DNA from: Candidatus Woesearchaeota archaeon
GTDB taxonomy: Archaea > Nanobdellota > Nanobdellia > Woesearchaeales > SKGA01
NCBI GenBank assembly: GCA_046546105.1
Contig: JBKGYN010000002.1
Location: forward strand, 10,913-74,912
Length of the DNA stretch: 64,000 bases
Reading direction: 5' to 3'
A program made the position numbers and the translations under genes. Positions 1 through 64,000 of the stretch are shown here, piece after piece (the stretch's first letter is position 1; every line of letters starts with the position of its first letter). The notes beneath the pieces are model-generated. The model did not search any database, was not told the DNA's origin, and was given only the letters and a program-made list of their open reading frames with translations.

Positions 1-292
1 TTCTTTGCGTGCGCCAGCCGCTTTTTTAAAATATATGGAAAACAACTCGATCAATAAAATCGTCATCACACAGTCACAACATAATGGAAACTTTTATATA
101 TTCTTTTGTATCTCTCTAGTGGTATAGTATTATAGTGTGCTTAGCAGGAAACGTTCGCGTTGGCAGGGTTGCGATATCTGTCAATGGCGATGAAAACGAA
201 ACATTTATAACTACTATTTAGTGAACACATATTGTGTTTCCTTGGCTGCGTGTTATTGACACCTATATATGATATTCAAGGAGGATTTGCTT

Positions 293-1090
293 ATGGCTGG
301 AGAATTTACACGGAAATGGAATGACTTTTTCGAGACTAATGGCAAGAAGCTTCGTAACTGGGGCTTTGGACTTGTCGGTGCTGCGATCATTGGCACTTGT
401 GGTTATTTCGCATACGACCACTTCCAGGATCGTCTCGAACAAAAAGATGAGGTTGTCAATGGGTATGAGACGATCACCATACCTGCAAAAGATAGCACTA
501 TCAACGCTCTCATGGGTTCTAACGACAACCTCCGTACAGTCATAGACTCGCAGGATGTCGTTATCACGAATATGGCTTATGACCTCCTCGGACTCGGTAA
601 TGTTATCTCTATGCAAAGTGATCACATCGACTCTCTCAAGAGCTGGGGGGTTTTCAACGAGAGTGATATCTCGAGTATCTGCTTGACCGCTGGAGCGATC
701 AACGAGAAGCTCGATTCTGGTCATTACAAGTCTCAAACTGCTAAACATATGCTTGACACCGGTGATTACGAGGTCGGTACAGAACCTGTCAAGACCGTGA
801 GTGACAAGGCTTATCAGACGCTCACCTCACAACCGGGCGAGGGGCAAAAAGCCCTCGAAGACATTGCTGCGCAGGATGATGCCGCGCCTTCACGTGATGA
901 GAAAACAGGTGGTGAGCCTTCAAAGTCCTACGAGAACGCCCGTGGCAAGACTGCTCCTGCAAAGGAGAGTTTCGAGTCCATGAAACGTCTTTACAACAAC
1001 GTCGAGGATGGCAAGCACTACAGCGGTCAGGAGTTTGACGCTTTGAAAAAAGCTGGTGGCGACACTGGCGGCAATTACGATAATAATTGA
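293..1090 (+). CDS. hypothetical membrane-anchored acidic protein
   Basis: ORF 269..1090; GGAGG at about 280-284 precedes the ATG at 293; N-terminal hydrophobic segment (GFGLVGAAIIGTCGYFAY) followed by an acidic, low-complexity C-terminus; no recognisable catalytic motif. Confidence 0.55.
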   Translation: MAGEFTRKWNDFFETNGKKLRNWGFGLVGAAIIGTCGYFAYDHFQDRLEQKDEVVNGYETITIPAKDSTINALMGSNDNLRTVIDSQDVVITNMAYDLLGLGNVISMQSDHIDSLKSWGVFNESDISSICLTAGAINEKLDSGHYKSQTAKHMLDTGDYEVGTEPVKTVSDKAYQTLTSQPGEGQKALEDIAAQDDAAPSRDEKTGGEPSKSYENARGKTAPAKESFESMKRLYNNVEDGKHYSGQEFDALKKAGGDTGGNYDNN

Positions 1091-1114
1091 TTATATGTGT
1101 TATTTGGGGGATTG

Positions 1115-2272
1115 ATGATAAAAATGGTACGGAACATTGGAAAAAAGATTATGACAACAGCTGCACTCGCAGCAGCGGGAATAGGTAGCCTGTTCGCACA
1201 GGACAGTGGCTTGAACAAAGTGCTCGAGCAGCGCGGATTCTATGATGCGCTCAACAACCAGGCAAAGGTCTATGACTTACCTGCCGAGTCTGTCAAGAAC
1301 TTCGCTGACAGCTACATCGCGCAGATCGCGCAGGACCCTTCTCGTGTCACCTTCACGGATACGGTCAAGGCTCGTGGCGAACCATCGGTCGAGAGCAAAG
1401 CTGCCATGGTCAAGCGTAACAGTGATCGTGACGTCAACCTCCTGACTGAATCGACTCGTCCTGCGACGATGGAGGAAGTCAAGAATTTCCAGCTCCATGT
1501 CGATGAGAATCGTCTTGAGGACTATCTTCGCAGTAACGGTGTTGATGTCCCTCAGGATGATGCGTATATGGATGCGCTCCAGCAGGCTAACATCGCTGTC
1601 ATGGACACGACCTCTGAAACAAGTCCTTCCCAGGAAAAAGAGCGACCTGCAACTGACACTGTTGACAGTTACGTTGTCGCTCTCGGTGGGGGTCTCGCTG
1701 ACGCCAATGGCGAGCTCGCAGGTTCTGCGTCTCTGCGTGCCCGTATGCTTGATGCTGGCAAGTTCAACTTGTACGCTTCACTGACCGGGATGTTCGGCTC
1801 TTCAAGGGCAAGCGATATTTCCGAGACTGAAGAGCAGGAGATGCAGTTTCACGAACCTTCTATGTTCGAGGACACTTACATGGGTGAAAAGACTATCACT
1901 GAATACGAGGCTGATCTCACTGAAAAAATCCTCGGCGACTTTTCTCTGACTGCTGAATATGAGCTTGGCGGTGGATTCGCGGTCGGTCTTGGTCCGACGG
2001 TCATGTTCGGTCAGGAAACGTATACTAACCAACGCTCTCTGGAGACTCTCGAGACTTACGTCGGTAACGAACCCGACGAAGCCGCGATGACGCAGAACGG
2101 CTTTGAAGAGGGTTCTTGGCAGGATAGCGATTTCAAGAGTGACGATGTCAACGCGATGCTTGGTGGCAATCTCTCACTGCGATACGATCGTCTCTCCGTT
2201 GATTTCAAGGCGGCTGCTGATAAGGGTAACCTTGTCAAAGGCGTGAGTCTGCTGTATAATTTCGGCAACTAG
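1115..2272 (+). CDS. secreted hypothetical protein with N-terminal signal peptide
   Basis: ORF 1097..2272; a GGGGG run precedes the ATG at 1115; basic n-region plus hydrophobic AALAAAGIGSLFA segment typical of a signal peptide; acidic mature part. Confidence 0.55.
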   Translation: MIKMVRNIGKKIMTTAALAAAGIGSLFAQDSGLNKVLEQRGFYDALNNQAKVYDLPAESVKNFADSYIAQIAQDPSRVTFTDTVKARGEPSVESKAAMVKRNSDRDVNLLTESTRPATMEEVKNFQLHVDENRLEDYLRSNGVDVPQDDAYMDALQQANIAVMDTTSETSPSQEKERPATDTVDSYVVALGGGLADANGELAGSASLRARMLDAGKFNLYASLTGMFGSSRASDISETEEQEMQFHEPSMFEDTYMGEKTITEYEADLTEKILGDFSLTAEYELGGGFAVGLGPTVMFGQETYTNQRSLETLETYVGNEPDEAAMTQNGFEEGSWQDSDFKSDDVNAMLGGNLSLRYDRLSVDFKAAADKGNLVKGVSLLYNFGN

Positions 2273-2273
2273 A

Positions 2274-2312
2274 TGCGCGTGTCCTTTGAGCGCATAGTTT
2301 ATTTTTTTATCT
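2274..2312 (+). terminator. hairpin (atgcgc...gcgcat) followed by a T7 tract downstream of the 1115..2272 gene
   Basis: Inverted repeat immediately after the stop codon, then tttattttttt. Confidence 0.4.
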
Positions 2313-2514
2313 CTCGCTCATTGAATATATATCCGCGTGCCTTGCCCTGTGGGACGACCATCAGCCCACAGCGAAAACAATACTTCTTTTAAGAAGCGAC
2401 ACTTAGTTTCCACTAAAAAATGGTTATGATTTCGAAACATTTAAATACGTGTTTTGAATGGTAATGAAACATAATACCTTTATGTTTAAAAAAACATTGG
2501 GGAGGACTTTAAAA

Positions 2515-3810
2515 ATGGCTATGAATAAGAAACCAATAAGTGTTTTCGCTTTGGTCCTGCTACTTTTTTCCCTCGTGACCGTGGGATCCGTAGCTGCGCA
2601 GGATCAAGTCGATCTTGAGGTTGAATACTTGAGGATTGATGGCGAAATGCACGATCCCTACGATGAAACCGATCAGGTTCTTGAAGTGGATCGTGGTCAG
2701 AAACTACCTATCAAGGTGAAGCTTGAGGCGCTCTCGGATGTTGAGGATGTCCAGGTTTCAGCAAAGATCGCTGGCTATGAATACAGCCAGTATGAGCAGG
2801 ACAAGATTTTCCAGATGAGCGATACCTTCGATTTGAAGGAAGGTCGTGTGGATTACGAAGAGCTTGAGCTTGAAGTTCCTGTCAAGATCGATACTGATGA
2901 TATCAAGCTTCGTATCTATGTTGAGAACAAGAACGGTAACACGTATGTCAAAGAGTACAACCTTGACATCGTCGGTGTCGAAGAGGAAGGCGCTGTCATG
3001 ATCAAGGAAACCTCTCTCAGCCCATCCGATACTGTGATGGCTGGACGTGCACTTTCCGGTCTTGTCGTCGTGGAAAACGTCGGTCGTAAAGACCTTGATG
3101 ACGTCACTCTTATCGCAAGCGTTCCTGCTCTTGGCATCCGGGATGCAGAAACTCTTGACGAGTTTGAAGTTGATGATGTTGAAGCTTTCGAGAAGATTCT
3201 TCTCAGGTTCCCTGATGACGCGAAGCCTGATGAGTACAGGGTTGATTACACCGTCAAATTTGACGAATATGAATCCACCACTGTCTCTGACATGGTCACT
3301 GTCACTGAAAGCGATGATGATGAAGATGAAGATGAAGAAGGCAAGACCACGGTCTCTGTGCCGAGTAGCCGGGATGTCGTTCGTGGACAGACTGGTGCCG
3401 TCTATCCGGTCACGATCAGCAACAGTGGTAGCAGTGCTAAGACCTTCGATCTGTCTGTAAGTGACGTCGACAAATGGGGATCTGTCAATATCGATCCAAG
3501 CGAAACTCTCGTTGCTCAACCTGGAGAAAGCGCTACCGCTTACCTCTATGTCTCCGCTGATGAAGAAGCTGAACTCGGTGATAAGTCATTCACCTTGACA
3601 GTGTCAGGGGATGATGAGCAAAAGACTATCCCTCTTTCAGCACTTGTCACTGGCGATGATGCTTCCAGTTGGGATGGTGTGACTCGTGCGCTTGAGATCG
3701 GTCTGATCGTCCTTGTGATCATCCTGATCCTCATCGGACTCATTGTTGGTTTCAACAAGCTCCGTGGATCTCGTGATGACGAGGATGACGACGCTAAGAC
3801 CTACTACTAG
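2515..3810 (+). CDS. acidic cell-surface protein with signal peptide and C-terminal TM anchor
   Basis: ORF 2458..3810; GGAGG then ATG at 2515 (MAMNKKPISVFALVLLLFSLVTVGSVAA); very acidic (the DDDEDEDEEG run is visible); C-terminal hydrophobic anchor LIVLVIILILIGLIVGF followed by basic/acidic tail. Confidence 0.6.
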   Translation: MAMNKKPISVFALVLLLFSLVTVGSVAAQDQVDLEVEYLRIDGEMHDPYDETDQVLEVDRGQKLPIKVKLEALSDVEDVQVSAKIAGYEYSQYEQDKIFQMSDTFDLKEGRVDYEELELEVPVKIDTDDIKLRIYVENKNGNTYVKEYNLDIVGVEEEGAVMIKETSLSPSDTVMAGRALSGLVVVENVGRKDLDDVTLIASVPALGIRDAETLDEFEVDDVEAFEKILLRFPDDAKPDEYRVDYTVKFDEYESTTVSDMVTVTESDDDEDEDEEGKTTVSVPSSRDVVRGQTGAVYPVTISNSGSSAKTFDLSVSDVDKWGSVNIDPSETLVAQPGESATAYLYVSADEEAELGDKSFTLTVSGDDEQKTIPLSALVTGDDASSWDGVTRALEIGLIVLVIILILIGLIVGFNKLRGSRDDEDDDAKTYY

Positions 3811-3850
3811 GGGTCTCTTTTCTTTTTTCTTTACCTTTTTTTTCAGCTTG
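3811..3850 (+). terminator. oligo-T rich tract after the 2515..3810 gene
   Basis: tctcttttcttttttctttaccttttttttc. Confidence 0.4.
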
Positions 3851-3897
3851 CCTTAAAAAATGCTTTTTAGCATCTATGATTTATTGGGGGACGGGAC

Positions 3898-6699
3898 ATG
3901 CAACATTCAACTTTTTTCAAGACTTCGCTTCTTATTCTTGCCCTTGTATTCTCGCTTCTCGCCCTCATTCCGCACGTTCAGGCTCGGGATTCTATTGATG
4001 TGGAGAATCGAAGCGTCAATGCTGATTTTGAGATAAGTGCTTCTTTCAGGACATTGTCCTTATGCGAATGTGCGACCTCCACTCAGAACCTACAGGTCTC
4101 AAACCCTGGCTCTTATCCGATCACAGTCCATCTCGAGAGCGAGAATGGCTATGTCCGTTTCGCGCAGAGTGAAGTTCAGGTAGATCCTGGTCGTACCGAA
4201 ACGGTCATCGCCTACATCAAAGCGCCGTGTGACGCCCCTGACAAGGACACTATCCTTATCAAGGCGACATCTTCTCTTGGTAAGACCAAAGCTTTCACTC
4301 AAGATATCGAATTTTCCAACTGCCAGAACCTTCGTGCTGGTCTTGCTGAACGTGAAGTCAACGCGAGCGTCTGCCAACCATTCTCCACCTCCTTGACCGT
4401 CAAGAACACTGGTTCTTTCAGGGAGACTTACGAGATTGCTGCTGCTGATTTCTCCGACTCTATCGTCTTGAGTGAAGACCGAGTGACTCTTGATTCTGGT
4501 CAGACTAAGGATGTTTTCATCTATTATAACCTGCCTTGTGACATCTACGGGGAGCATGATGCTGACTTTATCGTCCGTGCTGTGAAGAACAATCGCAAAG
4601 CTACTTTGAAGCAGACAATCAACATCCCTCAAGACTATGCATTCTCACTTGATCTTCCATCGCAGATGCCTGTTTGCCAGGAAGATGAAAAATCGGACGC
4701 TTTCCGGTTTGCCTTTACAAACGACAATAATTTCACCGACACATACCGGATAAAGGAGGATCTTCCTTCCTTCGCTGATGATGATCTTCCTCTTGTCGGG
4801 AGATTTTTTCCTGAGACTGTCACTTTGAAGCCTGGCGAGGATTATGTGAAAAACATCTCGCTCTCCTCTCTCGATGACGTCGATGAAGGAACGTATCCGG
4901 TTTCGTTCACCGTGACTTCTCGAAACGGTGACGTGACAAAGACTGCCGCTGGTAACATCTCTGTCTCTGATTGTCATGGCGGGGCGCTGTCTTTCTCTGA
5001 CACGACCGACAAGCTCTACGCCTGCGCTCGAGATGACTTCTCGAAAGAGTTCACGATCGCTAACACGGGTTCTCAAGATAGTGATTACGAACTGCTCTTG
5101 AACGCGCCTGATTTCATGACATTACCTGCTGACAAGCTCTCTCTCGATGCTGGTGAGAACGAGTCTGAAGAGATGGGGCTTGTCATTCCTGATAACATCT
5201 CTATGGAATATCCTATTACCTTGGAGCTTTACGGTAAAGGAGGTCTGCTTGACACTGCTGGATTCACGCTCGTTGTCGATGATCGTGAAGAGTGTTACGG
5301 CGTCGGGCTTGACGATACCTCTCAGGACATGCTCTATACCAGTGATAACATCACCTTCAAGGTGACCAATGATGGTACTCGCCATGGCATCTACACTCTT
5401 GACATCCTCAACGCTTCTGGCGTTCTCGATCTCAGTGCTGGCGAGCTTGGTCTCGGCGCTACGGAGACAAAGACTCTCAATATCATTGTCGATAAGGACG
5501 AGCTGAAAAACGCTACTGCTTCTGATAGCGATCTCATCGGCACTGTTGTCGAAAAGACCTTGATGGTCACTCACGAGCAGTCCGGTCTTGTCACCTACGT
5601 CCCTGTCACTATCGAGATTGTTGATCATTCCATTTGGCACAAGGCGTGGTCATACCTCGCTTCACTGCCTGCCTGTACGCTCATATTCCTTTCCTTGGCG
5701 CTTATCTTTGTCATCTCGCTATTTATTCTTGCCCTGCGCTTGGCTTCCGCGAATCGGTTCTTCGCCGCTCGCTGGCAGGTCCTTCTCTGGGGTTTGGCCC
5801 TTGTCATCGTTGCCTTTGCAATAGTCAGTATCATCTATGGCTTTCCTGGGCAAAGCACTTTTTACACGCAATACAACCTGACCACTGACAGCCTCAATCA
5901 CGTCTTGATGGTCGAGGACAGTTCTTATACTTTCGATTATGATGAGTACTTCTTCGATCCTGACGATAACATCGAGACCTACGGTGTTCGTGATGTCAAC
6001 GAATCCATCCTTTCATTCAGCATCAACGGTTCTAACCTCACCATTACTCCTGTCGAGGATTGGTATGGTGCTACGGATATCGAGCTATTCGTCGTTGACG
6101 AGTACAACGAGAGCGCCTCAAGCGGTCCTGTCCTTGTTGAAGTCCTTCCTCGCGAGGATCACACCGTCGTGAGCTTTTTCAATGCCGGTTGTGAGTACTT
6201 CAACGTCGCGATGCTGCTTCTCGTCATCATCGTGATCTTTTTTGCCCTTTCCCTTCCGAAACGTCCTGTGAGCGCTTCCCGGAAAAAAGCTTCTGGGTCG
6301 CGGCGTATCACTGCATCGCGGACTCTCTCCAAGCGCAGGAAACGCTCTGTTAACAAGAAGTCTTCCAAGAAGACGAGTAATGCTTCCTCTTCAAAGAAAT
6401 CCTCTGGCAAGAATGCTAAGAAGAAAACATCGGGTTCGACTAAGAAGTCGTCTTCAAAGAAGACTGTGAGAAAATCTTCTGCAAAGACTTCGAAAACATC
6501 TTCGAGCAAGAAGACCGGCGCTAAGAAATCACCCTCAACAAAAGCGGCTGTTTCTGGAGCTGTTGGAAAATCGTCTTCCGAACCTGATTCAGAGAATTCT
6601 TCCGCTCAACAAGAGAGTGGCAAACAGGACTCTGCAAAGAGAACCTCTGGCGAGAGACCGGAGCAAGCGCTTGATGACGATCGCAACCAGGCTTCTTGA
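3898..6699 (+). CDS. large surface protein with CARDB/DUF11-like repeats, two TM segments and a Lys/Ser-rich basic C-terminal tail
   Basis: 933-aa ORF preceded by a GGGGGACGGG run; signal peptide; recurring N(P/T)GS / KNTGS / ANTGSQ / TNDGT motifs typical of CARDB-like beta-sandwich repeats; TM segments around aa 580-640 and 770-790; C-terminal about 130 aa almost only K/S/T/R (KKSSKKTSNASSSKKSSGKNAKKKTSGSTKKSSSKK...). Confidence 0.7.
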   Translation: MQHSTFFKTSLLILALVFSLLALIPHVQARDSIDVENRSVNADFEISASFRTLSLCECATSTQNLQVSNPGSYPITVHLESENGYVRFAQSEVQVDPGRTETVIAYIKAPCDAPDKDTILIKATSSLGKTKAFTQDIEFSNCQNLRAGLAEREVNASVCQPFSTSLTVKNTGSFRETYEIAAADFSDSIVLSEDRVTLDSGQTKDVFIYYNLPCDIYGEHDADFIVRAVKNNRKATLKQTINIPQDYAFSLDLPSQMPVCQEDEKSDAFRFAFTNDNNFTDTYRIKEDLPSFADDDLPLVGRFFPETVTLKPGEDYVKNISLSSLDDVDEGTYPVSFTVTSRNGDVTKTAAGNISVSDCHGGALSFSDTTDKLYACARDDFSKEFTIANTGSQDSDYELLLNAPDFMTLPADKLSLDAGENESEEMGLVIPDNISMEYPITLELYGKGGLLDTAGFTLVVDDREECYGVGLDDTSQDMLYTSDNITFKVTNDGTRHGIYTLDILNASGVLDLSAGELGLGATETKTLNIIVDKDELKNATASDSDLIGTVVEKTLMVTHEQSGLVTYVPVTIEIVDHSIWHKAWSYLASLPACTLIFLSLALIFVISLFILALRLASANRFFAARWQVLLWGLALVIVAFAIVSIIYGFPGQSTFYTQYNLTTDSLNHVLMVEDSSYTFDYDEYFFDPDDNIETYGVRDVNESILSFSINGSNLTITPVEDWYGATDIELFVVDEYNESASSGPVLVEVLPREDHTVVSFFNAGCEYFNVAMLLLVIIVIFFALSLPKRPVSASRKKASGSRRITASRTLSKRRKRSVNKKSSKKTSNASSSKKSSGKNAKKKTSGSTKKSSSKKTVRKSSAKTSKTSSSKKTGAKKSPSTKAAVSGAVGKSSSEPDSENSSAQQESGKQDSAKRTSGERPEQALDDDRNQAS

Positions 6700-6810
6700 G
6701 CATCATCCTCTTCTCTGGTTTTTTCATTACTCCCTTTTCTCTCCTGTTCTTTGATTTCCTCCTTTCTCAGGGCTTTATGGACTTGTTCTTATCGGTCATC
6801 ATCCTCAGGA

Positions 6811-6823
6811 TAAATTTAAATAC
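6811..6823 (+). promoter_or_regulatory. TATA-box-like element (aaatttaaata) about 25 nt upstream of the permease gene
   Basis: A/T-rich box with BRE-like purines upstream; ATG at 6848. Confidence 0.4.
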
Positions 6824-6847
6824 GAGTTGGTGAGACTTCTTTGGTTT

Positions 6848-8752
6848 ATGGCGGGCAGCAAGCTTTCTTTTCCGGTTATCCTCTTGATAACGATAAATAG
6901 TATTATGGGTACTGGGATCTTTTTCTTGCCGGCTGTCGGTGCTCGTGAAGCGGGATTGTTCGCTATCATCTCGTGGATTATCATGGGCTTTATAGCTGTT
7001 TATTTCAGCATGATCTTCGGCGAACTGGTCAGTCGCTATCCTAAAGAAGGTGGTGTCTACGAATACGCTAAAGAAGCCTTCGGCTTCTTCCCGAGCTTCC
7101 TGCTTGGTTGGATGACGCTCATCACTGCTAACATCACCATTGCCATGCTCATGGTCGGTGCTATCAAGTACGTCGGCTCTAACTTGAATAATATTTTCAT
7201 CGCTGGTCTTAGCATCTTGTTCGTCTTGATCTTCAATTTCATCGCTTTCAAGGGTTTGAGAACCGGTAAAGTGATGCTTCTGACTTTTGCCGGTTTGACC
7301 TTGACTACCGTCGGTGGTATTCTGATTCCTGGTCTTGCCGCTTTCAATCCTTCTAATTTCACTGGTTGGCTTTCTCACAGCGCCTTTTCCTCGCTTGATG
7401 CAGGTTTTGCAGGTCTGTTCAGTGGCGCTGCCATAGTTTTGGGGACTGTTTTTTTCATTGCTGAGACTTTTTTCGGTTGGGAGACGACCACCTTCCTGGC
7501 TGAACAGGTTCGTAACCCTAAGAAGATAATGCCTAAGGCCATGGTCGTAGGGACTGTTCTTATCGCTGTCATCTCTTTTCTCTTCGTCGTCGCAAGCAAG
7601 AGTATCTTGCACTGGAGCGAGCTCGCTTCTTCGATAACTCCTTTAGCCGACCTTGCAAGCACTATCTATGGTCCTTGGATTGTTCCCGTGTATAGTATCA
7701 TGGTCTATCTTGCTATCATAGGTAGTGTCGCTGGCTGGATTGTCGCCGCGCCGAACCTGCTTGTTGCCTTGTCTAAGGATCGTCTCTTCCCTCCTTCCTT
7801 TGCCCAGCCTCATCCAAAAACCGGCACTCCTTACAAAGCGATCATCTTCCAGACGATCGTGACTTCCGGTCTTATTGTCGTCGGTGCAGGTAGTTATGAG
7901 ACCCTCCTTCATCTCCTTGTTCCCATGCTCTTGATAATGTATGCGAGTGTGGTGTTGAGCTTGATTCTCATCCGGAGAAAACACCCTTCTTTTGACGGTT
8001 ACATCGCTCCTGGAGGCCGTTTCGGTCCTTCCATCCTCATAATGGTCACTCTCGGTCTGATTGCGATGTGGGTTACCAACCAGCCTGATGCAGTGCACAC
8101 GCTCCAGATAATCGCTGGTTTTGTCATCATCGGCATCCCTGTCTATCTCCTGATGAACTTCCATTACAATCCTCATGCGACTGTCTCTTTTCATAACAAG
8201 ACTGCTGAACTCTCCCGGCTTTTCGAGCGTCTCTTCCTCCCTTTGAAGATCCGTCGCCGACTCCTCGCCGGTCTGTCTGAACGTGAGCGCGTGCTCTTTC
8301 TCGGTGCTGGTTCTGGCGTTCTTATCAAGGAACTTCCTCATCCTGACGAGCACATCACCGTCCTTGAACATTCTGAAGTCCTTGCCAAACAGCTTTCGAA
8401 GCGTTTCCCTCACGTCCGTGTCATTTATGACAATCACGCAATCTCTCGGGTCCATCCTTCCATCGAGACTGCGGACGTTCTCATCAGCGTGAGTTTTCTC
8501 AGTCACATCCAGGACATCCCTTCCTATCTCAAGCACATCCACAGCGTCCTTCCTGAGAACGCCAAAGTCCGTTTCTTTGATTATGCTGATTTTTACAGGG
8601 TCATCCCTAACAGCATCCCTTCTGTTTCAAAGCTTCAGGAGATGTTTCGTGAGCACGGTTTTGCTGTGAAAGTGGAGAAGATCAAAGGCGTCTTATGGTC
8701 CTACTTGATCATTGAAGGTATCAAATCTGACTCTGCGGGTTTCTACATCTGA
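6848..8752 (+). CDS. APC-family amino-acid permease fused to a C-terminal class-I SAM methyltransferase-like domain
   Basis: ORF 6827..8752 (TTG) with probable ATG at 6848; about 12 TM helices with typical APC N-terminus (INSIMGTGIFFLPA, GELVSRYPKEGGVYEYAKEAFG); the last about 190 aa carry VLFLGAGSG (motif I), VLEHSE (post-I acidic) and ADVLISVSFLSH (motif II). Confidence 0.7.
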   Translation: MAGSKLSFPVILLITINSIMGTGIFFLPAVGAREAGLFAIISWIIMGFIAVYFSMIFGELVSRYPKEGGVYEYAKEAFGFFPSFLLGWMTLITANITIAMLMVGAIKYVGSNLNNIFIAGLSILFVLIFNFIAFKGLRTGKVMLLTFAGLTLTTVGGILIPGLAAFNPSNFTGWLSHSAFSSLDAGFAGLFSGAAIVLGTVFFIAETFFGWETTTFLAEQVRNPKKIMPKAMVVGTVLIAVISFLFVVASKSILHWSELASSITPLADLASTIYGPWIVPVYSIMVYLAIIGSVAGWIVAAPNLLVALSKDRLFPPSFAQPHPKTGTPYKAIIFQTIVTSGLIVVGAGSYETLLHLLVPMLLIMYASVVLSLILIRRKHPSFDGYIAPGGRFGPSILIMVTLGLIAMWVTNQPDAVHTLQIIAGFVIIGIPVYLLMNFHYNPHATVSFHNKTAELSRLFERLFLPLKIRRRLLAGLSERERVLFLGAGSGVLIKELPHPDEHITVLEHSEVLAKQLSKRFPHVRVIYDNHAISRVHPSIETADVLISVSFLSHIQDIPSYLKHIHSVLPENAKVRFFDYADFYRVIPNSIPSVSKLQEMFREHGFAVKVEKIKGVLWSYLIIEGIKSDSAGFYI

Positions 8753-8943
8753 TTCTGGTGGGTGGGGGTGATATCCTCATTTGCTTTTGGTGCCTGTCTT
8801 TCTCGAAACTTCTGCTGCATATTGACTGGGACGAAAAGATGCCAAATGGGGACGCTGGGATTCCACGAGCTGATTCGTCCAGCTGTACCGGGGTGCGCCT
8901 CGCTACTGCTCAGCAGCACGAATTACATCATTGATTGTGCTTA

Positions 8944-9115
8944 GAGAGGGTGCCAACACTTTTGTGTTGAGCATGTTCAAATACCAGCTACTTTTCAAGA
9001 AGAACCTGGGGACGCTGGGATTCCCTTGAACTTTGTGAGAGGGTGCCAACACTTTTGTGTTGAGCATGTTCAAATACCAGCTACTTTTCAAGAAGAACCT
9101 GGGGACGCTGGGATT
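8944..9115. repeat. tandem direct repeat (93-bp period, 79-bp perfect copies at 8944-9022 and 9037-9115), each ending with the 3'-terminal 15 nt of tRNA-Trp
   Basis: The 79-bp string gagagggtgccaacacttttgtgttgagcatgttcaaataccagctacttttcaagaagaacctggggacgctgggatt occurs twice with identical spelling; copy 2 overlaps the tRNA-Trp 3' end; a third copy of ggggacgctgggattcc lies at about 8851-8867. Confidence 0.85.
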
Positions 9116-9235
9116 TGAACCCAGATCAGCCGGTATCTTCTGAATAGATTGATAATCATCGCCTTCATAGCCATGAAGACTCATCGCTCCATCCAACTGG
9201 AGCCGGCTATTCTGCCGGATTATACTACGCCCCCG
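9101..9235 (-). tRNA. tRNA-Trp (anticodon CCA) with an approximately 61-nt intron after position 37
   Basis: Minus-strand read: acceptor GGGGGCG/CGTCCCC, T8A9, T-arm CTGGG-TTCAAAT-CCCAG, anticodon stem GCCGG/CCGGC with loop CTCCAG interrupted by an insert; the intron start TTGGATGGAGC pairs back onto GCTCCA, as expected for a bulge-helix-bulge splice site. Coordinates within 1-2 nt. Confidence 0.7.
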
Positions 9236-9401
9236 TGTGTTCAGGCAGTTGATTTGGAGCCCTATCAGCTTTATAAATATTACTCCCTTCCGTTTCCTTT
9301 TTTGTCATTCTCTCTTTCGTGCCTTCATAGAAAGACTTATAAATACTTTTTAACTGTGTCCTTTTACAACACGATTTCATTGTAATGCATTATAGAAAAG
9401 G

Positions 9402-10034
9402 GTGGTTAGTATTAATAAGCGTCAGAAAGAATTGAATGATGATATAGGATCGTATCTTGAAAGGCGTCATTCTGGTGATTCCTCTGGTTCATCTTCTTTT
9501 TTCAAGAGAGTGGAGAGTCTGATTCCTTCGCGTGCCGGTTCGGAATCGGTTCCTGATATGCATGATACAGAGGCGACGGTCTATGACAAGCCTAAGAAGA
9601 AGCGTTTCTCTTTGCTCTCGATTTTCTCTCGTGGCTCTCGTGATCCGAAAGAATATGAAGAAGGTGATGAGGAGCTTGATGAGAGTGATCGCGAAGGCCT
9701 TCAGGAACTTGAGCATGAGATTGATGATGTCGAGCAGCAGTCTGAAGAGCTTGAAGAGAAACGTTCAGGGCTTTTCAGCCGGTTATTTTCCTTTCTTAAT
9801 TTCGGCGGTCGTTCTCGTGGGGAGTATGAGGAGGACATTCCTGAAGATCAGGTCAAGGAACAGTTGAAAGCCCAGGAAGAGAAGGATTCCTTGTATAAGG
9901 AGACTCGTGAGACTCTCAAGATCCTTCACAAGTGGATTAATCGTTTGCCTCCGCAGCAGATTGAGGCCTTCAAGAGATCGCCTGACTTCCAGAAGTATAA
10001 GGAATTGCTTGACAAGTATAACCTCATCAAGTGA
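9402..10034 (+). CDS. hypothetical acidic coiled-coil protein
   Basis: ORF with GTG start; highly charged (EEGDEELDESDREGLQELEHEIDDVEQQSEELEEKRSG); no recognisable domain; start uncertain. Confidence 0.4.
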   Translation: MVSINKRQKELNDDIGSYLERRHSGDSSGSSSFFKRVESLIPSRAGSESVPDMHDTEATVYDKPKKKRFSLLSIFSRGSRDPKEYEEGDEELDESDREGLQELEHEIDDVEQQSEELEEKRSGLFSRLFSFLNFGGRSRGEYEEDIPEDQVKEQLKAQEEKDSLYKETRETLKILHKWINRLPPQQIEAFKRSPDFQKYKELLDKYNLIK

Positions 10035-10077
10035 TCCTTTTTTTCTTTCACTATTTTTTTCTCTTGTTCGTATTATT
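10035..10077. terminator. T-rich intergenic tract between convergent genes
   Basis: cctttttttctttcactatttttttctcttgttcg between the + gene ending at 10034 and the - gene ending at 10078; archaeal terminators are oligo-T tracts. Confidence 0.35.
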
Positions 10078-11286
10078 TCATTTCGAAGCCATGATTTCTA
10101 TTATGTCCAAATGTTTGAGGACATGGTCTTTTCCTACGGGTCGTTTCGTTCTCACGTCGATCGCTTTCACGAAATTCCTGCCGAAGTCGCTGTGTAGCCT
10201 GTAGGCGAAGTCCAGCGCCGTTGCATCCTTTTCCATGAGAAAACAATCTGGTAGGACATTGCCATCCTGATCCTCGAGCTTGTTCGCTCCTCCTGGGTGG
10301 ATGGCCTTGTGCTCGAGTGTCGTGAAGACGACCTCATCAAGAACGTGTTGCACGCCCGTTCCTGTCTCATAGCTGTCAAGAAGTGATGTTCTCAAGAACT
10401 TTAGCGCTTGCTTTTGCTTCTCGCTCATCTTCTCCTCGCCTTTGTCCGTAATCGAGAATCCGGTTTCACCAGGAACATAATCGATAAGATCGTTTTTTGC
10501 CGCTTCCTTGAGGGCTAGCTCTCCTTCTGCCGAGCATGGGATGATACTGTATTCGGGGAATTGCTTATGGAGTTTCTTGATATTCTTTGGCGCTGTCTTG
10601 TGATCGCACTTGTTCGCTGCGATGATCATTGGCTTGCTCTCTTTTCGCAGTACCCTTGATAGGGTTAGCAAATCCTCTTCAGTCCATTCTCGTGCGGGCT
10701 TTTTATCCAACCCTGTCATTTTCACACCGTCTTCGGCGATCTCTTCTCTCACGCCGACACCGCTCATCTGCTTGGCGATTGCCTTGTGTATTTCTCGTTT
10801 TTCCTGCTGCACGACTCTCGTGAACTTCTCCCAGCCCTTGGCAAGGATGTTCTTGAACCAGTGATCGAGCTCGAGCTCGAGAAACTCAACATCGCGTGTA
10901 GGATCGTAGCTTCCTGCTTCCACCGCCTCTCCTCGTTCATTAACGCTGCCTGATGCGTCAATGACGTGTATGAGAGCGTCTGCTTGGTTGAGATCATCGA
11001 GGAATTGGCTACCCATCCCTTCGCCCTTGTGAGCATCTGGAACCAGCCCTGCAACATCAAGCAGATCCACTGGCACGAATCGCCACTCCCTTTGCACGTA
11101 GCCCATGCGGGGATTGGCCGTCTTGCCGAATTCTTGTGCCACATCCTTTATCTTGACAAAGCCCACTGCCTTGTTAGGGTCGATGGTCGTGAACGGGTAA
11201 TTCGCGATATCCGCTTCTGAAAGGGTTGCTGCCTTGAAGAACGTGCTTTTTCCGACTGATGGTTTTCCGACGATTCCTATGATCAT
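10078..11286 (-). CDS. Obg-like ATPase of the YchF/OLA1 family (GTP-binding protein with C-terminal TGS domain)
   Basis: N-terminal P-loop GKPSVGKSTFF, G2 FTTIDPN, G3/G4 motifs; C-terminal TGS-like segment (GKDHVLKHLDIIEI). Confidence 0.8.
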   Translation of the reverse strand: MIIGIVGKPSVGKSTFFKAATLSEADIANYPFTTIDPNKAVGFVKIKDVAQEFGKTANPRMGYVQREWRFVPVDLLDVAGLVPDAHKGEGMGSQFLDDLNQADALIHVIDASGSVNERGEAVEAGSYDPTRDVEFLELELDHWFKNILAKGWEKFTRVVQQEKREIHKAIAKQMSGVGVREEIAEDGVKMTGLDKKPAREWTEEDLLTLSRVLRKESKPMIIAANKCDHKTAPKNIKKLHKQFPEYSIIPCSAEGELALKEAAKNDLIDYVPGETGFSITDKGEEKMSEKQKQALKFLRTSLLDSYETGTGVQHVLDEVVFTTLEHKAIHPGGANKLEDQDGNVLPDCFLMEKDATALDFAYRLHSDFGRNFVKAIDVRTKRPVGKDHVLKHLDIIEIMASK

Positions 11287-11421
11287 GATGCTTTCACCGT
11301 TGCCTTATCTGGTTTTTCCTGTATCCGGACGCTGCCTTGAAGATGAGGTGTTCTTCTTAAATCTTGTGTGTGCATTTTTTGTGGACAAGTTTTTTATACT
11401 CTTTTGTGTTCGTGGATTGCA

Positions 11422-12606
11422 ATGGATCCGTTTTTCACTTACAAGCCATCTCTTCTTTCAGAATTCATCGGTCAGGATGACGCTGTCGATAAGCTGGCCT
11501 CATTTTTCTCGGGCTTCTCCAAAGGTCTGGGTCTTCTCCTGTACGGTCCCCCTGGCACCGGTAAGACTAGTATGGTGTATGCCTTTGCCAAACAGGAAGG
11601 CTATGACATCCTCGAGCTGAACGCCAGTGATACTCGTAATAAGGCGGGTCTGAAGGATTTCCTTTCCAAAGCCACTGGCCAGGCAAGCTTGTTCGGTCCG
11701 AAAAAGATCGTCCTTCTTGATGAGATCGACGGTCTCTCCGGCACGAAGGATCGTGGTGCTGCTGGTGAGATCGTCAAGGCGATTAAGTCTTCTCCTTTCC
11801 CTATTGTCATGACGGGTACTAACATCTTTGACAAGAAGTTCTCTTCCTTGCGGAAAGTCTGCAAGAAAGTCGAATTCCCTTCCTTGAAATCTTCTGACAT
11901 CCGCATGATCCTTGATCAGACCTGTGAGCGTATGGATGTTGATTGTGATTCGGATGTCTTGCGCGCCATCTCCCGTAACGCGGCTGGTGATGCACGGGCC
12001 GCTCTTAACGATCTCTTCTCCTTTGTTGTTGTGAAAAAGAGCAGTGTTGACACCCTTGAGGTTCGTCGCCAGACTGAAGTGCTTGGTGACGTGCTTGTGC
12101 GTGTGTTGAAATCCACCGATCCGAACGTGGTTTTCGGCGCATTTGATAACGTCGATGAGGATCTTGATAAGATCTTCTTATGGCTTGATGAGAACATTCC
12201 TCGTGAGTATAGGAACAGCGCTGATCTTGCAAACGCTTTTGACATTCTCTCGCGTGCCGACGTCTTTTTCGGTCGCATCCGCCGTTGGCAGTATTATCGT
12301 TTCTATGTCTATTGTTATCTTTTGTTATCGGTCGGTGTCGCTCTGTCCAAGGAGAAGAAGTATCCCGGTGTTCCTTCTTACAAGCAGCCTACACGTCTTC
12401 TCAAGTACTGGCGTGCTAACATCGCGTTTGCGAAGCGTGATTCCATTGTCGAAAAGATCGCGCAGTCCTCTTTTGTCTCTAAAAACCGTGCTCGCAAGGA
12501 TTGTTTCTACTTTCTGCTTCCTGCCTTGATCCGTTCGAAAGAATTGCAGGAGGAGCTTGACTTGACTGATGATGAAGTCTCTTGGCTTGAGAAACAATCG
12601 GTTTGA
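11422..12606 (+). CDS. rfcL: replication factor C large subunit
   Basis: ORF 11368..12606, probable ATG at 11422 (MDPFFTYKP); LLLYGPPGTGKTS Walker A, ELNASDTRNK, VLLDEIDG Walker B, clamp-loader sensor motifs. Confidence 0.75.
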   Translation: MDPFFTYKPSLLSEFIGQDDAVDKLASFFSGFSKGLGLLLYGPPGTGKTSMVYAFAKQEGYDILELNASDTRNKAGLKDFLSKATGQASLFGPKKIVLLDEIDGLSGTKDRGAAGEIVKAIKSSPFPIVMTGTNIFDKKFSSLRKVCKKVEFPSLKSSDIRMILDQTCERMDVDCDSDVLRAISRNAAGDARAALNDLFSFVVVKKSSVDTLEVRRQTEVLGDVLVRVLKSTDPNVVFGAFDNVDEDLDKIFLWLDENIPREYRNSADLANAFDILSRADVFFGRIRRWQYYRFYVYCYLLLSVGVALSKEKKYPGVPSYKQPTRLLKYWRANIAFAKRDSIVEKIAQSSFVSKNRARKDCFYFLLPALIRSKELQEELDLTDDEVSWLEKQSV

Positions 12607-12684
12607 ATCTGCGGACTTGTTCTTTTCTGATAAAGAAGTAATGATAAAAAAATAAAGGAAAAACATGCAACGATCACTGCGTGA

Positions 12685-13998
12685 TCATGCGAGTTGTTCC
12701 GGCGTGTAGACTTTCGTCTTGCCGTTGGTCTTGACCTTGCTGCTCATGCCGATGAGATACTTGACATTGCTTTTCTCGCTTGTCGTGAGCAACTCCTTTG
12801 ACACGCTTCCATCGAAGATGATTGCATAGGCAGCGTTGTTGAGGCTTTTGATAGTGCTTTCCAGCTCGCTGATAGGGATCTTTCCCAACACGTTCAGGCT
12901 CTTGTCGAGGATATACGCGCCCCTCGTTCCAATGAGGTCTTCAAGCATCTTGTTGAACTTCTCTTTCTCATCATCGCTTAGCGCACCACTGTTTGTCTTT
13001 GCAGCTTGTTGCGACTGACTGTTCGGGGAGCTGCGTCCTCCTTTCTGCGTGTTATCGCTTTGTTTCCTATTGCTCTGTGATCGCTGTTGGCTTTTTCGTT
13101 GGTTGTTGCTTCCAGAAGAGCTGCTGCTTTGGCTGCTACTACTATGGTTTTTTCCCTGTACCCCTTCCTTGTCTTCAAGGTGGACTTGTTCGATACTGAC
13201 CTTTGCCCGGAGTGATTTGTGGATCTCTTTTTTCGTGAGCTCTTCCACTTCCTTGCCTGAAGGTGCCTTGGTCACGAAATCGATTTCCGTGATATTCTGC
13301 AGTTCCTTGACGATCAGGTCTCCGCCCCTATCACCATCAACGAAGACCGTGACTGTCTTTTCCTTGCACAGGTCTGCGATAGTTCGTTTCACGCCGGTAC
13401 CTCCGACTGCCACTGCGTTCTTGAACCCGTATTTGAGCAGGTTGAGTACATCTGCACGTCCTTCCACGACGATGATATCATCAGATTCGTCGATAGCCGG
13501 CCCTGCTGGTAGCTTGTCCTTCCCGTAATCCTGGATTTCTGCGACACGCACGGAATAAGCCACCTCGTCAGCGATTTCTTGCGTGTCCGGCGTTGTTGAA
13601 TCCACTAGGTTCTTGAGGAGTTGTTTGGCCCTTTCAACGACTTGTTTGCGCTTGGAAATCCTTATGTCTTCTATCTTGGTGACTTGGATTTTCGCGTTGC
13701 ACGGTCCTATACGTTGTATGATCTCAAGAGCTGCAGCGACGATTGCCGTCTCTGCCTTATCCAGAGAGCTCGGGATGATGATTTCTCCGACGGTCTTTCC
13801 GTTTTTGGTCTCCGTATTCACTTCGATCCGGCCGATACGTCCTGATTTCTGCATCTCTCGCAGTTCAAGATCCTCGCCGAGAAGCCCTTCGGTCTGTCCG
13901 AATACGGCTCCGATGACATCGGGCCTGTCCACAACACCTTCTATTGAAATATTCGAATGGATGATGTACTTCGATGATACTTGTGCAATTTTTGCCAT
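12685..13998 (-). CDS. dnaG: archaeal-type DNA primase DnaG (Toprim) with a Ser/Gln-rich low-complexity insertion
   Basis: N-terminus MAKIAQVSSKYIIHSNISIEGVVDRPDVIGAVFGQTEGLLGEDLELREMQKSGRIGRIEV matches the archaeal DnaG consensus; Toprim segment (VVVEGRADVLNLLKYGFKNAVAVGGTG... DGDRGGDLI); internal insert of about 55 aa, HSSSSQSSSSSGSNNQRKSQQRSQSNRKQSD... Confidence 0.85.
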   Translation of the reverse strand: MAKIAQVSSKYIIHSNISIEGVVDRPDVIGAVFGQTEGLLGEDLELREMQKSGRIGRIEVNTETKNGKTVGEIIIPSSLDKAETAIVAAALEIIQRIGPCNAKIQVTKIEDIRISKRKQVVERAKQLLKNLVDSTTPDTQEIADEVAYSVRVAEIQDYGKDKLPAGPAIDESDDIIVVEGRADVLNLLKYGFKNAVAVGGTGVKRTIADLCKEKTVTVFVDGDRGGDLIVKELQNITEIDFVTKAPSGKEVEELTKKEIHKSLRAKVSIEQVHLEDKEGVQGKNHSSSSQSSSSSGSNNQRKSQQRSQSNRKQSDNTQKGGRSSPNSQSQQAAKTNSGALSDDEKEKFNKMLEDLIGTRGAYILDKSLNVLGKIPISELESTIKSLNNAAYAIIFDGSVSKELLTTSEKSNVKYLIGMSSKVKTNGKTKVYTPEQLA

Positions 13999-14808
13999 TG
14001 CTTTTCAAACCTCCTTGGTAGTTTACTTCGATCTTCTTTCACTCATCGGGAGGCTGCAACGGTTTGCTGGCCGGCTTGTATCTGACAAAGAAGCAGTGTC
14101 CACAGTCTCTTCTGCGGGGGCAATCATATCTTAGCATCGGTTGATGCGTTGATTCCATGTGCGCTTTTGCGATATTGGTTATCTGTAGTCGTTGCTATAG
14201 GTGCTCTGTAGTTTCTTGTCAGTCTTATCATGCGTTGTGATTGTTGATGTGATGGATATCGTAATTGTGTGTTACGCCTCGCTTCGGTGTTCACTCTGTT
14301 TCCTGTCGATAGGAGTTGTGATGTCCTTCGCTTGCGTGCGTATCACGTTGTGATATGATTGTTGGATAGCTTCCTTTGTCATGCGCTCGTGCAATTCATG
14401 TGCAGCATTCGCAATGATGAAAGGTTTTGTCTTGCTTGTGACAAGACCTCCTTAAGGATCTTTTTGTAGGTGTCCTTGTTGGATTGTGAGTTCACATGCT
14501 CCTTTTCGATAGGAGCTGTCGTTCCCGTCTGCCTCTGTAGTGCAGAGCCGGTGGGAAAGTGAGTTGTTGCCTGGAACACTAACTCCCAGTCTCATTGCTT
14601 GACGTTAGTCGTAAGCTCCTATGAGTACTCTCGTGCCAGGCTGTCGTATCCAAGAGTGGCCGAAGATCATCGCATCGGGATCGAACCGCATGCTCTATCG
14701 GGACCCATTTGGACACGACGCAGGGTAATATCCGGTCATTTATAAACCTTCTCTCGTTCAAATATATGATAAAAAAAGAAATACTATATATTTTGTATAT
14801 GCCTTTTT

Positions 14809-16017
14809 TTACTCGGTCGCTACACTGATGTTCTCATCAAGAACAACGGTCTGGTTCTCCATAGCGCCGTTCATGGTATTATTTTCAGCGATCGCATCCT
14901 TATTCTTGTACGTGATTGTCGCATTCTCGCGTAGTTTACTCACATACTCGTCGTAGATTGCTGTAGCTCTCTCCTGGCTGAGTTGTTGCCTGATCGCCGT
15001 TCTCACAGGCGTTTGTTCTCCTTCTTGATCGCTTGTCATGTCATCCAGATCGAGATATCCCGCTTCGGACTCGTTTCTTTTCAGGATGACGTGGTATCCG
15101 AACTGTGACTTGACGACTTGCCTCTCGCCGATATCCATCTCGAAGCTCGCGTTCTCGAACGCAGGGTCCATGCGATCTCTTGAGAATGTGTATTCGCCGC
15201 AATCTTCTTTGCTGCCCAGATCCATGCTGTAGTTTCTCACTAGTGTGCAGAAGTTGCTGTTATTAGTTTCATCGAGCTGTGCGCTGATATTTTCTGCCAG
15301 AGCTTCTGCTTTTGCATCTGTTGTCTGATTGTTGACCTCGATAAGGATGTGTCTGACTGTGACTTGCTGTTCCCTGTAGAACTGGTCCCTGTTATTCTCA
15401 TAATACTCCTCGACTTCTTCATCAGTCACATTCACTTCGCTCGTGTTGAGCTGGTCGAAGAGTTTCGCGATCGTCAGTTGTTTCTGGTATGTCAAGAGGA
15501 TATCCTCGTATGAAAGCCCTTGCATCTCCAGCTGCTGCTTGAACTCTTCCATGCTTCGTCCTGCCTGGGTGAGTTGTTGATTGACAAACCCTTCGGCTTC
15601 CTGTGATGTCGTTTCAAGCCCTTTCTCTTCGGCCTTGTTCAGGAGAAGCTGCTGGTTGACTATATCTTCAAGCAGTGCATCTTTTCCAACCTGTAGTTTC
15701 ACGTTCGGCGGGAGCGTGTTCCACTGCTTGTTGAACTCTTCCTCCGTGATCGTCTCGCCATCGACCGTGGCAAGTACGGTTTCATTATCTCCTGCCATCG
15801 TATCTTCGCTTGAGAAGATATTCTGGAGTGATGGTGTGAGTGCTAGTACTGCAATGACCGCTACGATGACTGTAAGGCCGATGATAGACCATGCCTTCTT
15901 GTCAGAGACTGTTTTTTTCTTCTTCGTTCTGTATGTGTCATGCTTCTTTCCTTCATAGACCTTTTTCGCTGTCTTCGAATGTGTTTTTTTCGTTGTCATG
16001 TGTTTCATCCTCATCAT
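14809..16017 (-). CDS. membrane-anchored parvulin-type peptidyl-prolyl isomerase (SurA/PrsA-like)
   Basis: Basic N-terminal tail, one TM (IIGLTVIVAVIAVLAL), SurA-N-like region, parvulin core (VTVRHILIEV ... FGYHVILKRNE). Confidence 0.65.
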   Translation of the reverse strand: MMRMKHMTTKKTHSKTAKKVYEGKKHDTYRTKKKKTVSDKKAWSIIGLTVIVAVIAVLALTPSLQNIFSSEDTMAGDNETVLATVDGETITEEEFNKQWNTLPPNVKLQVGKDALLEDIVNQQLLLNKAEEKGLETTSQEAEGFVNQQLTQAGRSMEEFKQQLEMQGLSYEDILLTYQKQLTIAKLFDQLNTSEVNVTDEEVEEYYENNRDQFYREQQVTVRHILIEVNNQTTDAKAEALAENISAQLDETNNSNFCTLVRNYSMDLGSKEDCGEYTFSRDRMDPAFENASFEMDIGERQVVKSQFGYHVILKRNESEAGYLDLDDMTSDQEGEQTPVRTAIRQQLSQERATAIYDEYVSKLRENATITYKNKDAIAENNTMNGAMENQTVVLDENISVATE

Positions 16018-16214
16018 ATGATGATATTAAGGATCCTTCGTTGCCATAGTCCCTGCAGGAGATCTGTTGCGACTTTGCAGGGGATACTGACACTTTCACT
16101 GGGTGCTTCTTCCTTATTTAAGTTTTGTTATTTCTGGTCTTCGGTGCCCACTTGTTATTGTATTGTGTTTGCAGCACAATGTTTTTAAATACCTCTCACT
16201 GCAGACAACCTCAT

Positions 16215-18812
16215 ATGGAAGATATTGTTGTAGGGCGCAGTAAATCTGACTTGAAAAAATACGGGATGAAAGGCGCTATCTTCGTTGGTAAGCATTACAT
16301 CTCTATGGGTACCACTACAACGCTTTCTAACAATGTATATATGGACGTTGCCGGCGCTCACGTCGTTTTCATCTGCGGCAAGCGTGGCGGCGGAAAATGT
16401 CTGACTGGCGATACTCTTATCTCTCTTGCTGACGGTCGGGAAGTCCCTATTGCAGATCTTGAGCACATCGACCAGGATATTGTCGCTCTGAACGATGATT
16501 TGAAAGTGCAGCATGCTGGCAAGACTGAGTTTTTCAAACGCGAAGTCTCGAAATTACTCAACATCCGGCTACGTAGTGGCAAGGAATTGCGTTTAACGCC
16601 GGAACATCCTTTACTGACCGTTTCAGGTTGGAATGAAGCATCTGCTTTGAAAGAAGGCTCGCGTATAGCGACTCCTCGAAAATTGCCTTCATTTGGAGAA
16701 CACGACCTTCCTGAAAACGAAGTGAAAATCCTTGCTTATTTGCTTGCTGAAGGGCACTTATCCAATGGGTTTATCCTGTTCTCGAATACTGATTCGCTTA
16801 TCATGGCTGATTTCAGGAGCGCTCTTCAATCTTTTGACGCATCCTTAGATGTTAAACAGCATGGTGAAGGGTGTGTTCGGGTCATATCTTCTGGTGTGAG
16901 ACGAACAATTGTGAACTCCTCACGTAACGAAAAGGGACAATTCGGTAAAGGAGTCGTTTTCGATAAGAAATCTTCATTGCGCAAATATCTCGAGAGTGCA
17001 GGATTATATGGGTACAAGGCAGATCAACGGGTTCTTCCTGATCGTATCTTCCAGTTGCCCAAGCGCAAACTGGCATTATTCCTCAATCGTCTTTTTAGCT
17101 GTGATGGTACTATCTATCGTGATGGTAACAAGGACTCTTGGATAGTGAGCTATTCTTCAGCTTCTAAGAAGATGATCTATCAGATTCAGAATCTGTTATT
17201 GAAATTCGGTTTGCTTTCCCGCGTTCGTAAGAAGCAACAGAACGGGTTTACCAGTTATGAACTGGGTCTTCATGAAATCCATGTCCATTGGTTCCTTCAG
17301 GAAATTGGTTTTTTCGCTGATAAGAAACATCGCCAAGAACAAGCTCTTCGCAGCACTAAACAGCATAATCCTAATATTGATACGATTCCTCGAGAAATCT
17401 GGGACACGTATCGTCCGAAAAATTGGTCTGAAGTGGGTAAAGAACTCGGTTATAAGACTCCTAAATCTGCACGATCCTCGATCAGGCATTCTCCCTCTCG
17501 CCAGAAACTCGCTTGTATAGCGCGGTCAGATGGTAGTGTTGAAACAGGATTGCTTGCCGAATCCGATATCTTCTGGGATGAGATTGTTGACATCACTGAA
17601 GAGAACGGTACGTTCACCGTATATGATATCAGTGTTCCCGAGCATCATAATTTTGTTGCAAATGGCGTTATCGTCCATAACAGCTACACGATGGGTGTTA
17701 TCGCTGAAGGCTTTCACCTTCTTGAAAAGGCTATCAAGGAGAATCTTTCTGTCATCCTTCTGGACACGATGGGTATCTATTGGACGATGAAATACCCGAA
17801 CCACCAGGATAAAGAGCTTCTTGAAAAATGGGGTCTCAAGCCGCAATCGATTCCTGTCAAGATCTTCACGCCGGAGAAATACTATCACATCTACAAGAAG
17901 CAAGGCATTCCTACTGACGTTCCGTTCACGATGAATCCTGCAGACCTGGATCCTGACGATTGGTGTAATGCCTTCAGGGTCGATAAGTACAGCTCCCGAG
18001 GCATCCTCATCAACCGGACCATCCTTGATCTCAAGAAATCCGGTGAGAACTTCCAGATTCACGATATCATCAAGCGTATCAAGGAAGATCAGGATTCTGA
18101 GAAAGAGGATCGTGACGCTGTCATTTCCATGTTTCTCATGGCTGATAATTGGGGTGTCTTCTCGGAGCACGGCACGCCCCTTCACGAACTGGCTAAAGGC
18201 GGCCAGATCACCGTGCTTGACGTTTCCTGCTACGCGACCATGCCTGGTGGTTGGGATGTCAAATCGCTCATGGTAGGCCTTGTCGGTCAGCGTCTGTTCA
18301 TCGAGAGGATGGAATACCGTAAGGGCGAGGAATATGAGTCTGTCAGCAGCGCCACTAACTTCTTCAGTTCAGATGCTAAGAAAACGCAGGACATGCCTCT
18401 GGTGTGGCTTGTTATTGACGAGGCTCATGAATTCCTTCCTCGAAACGGTAAGGTCGCTTCTACCGATGCCCTTGTCACGATCATGCGCGAAGGTCGTCAG
18501 CCGGGTATTTCCCTCATTCTCGCGACCCAGCAGCCCGGTAAGATCCACACGGATGTCATGACGCAGTCTGACACTGTCCTCTCTCACCGGATCACTGCGA
18601 AGATGGATGTTGATGCTCTCGGGATGCTCATGCAGTCCTACATGCGTGAAGGCTTGACTGGTGAGCTTGACAAGCTTCCTCGTGAAAAAGGTGCTGGTGT
18701 GCTTTTCGATGATAATAATGAGAAGATGTATCCTATCAGGATTCGCCCTCGTTTCACCTGGCACGGAGGTTCGAGCCCTACAGCCGTCCCGGAGGATAAA
18801 GAAGAGCGATGA
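16215..18812 (+). CDS. HerA/FtsK-superfamily (DUF87-like) ATPase interrupted by an intein in the P-loop
   Basis: ORF 16125..18812 with probable ATG at 16215; extein Walker A GKRGGGK|S is split by the intein; Walker B VWLVIDEAHEF; LILATQQPGKIH (HerA/VirB4-type TQxP motif). Extein about 467 aa. Confidence 0.75.
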   Translation: MEDIVVGRSKSDLKKYGMKGAIFVGKHYISMGTTTTLSNNVYMDVAGAHVVFICGKRGGGKCLTGDTLISLADGREVPIADLEHIDQDIVALNDDLKVQHAGKTEFFKREVSKLLNIRLRSGKELRLTPEHPLLTVSGWNEASALKEGSRIATPRKLPSFGEHDLPENEVKILAYLLAEGHLSNGFILFSNTDSLIMADFRSALQSFDASLDVKQHGEGCVRVISSGVRRTIVNSSRNEKGQFGKGVVFDKKSSLRKYLESAGLYGYKADQRVLPDRIFQLPKRKLALFLNRLFSCDGTIYRDGNKDSWIVSYSSASKKMIYQIQNLLLKFGLLSRVRKKQQNGFTSYELGLHEIHVHWFLQEIGFFADKKHRQEQALRSTKQHNPNIDTIPREIWDTYRPKNWSEVGKELGYKTPKSARSSIRHSPSRQKLACIARSDGSVETGLLAESDIFWDEIVDITEENGTFTVYDISVPEHHNFVANGVIVHNSYTMGVIAEGFHLLEKAIKENLSVILLDTMGIYWTMKYPNHQDKELLEKWGLKPQSIPVKIFTPEKYYHIYKKQGIPTDVPFTMNPADLDPDDWCNAFRVDKYSSRGILINRTILDLKKSGENFQIHDIIKRIKEDQDSEKEDRDAVISMFLMADNWGVFSEHGTPLHELAKGGQITVLDVSCYATMPGGWDVKSLMVGLVGQRLFIERMEYRKGEEYESVSSATNFFSSDAKKTQDMPLVWLVIDEAHEFLPRNGKVASTDALVTIMREGRQPGISLILATQQPGKIHTDVMTQSDTVLSHRITAKMDVDALGMLMQSYMREGLTGELDKLPREKGAGVLFDDNNEKMYPIRIRPRFTWHGGSSPTAVPEDKEER
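16398..17681 (+). mobile_element. intein (Hint domain with LAGLIDADG homing-endonuclease domain), 428 aa
   Basis: Begins Cys (CLTGDTLISLADGREV) immediately after GGGK and ends VHN followed by Ser (+1 nucleophile); two LAGLIDADG-like motifs (LAYLLAEGHL, LNRLFSCDGTIY) in the middle. Confidence 0.75.
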
Positions 18813-18826
18813 AGTGTGATTTTTCT

Positions 18827-19264
18827 CTATTGCTCGTTTCGGAACAATTCTTTTGCAACCTCTATTGATCGTTCTCGTGTCTTCGGGTGGGCTGCCAGCA
18901 TGATCTTGAAATGAAAGCAATCTCCATGATCGACGAGTTCTGCCTCTCGTTCTTCTGCAAATCTCTTCTTATCAAGACGGATATACAGAGCTCCCTTCTC
19001 ATCGACCCTGTTTTCCTGCGTGATGACTTTCTCGCATTGCGTTTTGCCGAGAAGTTCTTTCAATCGCATCAAGGCATCCTTTAAATGCCTGCTTTTTTTC
19101 AATGTGGCTGTATAAATGCTCAAGTCGCTTCCTTGCTCTATCAGAGCTTCTTCCTGCTCGAGAGTGATCTTCTGATTCTCGTACTCTTCCGGAAGGAAGT
19201 ATTCGATGCTTTTCCGGAGCTGCTTTGCATCATCGCCTTCTTTGGCGAAGACTTTGATTGTCAT
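18827..19264 (-). CDS. hypothetical protein
   Basis: 172-aa ORF (to 19345) divergent from pan; likely real start at an internal Met (MTIKVFAKEGDD...); charged, no motif recognised by eye. Confidence 0.4.
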   Translation of the reverse strand: MTIKVFAKEGDDAKQLRKSIEYFLPEEYENQKITLEQEEALIEQGSDLSIYTATLKKSRHLKDALMRLKELLGKTQCEKVITQENRVDEKGALYIRLDKKRFAEEREAELVDHGDCFHFKIMLAAHPKTRERSIEVAKELFRNEQ

Positions 19265-19305
19265 ATAATGTATTGGTGCGCTCATGAGACATGGTAAAAA
19301 ACAGT

Positions 19306-19317
19306 CATATTTAAAAA
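19306..19317 (+). promoter_or_regulatory. TATA-box-like element (atttaaaaag) about 25-30 nt upstream of the pan start
   Basis: Short divergent intergenic region; A/T hexamer with archaeal TATA consensus-like spelling; ATG of MGANDQ about 27 nt downstream (leaderless-style). Confidence 0.4.
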
Positions 19318-19343
19318 GTCTCTTTCGTTCACCGGTTCTAATC

Positions 19344-20486
19344 ATGGGAGCTAATGATCAAGTGGATGGGGGTTCTTTTGCCATTGATAATTCATCACGT
19401 GATGTTGAGCAGGAGAATCGTCTCCTTCGGGAAACTATTTCGCAGCTCAAGCACGAGCTTGACCGCTATCGTTCTCCAGCGCTTCTTGTTGCTGAAGTCG
19501 TTGAACTGGTTGACGAGCATCATGCGATGATTGTCATGCCTAACGGTAACAAGTTCTTCGTTGACATGGCACAGCCGTTCGAGGAGGTTTCTCCCGGTGA
19601 TTCGGTGCTTGTCGAACAGAAAAACCTCACCATCGTCGATAAAGTGGAGACTAACCGTAAATTCAATGTAGAGCAGTTTGTCATTGTCGAGAAACCGAAC
19701 GTGAAATGGAAGGACGTCGGTGGTCTGGATCGTCAGGCTCGTGAAGTTCAGGAAGTGGTTGAGATGCCGCTGAAAAAGCCTGAATTGTTCAAGGAAGTCG
19801 GTATCGAGCCGCCGAAAGGTATCTTGCTTCACGGTCCGCCGGGTACTGGTAAGACACTCCTTGCCAAAGCCGTTGCGACAAGCACGAATTCGACCTTCAT
19901 CGAGGTTGTCGGTAGCGAGCTTGTCCAGAAGTTCATCGGTGAAGGTGCTAAGCTGGTCAAGGAGATTTTTGACTATGCTCGCCAGCACGCTCCGTCTGTC
20001 GTTTTCATTGACGAGCTTGACTCTCTCGCGGCTAACCGTGTAGAGCTCGGCACGAGCGGTGAGCGTGAAGTTCAGCGTACCTTCATGCAGTTCCTGGCCG
20101 AGATTGACGGTTTCACCCCTCTTTCTGACGTCAAGATCATCGGTTGTACGAACCGTAAGGACATCCTTGATCCTGCAATCCTCCGCCCTGGTCGCCTTGA
20201 TCGTCACATCGAGATTACTGCACCCTCCCAGGAGGGCGTTGAGCAGATTTTCAGGATCCACACTCGTAAGATGACTCTCGAGAAGGGATTCCGATATAAG
20301 TCTATCGCCAAGCTTCTTGAGGGTATGACTGGCGCTGAAATCAAGGCTGTCTGTACCGAAGCTGGTTATGGTGCCATCCGTGATGATCGCAAGACGGTGA
20401 AGATGGCTGACTTCAAAGAAGCAAGAGAGAAAGTCCTTTCCGATGAGAACAAGGAAGGCGATGAGTATCTGAATATGTATAGTTGA
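19344..20486 (+). CDS. pan: proteasome-activating nucleotidase PAN (AAA+ ATPase)
   Basis: N-terminal coiled coil (ENRLLRETISQLKHELDRYR), OB region, AAA core GILLHGPPGTGKTLLAKAVA, VVFIDELDS, second region of homology; start placed at in-frame ATG 60 nt into ORF 19284. Confidence 0.9.
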   Translation: MGANDQVDGGSFAIDNSSRDVEQENRLLRETISQLKHELDRYRSPALLVAEVVELVDEHHAMIVMPNGNKFFVDMAQPFEEVSPGDSVLVEQKNLTIVDKVETNRKFNVEQFVIVEKPNVKWKDVGGLDRQAREVQEVVEMPLKKPELFKEVGIEPPKGILLHGPPGTGKTLLAKAVATSTNSTFIEVVGSELVQKFIGEGAKLVKEIFDYARQHAPSVVFIDELDSLAANRVELGTSGEREVQRTFMQFLAEIDGFTPLSDVKIIGCTNRKDILDPAILRPGRLDRHIEITAPSQEGVEQIFRIHTRKMTLEKGFRYKSIAKLLEGMTGAEIKAVCTEAGYGAIRDDRKTVKMADFKEAREKVLSDENKEGDEYLNMYS

Positions 20487-20782
20487 TTCTTTCTTGGCTT
20501 TTTGCTTTCTTTTCTCAGCTTCTATGCTTTTTTTCGTGTATGCTTGATAATGAGGATTTGAAAAGCAAGAAGCCGATTGAAACTGTGTAGCGCTCAGAAG
20601 TTACATCCGTTCATCATCGGCCAGTGGCCTACAGTGGGTGTTCACTCTTTCATCGCACTATTGCACTTCAATGAATCTTTTTTGTATCAAAGACTCTAAA
20701 ACCTCTTGCTTCTCTGACGCGCACAAAAATCCGGATGCGTTATAAAACTTGTGTATCTTCTGGTTCTTTTAAATGCCATGCA

Positions 20783-21805
20783 TCAATTGTGCAGTTTGAA
20801 ATCGACACAGACCCGATACGTCCGTGGCGCGTGCTGCCCTGCCTTGACAAAATCGAGAATCTCGTACTCGCGCCCTGCTTTTTTGCAGTGCTTATCGATC
20901 TCTTCTGTCGCTTTATGGAATTCGTTCTGGTGGTAGAAGGCATACATGTGAACTATCGCTCCTTTGCGCGCCGCTTGCAGAGTCGCATCAAGGAACTCTT
21001 CAGCGGTCTTGGGCAGTGGCATGACGATCCTGTCAAAGGTCTTGTCCAGTTTTGGCACGACTTCCCTGACATCCCCGCAGTAAAGTTTTACGTTCTCGCA
21101 CTTGTTTCTCTTTATATTCTCAACTCCGTACTCGTGCCCTGTCGGGTTGATCTCCACTCCTATGATCTCCTTGGCATCCGTTTGCTTGCTGAACACGCAC
21201 GGATACGGTGCAGCTCCTGAAAACATCACCAGGATGTCTTCTCCTGCCTTTACCTGCTCGGCGATTCGCTTCCTCTCCGTTGATAACCGTGCTGAGAAAT
21301 AGACCTCTTCAACATCCACTTTCAGGGTGCAGCCATTCTCCTTGTATTCAGCAACTTTTGTCTCCTTCCCAGCCAAGTATTTCATCGCCTGCGTCCTGTA
21401 TACACCGTCGTGCTTGCTTCCTTTTGACAGCACTGTCTTGACAAGAGGGTTTGCCTTGAGAAGTGTCGTTGCAATCTCTTTTTCCTTATGTTCGAGTTCT
21501 TCAGGAATCTCTATGATTGCGATGTTGCCGACAACATCATACGCGGTTTTTGCAAGATCGAGCTCCTCTTCAGCGAGCACTTCTCCCAACGCTTCACGCA
21601 ACGGCACTGCTTTGACATTGTTCTTATGCTCGTTGAGCTCATAGTCTCGAGCCTCATAGTCTCCATCGTACTTTTGATTCACTGGGAAGATGATGTGTGT
21701 CTTGTCTCTCCGTGGCCGATAACTAGTATCAAGCATCTCCTTCTCGATGAGGTATCGCTTGGTCTTTTCAGCCTCTTGCAGCGGTACTTTGATTCCTAGT
21801 GCCAT
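20783..21805 (-). CDS. trm5: tRNA (guanine37-N1)-methyltransferase Trm5 / TYW2 family
   Basis: Met-10+ like class-I MTase: VEEVYFSARLSTERKRI, DILVMFSGAAPYPC, NIKRNKCENVKLYCGDVREVV, DRIVMPLP. Confidence 0.8.
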   Translation of the reverse strand: MALGIKVPLQEAEKTKRYLIEKEMLDTSYRPRRDKTHIIFPVNQKYDGDYEARDYELNEHKNNVKAVPLREALGEVLAEEELDLAKTAYDVVGNIAIIEIPEELEHKEKEIATTLLKANPLVKTVLSKGSKHDGVYRTQAMKYLAGKETKVAEYKENGCTLKVDVEEVYFSARLSTERKRIAEQVKAGEDILVMFSGAAPYPCVFSKQTDAKEIIGVEINPTGHEYGVENIKRNKCENVKLYCGDVREVVPKLDKTFDRIVMPLPKTAEEFLDATLQAARKGAIVHMYAFYHQNEFHKATEEIDKHCKKAGREYEILDFVKAGQHAPRTYRVCVDFKLHN

Positions 21806-21838
21806 CGCTCCCTCAAGAATTGGTCTTGTTTTAAATAC

Positions 21839-22774
21839 TTACTCGTTGAGCTGTTCCATGATCCTTGTAATCGTCGCTTCATCTTCAGCTTCTCTTACCT
21901 CGGTTTTTCTTCTGCTCGCTCCCTTGCTTCCCGAAAGCATCCAGCACGCGTGGTCTTTGAGCTGTCCGAGACTTTTCGGCACTTGGTTCCGGAAATGCTT
22001 GTAGAATGTTTTGAACACGCTCTGTCTCTTTATATGCGGTGTTGGTTCCGAGTCCAGTGCAGCTGCTATTTTCGTGAACATGCTCGGGTCATCCCTTGCA
22101 GTTCTTCCAAGCATCACGCCGTCCGCATCTCCTTGCTCCAGTAACTTCTTGGCATGTCCTGGCTTGTTGATATCCCCGTTTGCGATCACGGGTATCTCTG
22201 TGAGTTCTTTCAGCTTCTCGAAACACGCCCAGTCTGCCGCGCCCGTATATCCTTGCCGTACCGTCCGCCCATGGATAGTGATCGCGCTCACTCCCTCTTC
22301 TTGAGCCATGCGTCCAATCTCTTCAAACGTTATTCTCTTATCATCGAATCCTTTTCGGATCTTGATTGTCACCGGCTTCTCGGTGACCTCTCTCACTGCT
22401 TTGATGACACGTCTCATGAGATGCGGGTATGATAATAAATAACCACCTGCCTTGCGTCCGAGCACCTCTTTGAGCGGGCAGCCGAAATTCAGATCGATAA
22501 CATCGACGTATTCTTCCACATCCTGGGCGAGCCTTGCTGCCACTTCTGGTATTGCCGTCATGATCTGGAATGCCACGGGCGTATCAATCTCATGTAACCG
22601 TTTCATATCATAGAAATTGCGCTCGCTATCCTCGATCGCTTGCGTGACCACCATGCCTGCCTTGTAGTCGGCACAGGTCTTGAGAAACGCCTCGCAGCTA
22701 ACCCCTTCCATCGGTGCTGCGATTGTTGGATGCTTGAGAGTCACGTTCCCGATCTGTAATGTTCGGCTCATCAT
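21839..22774 (-). CDS. tRNA-dihydrouridine synthase (Dus family, TIM barrel flavoenzyme)
   Basis: AAPMEGVS, DLNFGCP, ITIHGRT, IPVIANGDI motifs. Confidence 0.8.
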   Translation of the reverse strand: MMSRTLQIGNVTLKHPTIAAPMEGVSCEAFLKTCADYKAGMVVTQAIEDSERNFYDMKRLHEIDTPVAFQIMTAIPEVAARLAQDVEEYVDVIDLNFGCPLKEVLGRKAGGYLLSYPHLMRRVIKAVREVTEKPVTIKIRKGFDDKRITFEEIGRMAQEEGVSAITIHGRTVRQGYTGAADWACFEKLKELTEIPVIANGDINKPGHAKKLLEQGDADGVMLGRTARDDPSMFTKIAAALDSEPTPHIKRQSVFKTFYKHFRNQVPKSLGQLKDHACWMLSGSKGASRRKTEVREAEDEATITRIMEQLNE

Positions 22775-24460
22775 TTATTCCTGGTAGTGATTGAGGTCTG
22801 TTTGCCCGCTTCGTTTTTTTGGCTTCGCTTGCATGGCTTTTGCGTCCTCTTCCTCTCCTTGCTGCTCTTCCACCTTCTCGCCGGCTTCTTCTTTGAGTTG
22901 CCGTGCGGTTTTCGGTCCGATTATTTCTTTGAGCTTTTCCATCTGCGCTTGCTTCACGTCCTTGACACTCGTGATACCGTGTGCGTGAAGCGTTCTCGCT
23001 CTCACTCGTCCGATGCCTTTGAACTTGAGAAGCGTGATAAGCTCGGAGCGTACCCCGTGTTTCGTTCGCAAAGCGATGTGTCGTAATATTGAAAGCAATC
23101 GTTTTTTCTTTGTCACTCGTGCCAGTTCCTCGCAGGCGTACATGAGCCACTCTCCCCGTTGGAGCTTGATCGTGATCTCTCCCGGTCTGATGCCGTACTT
23201 GTCAAGAAGCTGTTGTTCTGAAAACTCGTTGGACCAGTCGTTGAGAAAAGAGGCTGTCAGGATAGTGTCTTCATAATCGTCTTGCGAATACTCGTAGAAA
23301 TCATTCTCATCAAGCAGTATGAGTTCCTGCTCGTCCATGATGTTTTCCACCAGTTCTACAGCGCTTGTTTTCATGCGCAGCAACGGTCGCATCTCAAGAG
23401 AGCAGGAGATGAGGTGTTGCACGGCAAAGGTCTGCTCTTCATCCTCCTTGCTGCGCAGTTCTTTCTCCAGTCTCGACATCCCTTCAAGAATCAGGTGTGC
23501 GGTGAGTGGATCGAGATAGATCTCTGAAACCCTCTGCCCGAGCGGTGTTGCAACAAGCTTCTCCTCTTCATTAGCTTGTTGTTCCGCGCCATACATCTCG
23601 CTTGCCGTGACGAATATGCTGCTTGACTCTTCGCTTCCTTGCTTTTCCTGTTCTTCTTGCTCGAGAAACTCCCATTTCTTGAGGAGTTTGATCATCTTCG
23701 TGAGTGTTGCGATGAGCCGTTTCATGTTCCCGAACTGCTTTGCATAGAACGTCTCGCTGAAGAAGTCGATGAGCTCTTGTTTTGTCGTGATGATTTCTGT
23801 TGCCACGAGGCTTAAGATATAGGTTCGTAGCACTGGTTCCACTGCGAGCTTTGAATGGATGTCCTCGACAATCCCGTGGATGTAGGTTTCTGTCAATCGT
23901 TCGATCTCCTCCTGGTTTCCTGCAACCAGTATCGCTTCCCCGTATTCTTCCATTCCCGGACGCCCGGCCCTGCCTGCCATCTGCAGGTATTCGAGAACGG
24001 GAATCGGTGCCATTCCTTGTCCGCTGAATCGCTTGTGATCCCTGATTACTGCTCGAAAAGCTGGGAGATCGAGACCTGCTGCCAGTGTTGGTGTTGAGCA
24101 GATGACTCTGATGGTTCCATCCCGGAATGCTTGTTCTATAAGTGTGCGTTGTCCTGACGGTAATCCTGCGTGATGGAATGCTATCCCTTTACGAAGACAG
24201 GCTGCGAGTCTCTTGCATTGTTTTGTGGGATGCGCGAGTACGTCAAGCGCCTTATCTGCCACACCATCAAGCACTTCGCTTCGCACTTCCTGTTCTTCTT
24301 TTCTCCCTTTTGCTATTTTTTCAGCCTGGCTTTCAGCAGCTCGTTTGCTTGCGCAAAACACCAATGCTTGCTTGCCAAGCGCTATAGTATCAAGACAAAG
24401 TGCTGTTGTCTGGTCAGAAGACCCTTTACGGATAGGTTTTGCTCTCATGCGTGAAATCAA
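22775..24460 (-). CDS. Hel308/Ski2-like helicase, C-terminal portion only (RecA2, winged-helix, ratchet/HhH); N-terminal RecA1 domain absent
   Basis: Motif IV ALVFCAS, motif V STPTLAAGLDLPA, motif VI QMAGRAGRPG, then a Sec63-like ratchet and C-terminal HhH (GIGRVRARTLHAHGITSVKDV); the ORF starts at TTG and an in-frame stop lies 15 nt upstream; no Walker A/DEAH anywhere upstream. Confidence 0.7.
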   Translation of the reverse strand: MISRMRAKPIRKGSSDQTTALCLDTIALGKQALVFCASKRAAESQAEKIAKGRKEEQEVRSEVLDGVADKALDVLAHPTKQCKRLAACLRKGIAFHHAGLPSGQRTLIEQAFRDGTIRVICSTPTLAAGLDLPAFRAVIRDHKRFSGQGMAPIPVLEYLQMAGRAGRPGMEEYGEAILVAGNQEEIERLTETYIHGIVEDIHSKLAVEPVLRTYILSLVATEIITTKQELIDFFSETFYAKQFGNMKRLIATLTKMIKLLKKWEFLEQEEQEKQGSEESSSIFVTASEMYGAEQQANEEEKLVATPLGQRVSEIYLDPLTAHLILEGMSRLEKELRSKEDEEQTFAVQHLISCSLEMRPLLRMKTSAVELVENIMDEQELILLDENDFYEYSQDDYEDTILTASFLNDWSNEFSEQQLLDKYGIRPGEITIKLQRGEWLMYACEELARVTKKKRLLSILRHIALRTKHGVRSELITLLKFKGIGRVRARTLHAHGITSVKDVKQAQMEKLKEIIGPKTARQLKEEAGEKVEEQQGEEEDAKAMQAKPKKRSGQTDLNHYQE

Positions 24461-24475
24461 GAACGGGTGTTGTGT

Positions 24476-24745
24476 TTAAAGGTTTTTGCTCTCGCCATAC
24501 AAGAACATTGCCCCATCGACAAGACTTGTTGTTATGAGTATTCCCTCGATAGTCAGCCATCCTGTAAGACCTAGGCTTAATGCGACGACACTATTCACGA
24601 TAAATAGTGTTATGAGAGAAAGCGCTACATGTTCAGTCGTTGTTCCTTTTCGCTTCCGGAACCAGCGAATGCTTATTGGCGCGGGGAGAATCGCCGTGAT
24701 AATCGCTAGTATGTGTATTGCCGAAATCATATCTTCATATTCCAT
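24476..24745 (-). CDS. small hypothetical membrane protein
   Basis: 89-aa ORF with 2-3 hydrophobic helices; could be spurious. Confidence 0.3.
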   Translation of the reverse strand: MEYEDMISAIHILAIITAILPAPISIRWFRKRKGTTTEHVALSLITLFIVNSVVALSLGLTGWLTIEGILITTSLVDGAMFLYGESKNL

Positions 24746-24789
24746 TCCATCATATTTATATATCTTCTCGTGGTGTTCCTTTGATTATC

Positions 24790-26316
24790 ATGGTTCAGTT
24801 GAGGTTCTTTGATATTCTCGCTTTCGTACTTATCCTGGGAGCTTCATTTCTCATCTATTCTCCTCATGATCACTATGAAGGGCCGTTCTTGAGTCCTTTC
24901 GAGAGGGGTATTGTGAATGGCTCTCTCGGGCATCACCCTTTCCCTTTACATGTTGATGGGTGGAATCACGTGTCTCTTTCAAAAGCTGTAGTTGATAGTG
25001 ACGGTCTTTATCATTCTAACCCTCAATTAGCAGTCAACACAAAGTATCATTCTTTAGAATGGGGTTTTCATCTGCTTGTAGGTTTCCTGAGCTTGCTTTT
25101 TGGCATCTCTGTGCTTAAATTATCTGTCGTTCTCCCTTCCTTGTTCTTTCTCCTTGGGGCGTTCATGTGGTATGTTTTTATCGGACGGCAGTTGAAACGA
25201 CCTCTTGCAGCACTTGTATCGATCGCTTTTTTCGCTCTCATACCTGCCAATGCGAACCTTCTCGGTCATTGGTTTTTCATCCCCCTTACCACCTTATGGT
25301 TTTTTCTCTCCTCTTTTGCCATCATACTCCATTCCCGGATCTCGCTTACAGCCAGATTCACACTCGCAGGCATCCTCCTTCTCATCTCTTTTTCAATCTA
25401 CCCTTTCGCTACCTTGCTCATGTTGGCTTTGTTGTTTTTCATCACCTTGTGGCACTATCGGTCATGGTTTTCCATGGTCTGGTCGAAACGCAAGCTTGCA
25501 GCCATAGGTGTCGCCACGGTTGTTTTTAGTATCATTCTCGTCCTTATTGCATCGGGAGTGTTTGACATGCTTGTTTTTGAGAAAGGGTGGACAGCTGTTG
25601 AATATGATTATCCTGTTTCTTATTTCGTGCCTTGGATACTTGTCCTTATAGCTGTTTCTGGTGTGTTTCTCATGTGGGATGATGGTTTTCAGTGGTTATC
25701 GCTATTCACGGGCTTCTTTCTCGCCCATGGTCTTGTTTCCTTTCTCACTTATCATGTCTTTGGTTTCACTGTTCTCTTGCCCTTTCAGAGGATGGTATTT
25801 GTTTGGCAGTTGTTGGCAGGCCTTGCTATCGGTTTTGCGATCGAGTGTGCGCTTCGTCGTGTCGCTCGCTTATATGAACTTGACCTTCATAGACAGACCC
25901 TTTATTCTCTTTTGCTCGCCATTCTCATCCTTGGCTTGCTTGTCGCATGGCAGTTGCCTGGTTATTATGAACCGGAACCTGAACGGTTTGCGATTACCTC
26001 CTTCAATTCCGATGCGTACCTGCAGATTATAGACCGGATCCCTGCTGATGCCGGGTTGAATGTACTCTCGCACCCCTTGATTTCAACTTCGATCTATCCT
26101 CTTACCGGTAACAAAGTCGTTTCAGTATCAAGTGGGAATCTGGGCGGTCAGGACAGTGGTTTGTATGATCGGTTCTTGATGTCTGATTGTAAGACCAAAT
26201 CAGAACTGCTTGGAGAACACGGTATTGAATACATTATCACGGATAATTATTTTGATTGTCCGTATATCTCTGAAAAAGCATTCGCCAACGGCTTATTCTT
26301 GTATAAGACTGTGTGA
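24790..26316 (+). CDS. polytopic membrane protein, putative GT-C-fold glycosyltransferase
   Basis: ORF 24718..26316, probable start MVQLRFF; about 11 TM helices with a first extracytoplasmic loop containing DHYE, and a soluble C-terminal domain; adjacent to GT4 and GT2 genes. Confidence 0.45.
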   Translation: MVQLRFFDILAFVLILGASFLIYSPHDHYEGPFLSPFERGIVNGSLGHHPFPLHVDGWNHVSLSKAVVDSDGLYHSNPQLAVNTKYHSLEWGFHLLVGFLSLLFGISVLKLSVVLPSLFFLLGAFMWYVFIGRQLKRPLAALVSIAFFALIPANANLLGHWFFIPLTTLWFFLSSFAIILHSRISLTARFTLAGILLLISFSIYPFATLLMLALLFFITLWHYRSWFSMVWSKRKLAAIGVATVVFSIILVLIASGVFDMLVFEKGWTAVEYDYPVSYFVPWILVLIAVSGVFLMWDDGFQWLSLFTGFFLAHGLVSFLTYHVFGFTVLLPFQRMVFVWQLLAGLAIGFAIECALRRVARLYELDLHRQTLYSLLLAILILGLLVAWQLPGYYEPEPERFAITSFNSDAYLQIIDRIPADAGLNVLSHPLISTSIYPLTGNKVVSVSSGNLGGQDSGLYDRFLMSDCKTKSELLGEHGIEYIITDNYFDCPYISEKAFANGLFLYKTV

Positions 26317-27432
26317 CTATTTGTTTTCGGCAAGCGATTCCACTTCTTCACGTATCTTTTTGATGAAGACTCTCGTATCGAATTCTTCCGCCTTCTTCTT
26401 GCAGGCTTCACGGTATCGTCCGGGATCCTGTTCTATTATAGAAATCGCTTTTCTTATTTTTTTTGTCGTGATGTTATTGATGAGGATGCCTGTCTTCCCA
26501 TCGATCACCGTTTCCTTATACCCGCCCTCGTTCGGCGCGATCACAGGCTTTCCCGCACTCATCGCTTCTACTGCTGTCAGTCCGAAATCTTCCTCTTTTG
26601 ACGTGGTTAGAAATCCGGTGCATGTAGCGTATAATTCTCGTAGCGTCTCATTGTTCACGTGATGCATTATCGTGACGTTCGGGGGCTTTTTCGTTTCGAT
26701 CTCTTTTTTGTACTTGAGAAAATGGTGTGACTTCTCATAACCTGCCACTATGACAAGCCGTTTCTCCGGCATCTTTCTGAACGCATCCAGCTGGAGTTCG
26801 AGTCGTTTATGACGCACGAACCTATTTACTGATAACCAGAAATTCTCTTGTGGCTTGTAATAGAACGAACTCGTATCTACTGGCGGATGGATTACCCTGG
26901 CTTCCCTTCCTATGTATTTGCGTATCCGTTGTCTGACATTCTCAGAATTGCACACGATTCGAGTGATCTTTTGCGCGTACCTTCGCTGCAGCCCTCTATT
27001 AAACATCACCCATATGTCGAAAATCCATCTTGTTATCCCCGACATGTTCTGTGTTCTCGTATATCTGTAGAGATCCCATATCTCTCTTGCTGGGCTGTGC
27101 GCATACCAGAGTGTCGGTCGTGCTCGTTTCGCAGCCCCTATCGCCCAATCACCGCTTATGATGTGCACATCATACTTTTTTTTCGGTGAGTATAACCTGC
27201 TTCTCAATAGTGCAGCTTGCTGCTTGAATGGCGCGTGATATGGTATCGGTCCAAGCGGGTAGATTTTCCCTGTTGCAAACCCTTGTTTTCGTGCATTTCC
27301 GGGCTTGTAAGTGCAGGTATAGATGTCACTGTCAAGAGCTTTTGCTATCGAGTACGTGACATGTTCTGCACCGCCCATGTTATCGAGGTAGTTGTGGATG
27401 ACCGCTGTTTTCGGGACTTGTTTTGGTCTCAT
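26317..27432 (-). CDS. GT4-family glycosyltransferase (GT-B fold)
   Basis: C-terminal EX7E-type motif (EDFGLTAVEAMSAGKPVIAPNEGGYKETV...GKTGILI). Confidence 0.8.
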   Translation of the reverse strand: MRPKQVPKTAVIHNYLDNMGGAEHVTYSIAKALDSDIYTCTYKPGNARKQGFATGKIYPLGPIPYHAPFKQQAALLRSRLYSPKKKYDVHIISGDWAIGAAKRARPTLWYAHSPAREIWDLYRYTRTQNMSGITRWIFDIWVMFNRGLQRRYAQKITRIVCNSENVRQRIRKYIGREARVIHPPVDTSSFYYKPQENFWLSVNRFVRHKRLELQLDAFRKMPEKRLVIVAGYEKSHHFLKYKKEIETKKPPNVTIMHHVNNETLRELYATCTGFLTTSKEEDFGLTAVEAMSAGKPVIAPNEGGYKETVIDGKTGILINNITTKKIRKAISIIEQDPGRYREACKKKAEEFDTRVFIKKIREEVESLAENK

Positions 27433-28577
27433 CCTTCATTCTCCTCGCCGACCAGTTGGACGCTGATATAATAGAATGAATTGAAAACTATCTGCACTCC
27501 AAGGATGAGTAGTGTTAATAAGATGATGCCTGCTCGCAGCTTCTCGATCCCGCCAAAGCCTGAATTCATCCACTCTACTACTATTGTTATCCCTATGATT
27601 ATGGGTGTGAGTACAAGGGCTCCTCCTGTCAGCAATCCTTTTTCCAGCGTCAGCCTTTTCTGGAGCCATTCGATGAATGCTCCATTATCATGATACTTGT
27701 TTGCGGCAAAGACCTTTGCGAAATAGCCTGTGATCAGCATCTGAAACCCTGTGATCGTAAACAGGCTTCCGATAAAAAGCGGGTGTGTGTGAAGCGTTAA
27801 GGTGCCGATCTGCACGGGTCCTGTTGCTAGCAGTCCTATGAGCAGAATTCCAATGAGAAAGATAATCATTCCGGGTAACAGGAATATTGTTGTCGGGCTG
27901 AAAAGGAGCATGAACCTCAAGTGTCTCCATCCGTCATTGAAACTATCGAGCTTTGAAGGCGTCTCTCTCGCTTTGTATCTGATCGGGAGCTCTCCGATGT
28001 TCAGCTTACGCTTCGCGGCCTTTATCACCATTTCCGTGGCGAATTCCATTCCGGGACTTGCAAGCTCCATTCGTTCAAGCTCTTCTCGCCTGATGAGCCG
28101 CATCCCGCAATGGACATCTCGCACCTTGCTCTTGAAAAGCATTCGTGTGAGTCCTGAAAGCAGCGGGTTGCCTATATGCTTGTGCAGCCCAGGCATCACT
28201 CCTTTTTCCAGCTCATACTTGAACCTGTTTCCTATCACCATATCGAGTTTCTCTTGCTCGAGATGTTTGTAGAATCGTTTGAGCTCTTTGAAATCATACG
28301 TCCCGTCACCATCTCCCATGAACACGAACCGTCCTTTCGCTTCCCGTATCCCTTTCTTATAGGCGTTACCATACCCTTTCTTTTCTTCGAAAACGACTCT
28401 TGCCCCTGCTTCTCTTGCTTTTCTTGCAGAACCATCTGTGCTGTTATTATCGATCACGATCACTTCATAATTTGCGTCGAGTTCTTTGGCACTCTCGCTA
28501 GCCTGCTTCACGCATCGTGCAATTGTCTGTTCTTCATCCAGGCAGGGTATGAGGATGCTTACGTCCGTATCATTCAT
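27429..28577 (-). CDS. GT2-family polyprenyl-phosphate glycosyltransferase (Dpm1/GtrB/ArnC-like) with C-terminal TM helices
   Basis: VSILIPCLDEE, VIVIDNNSTDGS, FVFMGDGDGT (DxD), followed by 3-4 TM helices; 4-nt overlap with the GT4 gene. Confidence 0.8.
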   Translation of the reverse strand: MNDTDVSILIPCLDEEQTIARCVKQASESAKELDANYEVIVIDNNSTDGSARKAREAGARVVFEEKKGYGNAYKKGIREAKGRFVFMGDGDGTYDFKELKRFYKHLEQEKLDMVIGNRFKYELEKGVMPGLHKHIGNPLLSGLTRMLFKSKVRDVHCGMRLIRREELERMELASPGMEFATEMVIKAAKRKLNIGELPIRYKARETPSKLDSFNDGWRHLRFMLLFSPTTIFLLPGMIIFLIGILLIGLLATGPVQIGTLTLHTHPLFIGSLFTITGFQMLITGYFAKVFAANKYHDNGAFIEWLQKRLTLEKGLLTGGALVLTPIIIGITIVVEWMNSGFGGIEKLRAGIILLTLLILGVQIVFNSFYYISVQLVGEENEG

Positions 28578-28640
28578 GATGTGGGTAAGTTTTGTTGTTG
28601 TTTAAATATGTATTTGTCTAGAAAAATAGAAAATAAAAGT

Positions 28641-28800
28641 GAGCCCGCGGAGACTTTCATGCTGGCGCATTCGGTCGTTATCGACCTTGCTCGCCAACTA
28701 TTTGAACTCCGGACCACACGATTTCTTTCACTGACGTTCGGAACATTACCGGGCCGTCAATGTATCAGTCGTGCACTCCACCAGGCTAAGCTACGGGCTC
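28641..28800 (-). tRNA. probable tRNA (anticodon GAT, Ile) carrying two insertions: an approximately 40-nt intron in the anticodon loop and an approximately 47-nt insertion between T-loop and 3' T-stem
   Basis: Minus strand: GAGCCCG-TA-GCTT-AGCCTGGTG-GAGT-G-CACGA-CTGATA-[insert]-A-TCGTG-TGGTC-CGGAG-TTCAAAT-[insert]-CTCCG-CGGGCTC; all stems pair; the D-arm is a near copy of that of the adjacent tRNA-Asn; lies 6 nt downstream of tRNA-Asn on the same strand. Confidence 0.5.
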
Positions 28801-28806
28801 AAAATG

Positions 28807-28878
28807 CGCCTCCGGCCAGATTCGAACTGGCGACCAATCGGTTAACAGCCGATCACTCTACCACTAAGCTACGGAGGC
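28807..28878 (-). tRNA. tRNA-Asn (anticodon GTT)
   Basis: GCCTCCG-TA-GCTT-AGTGGTA-GAGT-G-ATCGG-CTGTTAA-CCGAT-TGGTC-GCCAG-TTCGAAT-CTGGC-CGGAGGC-G; canonical cloverleaf, no encoded CCA. Confidence 0.85.
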
Positions 28879-29276
28879 ATGTCGATTTCATTCCGCTACT
28901 GGAGCGTTAGCGAATCATAGCCATCGGGACAGTTTCGAAATCCTGAGGACTCGGGCGAATTTCAGATTCGAATGCGACTGACTGAAATCAGCTCCCTTAA
29001 GCTACGGATACATATTCTTCTGTTCAGGGCTTGAGCAACTTTGTTGCGAAACCTCTTCGTTGCGCCTGGACAAACGCAGCCAGACGAATCTCCTCGTAGG
29101 ACTTATTCTCTTTTTATAAATTTAACGCGCCAGCGACTTCACATTCATTTATAAAACGCCTTTATTGTTCATATTTGGCAGTGGTTATGTTTTCAGAAAA
29201 CTTTAAATAAGAGTTGTCGAGCTATAGAATTAATATAGCGATACTTTATAGTTTATGACTGTGTTGGTGTGAGGAA

Positions 29277-29540
29277 ATGACTACAGATGTTTCGAATAAG
29301 ACGGTATTGATTCTTGTCGTCCTTGCTGTTATTGTCTCTACTTTAGGGACCTTTACTGTAGTTCACACCGTTAACCAGCAGCAGGATGCTTCCGCACTCC
29401 CTGATGATGATGGTTTTGATGGTGGAACCAGTGGCGAAGTGAGGATCGGCATTCAAGAGCCTGCAGACGTGCCTGAAGCTACTGGGCAAGTCCTTCTAGA
29501 GATATATGAACCCGAAAACGATAATGGTGGTGTGAATTAA
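29277..29540 (+). CDS. small secreted/membrane protein with pilin-like N-terminus, member of local paralog family
   Basis: MTTDVSNKTVLILVVLAVIVSTLGTF has the same N-terminal pattern as ORFs 29542 and 31936; acidic C-terminus. Confidence 0.45.
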   Translation: MTTDVSNKTVLILVVLAVIVSTLGTFTVVHTVNQQQDASALPDDDGFDGGTSGEVRIGIQEPADVPEATGQVLLEIYEPENDNGGVN

Positions 29541-29541
29541 C

Positions 29542-30168
29542 ATGGCAATTTCAAACAAGACATTGAGTGTGCTGCTCATCGCAGCGATCGTGGTCTCCGT
29601 TGGTGGAACCTTTTTCAGCCTTATGATGCTTAATACTCCGACCGGACCGACCGGTTTCAATACCCAAGAAGAGGGTGAAGTTATCCTGAACGTTCCGGAA
29701 TCCTTATCCATCACCCTCGAGGACAGCAGCATTGATTTCGGCGATTGTACGCCTGATACTACTGACACCATCTATGTAGATAGTTTCCAGGGAGCGGGAG
29801 ATGTTGATAATAGCAACTGTTCGGATACGGGATCTTTCCCTGATAACATGACGCTTGTGAACAACGGTAATGTTGATGCTCTTGTCAATTTGACAACCTC
29901 TGATAACGCATCAGCTTTGTTCGGCACCACTGGTGATAATGGGTTTGCTTACAAGGTCCAGAACCAGTCTTCAAACCCTGGTTGTGCAGGGACTATGCAA
30001 CAGAACTACTTGAACTTCACCGATCCTGCTATCGGTTATGATGTCTGTTCTAACCTGACGGCTGTTTCTGGTCAGAACAGGGTTGAAATCTTCGCTGCTG
30101 CGTGGCTAAGTCCTCAGGCGGCCGGTGGTGGTGAAGCGACCTGGACATTTGACGCTTACGCGAGTTAG
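29542..30168 (+). CDS. secreted protein, paralog family A (pilin-like N-terminus)
   Basis: MAISNKTLSVLLIAAIVVSVGGTFF; shares ILNVPESLSITLEDSSIDFGDC ... VNNGNVDA ... with ORF 31936. Confidence 0.55.
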   Translation: MAISNKTLSVLLIAAIVVSVGGTFFSLMMLNTPTGPTGFNTQEEGEVILNVPESLSITLEDSSIDFGDCTPDTTDTIYVDSFQGAGDVDNSNCSDTGSFPDNMTLVNNGNVDALVNLTTSDNASALFGTTGDNGFAYKVQNQSSNPGCAGTMQQNYLNFTDPAIGYDVCSNLTAVSGQNRVEIFAAAWLSPQAAGGGEATWTFDAYAS

Positions 30169-30177
30169 GGTGGGTGA

Positions 30178-31362
30178 TTGACAGTGGGTTTCTCTGATCG
30201 CTTATCCTGCTTTTTTTTCTTGTTCCTATTCTCTCTTGTTCTCGCTTCTTCCCAGACAGGTGCTATAGGTGTTTCTCCTGCTGTCCAGACTGTTGAGTAC
30301 GTTGAGAATGAGACTGTAGCGATAGAACTTTTGGTTACTGGTCTTTCCAATGACGTAGAGCTTTCTGCAAGCGGCGCTTTATCTGACTTCATCACGTTCT
30401 CTGATGATGTTGTCGAGTATTCCGGTTCAAAGGCCACCATTGATATCAACATCACGTTTCCTCCATACGATCAGATAGACATCTTCGGGGAGCAGAAATC
30501 CTATATCCGTATTCGAGAATTGCCTGAAGGGAATTCAGGTCTTTCCGCCACCACTGCAGTGAATCCTACTGTCAAGGTCTACATTCCTAACCCTGGCTTG
30601 TATGCTGAAATCGAAGAGCTTTCTGTTCCTACTATCAATGAAGGGGAGGATACCTATTATTCTTTCAAGATCAAGAATCGCGGCACTGATAACTTCTCGG
30701 GACAAGAAGCGGTCCTCAAGGTCACTGACATGTCGGGGCAGACTGTCGATACCTTCACGATTACTGACGTAGCCGCTTCTCCTGATGGTTTTTTCGAAGC
30801 TGAAGGGGAGATTCCGTCCTCATCCTACGAACCTGGAAAATACACTGCGGAAGTGGTTTTCGATCTTGATCCTGATCGTTCTCCTTTCGTCAGTTCAACT
30901 TCTTTTTTTGTCGGTACCACCGATGTTGTGCTTGTCAATTATACTGATACGGTAACTGCTGATTCCATCAATAAGGTGGATCTCGAATTACAGAGTTTGT
31001 GGGGTTCTCCTCTTGAAGGTATAAGAGCTTCTGTGGATGGTCTTGATGGCGGCGAACAATCCTTGCCTGTCATTGATTTCGAGCCTTTCGAGAATAAAGT
31101 AGTCACTGCTTTTGTTGATGTGCCTTCTACCAATAAGACTTCGTTCAATTCCTCGCTGGTCCTCGAATTTCCAGAAGATATCGCTTCAGAACCTTCAAAG
31201 ACTGTTCCTCTGCACTTCGATGTCAAGCAGGAGGATGATACTGGTAGTATATTCTCGCTGACCACGACCACGGCTTTGGTCGGTATCATCACAGTACTTG
31301 TTATTGTGATTCTTGTTTTGTGGCTTTCATCAAGGAAGAAAGCGAAAAAACGAGGGGGCTGA
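30178..31362 (+). CDS. surface protein with CARDB-like domain and C-terminal TM anchor
   Basis: Signal peptide, KNRGTDNFSGQEAVLKV (CARDB-like), C-terminal LVGIITVLVIVILVLWL plus a basic stop-transfer segment. Confidence 0.55.
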   Translation: MTVGFSDRLSCFFFLFLFSLVLASSQTGAIGVSPAVQTVEYVENETVAIELLVTGLSNDVELSASGALSDFITFSDDVVEYSGSKATIDINITFPPYDQIDIFGEQKSYIRIRELPEGNSGLSATTAVNPTVKVYIPNPGLYAEIEELSVPTINEGEDTYYSFKIKNRGTDNFSGQEAVLKVTDMSGQTVDTFTITDVAASPDGFFEAEGEIPSSSYEPGKYTAEVVFDLDPDRSPFVSSTSFFVGTTDVVLVNYTDTVTADSINKVDLELQSLWGSPLEGIRASVDGLDGGEQSLPVIDFEPFENKVVTAFVDVPSTNKTSFNSSLVLEFPEDIASEPSKTVPLHFDVKQEDDTGSIFSLTTTTALVGIITVLVIVILVLWLSSRKKAKKRGG

Positions 31363-31402
31363 CTCCTGACGGGCGTTTTTCTGTGAAAAATATATAAATC
31401 GG

Positions 31403-31936
31403 TTGCACGCTCAGGGTAGTATGATGGTAAAAAAGACACCTTCGCGAGAAAATCGTTCTTCCCGGAAGAAGGTTTCTTCAAAAAAATCAGCGTCGGCTAC
31501 GAGAAAGTCCGGGCTTGATAATAATCGTATCATCGCTGCAGTATCCTTGCTTGTCATCCTTATCTCTCTTATCGTGATGGTATTTTTTGTCTCTGACATT
31601 CCTGGTGATCAAAAGCCCTTCTCACGTTCTACTATTGATTATGATTTCACGGTTTCTGAAGAGGTCGGTTTCGTTCTTGACGATGATATGCTTCATTTCG
31701 GAGGAGGTCCTCGCGGGGCTAAACTCAAGCGGGGTCTTGATATCAATTCTTCTCGCGATGCTCGTGTCGTCCTCTCTTGGCAGGGTCCTGGTAATATTTC
31801 TGTTGACCGGAACAATTTCTTTGTAGCTGCAAAAAATTCCTCTTCAGTGATCTTCACCCTTGAAATTCCTCCTGGCATCTCGTCTGGTAATCATTCAGGC
31901 GAGATCTACATTGATTTATATGATTCTGCTCGCTGA
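31403..31936 (+). CDS. type-II membrane protein with basic cytoplasmic N-terminus
   Basis: About 45 aa K/R/S-rich N-terminus, one TM (IIAAVSLLVILISLIVMVFFV), and an extracytoplasmic domain of about 110 aa. Confidence 0.45.
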   Translation: MHAQGSMMVKKTPSRENRSSRKKVSSKKSASATRKSGLDNNRIIAAVSLLVILISLIVMVFFVSDIPGDQKPFSRSTIDYDFTVSEEVGFVLDDDMLHFGGGPRGAKLKRGLDINSSRDARVVLSWQGPGNISVDRNNFFVAAKNSSSVIFTLEIPPGISSGNHSGEIYIDLYDSAR

Positions 31937-32574
31937 TGTGGTTGATGATGGATAGACAGAAAGATTTCATGCTGGTTGGCGCGACACTTGCTGTCTTGCT
32001 CTCTTTGTTTTCGCTCATCTATTCTTTTGCGATCATCGATTCCCCTTCCCCGACTGGTCACATCTCAAAAAATGCCTCTGGAAAGGTTGATATTTCTGTC
32101 AGGACCTTTCTTTCGATAACACTTGTCAATTCCACTATTGACTTTGGTGCTTGTGCCATCAATCGGACAAAGAATTACTCTGTCATTGATAGTGATCTTG
32201 GTCCTCACGGTCTTGATAATGATGATTGTACTGGTGGTAATTTCCCTGGCTATCTCATCGTCGAGAATAATGGTAATCTCGATGCCAACGTCTCAGTGAG
32301 CGCAAATTATACTGCTGATGAGTTTTTCAATTATTCCGGCTCGTGGTATGCTTTTAAAGCCCGTGATCATCCTGACAGACCTGGTTGTCTTAACGCTGAC
32401 CTGCAGGATTCTTATCAGAATTTTTCCACGACCGACCCTATGATGGCTTGCGACAACCTCACTTTTTCCCCTGGAAATGACGCATTTCAAGTCTCTGTAA
32501 AGGCATTCTTGTATCGGAACACGACCAGTCGCGACTCTGCATCTATCCTGTTTGAAGCACATCAGGTCGGATGA
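31936..32574 (+). CDS. secreted protein, paralog family A
   Basis: Similar to ORF 29542 along the body (SITLVNSTIDFGAC...VENNGNLDANVS...); start overlaps the stop of the preceding gene. Confidence 0.55.
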   Translation: MWLMMDRQKDFMLVGATLAVLLSLFSLIYSFAIIDSPSPTGHISKNASGKVDISVRTFLSITLVNSTIDFGACAINRTKNYSVIDSDLGPHGLDNDDCTGGNFPGYLIVENNGNLDANVSVSANYTADEFFNYSGSWYAFKARDHPDRPGCLNADLQDSYQNFSTTDPMMACDNLTFSPGNDAFQVSVKAFLYRNTTSRDSASILFEAHQVG

Positions 32575-32631
32575 TGAATCCTTTTCTCAAAAAGCTTTAT
32601 ATACTATCTCCCTTCTTATCCTTGGTTAGGG

Positions 32632-34590
32632 ATGGTGGTCCGGGCTAATTTCAGAACTCTTGTCTTATTGCTTGTTTTCCTGCTTAGTGTGCAGACTGGC
32701 TTTATAGTCTATCACGCGGTTGAAGTCATCTCGCCTGATATTCATGCCCGGGCGAGCGCGGGTATGTTCTCGCTATGTCTCAACTATCAGCCTGAATTCA
32801 ACTTCACCTGCAACACTTCTATGCGCCAGAACCATGATTATCATTGCCAGCTCAATTATTCTGACCCTGACAATGATTCTGTAACTTTTTTCTATGAGAA
32901 CCTCTCTGGATTTTTTGAAGCTGAGATCACCGATGATGGTGTCCTGACTGCAAATCCTGATCAGGAGATGGTAGGTGAGAGGGACGTGCTCATCGGTGTA
33001 GTTGATGAGAAGAATTGCTCAAACAGTGAAGCTGCTGAAAACGTGACTTTCGAGATTGAAAATGTCAACGACCCTCCTGAATACTATCGTCAGATAAGTG
33101 ATCTCGAATGGTCTCTTGACGAGACTTTCAGGGGTATCTTTCTCAAGGATTATTTCAGGGATCCCGATGGTGACCCGCTCTCCTACTCGCATTCTTTCTC
33201 ATCATCACAGTTTTCTGCCGACATCATATCCAGTTCTGAAGTTATTTTTTCCGCTGATGAGTGTGGCGAGGGTTATGTGACCTTCACTGCGTCAGATCCA
33301 TATAATGAGACTGCGCAAAGCCATATCATCAAAATCAATGTTCCTTGCGAGGAGCCTGAATCTTCATCCGGCGGTTCTGCCGGATCTACTTCCCCTGAAG
33401 AGTGCATTCCGGAATGGCGGTGCAAGGATTGGAGCGAGTGCTATCCTAACGGCACGCAAAAACGGCAATGTACAGATATCCATGGTTGTAGTGAGGATTA
33501 CAAGCGGAATTTCTGGAGGGAGTGCGAATACATTCCTCAATGTGAAAACGGTATTCAGGATCCTGACGAAGAAGGTGTTGATTGCGGTGGTCCTTGTCCT
33601 CCTTGTGAGACATGCGATGATGGTATCCTGAATAACCAAGAGGAAGAAGTCGATTGCGGCGGTCCGAACTGCCCTCCTTGTAAGAATTGTTCTGATGGTA
33701 TTCAGAACTATGGTGAGACTGGTGTTGATTGCGGTGGTCCTTGTCCTCCTTGTGAGACATGTGATGATGGTATCCAGAATCAGGGCGAGACTGGTGTTGA
33801 TTGCGGTGGTCCTTGTCCTCCTTGTCCTGATACTGAGACTCCCGCGCCTGTTGATGATCGTTCGTGGCTCACTGCAGTCCTCATCCCTATAGTGCTTGGT
33901 CTCACGGGCCTTGCTGTCATTTACCGGCTGTTCCGGAGGAGTATTCACGCTTTTGCTGCGAGGATGTGGTGGTATTTCACCAGTAAGGTGCCCAAACAGG
34001 TGCTTCTCACGGAAAATCAGAAGTCGTATTTGTTCAACGAACTTGATCGACTTCTTGGTGAGCAGCATGGCTCTTCTGACCTGGACGAATTCCAGGATGA
34101 TCTGGCTATCCTTTTCAGGAAGTTCTACTCATATCTGATTGATGAAGCCTATGATCTTGAAAATGCCAAAGAGAAGATCGTGCAGTTGAAGACGGTCAAG
34201 GAAGTGAAAAAATTCCTCGTCACGGGATACTCTGTCACGCTTGGTATTGAAAAGACCAAGAAGATGTCTCGGGAGATGCTTGATGTCCATGCTGAACTCC
34301 TGCGTGAGCTTGTGATTTCTCTAAGTAGGGTTGATCGTGAAGAGATTGCAAGAGTTCTTGATGAAAAGACTCCTGCTGAAAAACCAACGCTCTCTAACGT
34401 GCTTGGCTTCTTGTATAACAGCATTCTTGCCTTGCAGTTCAGCGAGATCGAGATCTCCAAAGAGAAATATCTTAAAGCCTTGTATCTCTATGAAGCCCTT
34501 CCTGTAAGTGATCAGGAGAACGTGTATTCGACGCTTCATCTGACATTCGGTCTTATCAGCTACGTCTCATCTTACGCTTCCAAGAAATGA
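32632..34590 (+). CDS. cell-surface protein: cadherin-like domain, four Cys-rich tandem repeats (CGGPCPPC), TM helix, cytoplasmic alpha-helical domain
   Basis: Signal peptide; VNDPPEY cadherin-like motif; 4 x about 31-aa units C-x2-C-x-DGI-x-N-x-(G/E)E-x-(G/E)VDCGGP(N)CPPC; TM LTAVLIPIVLGLTGLAVIY; about 220-aa cytoplasmic tail. Confidence 0.65.
   Translation: MVVRANFRTLVLLLVFLLSVQTGFIVYHAVEVISPDIHARASAGMFSLCLNYQPEFNFTCNTSMRQNHDYHCQLNYSDPDNDSVTFFYENLSGFFEAEITDDGVLTANPDQEMVGERDVLIGVVDEKNCSNSEAAENVTFEIENVNDPPEYYRQISDLEWSLDETFRGIFLKDYFRDPDGDPLSYSHSFSSSQFSADIISSSEVIFSADECGEGYVTFTASDPYNETAQSHIIKINVPCEEPESSSGGSAGSTSPEECIPEWRCKDWSECYPNGTQKRQCTDIHGCSEDYKRNFWRECEYIPQCENGIQDPDEEGVDCGGPCPPCETCDDGILNNQEEEVDCGGPNCPPCKNCSDGIQNYGETGVDCGGPCPPCETCDDGIQNQGETGVDCGGPCPPCPDTETPAPVDDRSWLTAVLIPIVLGLTGLAVIYRLFRRSIHAFAARMWWYFTSKVPKQVLLTENQKSYLFNELDRLLGEQHGSSDLDEFQDDLAILFRKFYSYLIDEAYDLENAKEKIVQLKTVKEVKKFLVTGYSVTLGIEKTKKMSREMLDVHAELLRELVISLSRVDREEIARVLDEKTPAEKPTLSNVLGFLYNSILALQFSEIEISKEKYLKALYLYEALPVSDQENVYSTLHLTFGLISYVSSYASKK
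33560..33840. repeat. near-identical approximately 93-bp tandem repeats (4 units) encoding the Cys-rich modules
   Basis: gttgattgcggtggtccttgtcctccttgtgagacatg(c/t)gatgatggtatcc recurs; units 3 and 4 are almost identical at the nucleotide level. Confidence 0.8.
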
Positions 34591-34733
34591 TATTTCGCTA
34601 TCTCCTCAGGATGATGTTTTTCTTCAGGTCTCTTGTTCTCTTATGCTGATGCAGACGATCTTCTTTTTGAAACTTTTTGCTCGTGTTTTTTTTCAAGACT
34701 CGGTTGTGGAATAAGAACATGTTGTTTTTATCT

Positions 34734-35957
34734 TCACTCATCCCTGAGCGTATCGGCCGGTTGTAGCTTTGCTGCTTGAAGTGCCGGGAGCGTTCCCGCT
34801 AGCATGCCCACTAGAAATGAGAATAGCATCGCGCCAAGGAATAATTCCCATGAGAAATGCGCTTGCAGGAAGGTTTTTCCAAGCGCGGCCCTGCTAATCT
34901 CTTCGACTGCCTTGGCAAGTCCTGATCCAAGTATGATGCCGATCACTCCTCCTGCTACTCCGAGAAACCCTGATTCTATGGCAAAGAGTGTGAAGATATC
35001 TGAATTTCGCGCGCCGATCGCTTTCATGATGCCGATTTCCTTGTTCCTTTCAAGGACTGACGTGTACATCGTGTTCATGATGCCCACGCCGCCGACAAAC
35101 AGGCTGATTCCTGCAATCCCTATGAGGACTGCTCTGACGACATCAAGGATGGTTTGGAAATTATCAAGCAGATCTTCAGGTGTCTCTATCTGGAATGTCG
35201 TATCCTCAATATCCTCCCCACGATACCTTGCAAGTTCTTTCTTGATATTCTCTGCCACTGCTAAAGGGTCTTCGCCGGTATTGACTTTCACGATGATCAT
35301 GTCTACCCTGTTTTTTATTCCTGTAATTTCTCTGAATGTGTCTTCGGGCATGACAAGCATCCTATCATCCACTGAACTCCCTATCGGGTTGTAGAATCCG
35401 GCCACGTGGAACTTCTCCCCGTTGATATGTACATTGCTGTTCAATTGGAGGTTCTCTCGATCATATAATCCTCTGGTGGCGTGGTGGTATCCTGCAACGA
35501 CTGTTTTTCCATCCCCCTGCTCAAGATCCCTTCCTTTCCAGATGTCTTCTGTGAACCCGTCTTGGGTGAGATCCAATGATTTGCTGTCTGTGGGGATTCC
35601 TGCAATGCTATAATATCTGACCTCGTCCCGGTAGGAGATGTGTGCGCTTGTCATGACATAGCTTGTCGTGCTATCGATGCCTGATAGTCGTTTGATAAAA
35701 TCGTAATCCTCCTTTCTAAGCTGTTCGGCTCCCGCTCCTTCTCCCATGGATCCGAAGAGAGAGCTTGGTTCTATGAAGAGCTTATCGCTTCCTATATCTT
35801 CGAATTCCTGGTATATCGCTTCTTCCATCCCTTGTCCAAGGCTGACCAGGGATATCACTGCAGCTATTCCTATAAAGATTCCTATGAGTGTCAGCCAGCT
35901 TCGTAGCTTTCGCCTTGAGAGTGATTTCAATGCAATCCTGAAATAATCCTGTATCAT
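34734..35957 (-). CDS. ABC transporter permease, FtsX/MacB-like
   Basis: N-terminal TM, large extracytoplasmic domain, C-terminal FtsX core of 3 TM (GILKAIGARNSDIF..). Confidence 0.8.
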   Translation of the reverse strand: MIQDYFRIALKSLSRRKLRSWLTLIGIFIGIAAVISLVSLGQGMEEAIYQEFEDIGSDKLFIEPSSLFGSMGEGAGAEQLRKEDYDFIKRLSGIDSTTSYVMTSAHISYRDEVRYYSIAGIPTDSKSLDLTQDGFTEDIWKGRDLEQGDGKTVVAGYHHATRGLYDRENLQLNSNVHINGEKFHVAGFYNPIGSSVDDRMLVMPEDTFREITGIKNRVDMIIVKVNTGEDPLAVAENIKKELARYRGEDIEDTTFQIETPEDLLDNFQTILDVVRAVLIGIAGISLFVGGVGIMNTMYTSVLERNKEIGIMKAIGARNSDIFTLFAIESGFLGVAGGVIGIILGSGLAKAVEEISRAALGKTFLQAHFSWELFLGAMLFSFLVGMLAGTLPALQAAKLQPADTLRDE

Positions 35958-35970
35958 CGTTTGGACCTTC

Positions 35971-37185
35971 TTATGTTCTCAGCGCCTCGACCGGATCCAT
36001 CTTTGCAGCTTGTCGTGCCGGTAGCGTTCCTGAAGCTGCTCCTAGTATGAATGCGAATAATAATGCTCCTATGAGTAATGATAGTGGAAAGCTCGCTTGA
36101 AGTATGTCTGTTCCGAGTTGCGCTTGCGCGATGGTTTCCACTGTTTTGCTGATGCCCGCTCCGAGGACAATTCCTATAACTCCTCCTGCCATTCCCAGCA
36201 TCCCTGATTCTATGAGGAAGATGCGTAGAACATCTGGGTTTCTCGCTCCTATAGCTTTCATGATGCCGATATCTCTACGTCTCTCAAGCACTGACGTATA
36301 CATAGTGTTCGCGATGTTGATGCTCCCGACAAGTAGGCTGATGGCGGCTATTCCGACAAGAAGCACTTGTACTATGTTGAGGACGCTTTGGAATGATTCA
36401 AGCGTATCTTGTGGTGTGCTGATCGTGAAATCCTCTTCGCCGGGATCGAGATTCCGATCTCGTCGCATCTCTCTTTCAGCGATTTCCTTGATCTGCAGGA
36501 GGTTATCCTCATTTCTCACGACTGCGGTTATGAGGCTGTAATCGTCTTCTGAAAGGTTGTACAGGTCGATCATCCTCTCTTCGGACATGAGAATATCATT
36601 GTCCACAAAAGGAACGCCTGTCTTTTCAAGTATGCCTGCGACCCTGAAATCTCTCTCTTTGATGGTGACTTTCTCTCCGATGTCGGGCATTCGTTCATCG
36701 AACTTGATATTCGATCCTAGTGTTACCAGATTATGGTCTTCATAGCCTGTGATACGTCCTTCTTTCGCTTCAAGCCCGAATTGCTTGATCGCCTGCTCGT
36801 ATTCTTTCCGTCCTTCAGGCATCGAAAAAGCGAATCCTTGTGTGCTCTCACCCCTTGAAGTTATGGACGTTCCTTGTATGAACCGTCCCATGGCGAGTTT
36901 CATTCCCGGTATGTCTTCAAGAAGTCTCACATCATCCTCGCCAACCCTTCCGGCGGCATTGCTTCCCGGCGGCCCGAAGTTCGATCCTGCTCCTTGTACT
37001 GTGAACGCATCCACTCCCATCATGGCGAACTGTTCTGTCACTGCATCTTCAAGTCCTTCACCGAGGCTGACCAGGGCAACTATTGCCGCTATACCTGCAA
37101 AGATCCCTATGAGTGTCAACCAGCTTCGAAGCCTTCTGTGAAGCAGGTTGTTGACCGCCATTAGTATGCTTTCTTTCAGGTTCAT
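35971..37185 (-). CDS. ABC transporter permease, FtsX/MacB-like (paralog)
   Basis: Same architecture as the 34734 gene (MKAIGARNPDVLRIFLIESGMLG). Confidence 0.8.
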   Translation of the reverse strand: MNLKESILMAVNNLLHRRLRSWLTLIGIFAGIAAIVALVSLGEGLEDAVTEQFAMMGVDAFTVQGAGSNFGPPGSNAAGRVGEDDVRLLEDIPGMKLAMGRFIQGTSITSRGESTQGFAFSMPEGRKEYEQAIKQFGLEAKEGRITGYEDHNLVTLGSNIKFDERMPDIGEKVTIKERDFRVAGILEKTGVPFVDNDILMSEERMIDLYNLSEDDYSLITAVVRNEDNLLQIKEIAEREMRRDRNLDPGEEDFTISTPQDTLESFQSVLNIVQVLLVGIAAISLLVGSINIANTMYTSVLERRRDIGIMKAIGARNPDVLRIFLIESGMLGMAGGVIGIVLGAGISKTVETIAQAQLGTDILQASFPLSLLIGALLFAFILGAASGTLPARQAAKMDPVEALRT

Positions 37186-37264
37186 AGTCAGCTCTCTCGA
37201 TCGTCTTTAGTATTGGTGTGCTCGGCTAAAAAAGAGATTATAAAAGAACAGCTTTGATTAGCTT

Positions 37265-38494
37265 CTATTCTCGTTGTTTCTTTTTCTTCCTATGTCTTCT
37301 GACACCTCTGATGACAAAGAACCCTGCCACTACGATGATGGCGATGAGTATTGGTGAGATGCTTCCGTTGTTGTCTTCCTGGTTTTTATCATACCTCATC
37401 GCTAGCTCGTAGATCTGCTCGTATTCCTTGTTGTTATCATCCATATAATTGGCCGCTAGACGAAGCTTGGCATTCTCGCGTGAAGTCTTTAGGCGGAAAT
37501 CCTGTGTTCGGTAGTCGTCAGAATCCAGATCGCCGATGTAATCCTTGTCACTTGATAGGATGGTGTATCCTTCTCCTTCAAGGAGCTCTACATCAAGGAA
37601 CTTGAGGTCGTGGATTCCCTTGTTCACGAACTTTATGGTCGCAGTTCCTTGTTCTTCTGCGTTTGCAATCGTGGTTTGGTCGAGAAATACTTTGAGCTGC
37701 GGTTTTGCCATCACTGCAACGCCTATGATATTGGTCTTTTCGTACTCTGTTCCTTCTTCATCGAAATATGTTGTGGCCACGGGGATCTTGTAGAATCCAG
37801 GTCTTGCTTCTGCATCCGTGTTCAACTGGTATGTGAGTGTTTTTAGTTCACCTGGATTGAGCTTGCTCACACGTTGCTCTTCAGAGCTGCCTACTGGAGT
37901 GAACGGAAGTTCTCCTGACTGTCCTGCTTCTGGGTTGATGAGATTGAGCTGCACTCCTATATCTCTGAGGACTACATCGGCCGTGTTTTTCACTGTCAAC
38001 TTCACCTCCCCTGGTTCTCCTGATATGAACTCCTCGGGATCGGTGTTGACATCGCTGATACTGAGGGCTGCTTGGTTGCTTTTGACTCTGATGGTTTTTG
38101 TCGTTTCCTGCCAGTTATTGTTACCTATGTCGCTTGTAAATCTTATCTTGAGATCGTTTTCGCCAACTACTGCTTCACTTGATACTTTTAACTTGAGATC
38201 GACCACATAGCTTCGCTGCCCTTTGAGGTTTCCGATAACTTCGCGCGCTTCGCTCTGGCTGATGATCGTGAATGGGAATTGATCCACCACTTCAATAGCT
38301 GCGTTCTTCGCGTCCTCGTTGCCGAGATTTTCCAGCTCCAGGGTCACCGTCACGTATTGTCCTGGTTGTGCCGGACTCGGCTCATATTTGAGCAGATCAA
38401 CTGTTAGTTGAGCTTCATCTTGTGCTTGTGCTATTGGCATCGTTGCAAGGATAAGTGCCAGAATGACTATCAGAATCATTGATTTCGTTTTCAT
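37265..38494 (-). CDS. secreted CARDB-like protein with C-terminal TM anchor (putative substrate-binding or accessory component of the ABC system)
   Basis: Signal peptide MKTKSMILIVILALILATMPIAQA, ELENLGNEDAKNAAIEV / VKNTADVV / FVNKGIHD repeats, C-terminal ILIAIIVVAGFFVI followed by RGVRRHRKKKKQRE. Confidence 0.6.
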   Translation of the reverse strand: MKTKSMILIVILALILATMPIAQAQDEAQLTVDLLKYEPSPAQPGQYVTVTLELENLGNEDAKNAAIEVVDQFPFTIISQSEAREVIGNLKGQRSYVVDLKLKVSSEAVVGENDLKIRFTSDIGNNNWQETTKTIRVKSNQAALSISDVNTDPEEFISGEPGEVKLTVKNTADVVLRDIGVQLNLINPEAGQSGELPFTPVGSSEEQRVSKLNPGELKTLTYQLNTDAEARPGFYKIPVATTYFDEEGTEYEKTNIIGVAVMAKPQLKVFLDQTTIANAEEQGTATIKFVNKGIHDLKFLDVELLEGEGYTILSSDKDYIGDLDSDDYRTQDFRLKTSRENAKLRLAANYMDDNNKEYEQIYELAMRYDKNQEDNNGSISPILIAIIVVAGFFVIRGVRRHRKKKKQRE

Positions 38495-38519
38495 ATTCGT
38501 TCACCTTGTTGTTTTTGTC

Positions 38520-39254
38520 CTATCGTGAGTTTTCGTGTTTTGTCGTGATGATTTGGCCGTCTCGCAGGTGCTCGACTCTGTCTGCAAACTGCGCCACATC
38601 CTCATCGTGTGTGACCATGATGATTGTCTTCCCTTCTTTCTCATGTAGTTTTCTCAGGAAATCCATGACGGTATCTCCTGTATTGCTATCAAGATTTCCT
38701 GTCGGCTCATCAGCTAGGATGACCTCGGGATCGACTGCCAGTGCCCGTGCGATTGCCACTCGTTGCTGCTGTCCGCCGGATAGTTCTGATGGTTTGTGGT
38801 TCATCCTGTTTCCGAGATCGACCAGCTTGAGAAGCTCTTCTGCCTTTTTTTGTCGCTTGGCTTCCGAGGTTCGTTGGAACATGAGTGGTAGCATGACATT
38901 CTCTTTCGCTGTGAGCGTGTTGATAAGATTGAATTTCTGGAATATGAACCCTACTTTTCTTCCTCTGATTTGGGCGAGTCCTGATTCTGAGTATCTGTTG
39001 ATGTTCTTTCCTTCAAGCTTGATGGTGCCTGATGTCGGTCTGTCAAGTACTCCTATCATGTTCATGGCTGTTGATTTCCCGCTTCCTGAAGGCCCCATGA
39101 CTGCAACGAACTCGCCCTTATTCACTGTCAGGTTCAACCCTCTAAGCGCGTGTACTTCCGTCTCTCCCATAAGGTATGTCTTCCACACATCCTTGATCTC
39201 GATAAGGGCGTTCTCTTTCGCTGGCGTTCTTTTCATTGAGGCTGTCACAGTCAT
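38520..39254 (-). CDS. ABC transporter ATP-binding protein (MacB/LolD-like)
   Basis: Walker A GPSGSGKST, Q-loop, signature LSGGQQQRVAIARAL, Walker B ILADEPTGNLD, H-loop. Confidence 0.85.
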   Translation of the reverse strand: MTVTASMKRTPAKENALIEIKDVWKTYLMGETEVHALRGLNLTVNKGEFVAVMGPSGSGKSTAMNMIGVLDRPTSGTIKLEGKNINRYSESGLAQIRGRKVGFIFQKFNLINTLTAKENVMLPLMFQRTSEAKRQKKAEELLKLVDLGNRMNHKPSELSGGQQQRVAIARALAVDPEVILADEPTGNLDSNTGDTVMDFLRKLHEKEGKTIIMVTHDEDVAQFADRVEHLRDGQIITTKHENSR

Positions 39255-39776
39255 TCACCGTTTCATTATTTCTTCGCGTTTTTTCTTGATGGTTCTCATC
39301 ATCTCTGAAAAGATTTCTTCCATGAGCTGTATTTGTTCATAATGGTTTTCCATCACTTTCAGATGTTCCTTGAAATGCTCTTTCCATTTCTTGTTCTTGG
39401 TCTCTTTGATGGTTTGTTTCATATCCTTGATGATGATTGGAAGTTTCTCAAGTCCCATTGTTATCTGTGTCTTATGGGCTGTTTCCATCTTTTGCTCCAG
39501 GCTTTTTATGAAATTTCTTTGCGGTTTCACATAGATTTTCTTCGAGCCGGGCTTGCGTACCCGTTCAACGACCTTGAGGTTTTCAAGATATCTTACTGTA
39601 TTGCTCACTGTGGCAAGTGAATAATCGGTTTTTTCGGCCAATTGCTCCAATGACTGCTCTTCCGGCTCCGTGAATGCTATAGAGACTATTTTAGCCCCTA
39701 CTCGTGGAGCTCCTTGTGATTTGAGTATGTTCAGCACTAGTTGTTCGTACTCTTTGATAGCTTCTGGTTGTTTCAT
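39255..39776 (-). CDS. winged-helix transcriptional regulator (MarR/TrmB-like) heading the ABC operon
   Basis: N-terminal wHTH (EQSLEQLAEKTDYSLATVSNTVRYLENLKVVERVRKPGSKKIYV); coiled-coil C-terminus; stop abuts the ATPase gene start. Confidence 0.5.
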   Translation of the reverse strand: MKQPEAIKEYEQLVLNILKSQGAPRVGAKIVSIAFTEPEEQSLEQLAEKTDYSLATVSNTVRYLENLKVVERVRKPGSKKIYVKPQRNFIKSLEQKMETAHKTQITMGLEKLPIIIKDMKQTIKETKNKKWKEHFKEHLKVMENHYEQIQLMEEIFSEMMRTIKKKREEIMKR

Positions 39777-39899
39777 TTTTCAAATTTTTAATATTTATTA
39801 AAAGTTATAAACAAAACTATTTTATAAACATTGCGGATTTTTTCTCTTGAACTTCTCTTTCGCAGTCTTTAAAAAACGAATTCGTTTCTTCTTCTTATC

Positions 39900-41561
39900 A
39901 TGGTTGAACTGTATGGGTGGCAAGAGGATGCGCTTGACTCCTTGCGCGATCACGATTATAATGGCGTTATAAAGGTTGCATCCGGTAAAGGCAAGACTAT
40001 TCTGTCATTAGCCGTTCTTGAAGAACTCTTTCGAGACTATCCTGGCACTCGAGCGCTCGTTGTCGTGCCGACCATCCATTTGATGTACCACTGGGATAAA
40101 GAGATCAAGCGCTTCCTGCCTGATGTTTCCACCAGTTATTACTACGGTGCCAAAAAAGACCTATCCGGTCAGGTAGTCCTTTCTGTCATCAACTCTGCAG
40201 CTGTGGCTGGTTTTAAGCCGGATTCATTCCGTATCAAGATCCTTGACGAGATCCACCACTACGGCGCTGAACTTCATGCCGGCATCTTCTCTGTCCAGAC
40301 CCTTCACACGATCGGTCTCAGTGCCACTCCTGAGCGAGAGGATGAAGGTGATCTCGCCATCCGCTTCGGTGCTGGTGGTATCGTCTACAGTCTTGATAAT
40401 CTTGATGAATTGAGGGAGCGCTTCTCTTTGTGTACTGTTCGCATCCCTCTCACGGGTGCTGAATATGGTCGTTACAACGATCTTCGCGGTGAGTATCGTA
40501 GGATGCTTGCCATCACTGGCATGAATCCTGGCCAGGTCGAGTATAAGGCTAGGCGCGGCAGCAAGTATGCTCTTCGCGTCCTCAAGCTCTGGAGTCAGAT
40601 GGCTTGGATCCGGCATCACGCTACTTACAAGCTTCCTGCTGTCAAGCGTCTTGTCAAGGCAGAATCTGATCAGAAGATCATTATCTTCAGCGAGTCCATC
40701 GAATTTGCAGAAAATGTGGGTCGTGTGCTTGATGCTATTGTTGTCCATAGCAAGATGGCGAAATCAGAGGTGAAAAGACGCCTTGAAGAGTTTCGGGCTA
40801 AAGACCGTGCTGTGTTGGTCGCTCCGCGCATGATTGATGAAGGGTATGATGTTCCTGACGCCACGATTGCTATCATTGCCAGCTTCAGGCGCTCTGCCCG
40901 TCAGATGATTCAGCGTGACGGTCGTATCCTCCGGACTAAAGATTACGTCCGCCGTTACACGCTCGTCATCGAAGGGGTTGAGGAGGAGAAATTCGCATCG
41001 TTATTGCAAAAGACCGCGATGGCAGAGATCGCGTTCCAAGGAACCTGGCTTCGCTTCCATGACGGCTTTGCCGAGGATAAGTCCTTTCTCGAGCAGTGCC
41101 GGGAATATATCAACCACGATTCTGCTTCTGACTATGAGGATTGGGTTCGTGGCAAGCTTGATTTCTACAAGCGTGCCCGCACTTTTGACAGCACCTTTTA
41201 CGAGCGTCACAAGACTGTCATCGACCGCCTTGTTGAAGAGCATCCCGGCCGCTGGCCTGATCTCGAGACTGACTCGTCACGCCCATCCTCTGTTGACTTC
41301 CACAGCGATCTTCCTGGGGATGAGCAGCGTGTTTTGAAAGACGAGCTTCGCAGTGTCAACGCTCGCATCGGTCTTCCTGATAACGTCTTTCGCGCTCTCA
41401 TGCGCGCTATCGAGGGCGAGACTATCGAGCTTGATGATGAGGTTCGCCAGTTCGTCCGTGACATCGCCTCGCAGACGCCTCCCTCAAAAGGCAATGAGAA
41501 TTCCTTATGGACTGACGAGCTTCACGCTCTCATCAAGCGCTTGGATGAGAATATTAATTGA
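39900..41561 (+). CDS. SF2 DEAD/DEAH-box helicase (XPB/Rad25- or type-III-Res-like) with a C-terminal extension of about 200 aa
   Basis: Q-motif WQEDA, Walker A ASGKGKT, DEIHH, SATPERED, HSKMAKSEVKRRLEEFR, motif VI QMIQRDGRILR. Confidence 0.7.
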   Translation: MVELYGWQEDALDSLRDHDYNGVIKVASGKGKTILSLAVLEELFRDYPGTRALVVVPTIHLMYHWDKEIKRFLPDVSTSYYYGAKKDLSGQVVLSVINSAAVAGFKPDSFRIKILDEIHHYGAELHAGIFSVQTLHTIGLSATPEREDEGDLAIRFGAGGIVYSLDNLDELRERFSLCTVRIPLTGAEYGRYNDLRGEYRRMLAITGMNPGQVEYKARRGSKYALRVLKLWSQMAWIRHHATYKLPAVKRLVKAESDQKIIIFSESIEFAENVGRVLDAIVVHSKMAKSEVKRRLEEFRAKDRAVLVAPRMIDEGYDVPDATIAIIASFRRSARQMIQRDGRILRTKDYVRRYTLVIEGVEEEKFASLLQKTAMAEIAFQGTWLRFHDGFAEDKSFLEQCREYINHDSASDYEDWVRGKLDFYKRARTFDSTFYERHKTVIDRLVEEHPGRWPDLETDSSRPSSVDFHSDLPGDEQRVLKDELRSVNARIGLPDNVFRALMRAIEGETIELDDEVRQFVRDIASQTPPSKGNENSLWTDELHALIKRLDENIN

Positions 41562-41581
41562 GAAAAAGAATCATCCTTTTT

Positions 41582-42307
41582 TCACCTGTCAATTGATGGT
41601 GGGAGTATGCTTCCTCTGAAAAGCAATGTGTGTAATGCAATCAGCATCATTGCATGTTCATCGCTACCTTGCTGCATCGCCGCTTCCAATCCTTTCTCAA
41701 TAGGTGTTACCTTGATATTTGCATCGTAGCCTTTCAAACTCACCGTACCTGATCTCACCTGGCATGTGTATTGCTGATTATTATATGTGAACTTGATATC
41801 TTCTGCCTTGGTCTTCATTCCCGGTCTTTGCTTTATGTTGCTTGAAACGATTTCATTTCCATTCTTATTGATCGTTATTGTCGGTCCGGTAGTCGCATCG
41901 GTAATCTTTTGTTTCATAGAAACAGTCCATGCACCTTTCAGTTCATATGAATATGTTGTCTTGTGCAAAGTTGTCTTGCATATTGCTTGCACTTCTTTAT
42001 CATTGAGATACGCATAGATTTTTTTCGGGAACCTGAGTCCTTCATGCTTGCTTATGCTGAAATTACTATAGAGTGCGAAATGGTTGTGTTGTTTTGAAAG
42101 CTCTGCTCTTAATGTTGTTCTTTTTTGTTTCTCCTGTTTTCGTGCTACCACGATCATGGCTGCAAACCCGATAACTAATAAGATGATGCTTGGTACTAGC
42201 AGCATATTGTTTCCGGAAATTCCTGTATATATCAGTGATATGACTGCTGCAATGATGCTGATGATAGTAATGACAGATCCTGTTGTTGGTTTTTGCTTCA
42301 TTCTCAT
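41582..42307 (-). CDS. hypothetical membrane-anchored protein
   Basis: N-terminal TM segments (VITIISIIAAVISLIYTGI, LLVPSIILLVIGFAAMIVV) then a soluble domain. Confidence 0.4.
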   Translation of the reverse strand: MRMKQKPTTGSVITIISIIAAVISLIYTGISGNNMLLVPSIILLVIGFAAMIVVARKQEKQKRTTLRAELSKQHNHFALYSNFSISKHEGLRFPKKIYAYLNDKEVQAICKTTLHKTTYSYELKGAWTVSMKQKITDATTGPTITINKNGNEIVSSNIKQRPGMKTKAEDIKFTYNNQQYTCQVRSGTVSLKGYDANIKVTPIEKGLEAAMQQGSDEHAMMLIALHTLLFRGSILPPSIDR

Positions 42308-42358
42308 ATCAGCTCTGGGAATTGCATTATAAAAAGTTTTCCTCCTGAAAAAAGTAAA

Positions 42359-42578
42359 CGTCTCTGGTGGGAGTTGAAGGTTTGTCGTCAGACAGGCTTG
42401 AGAAAAGCTGAGCTTTGACCCAATCGCGAAGCGAGTTCAACGGGACTCAACTTCAAAGAAGTTGAAAGAGCCTCTGGCGAGAGTTGAAGGTTTGTCGTCA
42501 GACAGGCTTGAGAAAAGCTGAGCTTTGACCCAATCGCGAAGCGAGTTCAACGGGACTCAACTTCAAAGAAGTTGAAAG
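42359..42578. repeat. tandem direct repeat, 110-bp unit x2 (3 mismatches), each unit beginning with a copy of the 3' end of tRNA-Thr
   Basis: Units at 42359-42468 and 42469-42578; the third occurrence of cctctggcgagagttgaa is the genuine tRNA-Thr 3' end at 42579. Confidence 0.8.
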
Positions 42579-42650
42579 AGCCTCTGGCGAGAGTTGAACT
42601 CGCGACCTCTACCTTACCAAGGTAGCGCTCTACCACTGAGCTACAGAGGC
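42579..42650 (-). tRNA. tRNA-Thr (anticodon GGT)
   Basis: GCCTCTG-TA-GCTC-AGTGGTA-GAGC-G-CTACC-TTGGTAA-GGTAG-AGGTC-GCGAG-TTCAACT-CTCGC-CAGAGGC-T. Confidence 0.85.
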
Positions 42651-42678
42651 AAATCTTGTTTTAAAAACTGTGGTTACT

Positions 42679-43743
42679 TTAAGAATTTTTTGTTTTCAAT
42701 TCTTTGGACTTCCCTCTCAAGCCCTCGACGAAATCGCTGAAATTCTCACTCGGGATGACAGCTCCGCATGCGTGTTCGTGACCGCCGCCTGTGCCTTCGA
42801 CTTCTTCAAGCACTCTAGACAGGATCTTGTCGACCGGCAACGCGTTGCTTCGTAGCGAGCATTTATAGCTACCATTACTCTGCCTGGCGATAAGGATGAG
42901 CTTTTCCGGCTGCTCATACAATAGCTCGTTTGACAGGTCTGTCGTGTAGGAATTCCTGTCGTCGGTGTAAGTGAATAGGAGTAGTGGATCCTCTGCATTG
43001 ACATCCACGCTCTCCTTGATTTTCTGGTATTCTGCCAGGTGTTTCTCGTAGCGTTTCATCACGAGTCGTGCTTGCGCATTCTTCTTTTCGAATAAATCAT
43101 TTGGATTGTCAATACGTGTCAATATCTTCATCGATGACAGCACGTCTGTCGTTTTGCCTTTGAGGTTGAATGAGAAAATGCGTGCCAGCTCTCCGACTTT
43201 CGTTTCAAAGAGTGCCTTAGCAGGATTATCGACATCCGCTGGCAGGTAGCCGGGATATTCTTTTCTGAAACGATCAAGTATTTCCTTTTCCGGCAGCTGC
43301 CAATCTGATACGATGCCTACTACTGTCTGCCAGAGATCTTTTCCTGAGAGCTTGTGGGCGTAATGGCTTGTTGCTATATTGCGTTCTGCATCTTCCTTTC
43401 TCGGATTGAGATAGGTCACGCCTTTACGCTTCTTGACTTCGTGATGATCGACCCACACTACCTCGGATCTGATCTTATCGATGAATTCCTGTGAGACTTC
43501 TGCCTTGTCAAGGATGACTACCAGATCAGGAAAATAATTGTTGACTTTCTCTACCATACGCTCATCAATCACTGATCCCTTGAGCGGCAGGCCTTTACCT
43601 GCGCGCACCATCCTGTAGAGTATGAGAAATGATGCGAGACCGTCAGGATCGTCGTCAAAAAGAAATATCGGCCGTGCACACTGTTCGAGTTTCTGCCTGA
43701 TGAGTTTGATATCCTGTTCTTCTGTCACTGTGGCTCCCTTCAC
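42679..43743 (-). CDS. DHH-DHHA1 phosphoesterase (archaeal RecJ-like/GAN- or nanoRNase-like)
   Basis: FDDDPDG (motif I), VWVDHHEV (DHH motif), C-terminal DHHA1 GGGHEHACG. Confidence 0.75.
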   Translation of the reverse strand: MKGATVTEEQDIKLIRQKLEQCARPIFLFDDDPDGLASFLILYRMVRAGKGLPLKGSVIDERMVEKVNNYFPDLVVILDKAEVSQEFIDKIRSEVVWVDHHEVKKRKGVTYLNPRKEDAERNIATSHYAHKLSGKDLWQTVVGIVSDWQLPEKEILDRFRKEYPGYLPADVDNPAKALFETKVGELARIFSFNLKGKTTDVLSSMKILTRIDNPNDLFEKKNAQARLVMKRYEKHLAEYQKIKESVDVNAEDPLLLFTYTDDRNSYTTDLSNELLYEQPEKLILIARQSNGSYKCSLRSNALPVDKILSRVLEEVEGTGGGHEHACGAVIPSENFSDFVEGLRGKSKELKTKNS

Positions 43744-44444
43744 TTCCCTTTACAATCATCACATCCTTTTTGCTTCTCTACATGCGTGTGTCTGATTTCG
43801 GTCTTATATGCATCGACTTTGAGAAGCGTTTCCTCGTTCTCGATATTGAGCAGGTTCTTGAGTGCTGCATTCGCTGCCAGTCCTGCCAGGAGTGTTGTGG
43901 TCGGGCTGTATATGCCTGTCTTCTTGAGCTTTCCGAGATCGAAATTTTTTTCAAGGCATTTGATACAAGGTCCTTTCTTGTGCTGTTTCTTGTCAACAAC
44001 AAGAAGGTGTCCTTTCGTGCCGGCATAATTGACCGTGATAAGAGGGGTCTTGTTTTCGAGCGCGTATCTGTTGACAAGAAGCGCTGTTTTCATGTTGTTG
44101 CTTGCGTCGATGATGACGTCCGCTCCAAGAAGAAAGAGATTGTCTTCGTGGAGTTCTTCGTGGAATGTTTTGATTTTTACATTCCTGGTGATTTCTTCAA
44201 GGCGTTTTTTTGCCTGTTTCGCTTTGAATTTACCGATATCTTCTCGTGTGTAGAGTGTTTGCCTCGGGACCTCTTCCTCATATACTCGTTCCTTGTCCAC
44301 GATCCGGAGGTTTATGTTGTTTCTGGCGAGTTGTTCTGCGACAGTCGATCCTACTCCGCCAAGGCCTACGATCGCCACAGTCTTGTTTTTCAGCTCATCT
44401 ATTTTCTCTTCATCTGCGATTCCTGCCAGTTTCATCATTTTCAT
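43740..44444 (-). CDS. E1-like ThiF/MoeB/UbaA family adenylyltransferase
   Basis: Nucleotide-binding VAIVGLGGVGS, catalytic-Cys region, C-terminal paired CxxC (CIKC ... CDDC); overlaps the DHH gene by 4 nt (ATGA). Confidence 0.75.
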   Translation of the reverse strand: MKMMKLAGIADEEKIDELKNKTVAIVGLGGVGSTVAEQLARNNINLRIVDKERVYEEEVPRQTLYTREDIGKFKAKQAKKRLEEITRNVKIKTFHEELHEDNLFLLGADVIIDASNNMKTALLVNRYALENKTPLITVNYAGTKGHLLVVDKKQHKKGPCIKCLEKNFDLGKLKKTGIYSPTTTLLAGLAANAALKNLLNIENEETLLKVDAYKTEIRHTHVEKQKGCDDCKGK

Positions 44445-44565
44445 ACAGTATCACCTTTAATGGATCTTCATTGGAAGTGCTAAGAATCCTGATTCGGAAA
44501 CGGGAAGCTTGGAAATGAGCGCTTCTATATAAATATACGGGCTTTAAAAAGAATTTTTTAAAGGG

Positions 44566-44577
44566 CATAACATTTAT
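44566..44577 (+). promoter_or_regulatory. TATA-box-like element (atttataaa) upstream of the 1283-aa surface-protein gene
   Basis: Located 20-30 nt before the first candidate start. Confidence 0.35.
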
Positions 44578-44598
44578 AAACTATGGTCTTATCAGATA

Positions 44599-47500
44599 GT
44601 GATAGCGCTATGTTCAGGTGGTTGGTGTCTTTTGAGGGTGTATTATAAAAGTATAACTGTTTTTGTGGCTGTCTTATTGACCTTGTCATTAGCGGTCGCT
44701 ATCTCCTTCTCTACACAGCCTCACACTTCTCCTGATAATGTCACTGTCGATACTTCCTTTGACTGCGAATTCACGCCTGATGCTGACGGTCTTGCTAATG
44801 TCACTTGGTATGTCAAACGCGATAGTGGCTCTTGGGAACACTGGACTGCCGATGATATCTCCGAACAGTCTGTTGATGCAGGTGAAACAACTTCTGTTTC
44901 TGCTTCAAACGCAGCGTCAAACACGTCTAAACACGAAAATTGGCTTTGTGAAGTGACCTTGTATAACGCTACAGATAGTGTCACTTCGAATTCGACCGAT
45001 AATGTGACGATTATCAACTCTTTGCCGGACATATCCTATCCTGAATCATCCGTTGTCATAGAGCATGAAGAAGACGAACCGTACTCCGAGTATGCTGAAG
45101 CGAGTGATCCTGATGGTGATGATATTGTATGGACTTACGCTTACGGATCTCACGAGCCCATTGATTCGAGTTATAGCTCTGACCCCTTTGATTTCTCTAT
45201 TGATCCTGATTCCGGTTTGATGAGTTTTGAGGTCACTAATGAATCTCAGGCGGGTAACCATACTGTTGATATTATTGCAAAAGATAATAGTGGTGATGGT
45301 CGCGTTCGTACTGTCGTCTTTGATGTCAGTCCTGTCAATGACTCTCCTGAATTCGGAACGCTTGAATTCGATTGTGAAGAATACTCGGAATGTTCAGGAA
45401 CCATTCCGGCAACAGATGAGGAAGGTGATAGTATAACTTATTACAGCAATATCTCCTCGTTCATCAACCTCTCAAGCGAGTCCGGCGAGTATTCCTTCAC
45501 CCCGACCCGTGAAGATGTTGGTATCCTGCCTGCCACGTTCAACATCACTGATGGGGGTCAGATGGTTTCGAGTACTGGTTTTTTCAACATCTCCGCTACA
45601 AACCTCGCTCCTGAGTTGTCTATTATCCGCAACTCCTCCCTTTTGCAGAACGAGACTTCTGAACCGTTCGTTTTCATTGTCAATGCGTCTGACCCTGATG
45701 CTAATGACACGCTTTCCTTTTCTGTCTCGACATCTTGCGGTCTCAATCCTTGGAATATCACAAAGACTGTTTCTCATAACGCTACCTCTGACGCTCAAGG
45801 GCTCATCAACGTCTCTTTTTTCGATCCTGCAACCTGGAATGAGCAGACTTCTTCCTCAAACGATTTTGTTGCTTGCCGTAATGTTTCACTCACTGTTTCA
45901 GATGGCTTGCTCTCTGACACGTTGAATGTCACATTCAATATCACGAACACCAATGACGCACCTGTCATCTTCAACCAGAGCCATTATGCGTCAAATGGCG
46001 AGCAGACTGATATCCACAACCTCAGCGGTGCGAAAGGATTATCTTTTGATTACCGTGTCAATGCGTCTGATCCTGATATGGCTACTTATGAGAATGATTC
46101 TCTCACATTCTCGATTTCAGGCGCTAACGCTTCATTGTTTTCCATTGATCCTTCAACCGGTATGATCAACTCTGATGAACTCAATGCCAGCGGCAACCTA
46201 TCTTTTAACGTGACAGTCACGGACCTTAACGGTCTCAACTATACTGAAACTGCCAACATATCTGTCATTGATAATAATCCTCCTGTTATCGAATCACTTG
46301 ATAACGGTTCGTGCAATGAGACTATCCCTTGTCTCAAATTTCTCAATGCCACCGACCAGGAAAATGATAATCTCACGTATCATGCTTTGAACATGTCGCA
46401 CTTCTCACCAAACGGTACGCTTACAGAACATGTTTCAGGAGTTGCTGATATTAATGATGCTTTCGGCATCCGTATCGCTTATCACAATTTCACGACCGGC
46501 CTTCCTGAAGGTGCTCTGACTTCCTACCTTCTCAACTTCACGCCTGAAGATGTTGATGTTGGTCATTATAACCTGACATTCTCATTTGAGGATGAGCTGG
46601 GCATCACTGATACGGCAGAGCTCGTATTCAATGTCACCAACCACAACGATGCCCCTCTCCTCAATACCTCCTCTCTTGAAGATGCTGTTATCGTCGAGGA
46701 CGTGCCATTCTCGCAAAATGTCACTGCGTCCGATCCTGACCTCACTTATGATCTTGATAATCTGTCTTTCAGTTTCAACTTCACGAACTCTTCTGATAAC
46801 ATATCATCATATTCTTTTTCAAAGACCAATGAATCTGCTGCACGGTTCTCGTTCCTTCCTAATAACACTCACATAGGCAATCACACAGTCAATATCACGG
46901 TCACTGACACCTATAACGTGACTGATAATCATATTTTCAACATCACGGTTCATGAAGCGACCCGTCCTCCGAATATCACGCAGGTACGCCCTTATTACGA
47001 TGCTATTCTCAACACCACCAACACTTCCTCTTATGACGATCCTGAAAATGATGGTGTGAGTGAGATCGATGCCCGTGAGAATCAGACTATGCGTTTCGAT
47101 ATCGATGCTACTGACGAGGATCCCATGACGATAACTTGGTACCATAATGGTTCAGAAGTCGCTGAAGGATCTTATTCAGGTCCGGGTTCTTATCCGTTGG
47201 ATGTCACGTTCGGTTTTTTTGATAATGGGACTCACAATATCACTGCTGTTGTTGAGGATATGTACTATTCCTCTTCCCGATATGACTGGATTGTCTCCGT
47301 CGAGGATGTGAATCGGGATCCTCTCTTTCTCAATCCGATAGAGGATTATTCCTTTGAGAACAACAAATCTCTCAGTGGCTATGCGAAAATCTTTGATTTT
47401 TTCAGGCAGCGCTCTGATGACATCGTCTTTCTCGATCCTGATGATGACTATAACTCCAACTTGAAATTGGATGATGAAGAGACGAACACGCTTTCCTTTT

Positions 47501-48450
47501 CAGCCGAAGATAACAGTAGTTGTGTCGATTATCTCTCTTTCGAGTTCGACGGTGGCGATGTCAGTATGACGCCTGAAGCGGTAGGTACATGTTATACTCG
47601 CTTCATTGCTACTGACCGCGATGGTGCCAAAGCCTATTCCAATAAGGTTCGCTTTGACATAACTGATGTTGAGGATTCTTCAAGCAGTTCCTCTACTTCA
47701 AGTTCCTCTTCTGGTTCTCAGACCGTGCAGCAGACAATCACCATTCCTCTTGAAGAGGAAGTTGATGTCCCTGAAGCTTTCGAGCTTATCATTCCTGGCA
47801 TTGCTTCTATCTATGAGAATGGTACTGTCGTCATCCCTCTTCATCTCAAGAATTCCTGGGAAGACTCGCTTGAATCTATCACGTTGAGCGCGAACGCTTC
47901 CTTTGAAGAGGATGTCGAATTCACCTTTTCACAGGATACTATTGATTCTATTCCTGAAGGCGGCAGTGTCGATGTCAATCTTACGATGTCGGATTATCGC
48001 TTTGAAGGACCGTTTGAAGTGAATGTCAGCGGTCATATCCAATCTCTTGATCACACTGACACGGCGACTATTTATGTTAACGCTCTTGAGAAAGCGCATG
48101 AGGATGTTGATGCAGTCAAGTCTCGTATCGGTTTTGCACGTGATCTCTTGAGTGAGAACTCTGAATGTCAGGAACTCAATGAGTTGCTTGATGAAGCTGA
48201 GGAGAAATCTTCTTCGGAAACGGTTAATTCTCTCGAGATGGTGAACAATGTCGTTAAAGGTTGTAAATATCTTATTAACAATGAGAAGAAACAGCCTTCT
48301 TCAGAAACCCCTAAGTCTTTTATGGGTCGGCTCGGCACGTATGGTGATGCTGCTTTTGATTTCAACAATCTCGGTACTGTGCTTGGTATCTTGTTCTTTG
48401 CAGCTTTTGTCATAGGGATTTTTACAGTTGTCACTTTGAAACGGATCTGA
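44599..48450 (+). CDS. giant (1283 aa) cell-surface protein made of cadherin-like repeats with C-terminal TM anchor
   Basis: Signal peptide; at least 8 repeats ending in x-N-D-(A/S)-P motifs (VSPVNDSPEF, ITNTNDAPVIF, VTNHNDAPLLN, VIDNNPPVIE, DVNRDPLF); many NxS/T sequons; poly-Ser linker; C-terminal LGTVLGILFFAAFVIGIFTVV; start codon uncertain (GTG 44599 or TTG/GTG about 35 nt downstream). Confidence 0.7.
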   Translation: MIALCSGGWCLLRVYYKSITVFVAVLLTLSLAVAISFSTQPHTSPDNVTVDTSFDCEFTPDADGLANVTWYVKRDSGSWEHWTADDISEQSVDAGETTSVSASNAASNTSKHENWLCEVTLYNATDSVTSNSTDNVTIINSLPDISYPESSVVIEHEEDEPYSEYAEASDPDGDDIVWTYAYGSHEPIDSSYSSDPFDFSIDPDSGLMSFEVTNESQAGNHTVDIIAKDNSGDGRVRTVVFDVSPVNDSPEFGTLEFDCEEYSECSGTIPATDEEGDSITYYSNISSFINLSSESGEYSFTPTREDVGILPATFNITDGGQMVSSTGFFNISATNLAPELSIIRNSSLLQNETSEPFVFIVNASDPDANDTLSFSVSTSCGLNPWNITKTVSHNATSDAQGLINVSFFDPATWNEQTSSSNDFVACRNVSLTVSDGLLSDTLNVTFNITNTNDAPVIFNQSHYASNGEQTDIHNLSGAKGLSFDYRVNASDPDMATYENDSLTFSISGANASLFSIDPSTGMINSDELNASGNLSFNVTVTDLNGLNYTETANISVIDNNPPVIESLDNGSCNETIPCLKFLNATDQENDNLTYHALNMSHFSPNGTLTEHVSGVADINDAFGIRIAYHNFTTGLPEGALTSYLLNFTPEDVDVGHYNLTFSFEDELGITDTAELVFNVTNHNDAPLLNTSSLEDAVIVEDVPFSQNVTASDPDLTYDLDNLSFSFNFTNSSDNISSYSFSKTNESAARFSFLPNNTHIGNHTVNITVTDTYNVTDNHIFNITVHEATRPPNITQVRPYYDAILNTTNTSSYDDPENDGVSEIDARENQTMRFDIDATDEDPMTITWYHNGSEVAEGSYSGPGSYPLDVTFGFFDNGTHNITAVVEDMYYSSSRYDWIVSVEDVNRDPLFLNPIEDYSFENNKSLSGYAKIFDFFRQRSDDIVFLDPDDDYNSNLKLDDEETNTLSFSAEDNSSCVDYLSFEFDGGDVSMTPEAVGTCYTRFIATDRDGAKAYSNKVRFDITDVEDSSSSSSTSSSSSGSQTVQQTITIPLEEEVDVPEAFELIIPGIASIYENGTVVIPLHLKNSWEDSLESITLSANASFEEDVEFTFSQDTIDSIPEGGSVDVNLTMSDYRFEGPFEVNVSGHIQSLDHTDTATIYVNALEKAHEDVDAVKSRIGFARDLLSENSECQELNELLDEAEEKSSSETVNSLEMVNNVVKGCKYLINNEKKQPSSETPKSFMGRLGTYGDAAFDFNNLGTVLGILFFAAFVIGIFTVVTLKRI

Positions 48451-48541
48451 TTATCCTGTGTTCATGAGATGTTTTCCCCTGCGTTATTTTTTTCTGTATT
48501 TCTTTGGGTTTTAGAACGAGCTGGACTGGTGTGTGTTTGCT

Positions 48542-49168
48542 TCATGATTTGAGCTTGTTGTATGCTTGCATCAGCTTATCATAGTATCGTTGCTTCTCTT
48601 CCTTGCTTAAGCTGTTGTAGTATTTCAGGGATTTATTGTATAATTCCTTCGCTCGTTTGGAGTTGTCTTCATGTTCTACTGCCTTGAGGAGCCTGAACAA
48701 CTCCTCTTTGGCCTCTATCTTGTCTGTTTCCATCTCGACCTTTCGCTTTTTGTGAAGCCCGAGCTTTGATAGGAATTTGACGAAGCTTGAAGTTTTTGCA
48801 TGGTGTTTGATAAGGAGGTCGATGATTGTCTTCAGTTCTTCAAGAAGCTCATGAAGTTCTTCTTGCGAGAACTTCTTGTTCGTATACTCCATCATCCCCA
48901 CGGTGGTGATGAAAGTCTTTAGCTTTTCATGATGCTTCTTATCGAGATATATCTTTTGTAATTCTTCAATGAGTTCTTCGTGCGTGAACTCATATTCCAG
49001 ATCGAGAAGCTCCTTGAAAAAAGTCTTGACAATACTATAGACTTCCTTCTGGTGGATATGTTGTTTTGATAAGGCGTGTTTTATCTTCGATTCTGTTTCG
49101 CCTCTGATAGCAATAAGGCTCTTTTTCTCTTCTTGCTCACCTTCTTTTTTTGTTGCCATCCTGTTCAT
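48542..49168 (-). CDS. hypothetical coiled-coil protein
   Basis: 208 aa, K/E-rich heptad-like sequence, no motif recognised. Confidence 0.4.
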   Translation of the reverse strand: MNRMATKKEGEQEEKKSLIAIRGETESKIKHALSKQHIHQKEVYSIVKTFFKELLDLEYEFTHEELIEELQKIYLDKKHHEKLKTFITTVGMMEYTNKKFSQEELHELLEELKTIIDLLIKHHAKTSSFVKFLSKLGLHKKRKVEMETDKIEAKEELFRLLKAVEHEDNSKRAKELYNKSLKYYNSLSKEEKQRYYDKLMQAYNKLKS

Positions 49169-49307
49169 TGTTAATACTTCAAGTGCTTTATAAATCTTAT
49201 CTTCTTTGAATCGCCATCAACCCCTTTTGCTGTGTGGTCCGTGTAGTTTTTCTTCTCCAGTGGTGTCATAAGCTATTTATATGTGCTGCTGCTGATATGC
49301 AGGTATT

Positions 49308-50357
49308 ATGGAAAATGGCGGTGTAGATGGGCAGACTACCCAAGTGCCGGCTGGTGAGATGCAGGATCTTGTTGACGAGCACACTCGAAAGAAAATCGAG
49401 AGTTACGCGAAACGATTCAAAGAAGCTCGCCAGGAAATCGGTAAGGTCGTGATTGGCCAGCATGACATGGTCGGTCTTCTTCTTGAGGCTTTGATCACGA
49501 ACGGCCACGTCTTGATCGAGGGAGTTCCGGGTATTGGAAAGACCCTTCTTGTGAGGACGTTATCTAAGATTATCGGTTGCTCATATTCCCGTATCCAGTT
49601 CACGCCGGACCTTCTCCCCACGGATATTGTTGGTGTAACGACTTATGAAGAAGGGAAAGGTTTTTTCACGATCAAAGGACCTGTATTCTCTAATTTCGTT
49701 CTTGGCGACGAGATCAACCGTTCTCCTCCTAAAGTACAATCTGCTCTCTTGCAGTCGATGCAGGAGCGCCAGGCAACAATCGGTAAGGAGACCTTTGATC
49801 TTCCCAGTCCTTTTTTTGTCATGGCGACCCAGAACCCTGTCGAGAATCTAGGTACGTATAAGCTTCCTGAAGCCCAGCTTGATCGTTTCATCTTCAAGCT
49901 GATGATGGAGTATCCTAATATCGATGAAGAGGAGAACATCCTTGATAATAACATGAGCCTTCAGAACTTTGATTCATTTGATGTGCATTCTATTTTCAAC
50001 CCTGATGAGATTATTGAGATCCAGGGTATTGCTAGGAAAATCCATATGGATGACAAGATCAAGCGCTATATTGTTCGTCTGATAGATGCTACCCGGTTCC
50101 CTCAAAAATACAACTTGGACCTTGCCTCGAAATACGTGAACTTCGGCGCATCACCGCGAGGAAGTATCAGCTTGTTCATCGCTTCGAAAGTGCGTGCTTT
50201 GACCAGTGGTAGGTGGTATGTCACTCATAAGGATGTCAAGGACCTCGCAGTACACGTTCTCCGTCATCGTATCCTCCTTAATTTTGAAGGTGAAGCTGAA
50301 GGTATAAATACGGCAAGTATCGTCAAGGAGATCACTGATAACGTTCCGTTGCTGTGA
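49308..50357 (+). CDS. MoxR-family AAA+ ATPase
   Basis: VIGQHDMVGLLLEALITNGHVLIEGVPGIGKT, sensor and lid regions typical of MoxR. Confidence 0.85.
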   Translation: MENGGVDGQTTQVPAGEMQDLVDEHTRKKIESYAKRFKEARQEIGKVVIGQHDMVGLLLEALITNGHVLIEGVPGIGKTLLVRTLSKIIGCSYSRIQFTPDLLPTDIVGVTTYEEGKGFFTIKGPVFSNFVLGDEINRSPPKVQSALLQSMQERQATIGKETFDLPSPFFVMATQNPVENLGTYKLPEAQLDRFIFKLMMEYPNIDEEENILDNNMSLQNFDSFDVHSIFNPDEIIEIQGIARKIHMDDKIKRYIVRLIDATRFPQKYNLDLASKYVNFGASPRGSISLFIASKVRALTSGRWYVTHKDVKDLAVHVLRHRILLNFEGEAEGINTASIVKEITDNVPLL

Positions 50358-50410
50358 GCCTGTTGGTTGTGCAGTCTTGATTTTCTGTACGTATCTGGGA
50401 ACAAGTTAAA

Positions 50411-51307
50411 ATGGCTGTCCGAAAGCTCAATATCGATTTCGACCCGCACCAGCCTAATCTTGAGATTGTCGGCCGTCGAGAGGTTCTTTCGAAGACTGTC
50501 GAGGGTAGTTGGGCTACCTCGTTCAAGGGTCAGGGTATGGAATTTACCGGATACCGTGCGTATACGTATAGCGATGATGCTTCTCTCATCGATTGGCGGG
50601 CGAGCCTTCGCGCTAAAGAGACCTTGGTTCGAGAGTTTGAGGAGTTCAAGAATTTCAAAGTGGTCTTTCTCCTTGACGTCTCTGACACTATGCTCTTCAC
50701 GACAACTGAGAAACTGAAAGCCGAATACGGCGCTGAACTCATATACACCTTATCCCAATCAGCTTCTCGTGCAGGTGATGCTATTGGTCTTGCGATGTAC
50801 AGCGATCGGCTTGTTGCCTCCGTGGAACCTTCCTTCGGTAAAGGTATTCGTTACCAGTTCCAGCGTCAGCTTGCAAACACTGAAAATTATGGTGGCAAGA
50901 AGGATTTCAAGAAGTCCTTGCTTGAGCTCAATTCGATTCTTTCCGATCAGGCTATTATCATTATCGTTTCTGATTTTCTCAGTCTTCCTGATGATTGGGA
51001 GCAGTATATGTCACTGTTGAGTATACGGCATCATCTTATGGGTGTGATGCTTAAGGATCGTCGTGATCGGGACTTGTCCGATGTTTCTGGTCAGTTCATG
51101 CTGCGCGACCCTGATCTTCCCGAGTCGAAATATGTTGATGTCAAGCATTATCAAAAAGAATATAAACATCAGGCGGAAGCTCATGAGATGTATGTTCGTA
51201 ACGTGTTCAAGAAACTTCATAGTGATTGCACTCTCATCATCAACGGTGAGTCTTACGAAAAATCCTTGACACGTTTCTTTGAACAACTTGCGCGTAAGAG
51301 TGGATGA
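50411..51307 (+). CDS. DUF58-family protein (vWA-like, MoxR partner)
   Basis: GxEFxGxR(x)Y...DD...IDW signature (QGMEFTGYRAYTYSDDASLIDWRAS). Confidence 0.75.
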   Translation: MAVRKLNIDFDPHQPNLEIVGRREVLSKTVEGSWATSFKGQGMEFTGYRAYTYSDDASLIDWRASLRAKETLVREFEEFKNFKVVFLLDVSDTMLFTTTEKLKAEYGAELIYTLSQSASRAGDAIGLAMYSDRLVASVEPSFGKGIRYQFQRQLANTENYGGKKDFKKSLLELNSILSDQAIIIIVSDFLSLPDDWEQYMSLLSIRHHLMGVMLKDRRDRDLSDVSGQFMLRDPDLPESKYVDVKHYQKEYKHQAEAHEMYVRNVFKKLHSDCTLIINGESYEKSLTRFFEQLARKSG

Positions 51308-52269
51308 CGATGTGGGGTGTGGAATTTGCAAGACCTGACTTTTTGTGGCTTCTTCTACTCATACCGCTCCTTGTCGCCTCGCATTTCTTTTTTCTCAAGC
51401 GAACCCAGACCAAAGCATTGCGCTTTGCTAATTTCCAGGCTATCAAACGGATTTCCGGACAGCGTTTTGTCACGAAAAACATCACGATCCTCGTGCTTCG
51501 ACTGCTGACATTCACAGTGCTCATCACCTCACTTTCTGGAATGACTGTCTGGTATGATGGCTTGCAGAATGATTTCGATTATGTTATCGCGATGGACACC
51601 TCCAGTTCCATGGTCAATTCAGACATCGAGCCGACCCGTCTTGGCGCTGCCAAAGAAGCTTCTATCACGATGCTTGATAACGTCGAGAGTTCTGCAGCTT
51701 TCGGTCTGGTGACATTCTCGGGAGTCACGTATGCTCGTCACCAGCTCTCTTCAAACACTCTTCCGATGCGTCTTGAAATCACTTCGCTTAACATCTCGCG
51801 CACCAGTGGTACCGATATATCGAGTGCTATCGTGACGGCCACTAACATGTTCCGCGATAATGATCGTGGTAAGGCTATTGTCTTGTTCACGGATGGTGTT
51901 GATACGGTGGGTGCATACATCGATGATAATGTTGAGCGTGCAGTCGATTACGCCCGGAAAAATAATGTCATCATCTATCCTGTGGGTATCGGCACTGAAA
52001 ATGCTCCTGTCGGTTATCTTCCTGAAAGCTTCAATCTCACGACCAGCATCGATAAGACGGGTCTTGATCAGGTGGCTAATGAGACTGGTGGTAAAGCCAT
52101 CTATCCTAAAACCTCTGATGAATTGCAGCAGTACTTTTCTGACTTCGACACTCGTTCGTCCGAATCGCGTATTCCTATAGAGTTGGAACGGTATGGTCTT
52201 ATGGCCGTCGCCATACTTCTTTTTATAGAGTGGATTCTCATCAACCTTGCCTTCAGGAGGGTCGTTTGA
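51304..52269 (+). CDS. vWA-domain membrane protein (BatA-like)
   Basis: N-terminal TM, MIDAS-like DTSSSM, C-terminal TM; overlaps the DUF58 gene by 4 nt. Confidence 0.75.
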   Translation: MTMWGVEFARPDFLWLLLLIPLLVASHFFFLKRTQTKALRFANFQAIKRISGQRFVTKNITILVLRLLTFTVLITSLSGMTVWYDGLQNDFDYVIAMDTSSSMVNSDIEPTRLGAAKEASITMLDNVESSAAFGLVTFSGVTYARHQLSSNTLPMRLEITSLNISRTSGTDISSAIVTATNMFRDNDRGKAIVLFTDGVDTVGAYIDDNVERAVDYARKNNVIIYPVGIGTENAPVGYLPESFNLTTSIDKTGLDQVANETGGKAIYPKTSDELQQYFSDFDTRSSESRIPIELERYGLMAVAILLFIEWILINLAFRRVV

Positions 52270-52715
52270 TGGTCGTGGGATTTCTTCAGGCTGTTGGTTG
52301 GTGGACTCCTGTCGTGGTCTTGTTCTCCATCGGTGTTTCCATGCTTCTCTCTCAACTGGTGAAATACATCATCGATCCATCGACCATCCGGACTCTTGGT
52401 CGTGATGGTGGCATGCCAAGCACTCACTCCGCAATCATCGGCTCTTCCTTGACCGGCATCTTCCTTGTTGATGGCATCTCGATGCTTTTTGTCTTTGCCT
52501 GTGCTGTTGGTATCATCGTGTTGCGCGACTCCTTCGGTGTACGTTTTGCTGTCGGTGAGAATGCTAAAGTGCTTGAACAGATAGCGCCTGATAAGTTTAA
52601 GGGAAGGGTGCGTGTTGATGAGGGTCATAAGCCTATCCAATTGGTGGTCGGTTTTGCTCTGGGAGTCCTTGTCGCTGTCAGTCTTGTTTTCCTTGCCGGT
52701 GCGAGTATATTTTGA
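52269..52715 (+). CDS. DUF212/divergent PAP2-family membrane protein
   Basis: GGMPSTHSA motif; 3-4 TM segments. Confidence 0.55.
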   Translation: MVVGFLQAVGWWTPVVVLFSIGVSMLLSQLVKYIIDPSTIRTLGRDGGMPSTHSAIIGSSLTGIFLVDGISMLFVFACAVGIIVLRDSFGVRFAVGENAKVLEQIAPDKFKGRVRVDEGHKPIQLVVGFALGVLVAVSLVFLAGASIF

Positions 52716-52724
52716 GGGATATTC

Positions 52725-53201
52725 GTGAAAGAATTATTTGATAAGCTTCCGCAAAAGACTGGTCCTGTCGATTACCTTATCGACACCTGTTTTTTGTTTT
52801 ATGTTCTTGAGAACCGTCTCGAAAAACGATTCGTCGAGTTCTGCAACGATTACGTTGTTGCCATATCTTCCTTTAACATTGAAGAATTTGTCCATCACCA
52901 CCATCATATGTCTCACGAGGTGAAGATCCGGATCCGTCATCTTCTCAATAACGGCTTATCGCTCTCGCGGCTTCCTGTCCCTGTCTCTCCGGGAAATCCT
53001 GAAACTGAAAAATGCTTTGTCTCATCTATTGATAATCACTTGCTTTCTATCATCCCTGATCCTTCTGACGCTGTCTTGTTTGCTGCAGCCTTGAAAGCAC
53101 ACGCAGGGGTTCTCACTCGTGACAAGCACCATCTTTTCACTACGGCTCTTGAGAATTATGCTGGTGAACTCGGTATTGTCGTGCTCAATACGTTTCCCTG
53201 A
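52725..53201 (+). CDS. PIN-domain nuclease (VapC-like), no cognate antitoxin evident
   Basis: YLIDTCFLFYVL (first acidic residue), ...VLTRDKHH (distal Asp); contains a natural HHHHH run. Confidence 0.55.
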   Translation: MKELFDKLPQKTGPVDYLIDTCFLFYVLENRLEKRFVEFCNDYVVAISSFNIEEFVHHHHHMSHEVKIRIRHLLNNGLSLSRLPVPVSPGNPETEKCFVSSIDNHLLSIIPDPSDAVLFAAALKAHAGVLTRDKHHLFTTALENYAGELGIVVLNTFP

Positions 53202-53254
53202 TTCTCTTTTGCTGCGATGATTTTATATATTATGGTTCTTTTTTTACCATTACA

Positions 53255-54385
53255 ATGATAAACATTCGTGATCCTATCTATCGTATCATCACCCTTGAAG
53301 ATGAATTCCTTCCTCTTCTCAATCATCCGTTCATGCAAAGACTTCGGGCTATAAAGCAGAACTCGATGTTATTTCACGTTTATCCTTCAGCAAAACACGA
53401 TCGTTTCTCGCACAGCTTGGGGACGTATTATCTCGCTCTCAAGCTTTCTGGAAACGGTCTTGTTGACATGACTGCAGATGAGAAACGTGCTTTCAAGCAG
53501 GCTGCTCTTCTTCATGACATAGGTCATGGTCCGTACTCTCACTCCTGGGAGAAACTCGTTGATGGTTTTGACCATGAAAAAATGTCTGTTCGCATCATCC
53601 GTGATATCTTTGGCCTTCCTGAAGCTGCAAAGATTGTTGGAGGATCTCACCGTCTTTCGCCCTTGCTTTCTTCGGTGCTCGATGTTGACAAGCTTGATTA
53701 CATGGCTCGCGATTCGTATTTTTGCGGTGTTGGCTATGGGGATACGGATGTCGATCGTATCATCGAGCACATGTTTGTTGAGGACGGTCATGTTGTCATC
53801 GACTCAAAGGTTGTATCCTCTGCAGAGCACGTGATAATGGGTCGGATAAGTCTATTCAGCTCCACGTATTACCACCACTCTGTGCGTTCGATGGATGCCT
53901 TGCTCGAAAAGATCTTTGCACGTGCCAGAACCCTTTATGCTGCGGGTGGTGACTTGTTTGTAGGTGAGCTTCTGAAAAAATGCTTTGAGAACGAGCTTGA
54001 AACTGACGATTTTCTTGCTGTCGATGATGCTCTTATCGACTATCATCTCAACAAGTGGAGATATTCTTCTGATACGATCCTGGGCGATCTGGTCACCCGC
54101 TTCCACTCTCGTAACGGCTTTAGCGCCTTGGATGCGAAGCGCTATGGTTTACAGGCTGATGATGTGCTGCCATTGCCTGATGGCTATGATGAGCAGTATT
54201 ATTTTCTTCTTGACACTATTTCCAAAAGCATCTATGAGAATGAGCTCTTAGTCAAGACTGCTGATGGTCGTAAAGTCCCTCTCTCGCATTATTCGCCTTA
54301 CGTTGCGAAGATAAATGATGTTCCTTTGCAAAAGACTTTCCTTGTTGGTCCCAAAGAAGTTTTTACAAAGCACAAACGAACTTGA
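53255..54385 (+). CDS. HD-domain dNTP triphosphohydrolase-like protein (dGTPase/SAMHD1 family)
   Basis: RFSHSLGTYYLA ... LLHDIGHGPYSH ... KLDYMARD motifs. Confidence 0.75.
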   Translation: MINIRDPIYRIITLEDEFLPLLNHPFMQRLRAIKQNSMLFHVYPSAKHDRFSHSLGTYYLALKLSGNGLVDMTADEKRAFKQAALLHDIGHGPYSHSWEKLVDGFDHEKMSVRIIRDIFGLPEAAKIVGGSHRLSPLLSSVLDVDKLDYMARDSYFCGVGYGDTDVDRIIEHMFVEDGHVVIDSKVVSSAEHVIMGRISLFSSTYYHHSVRSMDALLEKIFARARTLYAAGGDLFVGELLKKCFENELETDDFLAVDDALIDYHLNKWRYSSDTILGDLVTRFHSRNGFSALDAKRYGLQADDVLPLPDGYDEQYYFLLDTISKSIYENELLVKTADGRKVPLSHYSPYVAKINDVPLQKTFLVGPKEVFTKHKRT

Positions 54386-54408
54386 ATTCCGTGGTAGGGT
54401 TATTCTTA

Positions 54409-54884
54409 TGGTGATGAGAACCGAAGATGGGAAAATCGTGCTTTCGGGCGTGTGCATTGTCAACAAAGATGATGAAGTGTTGCTTTTGAGAAGAACGGAT
54501 CATGGTCATCTCGAAACACCTGGTGGAAAACTTGAAGAAAGCGACTGCGATGAGTTTGGCAGGAACGGTTTCACTGATGGTGATTTGCAGCGGTGTGCTG
54601 TCAGGGAGATGTTTGAAGAATTGGGTCAGGGTTTCATCGTTGAAGAATTCGAATCATTGGGCAGTCATTCGTTCACTCTCCCGGATGGAAAACCTGCTCT
54701 TGCGTACAAGTATCGTACTCGTCTTCTTTTCGGCACTCCTGATATCCGCGAGACTGATAAGTTTTCAGGTTATGAATGGGTGCCTGTAGTTTCCTTGCGG
54801 GATCGTGATGATCTTTCTCCTGACTTTGGCGGATTCATTCAACCATTGCAAGAACAGGTGCAAAAAGAAAAGAGTTCATCTTAG
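54409..54884 (+). CDS. Nudix hydrolase
   Basis: Nudix box GGKLEESD ... REMFEELG; start taken at MVMRTEDG after the HD-gene stop. Confidence 0.7.
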
Positions 54885-56011
54885 GATTCCACTGCATACC
54901 TGAGAAGTGCTGCAACGCGTCCCATGTCCCTGAGCTGGACACCTTCTCGTGTTTCCGTGCTGATTATTTCGACGCTGGTACTTACGTTTCCAGCTTCCTG
55001 CTCCAGCTCTTCTATGAGGTGTTCATCAAGATCTTCTGAAATCAGGATTGTGTCCACTGCTCCCATTGCAGTGAGTTTTTTCACATCATCGTAGCCGTAG
55101 GCCACGGTGTTTGCATCCTTTGCCAGTTTCTCGAAAAACCGTTGCATGATCTGCTTTTCCTGCACGACTTCCTCTTCTGCCAGGATATCTTCTGATTTCT
55201 CTAGCAATTCGTGAAGTCCGAACTCGCTTGTATAGGACAGGTCTTTGATGGCGAGGATCTTTCGCTTGAGTTGATCGGTAATATAATTGCCTTCTGCGAA
55301 GTTGAACTTGGTAGGTCCGGGACCGCCGATGATGATCCCTTGGATCTCTGTCTGGTTTTCAAGGAATTCTTCTTTCATGTGGTGGGCGATCCGTTTATAG
55401 AAATCGATAGCTGCTCCTTCGCGGAGCCGTTCGAATCGCTGTGCGGACTGACCTCCGGTCTTATGCTTTCCCGGAACTGAAGAGTGTAGTGTCTTGAGTG
55501 GGATGATGGTCTTCCCTTTGAGTATGGCGATACTTGCTTCTCGCTTGTCCATTGCCACAAGTCCGAAAATTATTTTATCATCGACAAGTTCTCTGAGCGG
55601 TTCAAGGACGAATTCCTTGTCGCAGCGGTATAAGTTCTGGTTTATAGGGATCGGTGGTTCGATGCTCCATACCTTGAAGTCCTTTTTTCCTTCTTGTTCT
55701 GAAGCATTTCCTGAAAACACGATAAGACCGTTTTCAGGTGTTTTCTTGAACGTTCGCAAATGTTGGATCATCTTCTCGAGACTTGCGATAACACTATCTC
55801 GTGTCTGCTTGCTCTTGATATTCGTTGCCGTGCCCTGTTCATCCTCGAGCTGGCCGATCTTGCTGTTTATATCGTACTTTGCAGGAACATAAACGCTGAT
55901 AAGTTCTGTGTTGCGTCCTTTTATCTGCTCCAGTTCTTTGATGAAATTCTTGAGGTGGAGCTTTTCTTTCGCTCCTATACGTTGCAGTTTGTCTGGTTTA
56001 TCTTCGCTCAT
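54881..56011 (-). CDS. prf1: peptide chain release factor aRF1
   Basis: NIKS motif (TATNIKSKQTR) and GGQ motif (GGQSAQRFERL). Confidence 0.85.
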   Translation of the reverse strand: MSEDKPDKLQRIGAKEKLHLKNFIKELEQIKGRNTELISVYVPAKYDINSKIGQLEDEQGTATNIKSKQTRDSVIASLEKMIQHLRTFKKTPENGLIVFSGNASEQEGKKDFKVWSIEPPIPINQNLYRCDKEFVLEPLRELVDDKIIFGLVAMDKREASIAILKGKTIIPLKTLHSSVPGKHKTGGQSAQRFERLREGAAIDFYKRIAHHMKEEFLENQTEIQGIIIGGPGPTKFNFAEGNYITDQLKRKILAIKDLSYTSEFGLHELLEKSEDILAEEEVVQEKQIMQRFFEKLAKDANTVAYGYDDVKKLTAMGAVDTILISEDLDEHLIEELEQEAGNVSTSVEIISTETREGVQLRDMGRVAALLRYAVES

Positions 56012-56119
56012 GCCTTATCAACAGAATGGTGTCTTGTTTATAAATCTTGGGACTCTTTCCGGGTATGATGGTGGATGTGGTTTCAAACCCGGCTCATGTG
56101 CCTCGGAACGTGGTCTTTC

Positions 56120-56626
56120 TCATTCTTGTTTGAGATCGAGGACTGATCGCTTGTCGGTGCTTATGAACTTGCCTGTCAGTGCATTTATCTTGCAGATGAT
56201 CATTGTGAATGATTCTGTCACTGCAGTGATGTTGTATGTCTGTCTATCGTCGATGACTTGAACGACTACGATGATTGTCTGGATACGTTCTTTTGGATGG
56301 TTCTCCTTGATGTGTTCTTTGACATTCTCTATTGCCCTTTCTGTTTCTATGAATCTTTCGGTTTCTGTGAGTTCGCTGATTGTCGCATCATCTTCTTTGA
56401 ACGCCTTTTCAAAACCTTGGAACTTGACCGGGTTGGTCGTAAACGTAGCGATATTATCTTGGCTTGGTGAGTAGAAGCCGATCTGCCATCCCTTTGTCTC
56501 ATTACCGTTCTTATCGAGTTGTGCGAAGCCATGTGCTAGATGGTGATCGCTGTGTTCTTTTGCAAACCCTTTGTATTCTTCTGATGCTGTGATTTCTTCC
56601 AGCTTCTTAGTGAATTCTTCAACCAT
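56120..56626 (-). CDS. hypothetical protein
   Basis: 168 aa, acidic, no motif recognised. Confidence 0.4.
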   Translation of the reverse strand: MVEEFTKKLEEITASEEYKGFAKEHSDHHLAHGFAQLDKNGNETKGWQIGFYSPSQDNIATFTTNPVKFQGFEKAFKEDDATISELTETERFIETERAIENVKEHIKENHPKERIQTIIVVVQVIDDRQTYNITAVTESFTMIICKINALTGKFISTDKRSVLDLKQE

Positions 56627-56632
56627 TGTATC

Positions 56633-57205
56633 TCACTCTTCCTCTCCATTATCATCATTTGTCGCAAGATCGTTCTGTTCCCCGAGAATATCGACAATGT
56701 TCTCTGCAAACGCCGTGGCCGCATGCGGACCGTTCGCTGTCACGATGTTGTTATCGACGATCACATCTTCTTTGATGTATGTGACATTATGCTCGTTGAA
56801 CATCGCTTTTGACTCTTCTGTTTCATACACGGTGGCGTGCCTGCCATCGAGCATATTGAAAGACGCAAGCACCATTGGTCCGAGGCAGATCGCTCCGATG
56901 ATTAATTTATTCTCTTTTGCCTCATAAAGGAGCGTTCCTAGTTCCTTATGTTCTATGAGGTTTGGGCTGTTCTTTCCTCCTATGATGATTATCGCTCTGG
57001 TATCATCATCGATAACTGCGTCCTTGATGGCCTTATCTGATTCCACTTCAGCGCCGAACATTCCTTTGCATGTCCCTTGTTTCGGGCTGAGTATGACTGG
57101 CTCATAAGGGGTTGGTTTGAAGACGTCGAGCGGTTCAAGCAGCTCTTCGTCTCGGAATCCTTCTTGAGCGATGACTAGATATATTTTTTCTCGCATTACT
57201 ATCAC
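56633..57205 (-). CDS. DJ-1/PfpI-family protein
   Basis: Nucleophile elbow AICLGP with flanking Rossmann-like pattern. Confidence 0.65.
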   Translation of the reverse strand: MIVMREKIYLVIAQEGFRDEELLEPLDVFKPTPYEPVILSPKQGTCKGMFGAEVESDKAIKDAVIDDDTRAIIIIGGKNSPNLIEHKELGTLLYEAKENKLIIGAICLGPMVLASFNMLDGRHATVYETEESKAMFNEHNVTYIKEDVIVDNNIVTANGPHAATAFAENIVDILGEQNDLATNDDNGEEE

Positions 57206-57218
57206 CTGTTTGGTTTTT

Positions 57219-57956
57219 TTATTGTGTGTTTTGATTTTTTTTTGAAGCTGTTCGATTCCGGCTCAGTTCTCCCAGATCGATAAGAGTTCCTTCGGGACCG
57301 GGATTATGCAGTATGGTTTCGCCGATGAGGTCGTACTCACCCTCGCATTCGTGGATGTGGCCTGAAAACACTATTAGTGGTTCGTAGGCTTCGATGAATT
57401 CCCTATAACTCTCGCTTCCTGAATGGTGGTTGTCAAACGGGATATCGAGTCTTGTTTCGGCAGGCGGCCCGTGCAGTAGCACTACGGTCTTGTGCGGTTC
57501 TTTAAGTTCTTTGCTTGATTTTTCGAAACTTGTTTCGAACTCTTCGTCGTGCTTGGAGAACCCGTCTCCCCCATAGCCTATGATTGTGAATTCGCCTGCT
57601 TTCACTTGTTGCTTGTGCACATATGTGATGTTCGTATGCTTTTTCACGGCCTGTTTCATCTCATCTTCTGTCTCGTGGTTGCCGTGTATGAGATATACTG
57701 GTGCCGGGAATTCGTCGAGTATTGTGAGCATGTAGTTGAGTTCTTCTCCAAAGATCGTGAGATCGCCTAGGCAGAACACTGTTTCGGCCTGTTCTGCTTT
57801 TCGCTTGAGGATTTCAAGCATGAACGCGTCCCCATGAGTATCTCCGAATATCAGCGCTTTCATCACGATCACTGTCTTCCCGACATCTTTTCTTGTTAGC
57901 GGTGGGGTTGTGGGTGTGCTTATCATATAAAATTGTTTTCCATGAGGTATTTTCAT
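57219..57956 (-). CDS. calcineurin-like metallophosphoesterase
   Basis: GDTHG, GDLTIFGEE, GNHE, GHIH motifs. Confidence 0.75.
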   Translation of the reverse strand: MKIPHGKQFYMISTPTTPPLTRKDVGKTVIVMKALIFGDTHGDAFMLEILKRKAEQAETVFCLGDLTIFGEELNYMLTILDEFPAPVYLIHGNHETEDEMKQAVKKHTNITYVHKQQVKAGEFTIIGYGGDGFSKHDEEFETSFEKSSKELKEPHKTVVLLHGPPAETRLDIPFDNHHSGSESYREFIEAYEPLIVFSGHIHECEGEYDLIGETILHNPGPEGTLIDLGELSRNRTASKKNQNTQ

Positions 57957-58433
57957 TTCGTTGCGTTGAGTGGTTTTCGGGTTTTTTGAAAGTTTTTAAG
58001 GTTCTCTTTTTAGATTTTGATTTGTTTTTGTCGTTTTTTAGAGTTTTTTGTTTGTAATGGAGTTTTTATGATTGTTTAAAAACTTAAAATAGTCTTTTTT
58101 AGTTTAAAGAAGATTAAATAAGTTTTATTTTGTGTTATGGATTTTTGAAGTTCTTAATTCATTGTATATAACTATTTTCTTTCGTATAGAAACGTTTATA
58201 AATACCAGTGGTTGAATTTGTTGTATAACGTTGTGTGTGAGGTGTATTACTGATAATTCCTACAAAAGAAGAGTTTCTGGATTTTCTGAAAGATAACCCT
58301 CATCAGACATACACCTCTATTTCTAAGCATTTTGACATTGAGATGGGCACGGTGCGTGATCTAGTCCGGTTTTATGGTGACGAGCTCAAGATCCGAAAGA
58401 TAGGGACTGCATTGATGGTGGACGTGAAAGAAT

Positions 58434-61400
58434 GACTTTAGAGACTAACTTGCGGAAGCTTGTCTTTCTCATTGCGCTAGCTGTGCTTCTCACGTTGAGT
58501 GTCAGCTTGGTCTCTGCTGTGATAACGAATGTTACGCTTCACGAGCCTGTGAACGGTAGTTCTCATGATCGGTCGGACTCATTCTTTAATTTCACCTCAA
58601 CCTCTGACTCGGATTCTTATTATTCGTGTAATCTATCCATTGATTCTAATTTCGTTGATGGTGACGATCTCGTTCAGAATAACACTGTCACATCATTTTC
58701 CCATACGGTTGCTGATGGTACTCACAACTGGTCTGTTTGGTGTAATGACACAGATTCTTCCCAATCCTCTCCTTTGCGGTATTTCACTGTTGATACAACC
58801 CCTCCTGATGTGGGTTTGATCGGCCCTTCGAATAACTACAACTCCTCTTCTGAGGATATCGGCTTTGAATTTAATGTCACAGATAATGTTACTGATTCTC
58901 TGGATTGCAGTGTCTATATTGATGGTACGTTAAACCGAACTTTCGACAACCTCTCTAACGGTGAACATCTCCAGTTCAGCGTTGATGATGTTGAAACAGG
59001 ATTCCATGATTGGAATGTGTCTTGTGTCGATGAACTTGATAACACTGGTTTTTCGGAAACACGAAATTTCACTGTTGACACTCAAGAACCTCAAATATCT
59101 CTGCATGAGCCTATCCCGGGTGGAAATTCCTCATCTTCCGATGTCGATTTCAATTTCACCGTCTCTGATGATCTTGCCTCTTCCCTCGATTGTGATCTTG
59201 ATATTGATGGTTCTACTGAAAGATCTGATAATTTGACGAATGGAACTTCAAATCTGTTTTCCGTGAGTGGTGTGGTTGATGGCGTCCACCGATGGAATGT
59301 CTCGTGCATTGATGATGCAGGCAATGAAGGAGTCTCTTCGCTACGGAATTTCACTGTTGACACCACGCCTCCAAATATCAGTATTACCAATGAATCTGAA
59401 GAGTATATCTCCGAGGATAATTTCGAAGTCTGTTTCGAATCCTACGATAAGTATTTTTCTCCATCTGATTGCTCTTTTATCTTGGATGGTGAGATGATCG
59501 ATGCTGTTAGCGTCAGTAATGAAGGGACTGGAAATTTTGAGGCTTCCAACCTTTCTGAAGGACAACATGATTGGGATCTCAATTGTTCTGACCAGCTTGA
59601 AAATATGTATTCGATCTCCAAAACGACTATCGTTGATTTTTCAGATCCTGATGTTTCATTAGTCTCACCTTCGCATGATGCTGTTATAACTCCGGATGAT
59701 GACTTCGAATTCAAGGTCAACGATAGTGTTCCAGAAACTTTCTGCAGTCTATACATTGATGGTTCGGTTAATAAGACTGATGATTTTGTTGCAGATGGTA
59801 GAACCACTAATTCATTTTCCGCTTCGGATCTTTCTGATGACGTACATACATGGTGGGTTTTTTGTGATGATGGTCTCGGTCATGATAGTGATTCGGACTC
59901 AAGAGATGTTTTTGTCGATAGATCGGGACCTGTTATCTCCATTGACGAACCTTCTGACGGTGAATTTATTGATCAAGACTCTACTATGATAACATTTTCC
60001 GCTGTCGATGAAAAATCTTCTTTGGATTCATGCGAGTTTTATTTTGACGGTGAATTGAATCAGACAAACACAACTGCAAATGATAGCGAAACAATATCTT
60101 TTCCAGTGACTAACATTTCTCAAGACAAACACTCTTGGCGTTTATCTTGTAATGATACGAATGGTTTTGTATCGAATACGACTCTATACGATCTTTATTA
60201 TGACACTACTCGTCCTTCAATTGAAGAGGCGACCGGTCCTTCGATTGCAGGTGTGGATGTGCCAGTCGGTTTCTCGCTGAAAGCTCATGATGAAATTTCC
60301 CCGTATCTTGATTGCACTCTCAATATTGATGGTTCTTCAAAAAAATCAAGCGAGGTGCCTGCTGACAATTCTTCTCATGAATTATCTCATCGTTTTGATG
60401 ATGGTGGGAATTATTCCTGGGCTTTCGAATGTACTGATGGTGGTGGGAACACATACACTGGTGATGAGCAAGATATCTTGATCGACGATACGCCACCTGT
60501 CATCCTGAATCGCTCTCCTGATGACGGAACTATTATCAAATCTTCTCGCGTTGATTTTTCAGTGGATCTGGAAGACGATGTTTCTGGCAGTAACGATATG
60601 AATTGTTCTTTTTATGTTGATGGAGAGCATGTCGGATCAAATGATTCTGACGGTGGTGTTGTGGAATTCTCGAAGGATTTCAGCACCGATGGTGAATATG
60701 ATTGGTCTGCAGTGTGTTATGATGATTTTGAAAATAAACAATCCTTGAATTCGCACTCGTTTGTTGTTGATGTAGGTCCTGATAATCCCGTGATTCGTTC
60801 GCTTCCTGAAGTTACATCTAATGCTTCCATCGATATAGTTGGGATGGTCGACACAATATTCGCCGATGATCCATTCGATTGGGTGCGGATAGTCGTCGAA
60901 AACAAGGATGGTGATATTCGAACGGCTAATACGACCGACAAGAGGCTTGGCAATTATGTTGGGGATGTTGATGTTCTTGGCTTGGGCAGTGACTCAAGCA
61001 GAGTGAGGATAAACAACACTCTCGAAGCGGAATCGCTGGTTGATGAAACAAGATTTGTCGCATTCAGTTTCCACAACAGGTCTGATTATCGATTCTATAA
61101 CATTACCGGAGTAACTGATATGGGTTCGTCCTTACGTATGAACATCACCCCTGCCTTGCCTTCAAATCTCTCCTCATACAGTGGCGATGGTCATATTTTT
61201 GAAAATCCTGCACCGACAGGTTGGTTCAACATTTCATCATTAGAACTTTTTTCGGGAATGAATGATTTCACAGTATTTGGTCAACGGGATGATGTGCGTG
61301 GAGATGTTTTATCATCTTCCATCTTCAAAGATGATGCTTCTCCCGAATTCAATCTCTCGAAACTCTCTTCTCTGAGTTCAAAGGGTGATTTCCTCACAGA

Positions 61401-64000
61401 CCTTTCTTCGCCGATGACATTTTCTGTTCACGATGATTATGGTATCGATATACAAACTTTACTCGTTAATATCAGTGATGCTAACTCAACAACTTCGTAT
61501 ACTATCTCTGGCGACTCCATTTACAACGAATCAATGGCGAGACATGCAGTCAACTGCACGACAAGTGTTCAACCTCTTGATTCAACAGAATGCAGCTTCC
61601 TGCCATCTCTTGCTGACGGCCAGTATAATTTGACATTCTCGGTCAATGATAGTTTCAATCATCGAGCTGTTGTCTCCTTGACTGATAATTTCACTGTTAA
61701 GACTGTTGTCGATCCAGTGCAAAATATATCTACACACGAGGATACTTCAACAACTGATGATGAAATAAATGTGACTTGGATTCCTCCTGATGATCCATAT
61801 CTTGATTATTATAATCTCACTATTTTCATAAGCCCTGGTGGCGAGGTTGTAAACTCTTTTATTGTTTCAGGTGACCGTTCATCTAAGGTCTTGAATGTTG
61901 ATGACTTAACATACGGCGAACGCCTCTTTGCTAGGATCTATGCAGTTGATGAACTTGGTAATCAAGGATCCCCGGTCAATGCTTCGGGTGAAGGCGTTGT
62001 CTTTGCCGATGACACTCCTCCTGTCAATCAATCGATCGAGATAATTGCTGACAAGGATAATGGCTTCAATTCAGACTCTGCTTTGCAACTCTCCTTCAAT
62101 TTCACTGATAACGAGTCTGGTGTCAAGTATTATGATTATGCGGTCGGTACGGCACCCTGCGTTTCCGGAATCTGTCAGTCGGGTTGGAACGACCTTGTTG
62201 ATGTCACTCGGGTATCGGGTTCTACTGATGAGGTCACGCTTACAGGTCTTGACCTTGCTGAAAACGAGAAATACTATCTATCTGTTCGTGCTCAGAGCGA
62301 CTATGATTATGCTGAACTATGGAGCAACTATCATTCCTCAACTCCTGTGACTGTTGATACTCAAGCGCCAGATGGCGGTTCCATTGATTACACTGTTGGC
62401 GAGTCAACCCTTTCTACTGTTGAAATCGATTACGATGTGGGTGGTGATGAGCATGGCCTTCGTTCTGATTCTTCATTGAAATATAAGCGGGCTCCTCTCT
62501 CTGATTCTGTTTGTGGCAGTTTCTCTTCTTGGAAGGCGACGAATAAATCAGTGGATGATGTCGGCAGCACCTCTTTCGCCCTTCCTGATAATGGTTGTTA
62601 CAAGTTCGGGCTCTTCGTCCATGACATGGCGGGCAACGAGCGTATCTATGAGCGCGGTAGTGTCAAGAATCTCAGTGTTGACACGACCCCTCCTTCTGAG
62701 GTCGTCTTTGTCACTGAATCTCATATCACGCACCAGACCTCCTTCGCCTTCGACTGGGAGGACAGTGTCGATCCTGAATCAGGTCTTGATCGCTACGAAT
62801 ATGCTCTCTCCACCGATCCATCCAGCAGCCGGACTGATGTGGTCGGCTGGACTGCCACTGAAAAATCATCTGTCACTCTTGATTTCCCTCCTGAAAACCT
62901 CACTAATGGCGAGACTTATTATTTGAGTGTCAGGGCCTATAATGGTATGAATGACAGCACGCCTGTAGAGACATCGCCAAGTATCTTGTATTTCGATACG
63001 ATAACACCAGAACCTTTGGTGCCTGTCAGTGTAGCTTCGGATACGAACGCTTCTGACGGCTGGGTTGACTCGAATCTGGCAAACGATTCTACGGTAATCA
63101 CTCTTTCTGGAGAAGCTGGGCTTGCAAATTGTGTTTGGAATCTGGGTGATGATTTCTCCTATGTTGATTCAGGATTGCCTTCCTGTCCTGAAATTTCTCC
63201 TGGTGTTTACGAATGTGAAGTTCCTGACTTGTCTGAAGGGGTATATGACTTCCATGTGGCTTGTCGGGATGATAACGGTAACGCCCAATCCTTTGACGAG
63301 AATACTGATCTGACTTTTCACAAGGAGATGCGTTCACCTATTCTGAACATCACTTTGCCGGAGGCTGAATCCACGCAGATATCCACTGTTGATGTCTCAT
63401 TCAATCTTACTGATGCTTCACTGGCAAACGTCACTGCTCATTTGGTCGATGTGGCGACCGGAGAAACCATTAACGGTTCGCAAATCAACTTCACAGGACT
63501 TTCAAGCGGTTCGTACAACTTCACGATGAATCTCACTGGTGCTGATCGTGAGACAAGACTTATGATGACGGCAATTGATGAGCATGCAAGGAGTTCTGGA
63601 AGAAATACTACCTTCCTGACAAACACGAACAAACCTTTTGTCAAACTTCGTGATGATGAGTCTCTTAATTCTTTCAATGCTACCGCTCTTTTTGTCAATG
63701 ATAATTTCACGATCAACCTTTCTGCATATTTTTTCAACAACATTTCCTATAACTTGACTAACAGTTCCGGTGAAATTGTTGCAGGTTGTGATGAGACGCT
63801 CTCTTTCGACTCGCTTCAGAACGACTCTGAAAGTCTTTCTCTCGATTGCTCTGTTGATAAGAGCTCGCTTGTCGATGACGAAGTGTACACGCTCTCTGCT
63901 TTCGCAAGCAACTCAAATCCTGCTGCTCCAGCCTACGAGTTGAATTATTCGATTATTGCCGACCTTGAGAAACCGATTCTTTCTTCAGGTTCTCTTTCTC
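58434..64000 (+). CDS. giant cell-surface protein (more than 1855 aa, 3' end beyond the window) built of approximately 100-aa repeat modules
   Basis: Uninterrupted frame from ATG 58434 to the window end (hand-translated; not in the ORF track because no stop lies in the window); signal peptide; modules recur as FxVxDxxSxxLDCxxxIDGS...NGT...DGVHxWNVSC(x)DxAGN...RNFTVDTTPP(N/Q)IS; very dense NxS/T sequons. Confidence 0.7.

Follow-up and report, generated by a model that had tools for sequence, protein, structure and literature searches.

The window, the whole stretch of 64,000 nt analyzed here, derives from a Candidatus Woesearchaeota MAG (GCA_046546105.1, contig JBKGYN010000002.1, positions 10,913-74,912, forward strand). 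Eleven ORFs were verified in the region of interest (Table 1), six on the plus strand (g1 to g6) and five on the minus strand. The plus-strand genes are co-directional (29277-34590) and show operon-like packing, with successive gaps of 1, 9, and 40 bp, an overlap, and a gap of 57 bp. As originally predicted, all six appear to encode exported or membrane proteins; an N-terminal hydrophobic segment was found in 6/6, and g3 and g6 carry a second membrane segment. The intergenic leader upstream of g1 contains AT-rich TATA-like boxes, e.g. TTTAAATA at 29202-29209, and is a candidate promoter. The g1 ATG is preceded by GAGG at 5 nt.

Table 1. Features of the surface locus and the adjoining ABC operon, in window coordinates.
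Feature	Coordinates	Strand	Basis
Intergenic leader upstream of g1	28879..29276	+	Sequence read, inference only
g1, 87 aa	29277..29540	+	ORF, family alignment, hhalign to g2 family
g2, 208 aa, putative major subunit	29542..30168	+	Family searches, AF2 model, fold matches, motif conservation
g3, 392-394 aa	30178..31362	+	Signal peptide, three Ig-like domains, membrane anchor
g4, 171-177 aa, type II membrane protein	31403..31936	+	ORF, alignment, membrane-segment analysis
g5, 208-212 aa, g2 paralog, putative second subunit	31936..32574	+	Pairwise similarity, family membership
g6, 652 aa	32632..34590	+	Big_9 match, family alignment, profile search
MacB-type permease 1 (MacB_PCD + FtsX), 407 aa	34734..35957	-	E 5e-25 and 2e-24; MacB E 3e-38
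MacB-type permease 2 (MacB_PCD + FtsX), 404 aa	35971..37185	-	Pfam and NCBIfam profile matches
CARDB/DUF11/NPCBM_assoc-type surface protein, 409 aa	37265..38494	-	Three families above thresholds
ABC transporter ATPase, 242-244 aa	38520..39254	-	PF00005 ABC_tran on record; Walker motifs in translation
Putative winged-helix regulator, 173 aa	39255..39776	-	HVO_A0114/MarR-like, below threshold

The original prediction grouped g1, g2, and g5 as three paralogs with a common N-terminus and conserved body blocks. We found g2 and g5 to be true paralogs (32% identity, E 2e-26) within a family of at least 1,551 cluster representatives, for which no Pfam model exists. The common N-terminus (SNKT...IVS.GGT) holds for g1 and g2 but not for g5, whose hydrophobic segment is different and ordinary-looking, and the body blocks shared by g2 and g5 extend to g1 only in its first strand motif. 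In g2, a conserved helix at the N-terminus (residues 1-30, nt 29542-29631) is followed by the linker site TGFN|T (nt 29650-29664), where T37 and G38 are 99-100% conserved across the family, by the conserved strand GEVILNV (nt 29674-29694), and by a beta-sandwich with four conserved cysteines and eight N-glycosylation sequons. The AF2 model (pLDDT 90.6) shows the helix and the beta-sandwich separated by a floppy, low-confidence linker of ~20 residues. g5 keeps PTGHI (nt 32050-32064), the strand GKVDISV (nt 32080-32100), and four cysteines, and has ten sequons. Of 240 family members, 170 have a small-x-small site (median position, residue 40), with G or A at position -3 in 170/170 of these and A at position -1 in 161/170. 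Its consensus, [TS]-[G/A]-x-A|[T/S], occurs with both SNKT-type and ordinary N-termini, and the GxVxLxV strand starts a median of four residues past it. In the window's own proteins the proposed -1 position is occupied by N (g2) and I (g5), and the proposed c-region, ~10 residues, is long.

The best solved fold matches of g2, among the matches listed, were mostly donor-strand-exchange fibre subunits, including CsuA/B, FimG, PapA, FimA, and CS20, and no type IV pilin was found among them. The earlier description as 'pilin-like' is thus apt with respect to strand-exchanging fibres but not in the type IV sense. Chaperone folds matched no better than generic Ig domains. The g2 fold is a jelly-roll/Ig-like subunit fold resembling solved members of the TasA superfamily; PDB sequence searches with the g2 family, family profile included, gave no match.

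In the small protein g1, a conserved signal/anchor at the N-terminus (D-V-S-N-K-T..IVS.LGT) is followed by two short strand motifs of amphipathic character, GEVRIGI (nt 29433-29453) and GQVLLEI (nt 29484-29504). No globular domain is present; the protein is only a g2-type N-terminus with two GxVxLxV-like strands. Its family profile aligned to that of g2 with 96.9% probability (hhalign, E 1.3e-10), a g2-family HMM run over all window ORFs matched g1 at E 5e-7, and in almost all loci g1 precedes g2. g3 has a canonical signal peptide (A-I-G|V-S-P, nt 30262-30279), three beta-sandwich domains of Ig-like/CARDB-like type in the predicted model, and a C-terminal membrane helix (nt 31258-31326) followed by a basic tail. 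Its initial assignment as CARDB-like is supported by this model, but profile matches of the g3 family stayed below threshold (CARDB in 5/9 members, best E 9e-4; MG2, E 0.0076); its best fold match was the enterococcal WxLIP. In g4, a basic cytoplasmic tail and a membrane helix (residues 43-61) precede a small beta-sandwich that shares a 'strand-strand-LHFG' start with g2, to whose family profile g4 shows weak similarity (71% probability). g4 and g5 co-occur across loci.

The domain layout originally read from g6, a cadherin-like region, four Cys-rich repeats, and a cytoplasmic domain, was confirmed. Behind an N-terminal signal peptide/anchor lie two cadherin-like repeats (~nt 32845-33381), a Cys-rich region (nt 33403-33825) with four CGGP(N)CPPC repeats (residues 318-398), a membrane helix (residues 411-434, nt 33862-33933), and a conserved, helical cytoplasmic domain of 218 residues (nt 33934-34587), for which no relatives were detectable. 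Big_9 was matched at 28.1 bits (cut-off 23.6), the family profile matches protocadherin-15 and cadherin-23 at E 1e-5, and the family alignment contains an invariant F..DPD.D.L motif in agreement with the cadherin calcium-site pattern DxDxD..LxY.

Comparison with DPANN relatives showed joint conservation of the cluster. Every locus with enough flank has the gene order g1-g2-g3-(g4-g5)-g6, in ~15 distinct lineages with g2 identities of 30-77%, and this order persists where the flanks differ completely; in closer relatives, synteny extends to housekeeping flanks (Trm5, Dus, Hel308-like helicase, PAN). We conclude that g1-g6 is a conserved multigene surface locus, rather than a row of membrane proteins brought together by chance. 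In four distant lineages, g6 is immediately followed by a sequon-rich, C-terminally anchored protein of 1283 aa, a possible S-layer protein. Among the scanned ORFs of the window there was neither a type IV pilus ATPase nor a PilC-type platform, in accordance with the original prediction, and also no prepilin peptidase or signal peptidase. Likewise, no assembly ATPase, PilC/FlaJ-type platform, or prepilin peptidase was present within 10 kb on either side of nine annotated loci, and such genes may lie elsewhere in the genome.

Based on folds and motifs, our preferred reading, to which we tentatively assign a probability of about 0.45, is that g1-g6 is an operon for an ATPase-independent surface assembly specific to and widespread in Woesearchaeota-type DPANN. 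The same folds and motifs suggest that this assembly is probably built by strand complementation, as a putative fibre. g2 and its paralog g5 would be exported by Sec, and a type I signal peptidase would probably cleave them at the small-x-small consensus ~40 residues in. Cleavage would expose a short N-terminal extension with the amphipathic strand G-x-V-x-L-x-V, which could complete the beta-sandwich of a neighbouring subunit by donor-strand complementation, giving a fibre or chain that is thin, N-glycosylated, and stabilised by disulfides. Precedents for such a strand-complemented chain would be TasA fibres, Pyrobaculum bundling pili, Sulfolobus threads, cannulae, and chaperone-usher pili. 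g1, with the g2 N-terminus and two strand copies but no acceptor domain, would therefore be a donor only, and hence may act as a cap, initiator, or membrane tether. g3 is proposed to be an anchor or assembly partner that would serve to nucleate the assembly or to keep it at the membrane, like AbpB, TapA, or WxLIP, and g6, with its cadherin-like, Cys-rich, and cytoplasmic parts, may be an anchor or adhesin. Given how DPANN archaea live and that g6 is cadherin-like, g1-g6 may serve in host attachment. A tightly packed, lineage-wide operon of this kind, carried by a tiny archaeon of symbiotic type, may specify a surface fibre or attachment complex not yet described in archaea.

A close parallel in layout is the AbpA/AbpB locus (TasA superfamily) of Pyrobaculum calidifontis, where a ~205-aa pilin with signal peptide and jelly-roll is directly followed by a ~400-aa protein with, like g3, a signal peptide and three beta-rich domains. 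That locus also lacks chaperone, usher, and ATPase, and has further membrane proteins and a winged-helix regulator nearby. However, no sequence relationship to g2/g3 is detectable, g2 differs from AbpA in its much longer, highly conserved N-terminal helix, four conserved cysteines, and Cys-loop insertion, g3 differs from AbpB in its C-terminal membrane anchor, g1, g4, and g6 have no counterpart, and the phylum is Thermoproteota rather than DPANN. The Bacillus tapA-sipW-tasA system is similar in its family-wide conserved signal peptide with a GGT motif, in its G-T-L-D-L donor strand at the N-terminus, to which the conserved strand of g2 would correspond, and in its accessory protein for anchoring or initiation, the role proposed for g3. 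The dedicated peptidase of the Bacillus operon is missing from the window; in a single DPANN lineage (L031), a co-directional Peptidase_S26 signal peptidase gene lies beside the operon, two genes upstream, which resembles the Bacillus arrangement. Membership in the TasA family was not demonstrable by sequence: PF12389 (Peptidase_M73/TasA) matched 0/107 family members at E<=0.1, and hhalign gave 0.7% probability against TasA alone and 10% against a TasA/CalY profile (E 0.003, 35 columns, 'GGT...G.V.L' stretch only), the latter built from Bacillus only, so that a full HHpred run could change the outcome.

The threads of Sulfolobus acidocaldarius (Saci_0406) and the cannulae of Pyrodictium (CanX/CanA) consist of Sec/SPI-type subunits that need no ATPase, chaperone, or usher to join by donor-strand complementation, which resembles the assembly proposed for g2, although g1-g6 shares no sequence similarity with them. 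Thread and cannula subunits are heavily N-glycosylated, as the sequon-rich g2 and g5 are predicted to be. Saci_0405, a putative cap that donates a strand but cannot accept one, would have its analogue in g1, which is far smaller and without globular domain. Chaperone-usher pili (Fim, Pap, Csu, CS/CFA) resemble g2 in subunit fold and, as predicted for g2, have an N-terminal extension with alternating hydrophobics behind a Gly. In contrast to these pili, the locus has no outer-membrane usher or PapD-type periplasmic chaperone, there is no outer membrane, and sequence similarity is absent.

Alternatively, although we consider it rather unlikely, the proteins could form a static membrane-tethered complex without a fibre, with g1, g2, g4, and g5 as type II and g3 and g6 as type I anchors. 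Such a hetero-oligomeric envelope or adhesion platform, possibly S-layer-linked, would use strand complementation only between partners, e.g. g3 into g2. Conservation in g2 is highest in the N-terminal helix (family entropy 0.98 vs 2.52 bits in the body), which is unusual for a disposable Sec signal and equally compatible with a retained anchor and a pilin-like helix. One face of the helix is conserved (L8, L12, A15/I16, S19, G22/T23, S26/L27), suggesting that it packs specifically against other helices in the membrane. Type II anchoring is clear for g4, and the possible S-layer protein 3' of g6 would also suit such a platform. In addition, the gene inventory parallels the WxL clusters of Firmicutes, namely Lactobacillales and Bacillales (PMC10599100, PMC9772566), which comprise small WxL, large WxL, WxLIP (DUF916-DUF3324-TM), and small LPxTG proteins, i.e. 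two small beta-sandwich proteins, a tiny anchored protein, and a large adhesin-like protein. WxLIP, the best structural match of g3, likewise has a signal peptide, tandem Ig-like domains, and a C-terminal membrane helix, and is predicted to supply, from its own fold, the strand that completes the WxL sandwich (PMC10599100). However, g3 has three domains rather than two, g6 is without a g2-like domain (g2-family HMM over the window ORFs), the g2 and g3 families gave no Pfam match to WxL (PF13731), DUF916, or DUF3324, and the WxL system is bacterial and bound to peptidoglycan, which archaea lack. The nearest folds of g2 are mostly fibre subunits, and the small-x-small site is retained even in paralogs without the conserved helix, which argues for cleavage.

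It is still less probable that the proteins are divergent type IV pilins, whose leader, M-x-[DE]-[IV]-S-N-[KR]-[T/S/A/G], would be processed as a non-canonical class III signal by a prepilin peptidase whose gene lies elsewhere, with the helix as pilus core, a distant PilB/PilC-type machine, and g1 as a small pilin. As in archaeal type IV pili and archaellins, a short leader (5-8 residues, K/R at -2, T/S/A/G at -1) precedes ~22 hydrophobic residues and a beta-sandwich head, the N-terminus, common to g1 and g2, is the most conserved region, and paralogs share an operon. Archaellins are expressed by Woesearchaeota (PMC11606122), and type IV machinery therefore exists in the phylum. But the class III signal, named as a check in the original prediction, was not supported: a FlaFind-type regular expression matched only 15/240 family members, the usual motif being SN[KR][TS]L, with T or S and not G/A as commonest -1 residue instead of the canonical [KR][GA] site, and the motif is missing in g5-type paralogs. 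No Pfam/NCBIfam match to Pilin_N, DUF361/TIGR02537, or Arch_flagellin was obtained for g1, g2, g5, or 107 family members, the flexible linker splits helix from domain, and neither the window ORFs scanned nor any syntenic flank holds ATPase, platform, or prepilin peptidase. Finally, that these are unrelated exported glycoproteins (individual adhesins, solute-binding or envelope proteins) without a joint structure is very improbable: the syntenic housekeeping flanks of closer relatives allow part of the conservation to be simple vertical inheritance, but the order survives amid completely different flanks, the gaps are only 1-57 bp, 4/6 genes share an N-terminal anchor and/or strand design, and g1 is unable to fold alone.

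Convergent to g6, the predicted set of a putative regulator, ABC ATPase, CARDB protein, and two FtsX permeases was confirmed. The permeases match MacB_PCD/FtsX (E 1e-19 to 1e-25) and MacB (E 1e-37 to 3e-38), and together with the ATPase make up a MacB-type ABC transporter of LolC/LolE/LolD-like composition. It differs from MacB/LolCDE-type transporters in its archaeal context, its CARDB-type anchored partner, and its putative winged-helix regulator. The CARDB/DUF11 protein has a signal peptide, a C-terminal anchor, and only one sequon, and homology to g3 was not detectable (hhalign to the g3 family, 6.9% probability). The predicted linkage of this operon to the cluster is frequent but not universal; they adjoin in 8 of the 12 lineages with enough flank, and the ABC transporter may be a frequent yet dispensable partner. 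Its orientation to the cluster is convergent in most lineages and co-directional in two.

The source of the window is a Candidatus Woesearchaeota (DPANN/Nanobdellota) metagenome-assembled genome, and the eleven open reading frames named in the original prediction were all recovered with their coordinates unchanged. The six co-directional genes of the surface operon, g1 to g6, are separated in order by 1, 9 and 40 bp, an overlap, and 57 bp; all six start with a hydrophobic segment, to which g3 and g6 add a further membrane helix. The g2 and g5 products, identical to the NCBI proteins ACLFTH_00665 and ACLFTH_00680, each contain four cysteines conserved throughout the family, and N-glycosylation sequons number eight in g2, ten in g5 and ten in g6. 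A Pfam and NCBIfam scan of all 11 proteins gave no match for g1, g2, g4 and g5. Profile matches identified the products of the convergent downstream operon (the ABC operon), as predicted, as two MacB_PCD+FtsX permeases, a CARDB/DUF11/NPCBM_assoc protein with a signal peptide and a C-terminal anchor, an ABC ATPase and a winged-helix protein. The label "CARDB-like" given to g3 is based on matches that are sub-threshold; g3 and the CARDB protein of the ABC operon were ruled out as paralogs (hhalign probability 6.9%). The latter protein has one sequon in 409 residues versus 8-10 each in g2, g5 and g6, and because of this contrast the two sets of surface proteins may be handled very differently.

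Coordinates of the surface operon, its neighbours and other features in the window and in fetched DPANN loci
Sequence	Feature	Coordinates	Strand	Length
Window	g1	29277-29540	+	
Window	g2	29542-30168	+	208 aa
Window	g3	30178-31362	+	392 aa
Window	g4	31403-31936	+	
Window	g5	31936-32574	+	
Window	g6	32632-34590	+	
Window	Cys repeat of g6 (residues 258-398)	33403-33825		
Window	CARDB protein of ABC operon	37265-38494		409 aa
Window	Large-protein set	44599-52269		
L006	Large-protein set	14976-20598		
L007	Large-protein set	14377-20640		
L008	Large-protein set	15652-19404		
L031	Large-protein set	14137-20642		
L031	Tat genes, Peptidase_S26, DUF6445	6420-9690		
L017/L027	Enlarged g6 and g2-type paralogs	13023-19082		
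Window	Membrane protein, GT4, GT2	24718-28577		
Window	Parvulin	14809-16017	-	
L033	Parvulin	2057-3271		
Window	Intein-bearing ORF	16125-18812	+	895 aa
Window	tRNA-Asn(GTT)	28806-28878		
Window	Region surrounding tRNA-Asn	28641-29010	-	
Window	tRNA-like stretch	28641-28800		
Window	SLATT_6-matching gene	41582-42307	-	241 aa
Window	Giant open frame	58381-63999	+	>=1,873 codons

Three genes, g1, g2 and g5, had been thought to share one N-terminus and common body blocks. The N-terminus ([DE][IV]SN[KR]T...IVS.GGT) is common to g1 and g2, whereas the hydrophobic N-terminus of g5 differs; the body blocks are common to g2 and g5, which are paralogs (32% identity, E 2e-26), but not to g1, which has the first strand motif only and no body. 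Comparison of family profiles relates g1 to g2 with 96.9% probability (E 1.3e-10), the g2 HMM, run against all window ORFs, picks up g1 at E 5e-7, and g4 shows weak similarity to the start of g2 (71% probability by profile alignment). Apart from the N-terminus in common with g2, g1 consists only of two strands, at residues 53-59 and 70-76, of the type GxVxLxV, the conserved strand motif of the g2 family that occupies residues 45-51 of g2, and its product cannot fold alone. By analogy, it makes sense as a putative strand donor (cap, initiator or tether), comparable to Saci_0405 in threads or TapA for TasA (PMC9715654, PMC9245690).

The cadherin-like nature of g6 was confirmed by an above-threshold Big_9 match and by matches of its family profile to protocadherin-15 and cadherin-23 at E 1e-5, and the four predicted CGGP(N)CPPC repeats are present. 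The protein also has a membrane helix and, on the cytoplasmic side, a conserved helical domain of 218 residues, for which searches detected no relatives. A repeat of ~25 residues, C-x-D-G-I-x-N-x-x-E-x-G-V-D-C-G-G-P-C-P-x-C, occurs in at least four copies, is strongly conserved in the g6 homologues (family alignment A9) and has no Pfam model. By HMM test, neither g6 nor the 1283-aa protein encoded further downstream contains a g2-like domain of the kind suggested by analogy to "large WxL" proteins.

An AlphaFold2 model of g2 (pLDDT 90.6), with a 107-sequence alignment as input, consists of a helix (residues 5-31), a low-confidence linker (32-44) and an eight-stranded beta-sandwich. Its best solved fold matches are mostly donor-strand-exchange fibre subunits; scores are modest, with generic ASH/MSP/Ig domains nearly equal, and the case therefore rests on the strong enrichment of the donor-strand fibre class, not on any single match. 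We favour, at a probability of roughly 0.45, a surface assembly that needs no ATPase and forms by complementation of beta-strands; a thin glycosylated fibre is its most likely form. The products of g2 and g5 would be the subunits, g1 a strand-only cap or tether, g3 an anchor resembling AbpB, TapA or WxLIP, and g6 a cadherin-like anchor or adhesin, with the MacB-type operon as a frequent accessory. In their arrangement g2 and g3 (208 and 392 aa) parallel a Pyrobaculum pair, the pilin AbpA of 204 aa and, after it, AbpB of 410 aa, a protein with a signal peptide and three beta domains of which the first is TapA- or macroglobulin-like (PMC9245690).

Column entropy rises from 0.98 bits in the helix through 1.69 at residues 45-51 to 2.52 in the body, so that the N-terminus is the most conserved part of g2. 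The conserved helix positions N5, L8, L12, A15, I16, S19 (100%), G22, T23, S26 and L27 lie on one face, and T37 (99%), G38 (100%), A40 (85%) and G45 (93%) follow after the helix. Of 240 full-length family members, 170 contain the motif [TS]-[G/A]-x-[A]|[T/S], whose median position is residue 40; all 170 have G or A at position -3, and 161 have A at -1. Judged by its residues, this putative cleavage motif (T-G-x-A|T) fits the -3/-1 rule of type I signal peptidase; it is present in 127/177 members with the SNKT-type N-terminus and in 43/63 with an ordinary one, and g3, for comparison, has a textbook signal-peptidase site, A-I-G|V-S-P. GxVxLxV starts a median of four residues after the motif, which would give the layout of signal peptide, short N-terminal extension and amphipathic donor strand seen in TasA-superfamily and chaperone-usher subunits. 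We considered the invariant "PTG" as a sortase-like signal and dropped this idea because the fuller motif fits the ordinary rule and archaea, to our knowledge, lack sortases. The favoured model leaves one main feature partly unexplained, namely why the N-terminal helix is so extremely conserved.

Relatives of g2 numbered 8 in a single-sequence search, 112 in a profile search and at least 1,551 in an exhaustive profile search, the last being representatives of 50%-identity clusters at E<=1e-3 (838 at or below 1e-10). The named members are all DPANN "hypothetical proteins" of about 200-240 aa without a Pfam domain. No family match was obtained in a Pfam scan of 107 members, PF12389 (TasA) included, the best being stray matches to DUF4402 and HYDIN in two members each. 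When PDB sequences were searched with g2, g5, g6 and the profile of the g2 family, neither g2 nor g5 had a match. In hhalign, the family scored 0.7% probability against TasA and 10% against a TasA/CalY profile built from Bacillus plasmids, the latter confined to the "GGT...G.V.L" stretch. Sequence thus gives no support for membership in the TasA family, and the likeness is at the level of fold and motif only. Within the searchable literature library, no paper was found to describe the g2 family or of donor-strand fibres in DPANN.

The rival that survives best, although unlikely, is a non-filamentous, membrane-tethered complex of the WxL-cluster type, possibly S-layer-associated. WxLIP, the best fold match of g3, is anchored in the membrane as the partner of WxL proteins, whose sandwich it is predicted to complete with a strand of its own (PMC10599100); the defining domains of WxL systems, like those of chaperone-usher systems, are absent. 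Divergent type IV pilins are more doubtful still. As originally predicted, no pilus ATPase or PilC-type gene was found, and neither the window nor nine annotated flanks contain type IV machinery; the class III motif is present in 15/240 members, and the family has no pilin profile match and no type IV pilin fold match. On these grounds the g2 family does not match type IV pilins, yet the reading retains a small probability because K/R occupies position -2 of the leader and a small residue position -1, and because Woesearchaeota express archaellins (PMC11606122).

That the genes merely encode unrelated exported proteins is very improbable, and the remaining probability belongs to explanations outside these readings. 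Window proteins were compared with the ORFs of 33 fetched loci, and scans with the single usable peptide pattern returned 10 loci from genomes and 7 from metagenomes. The expectation that the locus is kept as a unit in relatives held: the order g1-g2-g3-(g4)-(g5)-g6 was observed wherever the contig was long enough, even in lineages with a g2 identity of just 30-40% and wholly different flanks. The minimal core is g1-g2-g3-g6; g4 and g5 travel as a pair, and some loci instead have two adjacent g2-type genes. The operon is part of a conserved core in many Woesearchaeota/Nanobdellota genomes.

The ABC operon adjoins g6 in 8 of the 12 lineages with enough flank, convergently in the window, L004, L005, L011, L012 and L017/L027 and co-directionally in L013 and L014; as adjacency survives inversion, a functional link to the surface operon is suggested. 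It is absent from the flank in L006, L007, L008 and L031, where g6 is directly followed by a ~1,250-aa protein that matches Big_9/He_PIG in L006-L008 and has no recorded Pfam family in L031. After this come a gene on the minus strand, coding for 220 aa in L006/L007 and for 135 aa in L031, and MoxR-DUF58-BatA, which in L008 lies beyond reach, the flank ending inside the next gene. The same set is found 10 kb downstream in the window. Its large protein, 1283 aa long, has a signal peptide and a C-terminal anchor, contains Big_9/cadherin-like repeats and 68 N-glycosylation sequons, and could be an S-layer protein; a minus-strand gene for 208 aa and MoxR(AAA_3)-DUF58-BatA/VWA come after it. Because homologues of this large protein directly follow g6 in four distant lineages, with the rest of the set in three, its association with the operon is more ancient than that of the ABC transporter.

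In L031 the genes immediately before g1, all co-directional with it, encode TatC, two TatA proteins, a signal peptidase of 475 aa (Peptidase_S26) and a DUF6445 protein. The placement of the peptidase, in this single lineage, recalls tapA-sipW-tasA and the position of archaeal AbpX, reported adjacent to signal peptidase I (bioRxiv 10.1101/2024.12.30.630787); a BLAST search with the S26 protein gave no match in the window or in the remaining fetched loci. In L017/L027, the g6 homologue reaches 2,019 aa and is accompanied by three g2-type paralogs, the convergent FtsX permease still being next. Just upstream of the operon in the window are genes for a multi-pass membrane protein of 532 aa that has no Pfam family, a GT4 glycosyltransferase and a GT2 whose C-terminal domain is a membrane domain; this trio, which recurs in L005, may add glycans to the sequon-rich proteins of the operon. 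A peptidyl-prolyl isomerase of the parvulin type, SurA/PrsA-like and thus a foldase of the extracytoplasmic space, is encoded ~13 kb upstream of the operon in the window and ~7 kb upstream in L033.

DPANN archaea are thought to depend on physical host contact, we know of no attachment structure in the Woesearchaeota/Nanobdellota radiation, and most surface genes there are annotated "hypothetical". A host-attachment role of the operon is plausible. Should the donor-strand fibre hold true, TasA-like ATPase-free filaments would reach into DPANN, which surveys of such filaments do not mention (PMC9245690; bioRxiv 10.1101/2024.12.30.630787), and mature g2, g1 and the g3 ectodomain would be expressible targets for structures and for labelling uncultivated cells. 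The proposed design is TasA-/thread-like, combined with a distinctive N-terminus, a strand-only protein, a cadherin/Cys-rich transmembrane partner and frequent MacB-type linkage. If the N-terminal helix were retained, or cut in a prepilin-like manner, it would represent a new kind of signal or anchor. A more speculative proposal, to which we give little weight, is that the operon makes an archaeal surface filament of a new class, assembled by a separate route. Subunits would be held in the membrane by the unusually conserved helix until the MacB/LolCDE-like machine and its CARDB-type partner extracted their anchors, much as Lol extracts lipoproteins, and released or handed them over to strand-exchange polymerisation. 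This would be a donor-strand pilus pathway driven by ATP and related neither to type IV nor to chaperone-usher systems, giving a filament through which Woesearchaeota would contact hosts.

Several other features of the window were noted. Upstream of g1, next to tRNA-Asn(GTT), a stretch with complementary ends (GAGCCCG...CGGGCTC) and a D-arm-like start, TAGCTTAGCC, resembles an intron-bearing or split tRNA; neither ARAGORN with introns allowed nor Rfam confirmed the flanking stretches as tRNAs. The giant open frame, in the lowest-GC part of the window (0.39-0.42), is stop-free, begins with a signal peptide and runs off the window end; Rfam finds nothing in it, and it looks like another giant surface protein. 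The 895-aa ORF contains an intein (Intein_splicing and LAGLIDADG homing endonuclease). Between the ABC operon and DHH/ThiF genes lies a gene for a two-membrane-helix protein with a sub-threshold match (E 4e-5) to SLATT_6, a type of domain typical of conflict-system effectors.

What the first reader, a model, noticed from the sequence alone, without database searches (positions are those of the whole stretch)
42359..42650. Same architecture at tRNA-Thr: 110-bp tandem units each starting with the tRNA 3'-terminal 18-20 nt
Two unrelated tRNAs in the same window carry the same arrangement, in which the tRNA 3' end plus about 80-90 nt of flank is tandemly reiterated downstream. This points to a common mechanism rather than chance. 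Candidates are recurrent att-site usage by one family of integrative elements, or an unknown tRNA-linked repeat.
Basis: seen in the sequence. Interest (0 to 1): 0.6.

Follow-up and report, generated by a model that had tools for sequence, protein, structure and literature searches.

The report
Repeated tRNA-tail cassettes in Woesearchaeota
Behind two tRNA genes of this tiny (DPANN) archaeon lies a gene-less, hairpin-rich cassette that ends in a copy of the tRNA's last 16-19 bases and is repeated in tandem, and related species keep the same cassette at the same tRNAs, so it is a conserved tRNA-linked element rather than an ordinary prophage scar, although the enzyme behind it is unknown.

Summary
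tRNA-Thr(GGU) (42579-42650, minus strand) is followed by two identical 110-nt units. Each unit is the tRNA's last 19 nt (T-loop through the last acceptor base) plus a 91-nt spacer. A third, degenerate 19-nt copy follows. tRNA-Trp (9100-9234) has the same layout.

The window is chromosomal DNA of a Woesearchaeota MAG. I found no integrase, transposase or Cas1 among about 47 ORFs, and no virus or plasmid match.

Five related lineages carry homologous cassettes at the same two tRNAs, in 1 to at least 3 copies. The evidence for a conserved, dynamic element:
- Internal tRNA-end copies are identical to the tRNA; terminal copies are degenerate.
- The copies share lineage-specific tRNA substitutions.
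- One strain's single unit is a chimera of a relative's two units.
- Four spacer hairpins covary.
- Nearly every cassette has an inverted copy of its own tRNA's T-arm beside a hairpin.
- The whole module is flipped in some lineages.

Best reading (confidence about 0.45): this is the footprint of a T-loop-targeted DNA insertion that rebuilds the tRNA end, like an att site. A selectively retained structured spacer was then amplified and trimmed by unequal homologous recombination.

Rivals are a functional co-transcribed trailer RNA and an inert scar. It is a new variant of a known kind.

The parts
42579..42650 (-). tRNA-Thr(GGU), intron-less here; all five relatives carry a 40-43-nt canonical intron
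   Evidence: ARAGORN; Rfam 75 bits; sequence; relatives
42580..42598 (-). Copy 1 of the 19-nt tRNA tail, TTCAACTCTCGCCAGAGGC (T-loop, T-stem 3' strand, acceptor 3' strand), inside the tRNA
42489..42579 (-). Spacer U, unit 1 (91 nt, non-coding). Contains hairpin H1 (42576-42556), an inverted T-arm block plus hairpin GTTGAACTCGCTTCGCGA (42551-42534), hairpin H2 (42526-42514) and hairpin H3 (42507-42490)
42470..42488 (-). Copy 2 of the 19-nt tRNA tail, identical to the tRNA
42379..42469 (-). Spacer U, unit 2, 91/91 identical to unit 1
42360..42378 (-). Terminal, degenerate tail copy TTCAACTCCCACCAGAGAC (3 mismatches that would break T-stem and acceptor pairing); followed by a T6 run and the promoter of the next gene
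41582..42307 (-). 241-aa two-transmembrane protein just distal to the array (weak SLATT_6 / PADLOC 2TM-effector similarity). This slot holds unrelated genes or nothing in relatives
9100..9234 (-). tRNA-Trp(CCA) with an intron of about 60 nt; its last 16 nt (9115-9100), AATCCCAGCGTCCCCA, are the repeated tail
   Evidence: Rfam
9007..9099 (-). Trp unit 1: 77-nt spacer (inverted T-loop ATTTGAAC at 9075-9068; hairpin CAACAC-AAAA-GTGTTG at 9062-9047; GGCACCCTCTC) plus the second 16-nt tail copy (9022-9007)
8847..9006 (-). Trp unit 2 (long): the same 63-nt core, then an 81-nt extra segment, then the third 16-nt tail copy (8862-8847). The extra segment includes motif X (8866-8903, read on the + strand), shared with the leader of tRNA-Thr in relative L008

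Best explanation
Each locus is a tRNA gene carrying a small array of non-coding cassettes. [quoted passage not shown]

Proposed history and mechanism:

1. Insertion (inferred). DNA was inserted at the T-loop of the tRNA gene by a site-specific system. The incoming DNA brought its own T-loop-to-3'-end segment, so the tRNA was rebuilt and the resident tail was displaced downstream. This is the same logic as attL/attR at tRNA genes. The displaced terminal copy is no longer under selection and decays.

2. Array dynamics (shown by comparison). The array expands, contracts and is homogenised with the tRNA by unequal homologous recombination between units and tail copies.

3. Spacer under selection (shown that structure is conserved; what reads it is inferred). 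The spacer is not junk. Four hairpins, and an inverted copy of the cognate T-arm placed at or within 5 nt of the 5' foot of a hairpin, are kept by selection. This is most simply explained as the recognition structure for whatever recombinase or transposase acts on the cassette. That enzyme would be encoded elsewhere, making the cassette a non-autonomous mini-element. A role in the tRNA transcript is also possible.
For: Boundaries. In both tRNAs and in all lineages the copy starts inside the T-loop (Thr at T54; Trp at A58/59). [quoted passage not shown]

Age gradient. Internal copies are identical to the tRNA. Terminal copies are mutated or truncated in every array.

Concerted evolution.
- L008's tRNA-Thr has T-loop TTCAATT and its distal copy has TTCAATA. 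Both carry T at the sixth T-loop base, where all the other lineages have C.
- In L024, tRNA-Trp changed an acceptor base pair, and both downstream copies carry the same C-to-T change.

Recombination. L011's single unit matches L007 unit 1 at 8 of 8 informative sites before the conserved block, and L007 unit 2 at 4 of 5 sites after it.

Copy number. It ranges from 1 to at least 3 among strains and species.

Selection on the spacer.
- An invariant 13-mer, ACTCGCTTCGCGA, is present in lineages whose neighbouring DHH protein is only 61% identical.
- Across the 24 pairs of four hairpins, 95.6% of cells are paired versus 84.6% in shuffles (0/500 shuffles reach this). Eight pairs show changes on both sides (1/500). 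With the 3' partners slid by 1-3 columns (slid-register controls), only 34-44% of cells pair.
- The Trp hairpin covaries: CAACAC/GTGTTG versus CGATAC/GTATCG.

Inverted T-arm copy. It lies 25-32 nt after a tail copy. For Thr it is 10-11 nt (p <= 0.003) in all units except L009, which keeps only 7 nt (p about 0.07). For Trp it is 8-11 nt (p 0.001-0.025).

Signs of mobile or mosaic DNA at these sites.
- A 32-nt motif at 91% identity (E 3e-4) is shared between the window's Trp long unit and the L008 Thr leader. In both cases it abuts a partial tRNA copy.
- Unrelated genes sit just beyond the array in three lineages and none in three others.
- The whole module is flipped relative to the same neighbours in L006 and L008 (Thr) and in L024 (Trp).
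Against: No recombinase of any kind was found in the 64-kb window or among the genes called on the relatives' loci.

No autonomous parent element, virus or plasmid carries the spacer or an attP-like junction.

No empty site was seen within the clade, so insertion was never caught in the act.

The Thr and Trp spacers are not homologous by nhmmer or blastn, so 'one family of elements' is not shown.

A double-stranded circle of about 110 bp is a poor substrate for tyrosine recombinases (my own knowledge).

In L024 and L027, T-rich terminator-like runs follow each tail copy. Hairpins fold on both strands, so an RNA role is not excluded.

All data come from metagenome assemblies, several with N gaps inside the arrays.
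Confidence: 0.45

Rival explanations
1. Functional trailer RNA. The spacer is co-transcribed with the tRNA and acts as a structured RNA. Its antisense T-arm segment might pair with the pre-tRNA to time maturation, or it might be released as a small RNA or sponge. The tail copies would be incidental, or would serve as processing or termination punctuation.
For: Covarying hairpins. Sense-strand folds are more stable than shuffles in several lineages (z -3.0 to -3.75 in L006, L007 unit 2 and L008). In the window there is no oligo-T between the tRNA and the final copy, and a T6 run follows the terminal copy. The module is retained at the same tRNA across the clade and no empty sites were seen. The MFE fold pairs tRNA positions 47-59 with the inverted block.
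Against: This does not explain why a T-loop-to-3'-end copy of the tRNA bounds every unit at two different tRNAs. No Rfam family matches. The fold of the whole region is not significant (z -1.09). The window's own unit has z -0.67. The antisense strand folds about as well, and non-canonical cells slightly favour the antisense strand (5 C.A versus 2 G.U on the sense strand). In L024 and L027, long T-runs directly follow the tRNA, which should terminate transcription before the spacer.
Confidence: 0.2
2. Inert scar plus slippage. An ordinary integrated virus or plasmid was almost entirely deleted long ago, leaving attL-remnant-attR. The tandem copies are recent replication slippage or unequal crossover, and the conservation reflects hitch-hiking next to a tRNA.
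For: The boundaries are att-like. The terminal copy is degenerate. The two window units are 91/91 identical, so the duplication is recent. Unequal crossover is demonstrated. tRNA fragments left by integration are common in archaea (PMC9897764, PMC3293823).
Against: Compensatory changes in four hairpins, and an invariant 13-mer across lineages with 61% identity in the neighbouring protein, are not expected of neutral DNA. The same design, an inverted cognate T-arm next to a hairpin, evolved at two tRNAs whose spacers are unrelated. A remnant flanked by direct repeats should often be lost, yet it is present in all 5-6 lineages at both loci.
Confidence: 0.2
3. Alternative 3' exon or nascent T-loop intron. 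The first tail plus spacer could be spliced out so that the tRNA body joins a downstream tail, as in archaeal tRNAs with T-loop introns or split tRNAs.
For: The lineage tolerates non-canonical introns: tRNA-Ile in this window has one between the T-loop and the T-stem. The inverted block can pair with tRNA positions 49-59 across the would-be splice site.
Against: The first tail is intact in every lineage, so splicing would give nothing new. Terminal copies are mutated so that they cannot pair with the tRNA body. By inspection there is no bulge-helix-bulge motif at the unit boundaries: the sequence 5' of each copy (AAACC) is not complementary to what follows the T-loop.
Confidence: 0.04
4. Assembly artefact. 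The tandem copies were created or mis-joined by the assembler.
For: Short-read contigs of the same species break inside the tRNA or the unit. One assembly shows a single unit. Three relatives have N gaps inside arrays.
Against: The spacer-tail-spacer junction is seen independently in another assembly, L005. The base architecture (tRNA, spacer, degenerate tail) is present in every assembly, including single-unit ones. L007's two units differ in sequence, so they cannot be a duplicated read path.
Confidence: 0.02

Closest known systems
attL/attR duplications made by tyrosine integrases at tRNA genes (archaeal SSV- and pNOB8-type elements, bacterial genomic islands), with tandem accretion and gene-less att-flanked remnants (CIMEs; PMC5704250)
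   Same: The direct repeat is the tRNA segment from a loop to the 3' end. The tRNA is rebuilt. The distal copy decays. Several units can stack at one tRNA. Gene-less att-flanked remnants are known.
   Different: The units are only 87-160 nt (Thr and Trp units together) and have no genes. No integrase lies nearby. The spacer is conserved with covarying hairpins across species. The module is fixed in the clade rather than polymorphic.
Casposon insertion at the 3' end of tRNA genes, with tandem casposon arrays separated by target-site duplications (PMC5137440, PMC4779613)
   Same: The target is defined by the T-psi-C-loop region of a tRNA gene. A short target segment is duplicated at each insertion. 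New insertions would go in on the tRNA side, giving arrays with the oldest unit distal. The logic resembles CRISPR arrays, including a degenerate last repeat.
   Different: No Cas1 gene was found. There are no terminal inverted repeats in any unit. Here the duplicated segment (16-19 nt) is the T-loop-to-3'-end part of the tRNA itself. In the casposon case a 15-bp segment is duplicated, and it lies next to an 18-bp stretch covering the T-psi-C loop and 3' end of the tRNA gene.
IS200/IS605-type elements and their miniature hairpin derivatives (PATEs); recalled from my own knowledge
   Same: Small non-coding units built of subterminal hairpins. A short sequence at the 5' foot of a hairpin is complementary to the site where the element begins, which is guide-to-cleavage-site logic. 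They can be mobilised in trans as single strands.
   Different: No TnpA or TnpB was found. The complementarity here is 8-11 nt at about 45 nt distance, against 4 nt at about 19 nt in IS608. Those elements do not duplicate or replace target sequence.
Heterogeneous tRNA-Thr(GGU) locus of Caldiarchaeum subterraneum (PMC3293823)
   Same: The same tRNA species. There is a 5' fragment of the tRNA upstream of an intron-bearing gene, as in relatives L006, L008 and L009. That paper attributes the arrangement to a mobile element that integrates into tRNA genes.
   Different: There the fragment and the gene are separated by a 1.8-kb element encoding a recombinase. Here the intervening DNA is 70-110 nt and gene-less, and the main feature is 3' copies in tandem.
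Functional tRNA 3' trailers such as the E. coli 3'ETS-leuZ sRNA sponge (my own knowledge)
   Same: A conserved, structured sequence directly 3' of a tRNA that could act as RNA.
   Different: No partial tRNA copies or tandem units are involved there. No transcription data are available here.

Membership tests
Integrated element with a tyrosine integrase at a tRNA gene | The direct repeats are the tRNA segment from a loop to the 3' end, and the tRNA is left intact | tested here: met
   Thr: 19 nt from T54 to the last acceptor base. Trp: 16-17 nt from A58/59 to the discriminator. Seen in all lineages.
Integrated element with a tyrosine integrase at a tRNA gene | An integrase gene lies next to one att site | tested here: not met
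   Pfam scans of about 47 window ORFs found no Phage_integrase or other recombinase. None appears among the genes called on relatives' loci. The rest of the genome was not available.
Integrated element with a tyrosine integrase at a tRNA gene | Element genes lie between attL and attR | tested here: not met
   The spacers are 64-144 nt (Thr 68-138, Trp 64-144), with no conserved ORF and with indels that are not multiples of three.
Integrated element with a tyrosine integrase at a tRNA gene | Occupied and empty sites both occur among relatives | tested here: inconclusive
   All 5-6 lineages of the clade are occupied at both tRNAs. A more distant lineage (L036) has tRNA-Thr(GGU) without a cassette, but at another locus.
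Casposon or mini-casposon | Cas1 (casposase) gene and terminal inverted repeats | tested here: not met
   No Cas1 in the Pfam scans. Comparing the first 30 nt with the reverse complement of the last 30 nt gives no significant match in 11 units (p 0.2-1.0).
Casposon or mini-casposon | A 14-15-bp target-site duplication next to the tRNA T-psi-C-loop segment | tested here: inconclusive
   The duplication here is 16-19 nt and starts in the T-loop. The logic is similar but the geometry differs (PMC5137440).
CRISPR array | Identical repeats separating unique spacers, with a leader and cas genes | tested here: not met
   The 'spacers' are identical or homologous to each other. No cas genes were found. 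Only the degenerate terminal repeat resembles CRISPR.
IS200/IS605-derived miniature element (PATE) | Subterminal hairpins with a guide at the hairpin foot complementary to the cleavage or target site | tested here: inconclusive
   Hairpins are present and covary. The inverted T-loop lies 0-5 nt 5' of a hairpin. Distances and lengths differ from IS608.
IS200/IS605-derived miniature element (PATE) | A cognate Y1 transposase (TnpA) in the genome, and dispersed copies | tested here: not met
   No TnpA or TnpB in the window. An nhmmer profile of the Thr spacer finds it only in tRNA-Thr trailers, with no dispersed copies in about 300 kb of clade DNA. The whole genome could not be tested.
Known RNA family (Rfam 15) | A match to a curated covariance model | tested here: not met
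   Only the tRNAs match, at gathering threshold and at E <= 1.
Split or T-loop-intron tRNA | A bulge-helix-bulge motif at the exon-intron boundaries, and an incomplete upstream gene | tested here: not met
   The upstream tRNA is complete in all lineages. No BHB was seen at the unit borders by inspection; no dedicated BHB search was run.

The most novel reading that the evidence does not exclude
The cassette may be a self-propagating, non-autonomous single-strand DNA element. It would find tRNA genes by base-pairing: it carries an antisense copy of the cognate T-arm at or near the 5' foot of a hairpin (the IS200/IS605 'guide' logic, but 8-11 nt long). It inserts at the T-loop and supplies a replacement tRNA 3' end, so each insertion leaves the old tail behind. 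That would make it a new class of guide-directed, tRNA-homing mini-element in DPANN archaea. The recurrent flipping of the whole tRNA module and the 5' tRNA copies in relatives would be by-products of the same enzyme.
Probability: 0.15. Interest if true: 0.85.

Novelty: new variant of a known kind. Interest (0 to 1): 0.6.

Why it matters
Partial tRNA copies are normally read as scars of viruses and plasmids. Here the 'scar' is a tiny, gene-less cassette. It is conserved for structure, carries an antisense copy of the tRNA's own T-arm, is fixed at two tRNAs across a Woesearchaeal clade, and is still recombining.

If an enzyme drives it, this points to an undescribed tRNA-targeting insertion system in DPANN archaea, whose mobile elements are almost unknown. 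It would also give a concrete route by which tRNA genes acquire fragments, T-loop insertions and rearrangements. That bears on the old question of how disrupted archaeal tRNA genes (introns, split genes) arise.

If it acts as RNA, it is a new conserved tRNA-trailer RNA.

On the practical side, these arrays break short-read assemblies at tRNA genes and can mislead tRNA annotation.

Tried and rejected
- Protein-guided scan of GTDB species genomes with the neighbouring DHH protein: no relative found. The single-protein peptide patterns were too specific.
- Pattern scan for tRNA tail plus conserved block. In genome contigs it returned only three real loci (L011, L012 = L009, L015 = L006) plus three chance bacterial hits. 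In JGI metagenomes it returned only chance hits.
- IMG/VR scans for the Thr tail-plus-block pattern, the Trp block, and the bare 19-nt and 16-nt tails: nothing, or chance matches inside unrelated viral genes.
- blastn against GenBank phages and PLSDB plasmids: no match.
- Rfam at gathering threshold and at E <= 1: nothing except the tRNAs.
- Whole-region RNA fold: not better than shuffles (z -1.09).
- Sense versus antisense folds of seven units: no clear strand preference.
- Terminal inverted repeats: none. MITE and casposon-like ends rejected.
- Box C/D and H/ACA guide readings of the antisense T-arm block: rejected by inspection. There is no C box and no ACA at the right distance, and the D-box spacing is wrong.
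- PBS-like (retroelement primer site) reading: rejected. No copy includes CCA or its complement.
- Tail copy folding into a tRNA-like minihelix: rejected. The T-stem 5' strand is replaced by AAACC.
- Homology between the Thr and Trp spacers: not detected, apart from motif X.
- The three small genes beside the arrays are unrelated to each other and have only weak domain hits.
- A more distant lineage (L036) turned out not to share the locus.
Full report
**Observation**

The finding is accurate. ARAGORN and Rfam place tRNA-Thr(GGU) at 42579-42650 on the minus strand. Tandem Repeats Finder reports 42362-42598, period 110, 2.2 copies, and the repeat finder gives the same two 110-nt copies.

On the tRNA strand the order is:
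- the tRNA, whose last 19 nt are TTCAACTCTCGCCAGAGGC (T-loop, T-stem 3' strand, acceptor 3' strand)
- a 91-nt spacer ('U')
- the same 19-mer
- the same 91-mer (91/91 identical)
- a third 19-mer with three mismatches
- a T6 run and the promoter of a 241-aa gene

The 'other tRNA' is an intron-bearing tRNA-Trp(CCA) at 9100-9234 (Rfam; missed by ARAGORN). Its last 16 nt recur twice downstream with a 93-nt period.

tRNA-Asn and an adjacent two-intron tRNA-Ile have no such copies. The arrangement is therefore at 2 of the 4 tRNAs seen in the window.

**Context**

The neighbouring proteins identify a Woesearchaeota (Nanobdellota, DPANN) MAG. Pfam scans of about 47 ORFs show ordinary chromosomal genes: DHH phosphoesterase, ThiF, an XPB-like helicase, MoxR/VWA, a proteasomal ATPase, eRF1, Trm5, Dus and surface Ig-repeat proteins. 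There is no integrase, transposase or Cas1. Base composition is even across the window.

**Relatives at the tRNA-Thr locus**

Exact-protein look-ups and one pattern scan retrieved the same locus from other assemblies.

*Same species*
- L004 has tRNA-U-degenerate tail, a single unit.
- L005 ends inside a second unit.
- Logan short-read contigs break in the tRNA or the unit.

*Other lineages* (identity of the neighbouring DHH protein in brackets)
- L006 (83%): one U of 130 nt, then a truncated 14-nt tail.
- L007 (74%): two diverged units, then a degenerate tail.
- L011 (close to L007): one unit.
- L008 (71%): one 138-nt U plus a tail with 1-2 mismatches.
- L009 (61%): at least two 68-nt units across an N gap, then a 49-nt extension and a third tail.

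A still more distant lineage (L036, 58%) has tRNA-Thr(GGU) elsewhere and without any cassette. The module is therefore clade-specific.

All relatives have a canonical intron in tRNA-Thr. The window lineage has lost it.

**Relatives at the tRNA-Trp locus**

Gene order (permease-methyltransferase, then tRNA-Trp, then a 210-aa protein) is conserved.
- L022 (same species): only the long unit.
- L023 (the L006 genome): at least three 94-nt units across an N gap.
- L024, L025 and L026 (the L011 genome and close relatives): tRNA, an 84-nt unit, a tail, an unrelated 64-nt piece, then a truncated tail.
- L027 (the L009 genome, same contig as its Thr locus): a 91-nt spacer plus a 17-nt tail.

**Evidence for turnover by homologous recombination**

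1. Internal tails are identical to the tRNA. The terminal tail is always mutated or truncated.
2. The tails track lineage-specific tRNA changes.
   - L008's T-loop variant is shared by its distal copy.
   - L024's compensatory acceptor-stem change (G7A/C66T) is carried by both downstream copies.
3. L011's single unit is a chimera. It matches L007 unit 1 at 8 of 8 informative sites before the conserved block, and L007 unit 2 at 4 of 5 sites after it. This is what unequal crossover within the block would produce.
4. Features of U (a 45-nt insert, the two H2 types) are distributed mosaically among lineages. This fits birth-and-death of units in arrays.

**The spacer is under selection**

The alignment of Thr units (A1) shows four features:
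- a hairpin H1 right after the tRNA, whose sequence differs between lineages while its pairing is kept
- an invariant 13-mer, ACTCGCTTCGCGA (hairpin TCGC-TTC-GCGA)
- hairpin H2 (AAAGC/GCTTT, AGAAATC/GATTTCT or AGAAATA/TATTTCT)
- hairpin H3 just before the tail (GTTTGAC/GTCAAAC or GTTTGTC/GACAAA)

I made a spliced alignment of these four hairpins (A4) and counted pairs:
- 95.6% of cells pair, against 84.6% in shuffles (0/500 shuffles reach this).
- Eight of 24 pairs have changes on both sides (1/500).
- The covariation score is 0.268 against 0.091 (0/500).
- With the 3' partners slid by 1-3 columns (slid-register controls), only 34-44% of cells pair.

Caveats: there are only seven related sequences, I chose the hairpins myself, and local palindromes fold on either strand and in DNA. 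Individual folds are moderately better than shuffles on both strands. Non-canonical cells (5 C.A against 2 G.U on the sense strand) do not settle the strand.

The Trp units share GCTGGTATTTGAACATGCT, then a covarying hairpin (CAACAC/GTGTTG against CGATAC/GTATCG), then GGCACCCTCTC.

**An antisense T-arm in every cassette**

The Thr block begins GTTGAACTCGC, the reverse complement of tRNA positions 49-59. Trp units contain ATTTGAAC or GGGATTTGAAC, the reverse complement of their own T-loop with or without the stem.

These matches are longer than in shuffled units:
- Thr: 10-11 nt, p <= 0.003, except L009, which keeps only 7 nt (p about 0.07).
- Trp: 8-11 nt, p 0.001-0.025.

They lie 25-32 nt after a tail copy and 0-5 nt 5' of a hairpin. 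In L027 the inverted piece follows the tail copy rather than the tRNA.

Each spacer matches its own tRNA better than the other one. The two spacer families are otherwise not homologous (nhmmer; blastn).

**Other signs of rearrangement**
- The whole module (promoter, tRNA, array) is inverted relative to the same flanking genes in L006 and L008 (Thr) and in L024 (Trp). It is not inverted at the sister locus of the same genomes.
- L006, L008 and L009 also have an 18-nt copy of the tRNA-Thr 5' end 70-110 nt upstream, just after a promoter-like motif. The copy is degenerate in L009.
- A motif, GAGCTGATTC(C)GT(C/T)CAGCTGT(A/C)CCGGGGTGCG, is shared between the window's long Trp unit (antisense, abutting the distal tail) and the L008 Thr leader (abutting the 5' copy). 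The match is 29/32 with E 3e-4.
- Just beyond the Thr array lie unrelated single genes in three lineages, and none in three others. In the window it is a 241-aa two-TM protein with weak SLATT/2TM-effector similarity. In L009 it is a 171-aa protein with weak adenylyltransferase-like (Aminoglyc_resit) and DUF7277 hits. In L008 it is a 144-aa protein.

**Searches for a parent element or known family**

All were negative:
- IMG/VR
- GenBank phages and PLSDB plasmids
- JGI metagenomes (chance hits only)
- Rfam
- terminal inverted repeats

**Interpretation**

*Shown*
- The architecture is real.
- It is shared by two unrelated tRNAs and conserved in a clade.
- It varies in copy number and recombines by unequal crossover.
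- It is homogenised with the tRNA.
- The spacer is structurally constrained and carries an antisense T-arm.

*Inferred*
- The base state (tRNA, spacer, displaced tail) arose by insertion at the T-loop of DNA that carried a replacement T-loop-to-3'-end segment. [quoted passage not shown] That is the signature of att-type recombination at tRNA genes, and is close to the casposon/CRISPR target-duplication logic (PMC5137440).
- Simple slippage cannot create the base state. It would leave only the microhomology, not a 16-19-nt tail, at the distal end.
- The spacer's conserved hairpins and antisense T-arm are most economically read as what a trans-acting enzyme recognises, making the cassette a non-autonomous mini-element. 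An RNA role in the tRNA precursor remains a serious rival. An inert-scar reading is hard to square with the covariation and with retention in every lineage.

**Comparison and novelty**

The arrangement works like att-site accretion at tRNA genes and like tandem casposon or CRISPR arrays. It fails the membership tests for all of them: no integrase, Cas1 or cas genes, no cargo, no TIRs, and no unique spacers.

It resembles IS200/IS605 miniature elements in its hairpin-plus-guide design. It lacks a transposase and dispersed copies in the DNA available.

The Caldiarchaeum tRNA-Thr(GGU) locus (PMC3293823) is the nearest published parallel for the 5' fragment and intron heterogeneity. tRNA fragments left by integration are known in Thermococcaceae (PMC9897764). 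I found no description of gene-less, structured, conserved tail-copy cassettes, and a 2026 survey of 208 complete Nanobdellota genomes does not mention them.

I rate it a new variant of a known kind.

**Limits**

All sequences are metagenome assemblies, so copy numbers are uncertain. Only about 300 kb of clade DNA could be examined. No transcription data and no whole genomes were available.

Noticed in passing
window 28640-28800 (-): A tRNA-Ile(GAU) with two introns lies directly 3' of tRNA-Asn. One intron of about 40 nt follows position 37. A second of 47 nt lies between the T-loop and the T-stem 3' strand. ARAGORN and Rfam both missed it; I read it by eye. No tail copies lie downstream.
   Followed up: partly
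window about 9137-9197 (-), intron of tRNA-Trp: The intron carries GATGAG and GATGAT (C/C'-box-like) and CAGA. It resembles the box C/D guide RNA known from euryarchaeal tRNA-Trp introns (my own knowledge). The intron is conserved in relatives L023, L024 and L027.
   Followed up: no
window 42579-42650 versus L006-L009 and L011: tRNA-Thr(GGU) has no intron in the window lineage, while all five related lineages carry a 40-43-nt canonical intron. The intron was lost recently at a locus that is otherwise rearranging.
   Followed up: partly
L006 11576-11620, L008 3165-3205, L009 about 7095-7115: An 18-nt copy of the tRNA-Thr 5' end (positions 1-18; degenerate in L009) lies 70-110 nt upstream of the gene. 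It is preceded by the promoter-like motif that abuts the gene itself in the window. It is the 5' counterpart of the 3' tail copies.
   Followed up: partly
window 8866-8903 (+) and L008 3165-3200 (-): A motif of about 37 nt (a hairpin AGCTG...CAGCT followed by CCGGGGTGCG) is shared between the long tRNA-Trp unit and the tRNA-Thr leader of a relative. In both places it abuts a partial tRNA copy (29/32, E 3e-4). It is the only sequence link between the two loci.
   Followed up: partly
L006 and L008 (Thr); L024, L025 and L026 (Trp): The whole promoter-tRNA-array module is inverted relative to the same flanking genes. This happened independently at the two loci and in different lineages. L006 has inverted copies of about 14 nt, AAAACAAAARAAT, at both edges.
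   Followed up: partly
window 41582-42307 (-); L009 7696-8211; L008 2346-2780: Unrelated small genes occupy the slot just beyond the tRNA-Thr array: a two-TM SLATT-like protein, a protein with weak adenylyltransferase-like hits, and an unknown protein. Three other lineages have no gene there. This looks like a small variable-gene hotspot.
   Followed up: partly
window 16125-18812 (+): An 895-aa ORF contains an intein with a LAGLIDADG homing-endonuclease domain (Pfam Intein_splicing 2e-27, LAGLIDADG_3 8e-18). The host protein was not identified.
   Followed up: no
window 33574-33825 (+): A coding tandem repeat of 72-75 nt (Cys-rich units, about 3.5 copies) lies inside a 652-aa Ig-domain (Big_9) surface protein at 32632-34590.
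   Followed up: no
L011 (CAZRUJ010000021.1) and L024 (CAZRUJ010000026.1): The public record labels this MAG 'uncultured Methanosarcinales archaeon'. Its DHH-tRNA-Thr and tRNA-Trp loci are near-identical to those of the Nanoarchaeota/Nanobdellota MAG behind L007. The taxonomic label is probably wrong, or the bin is contaminated.
   Followed up: no
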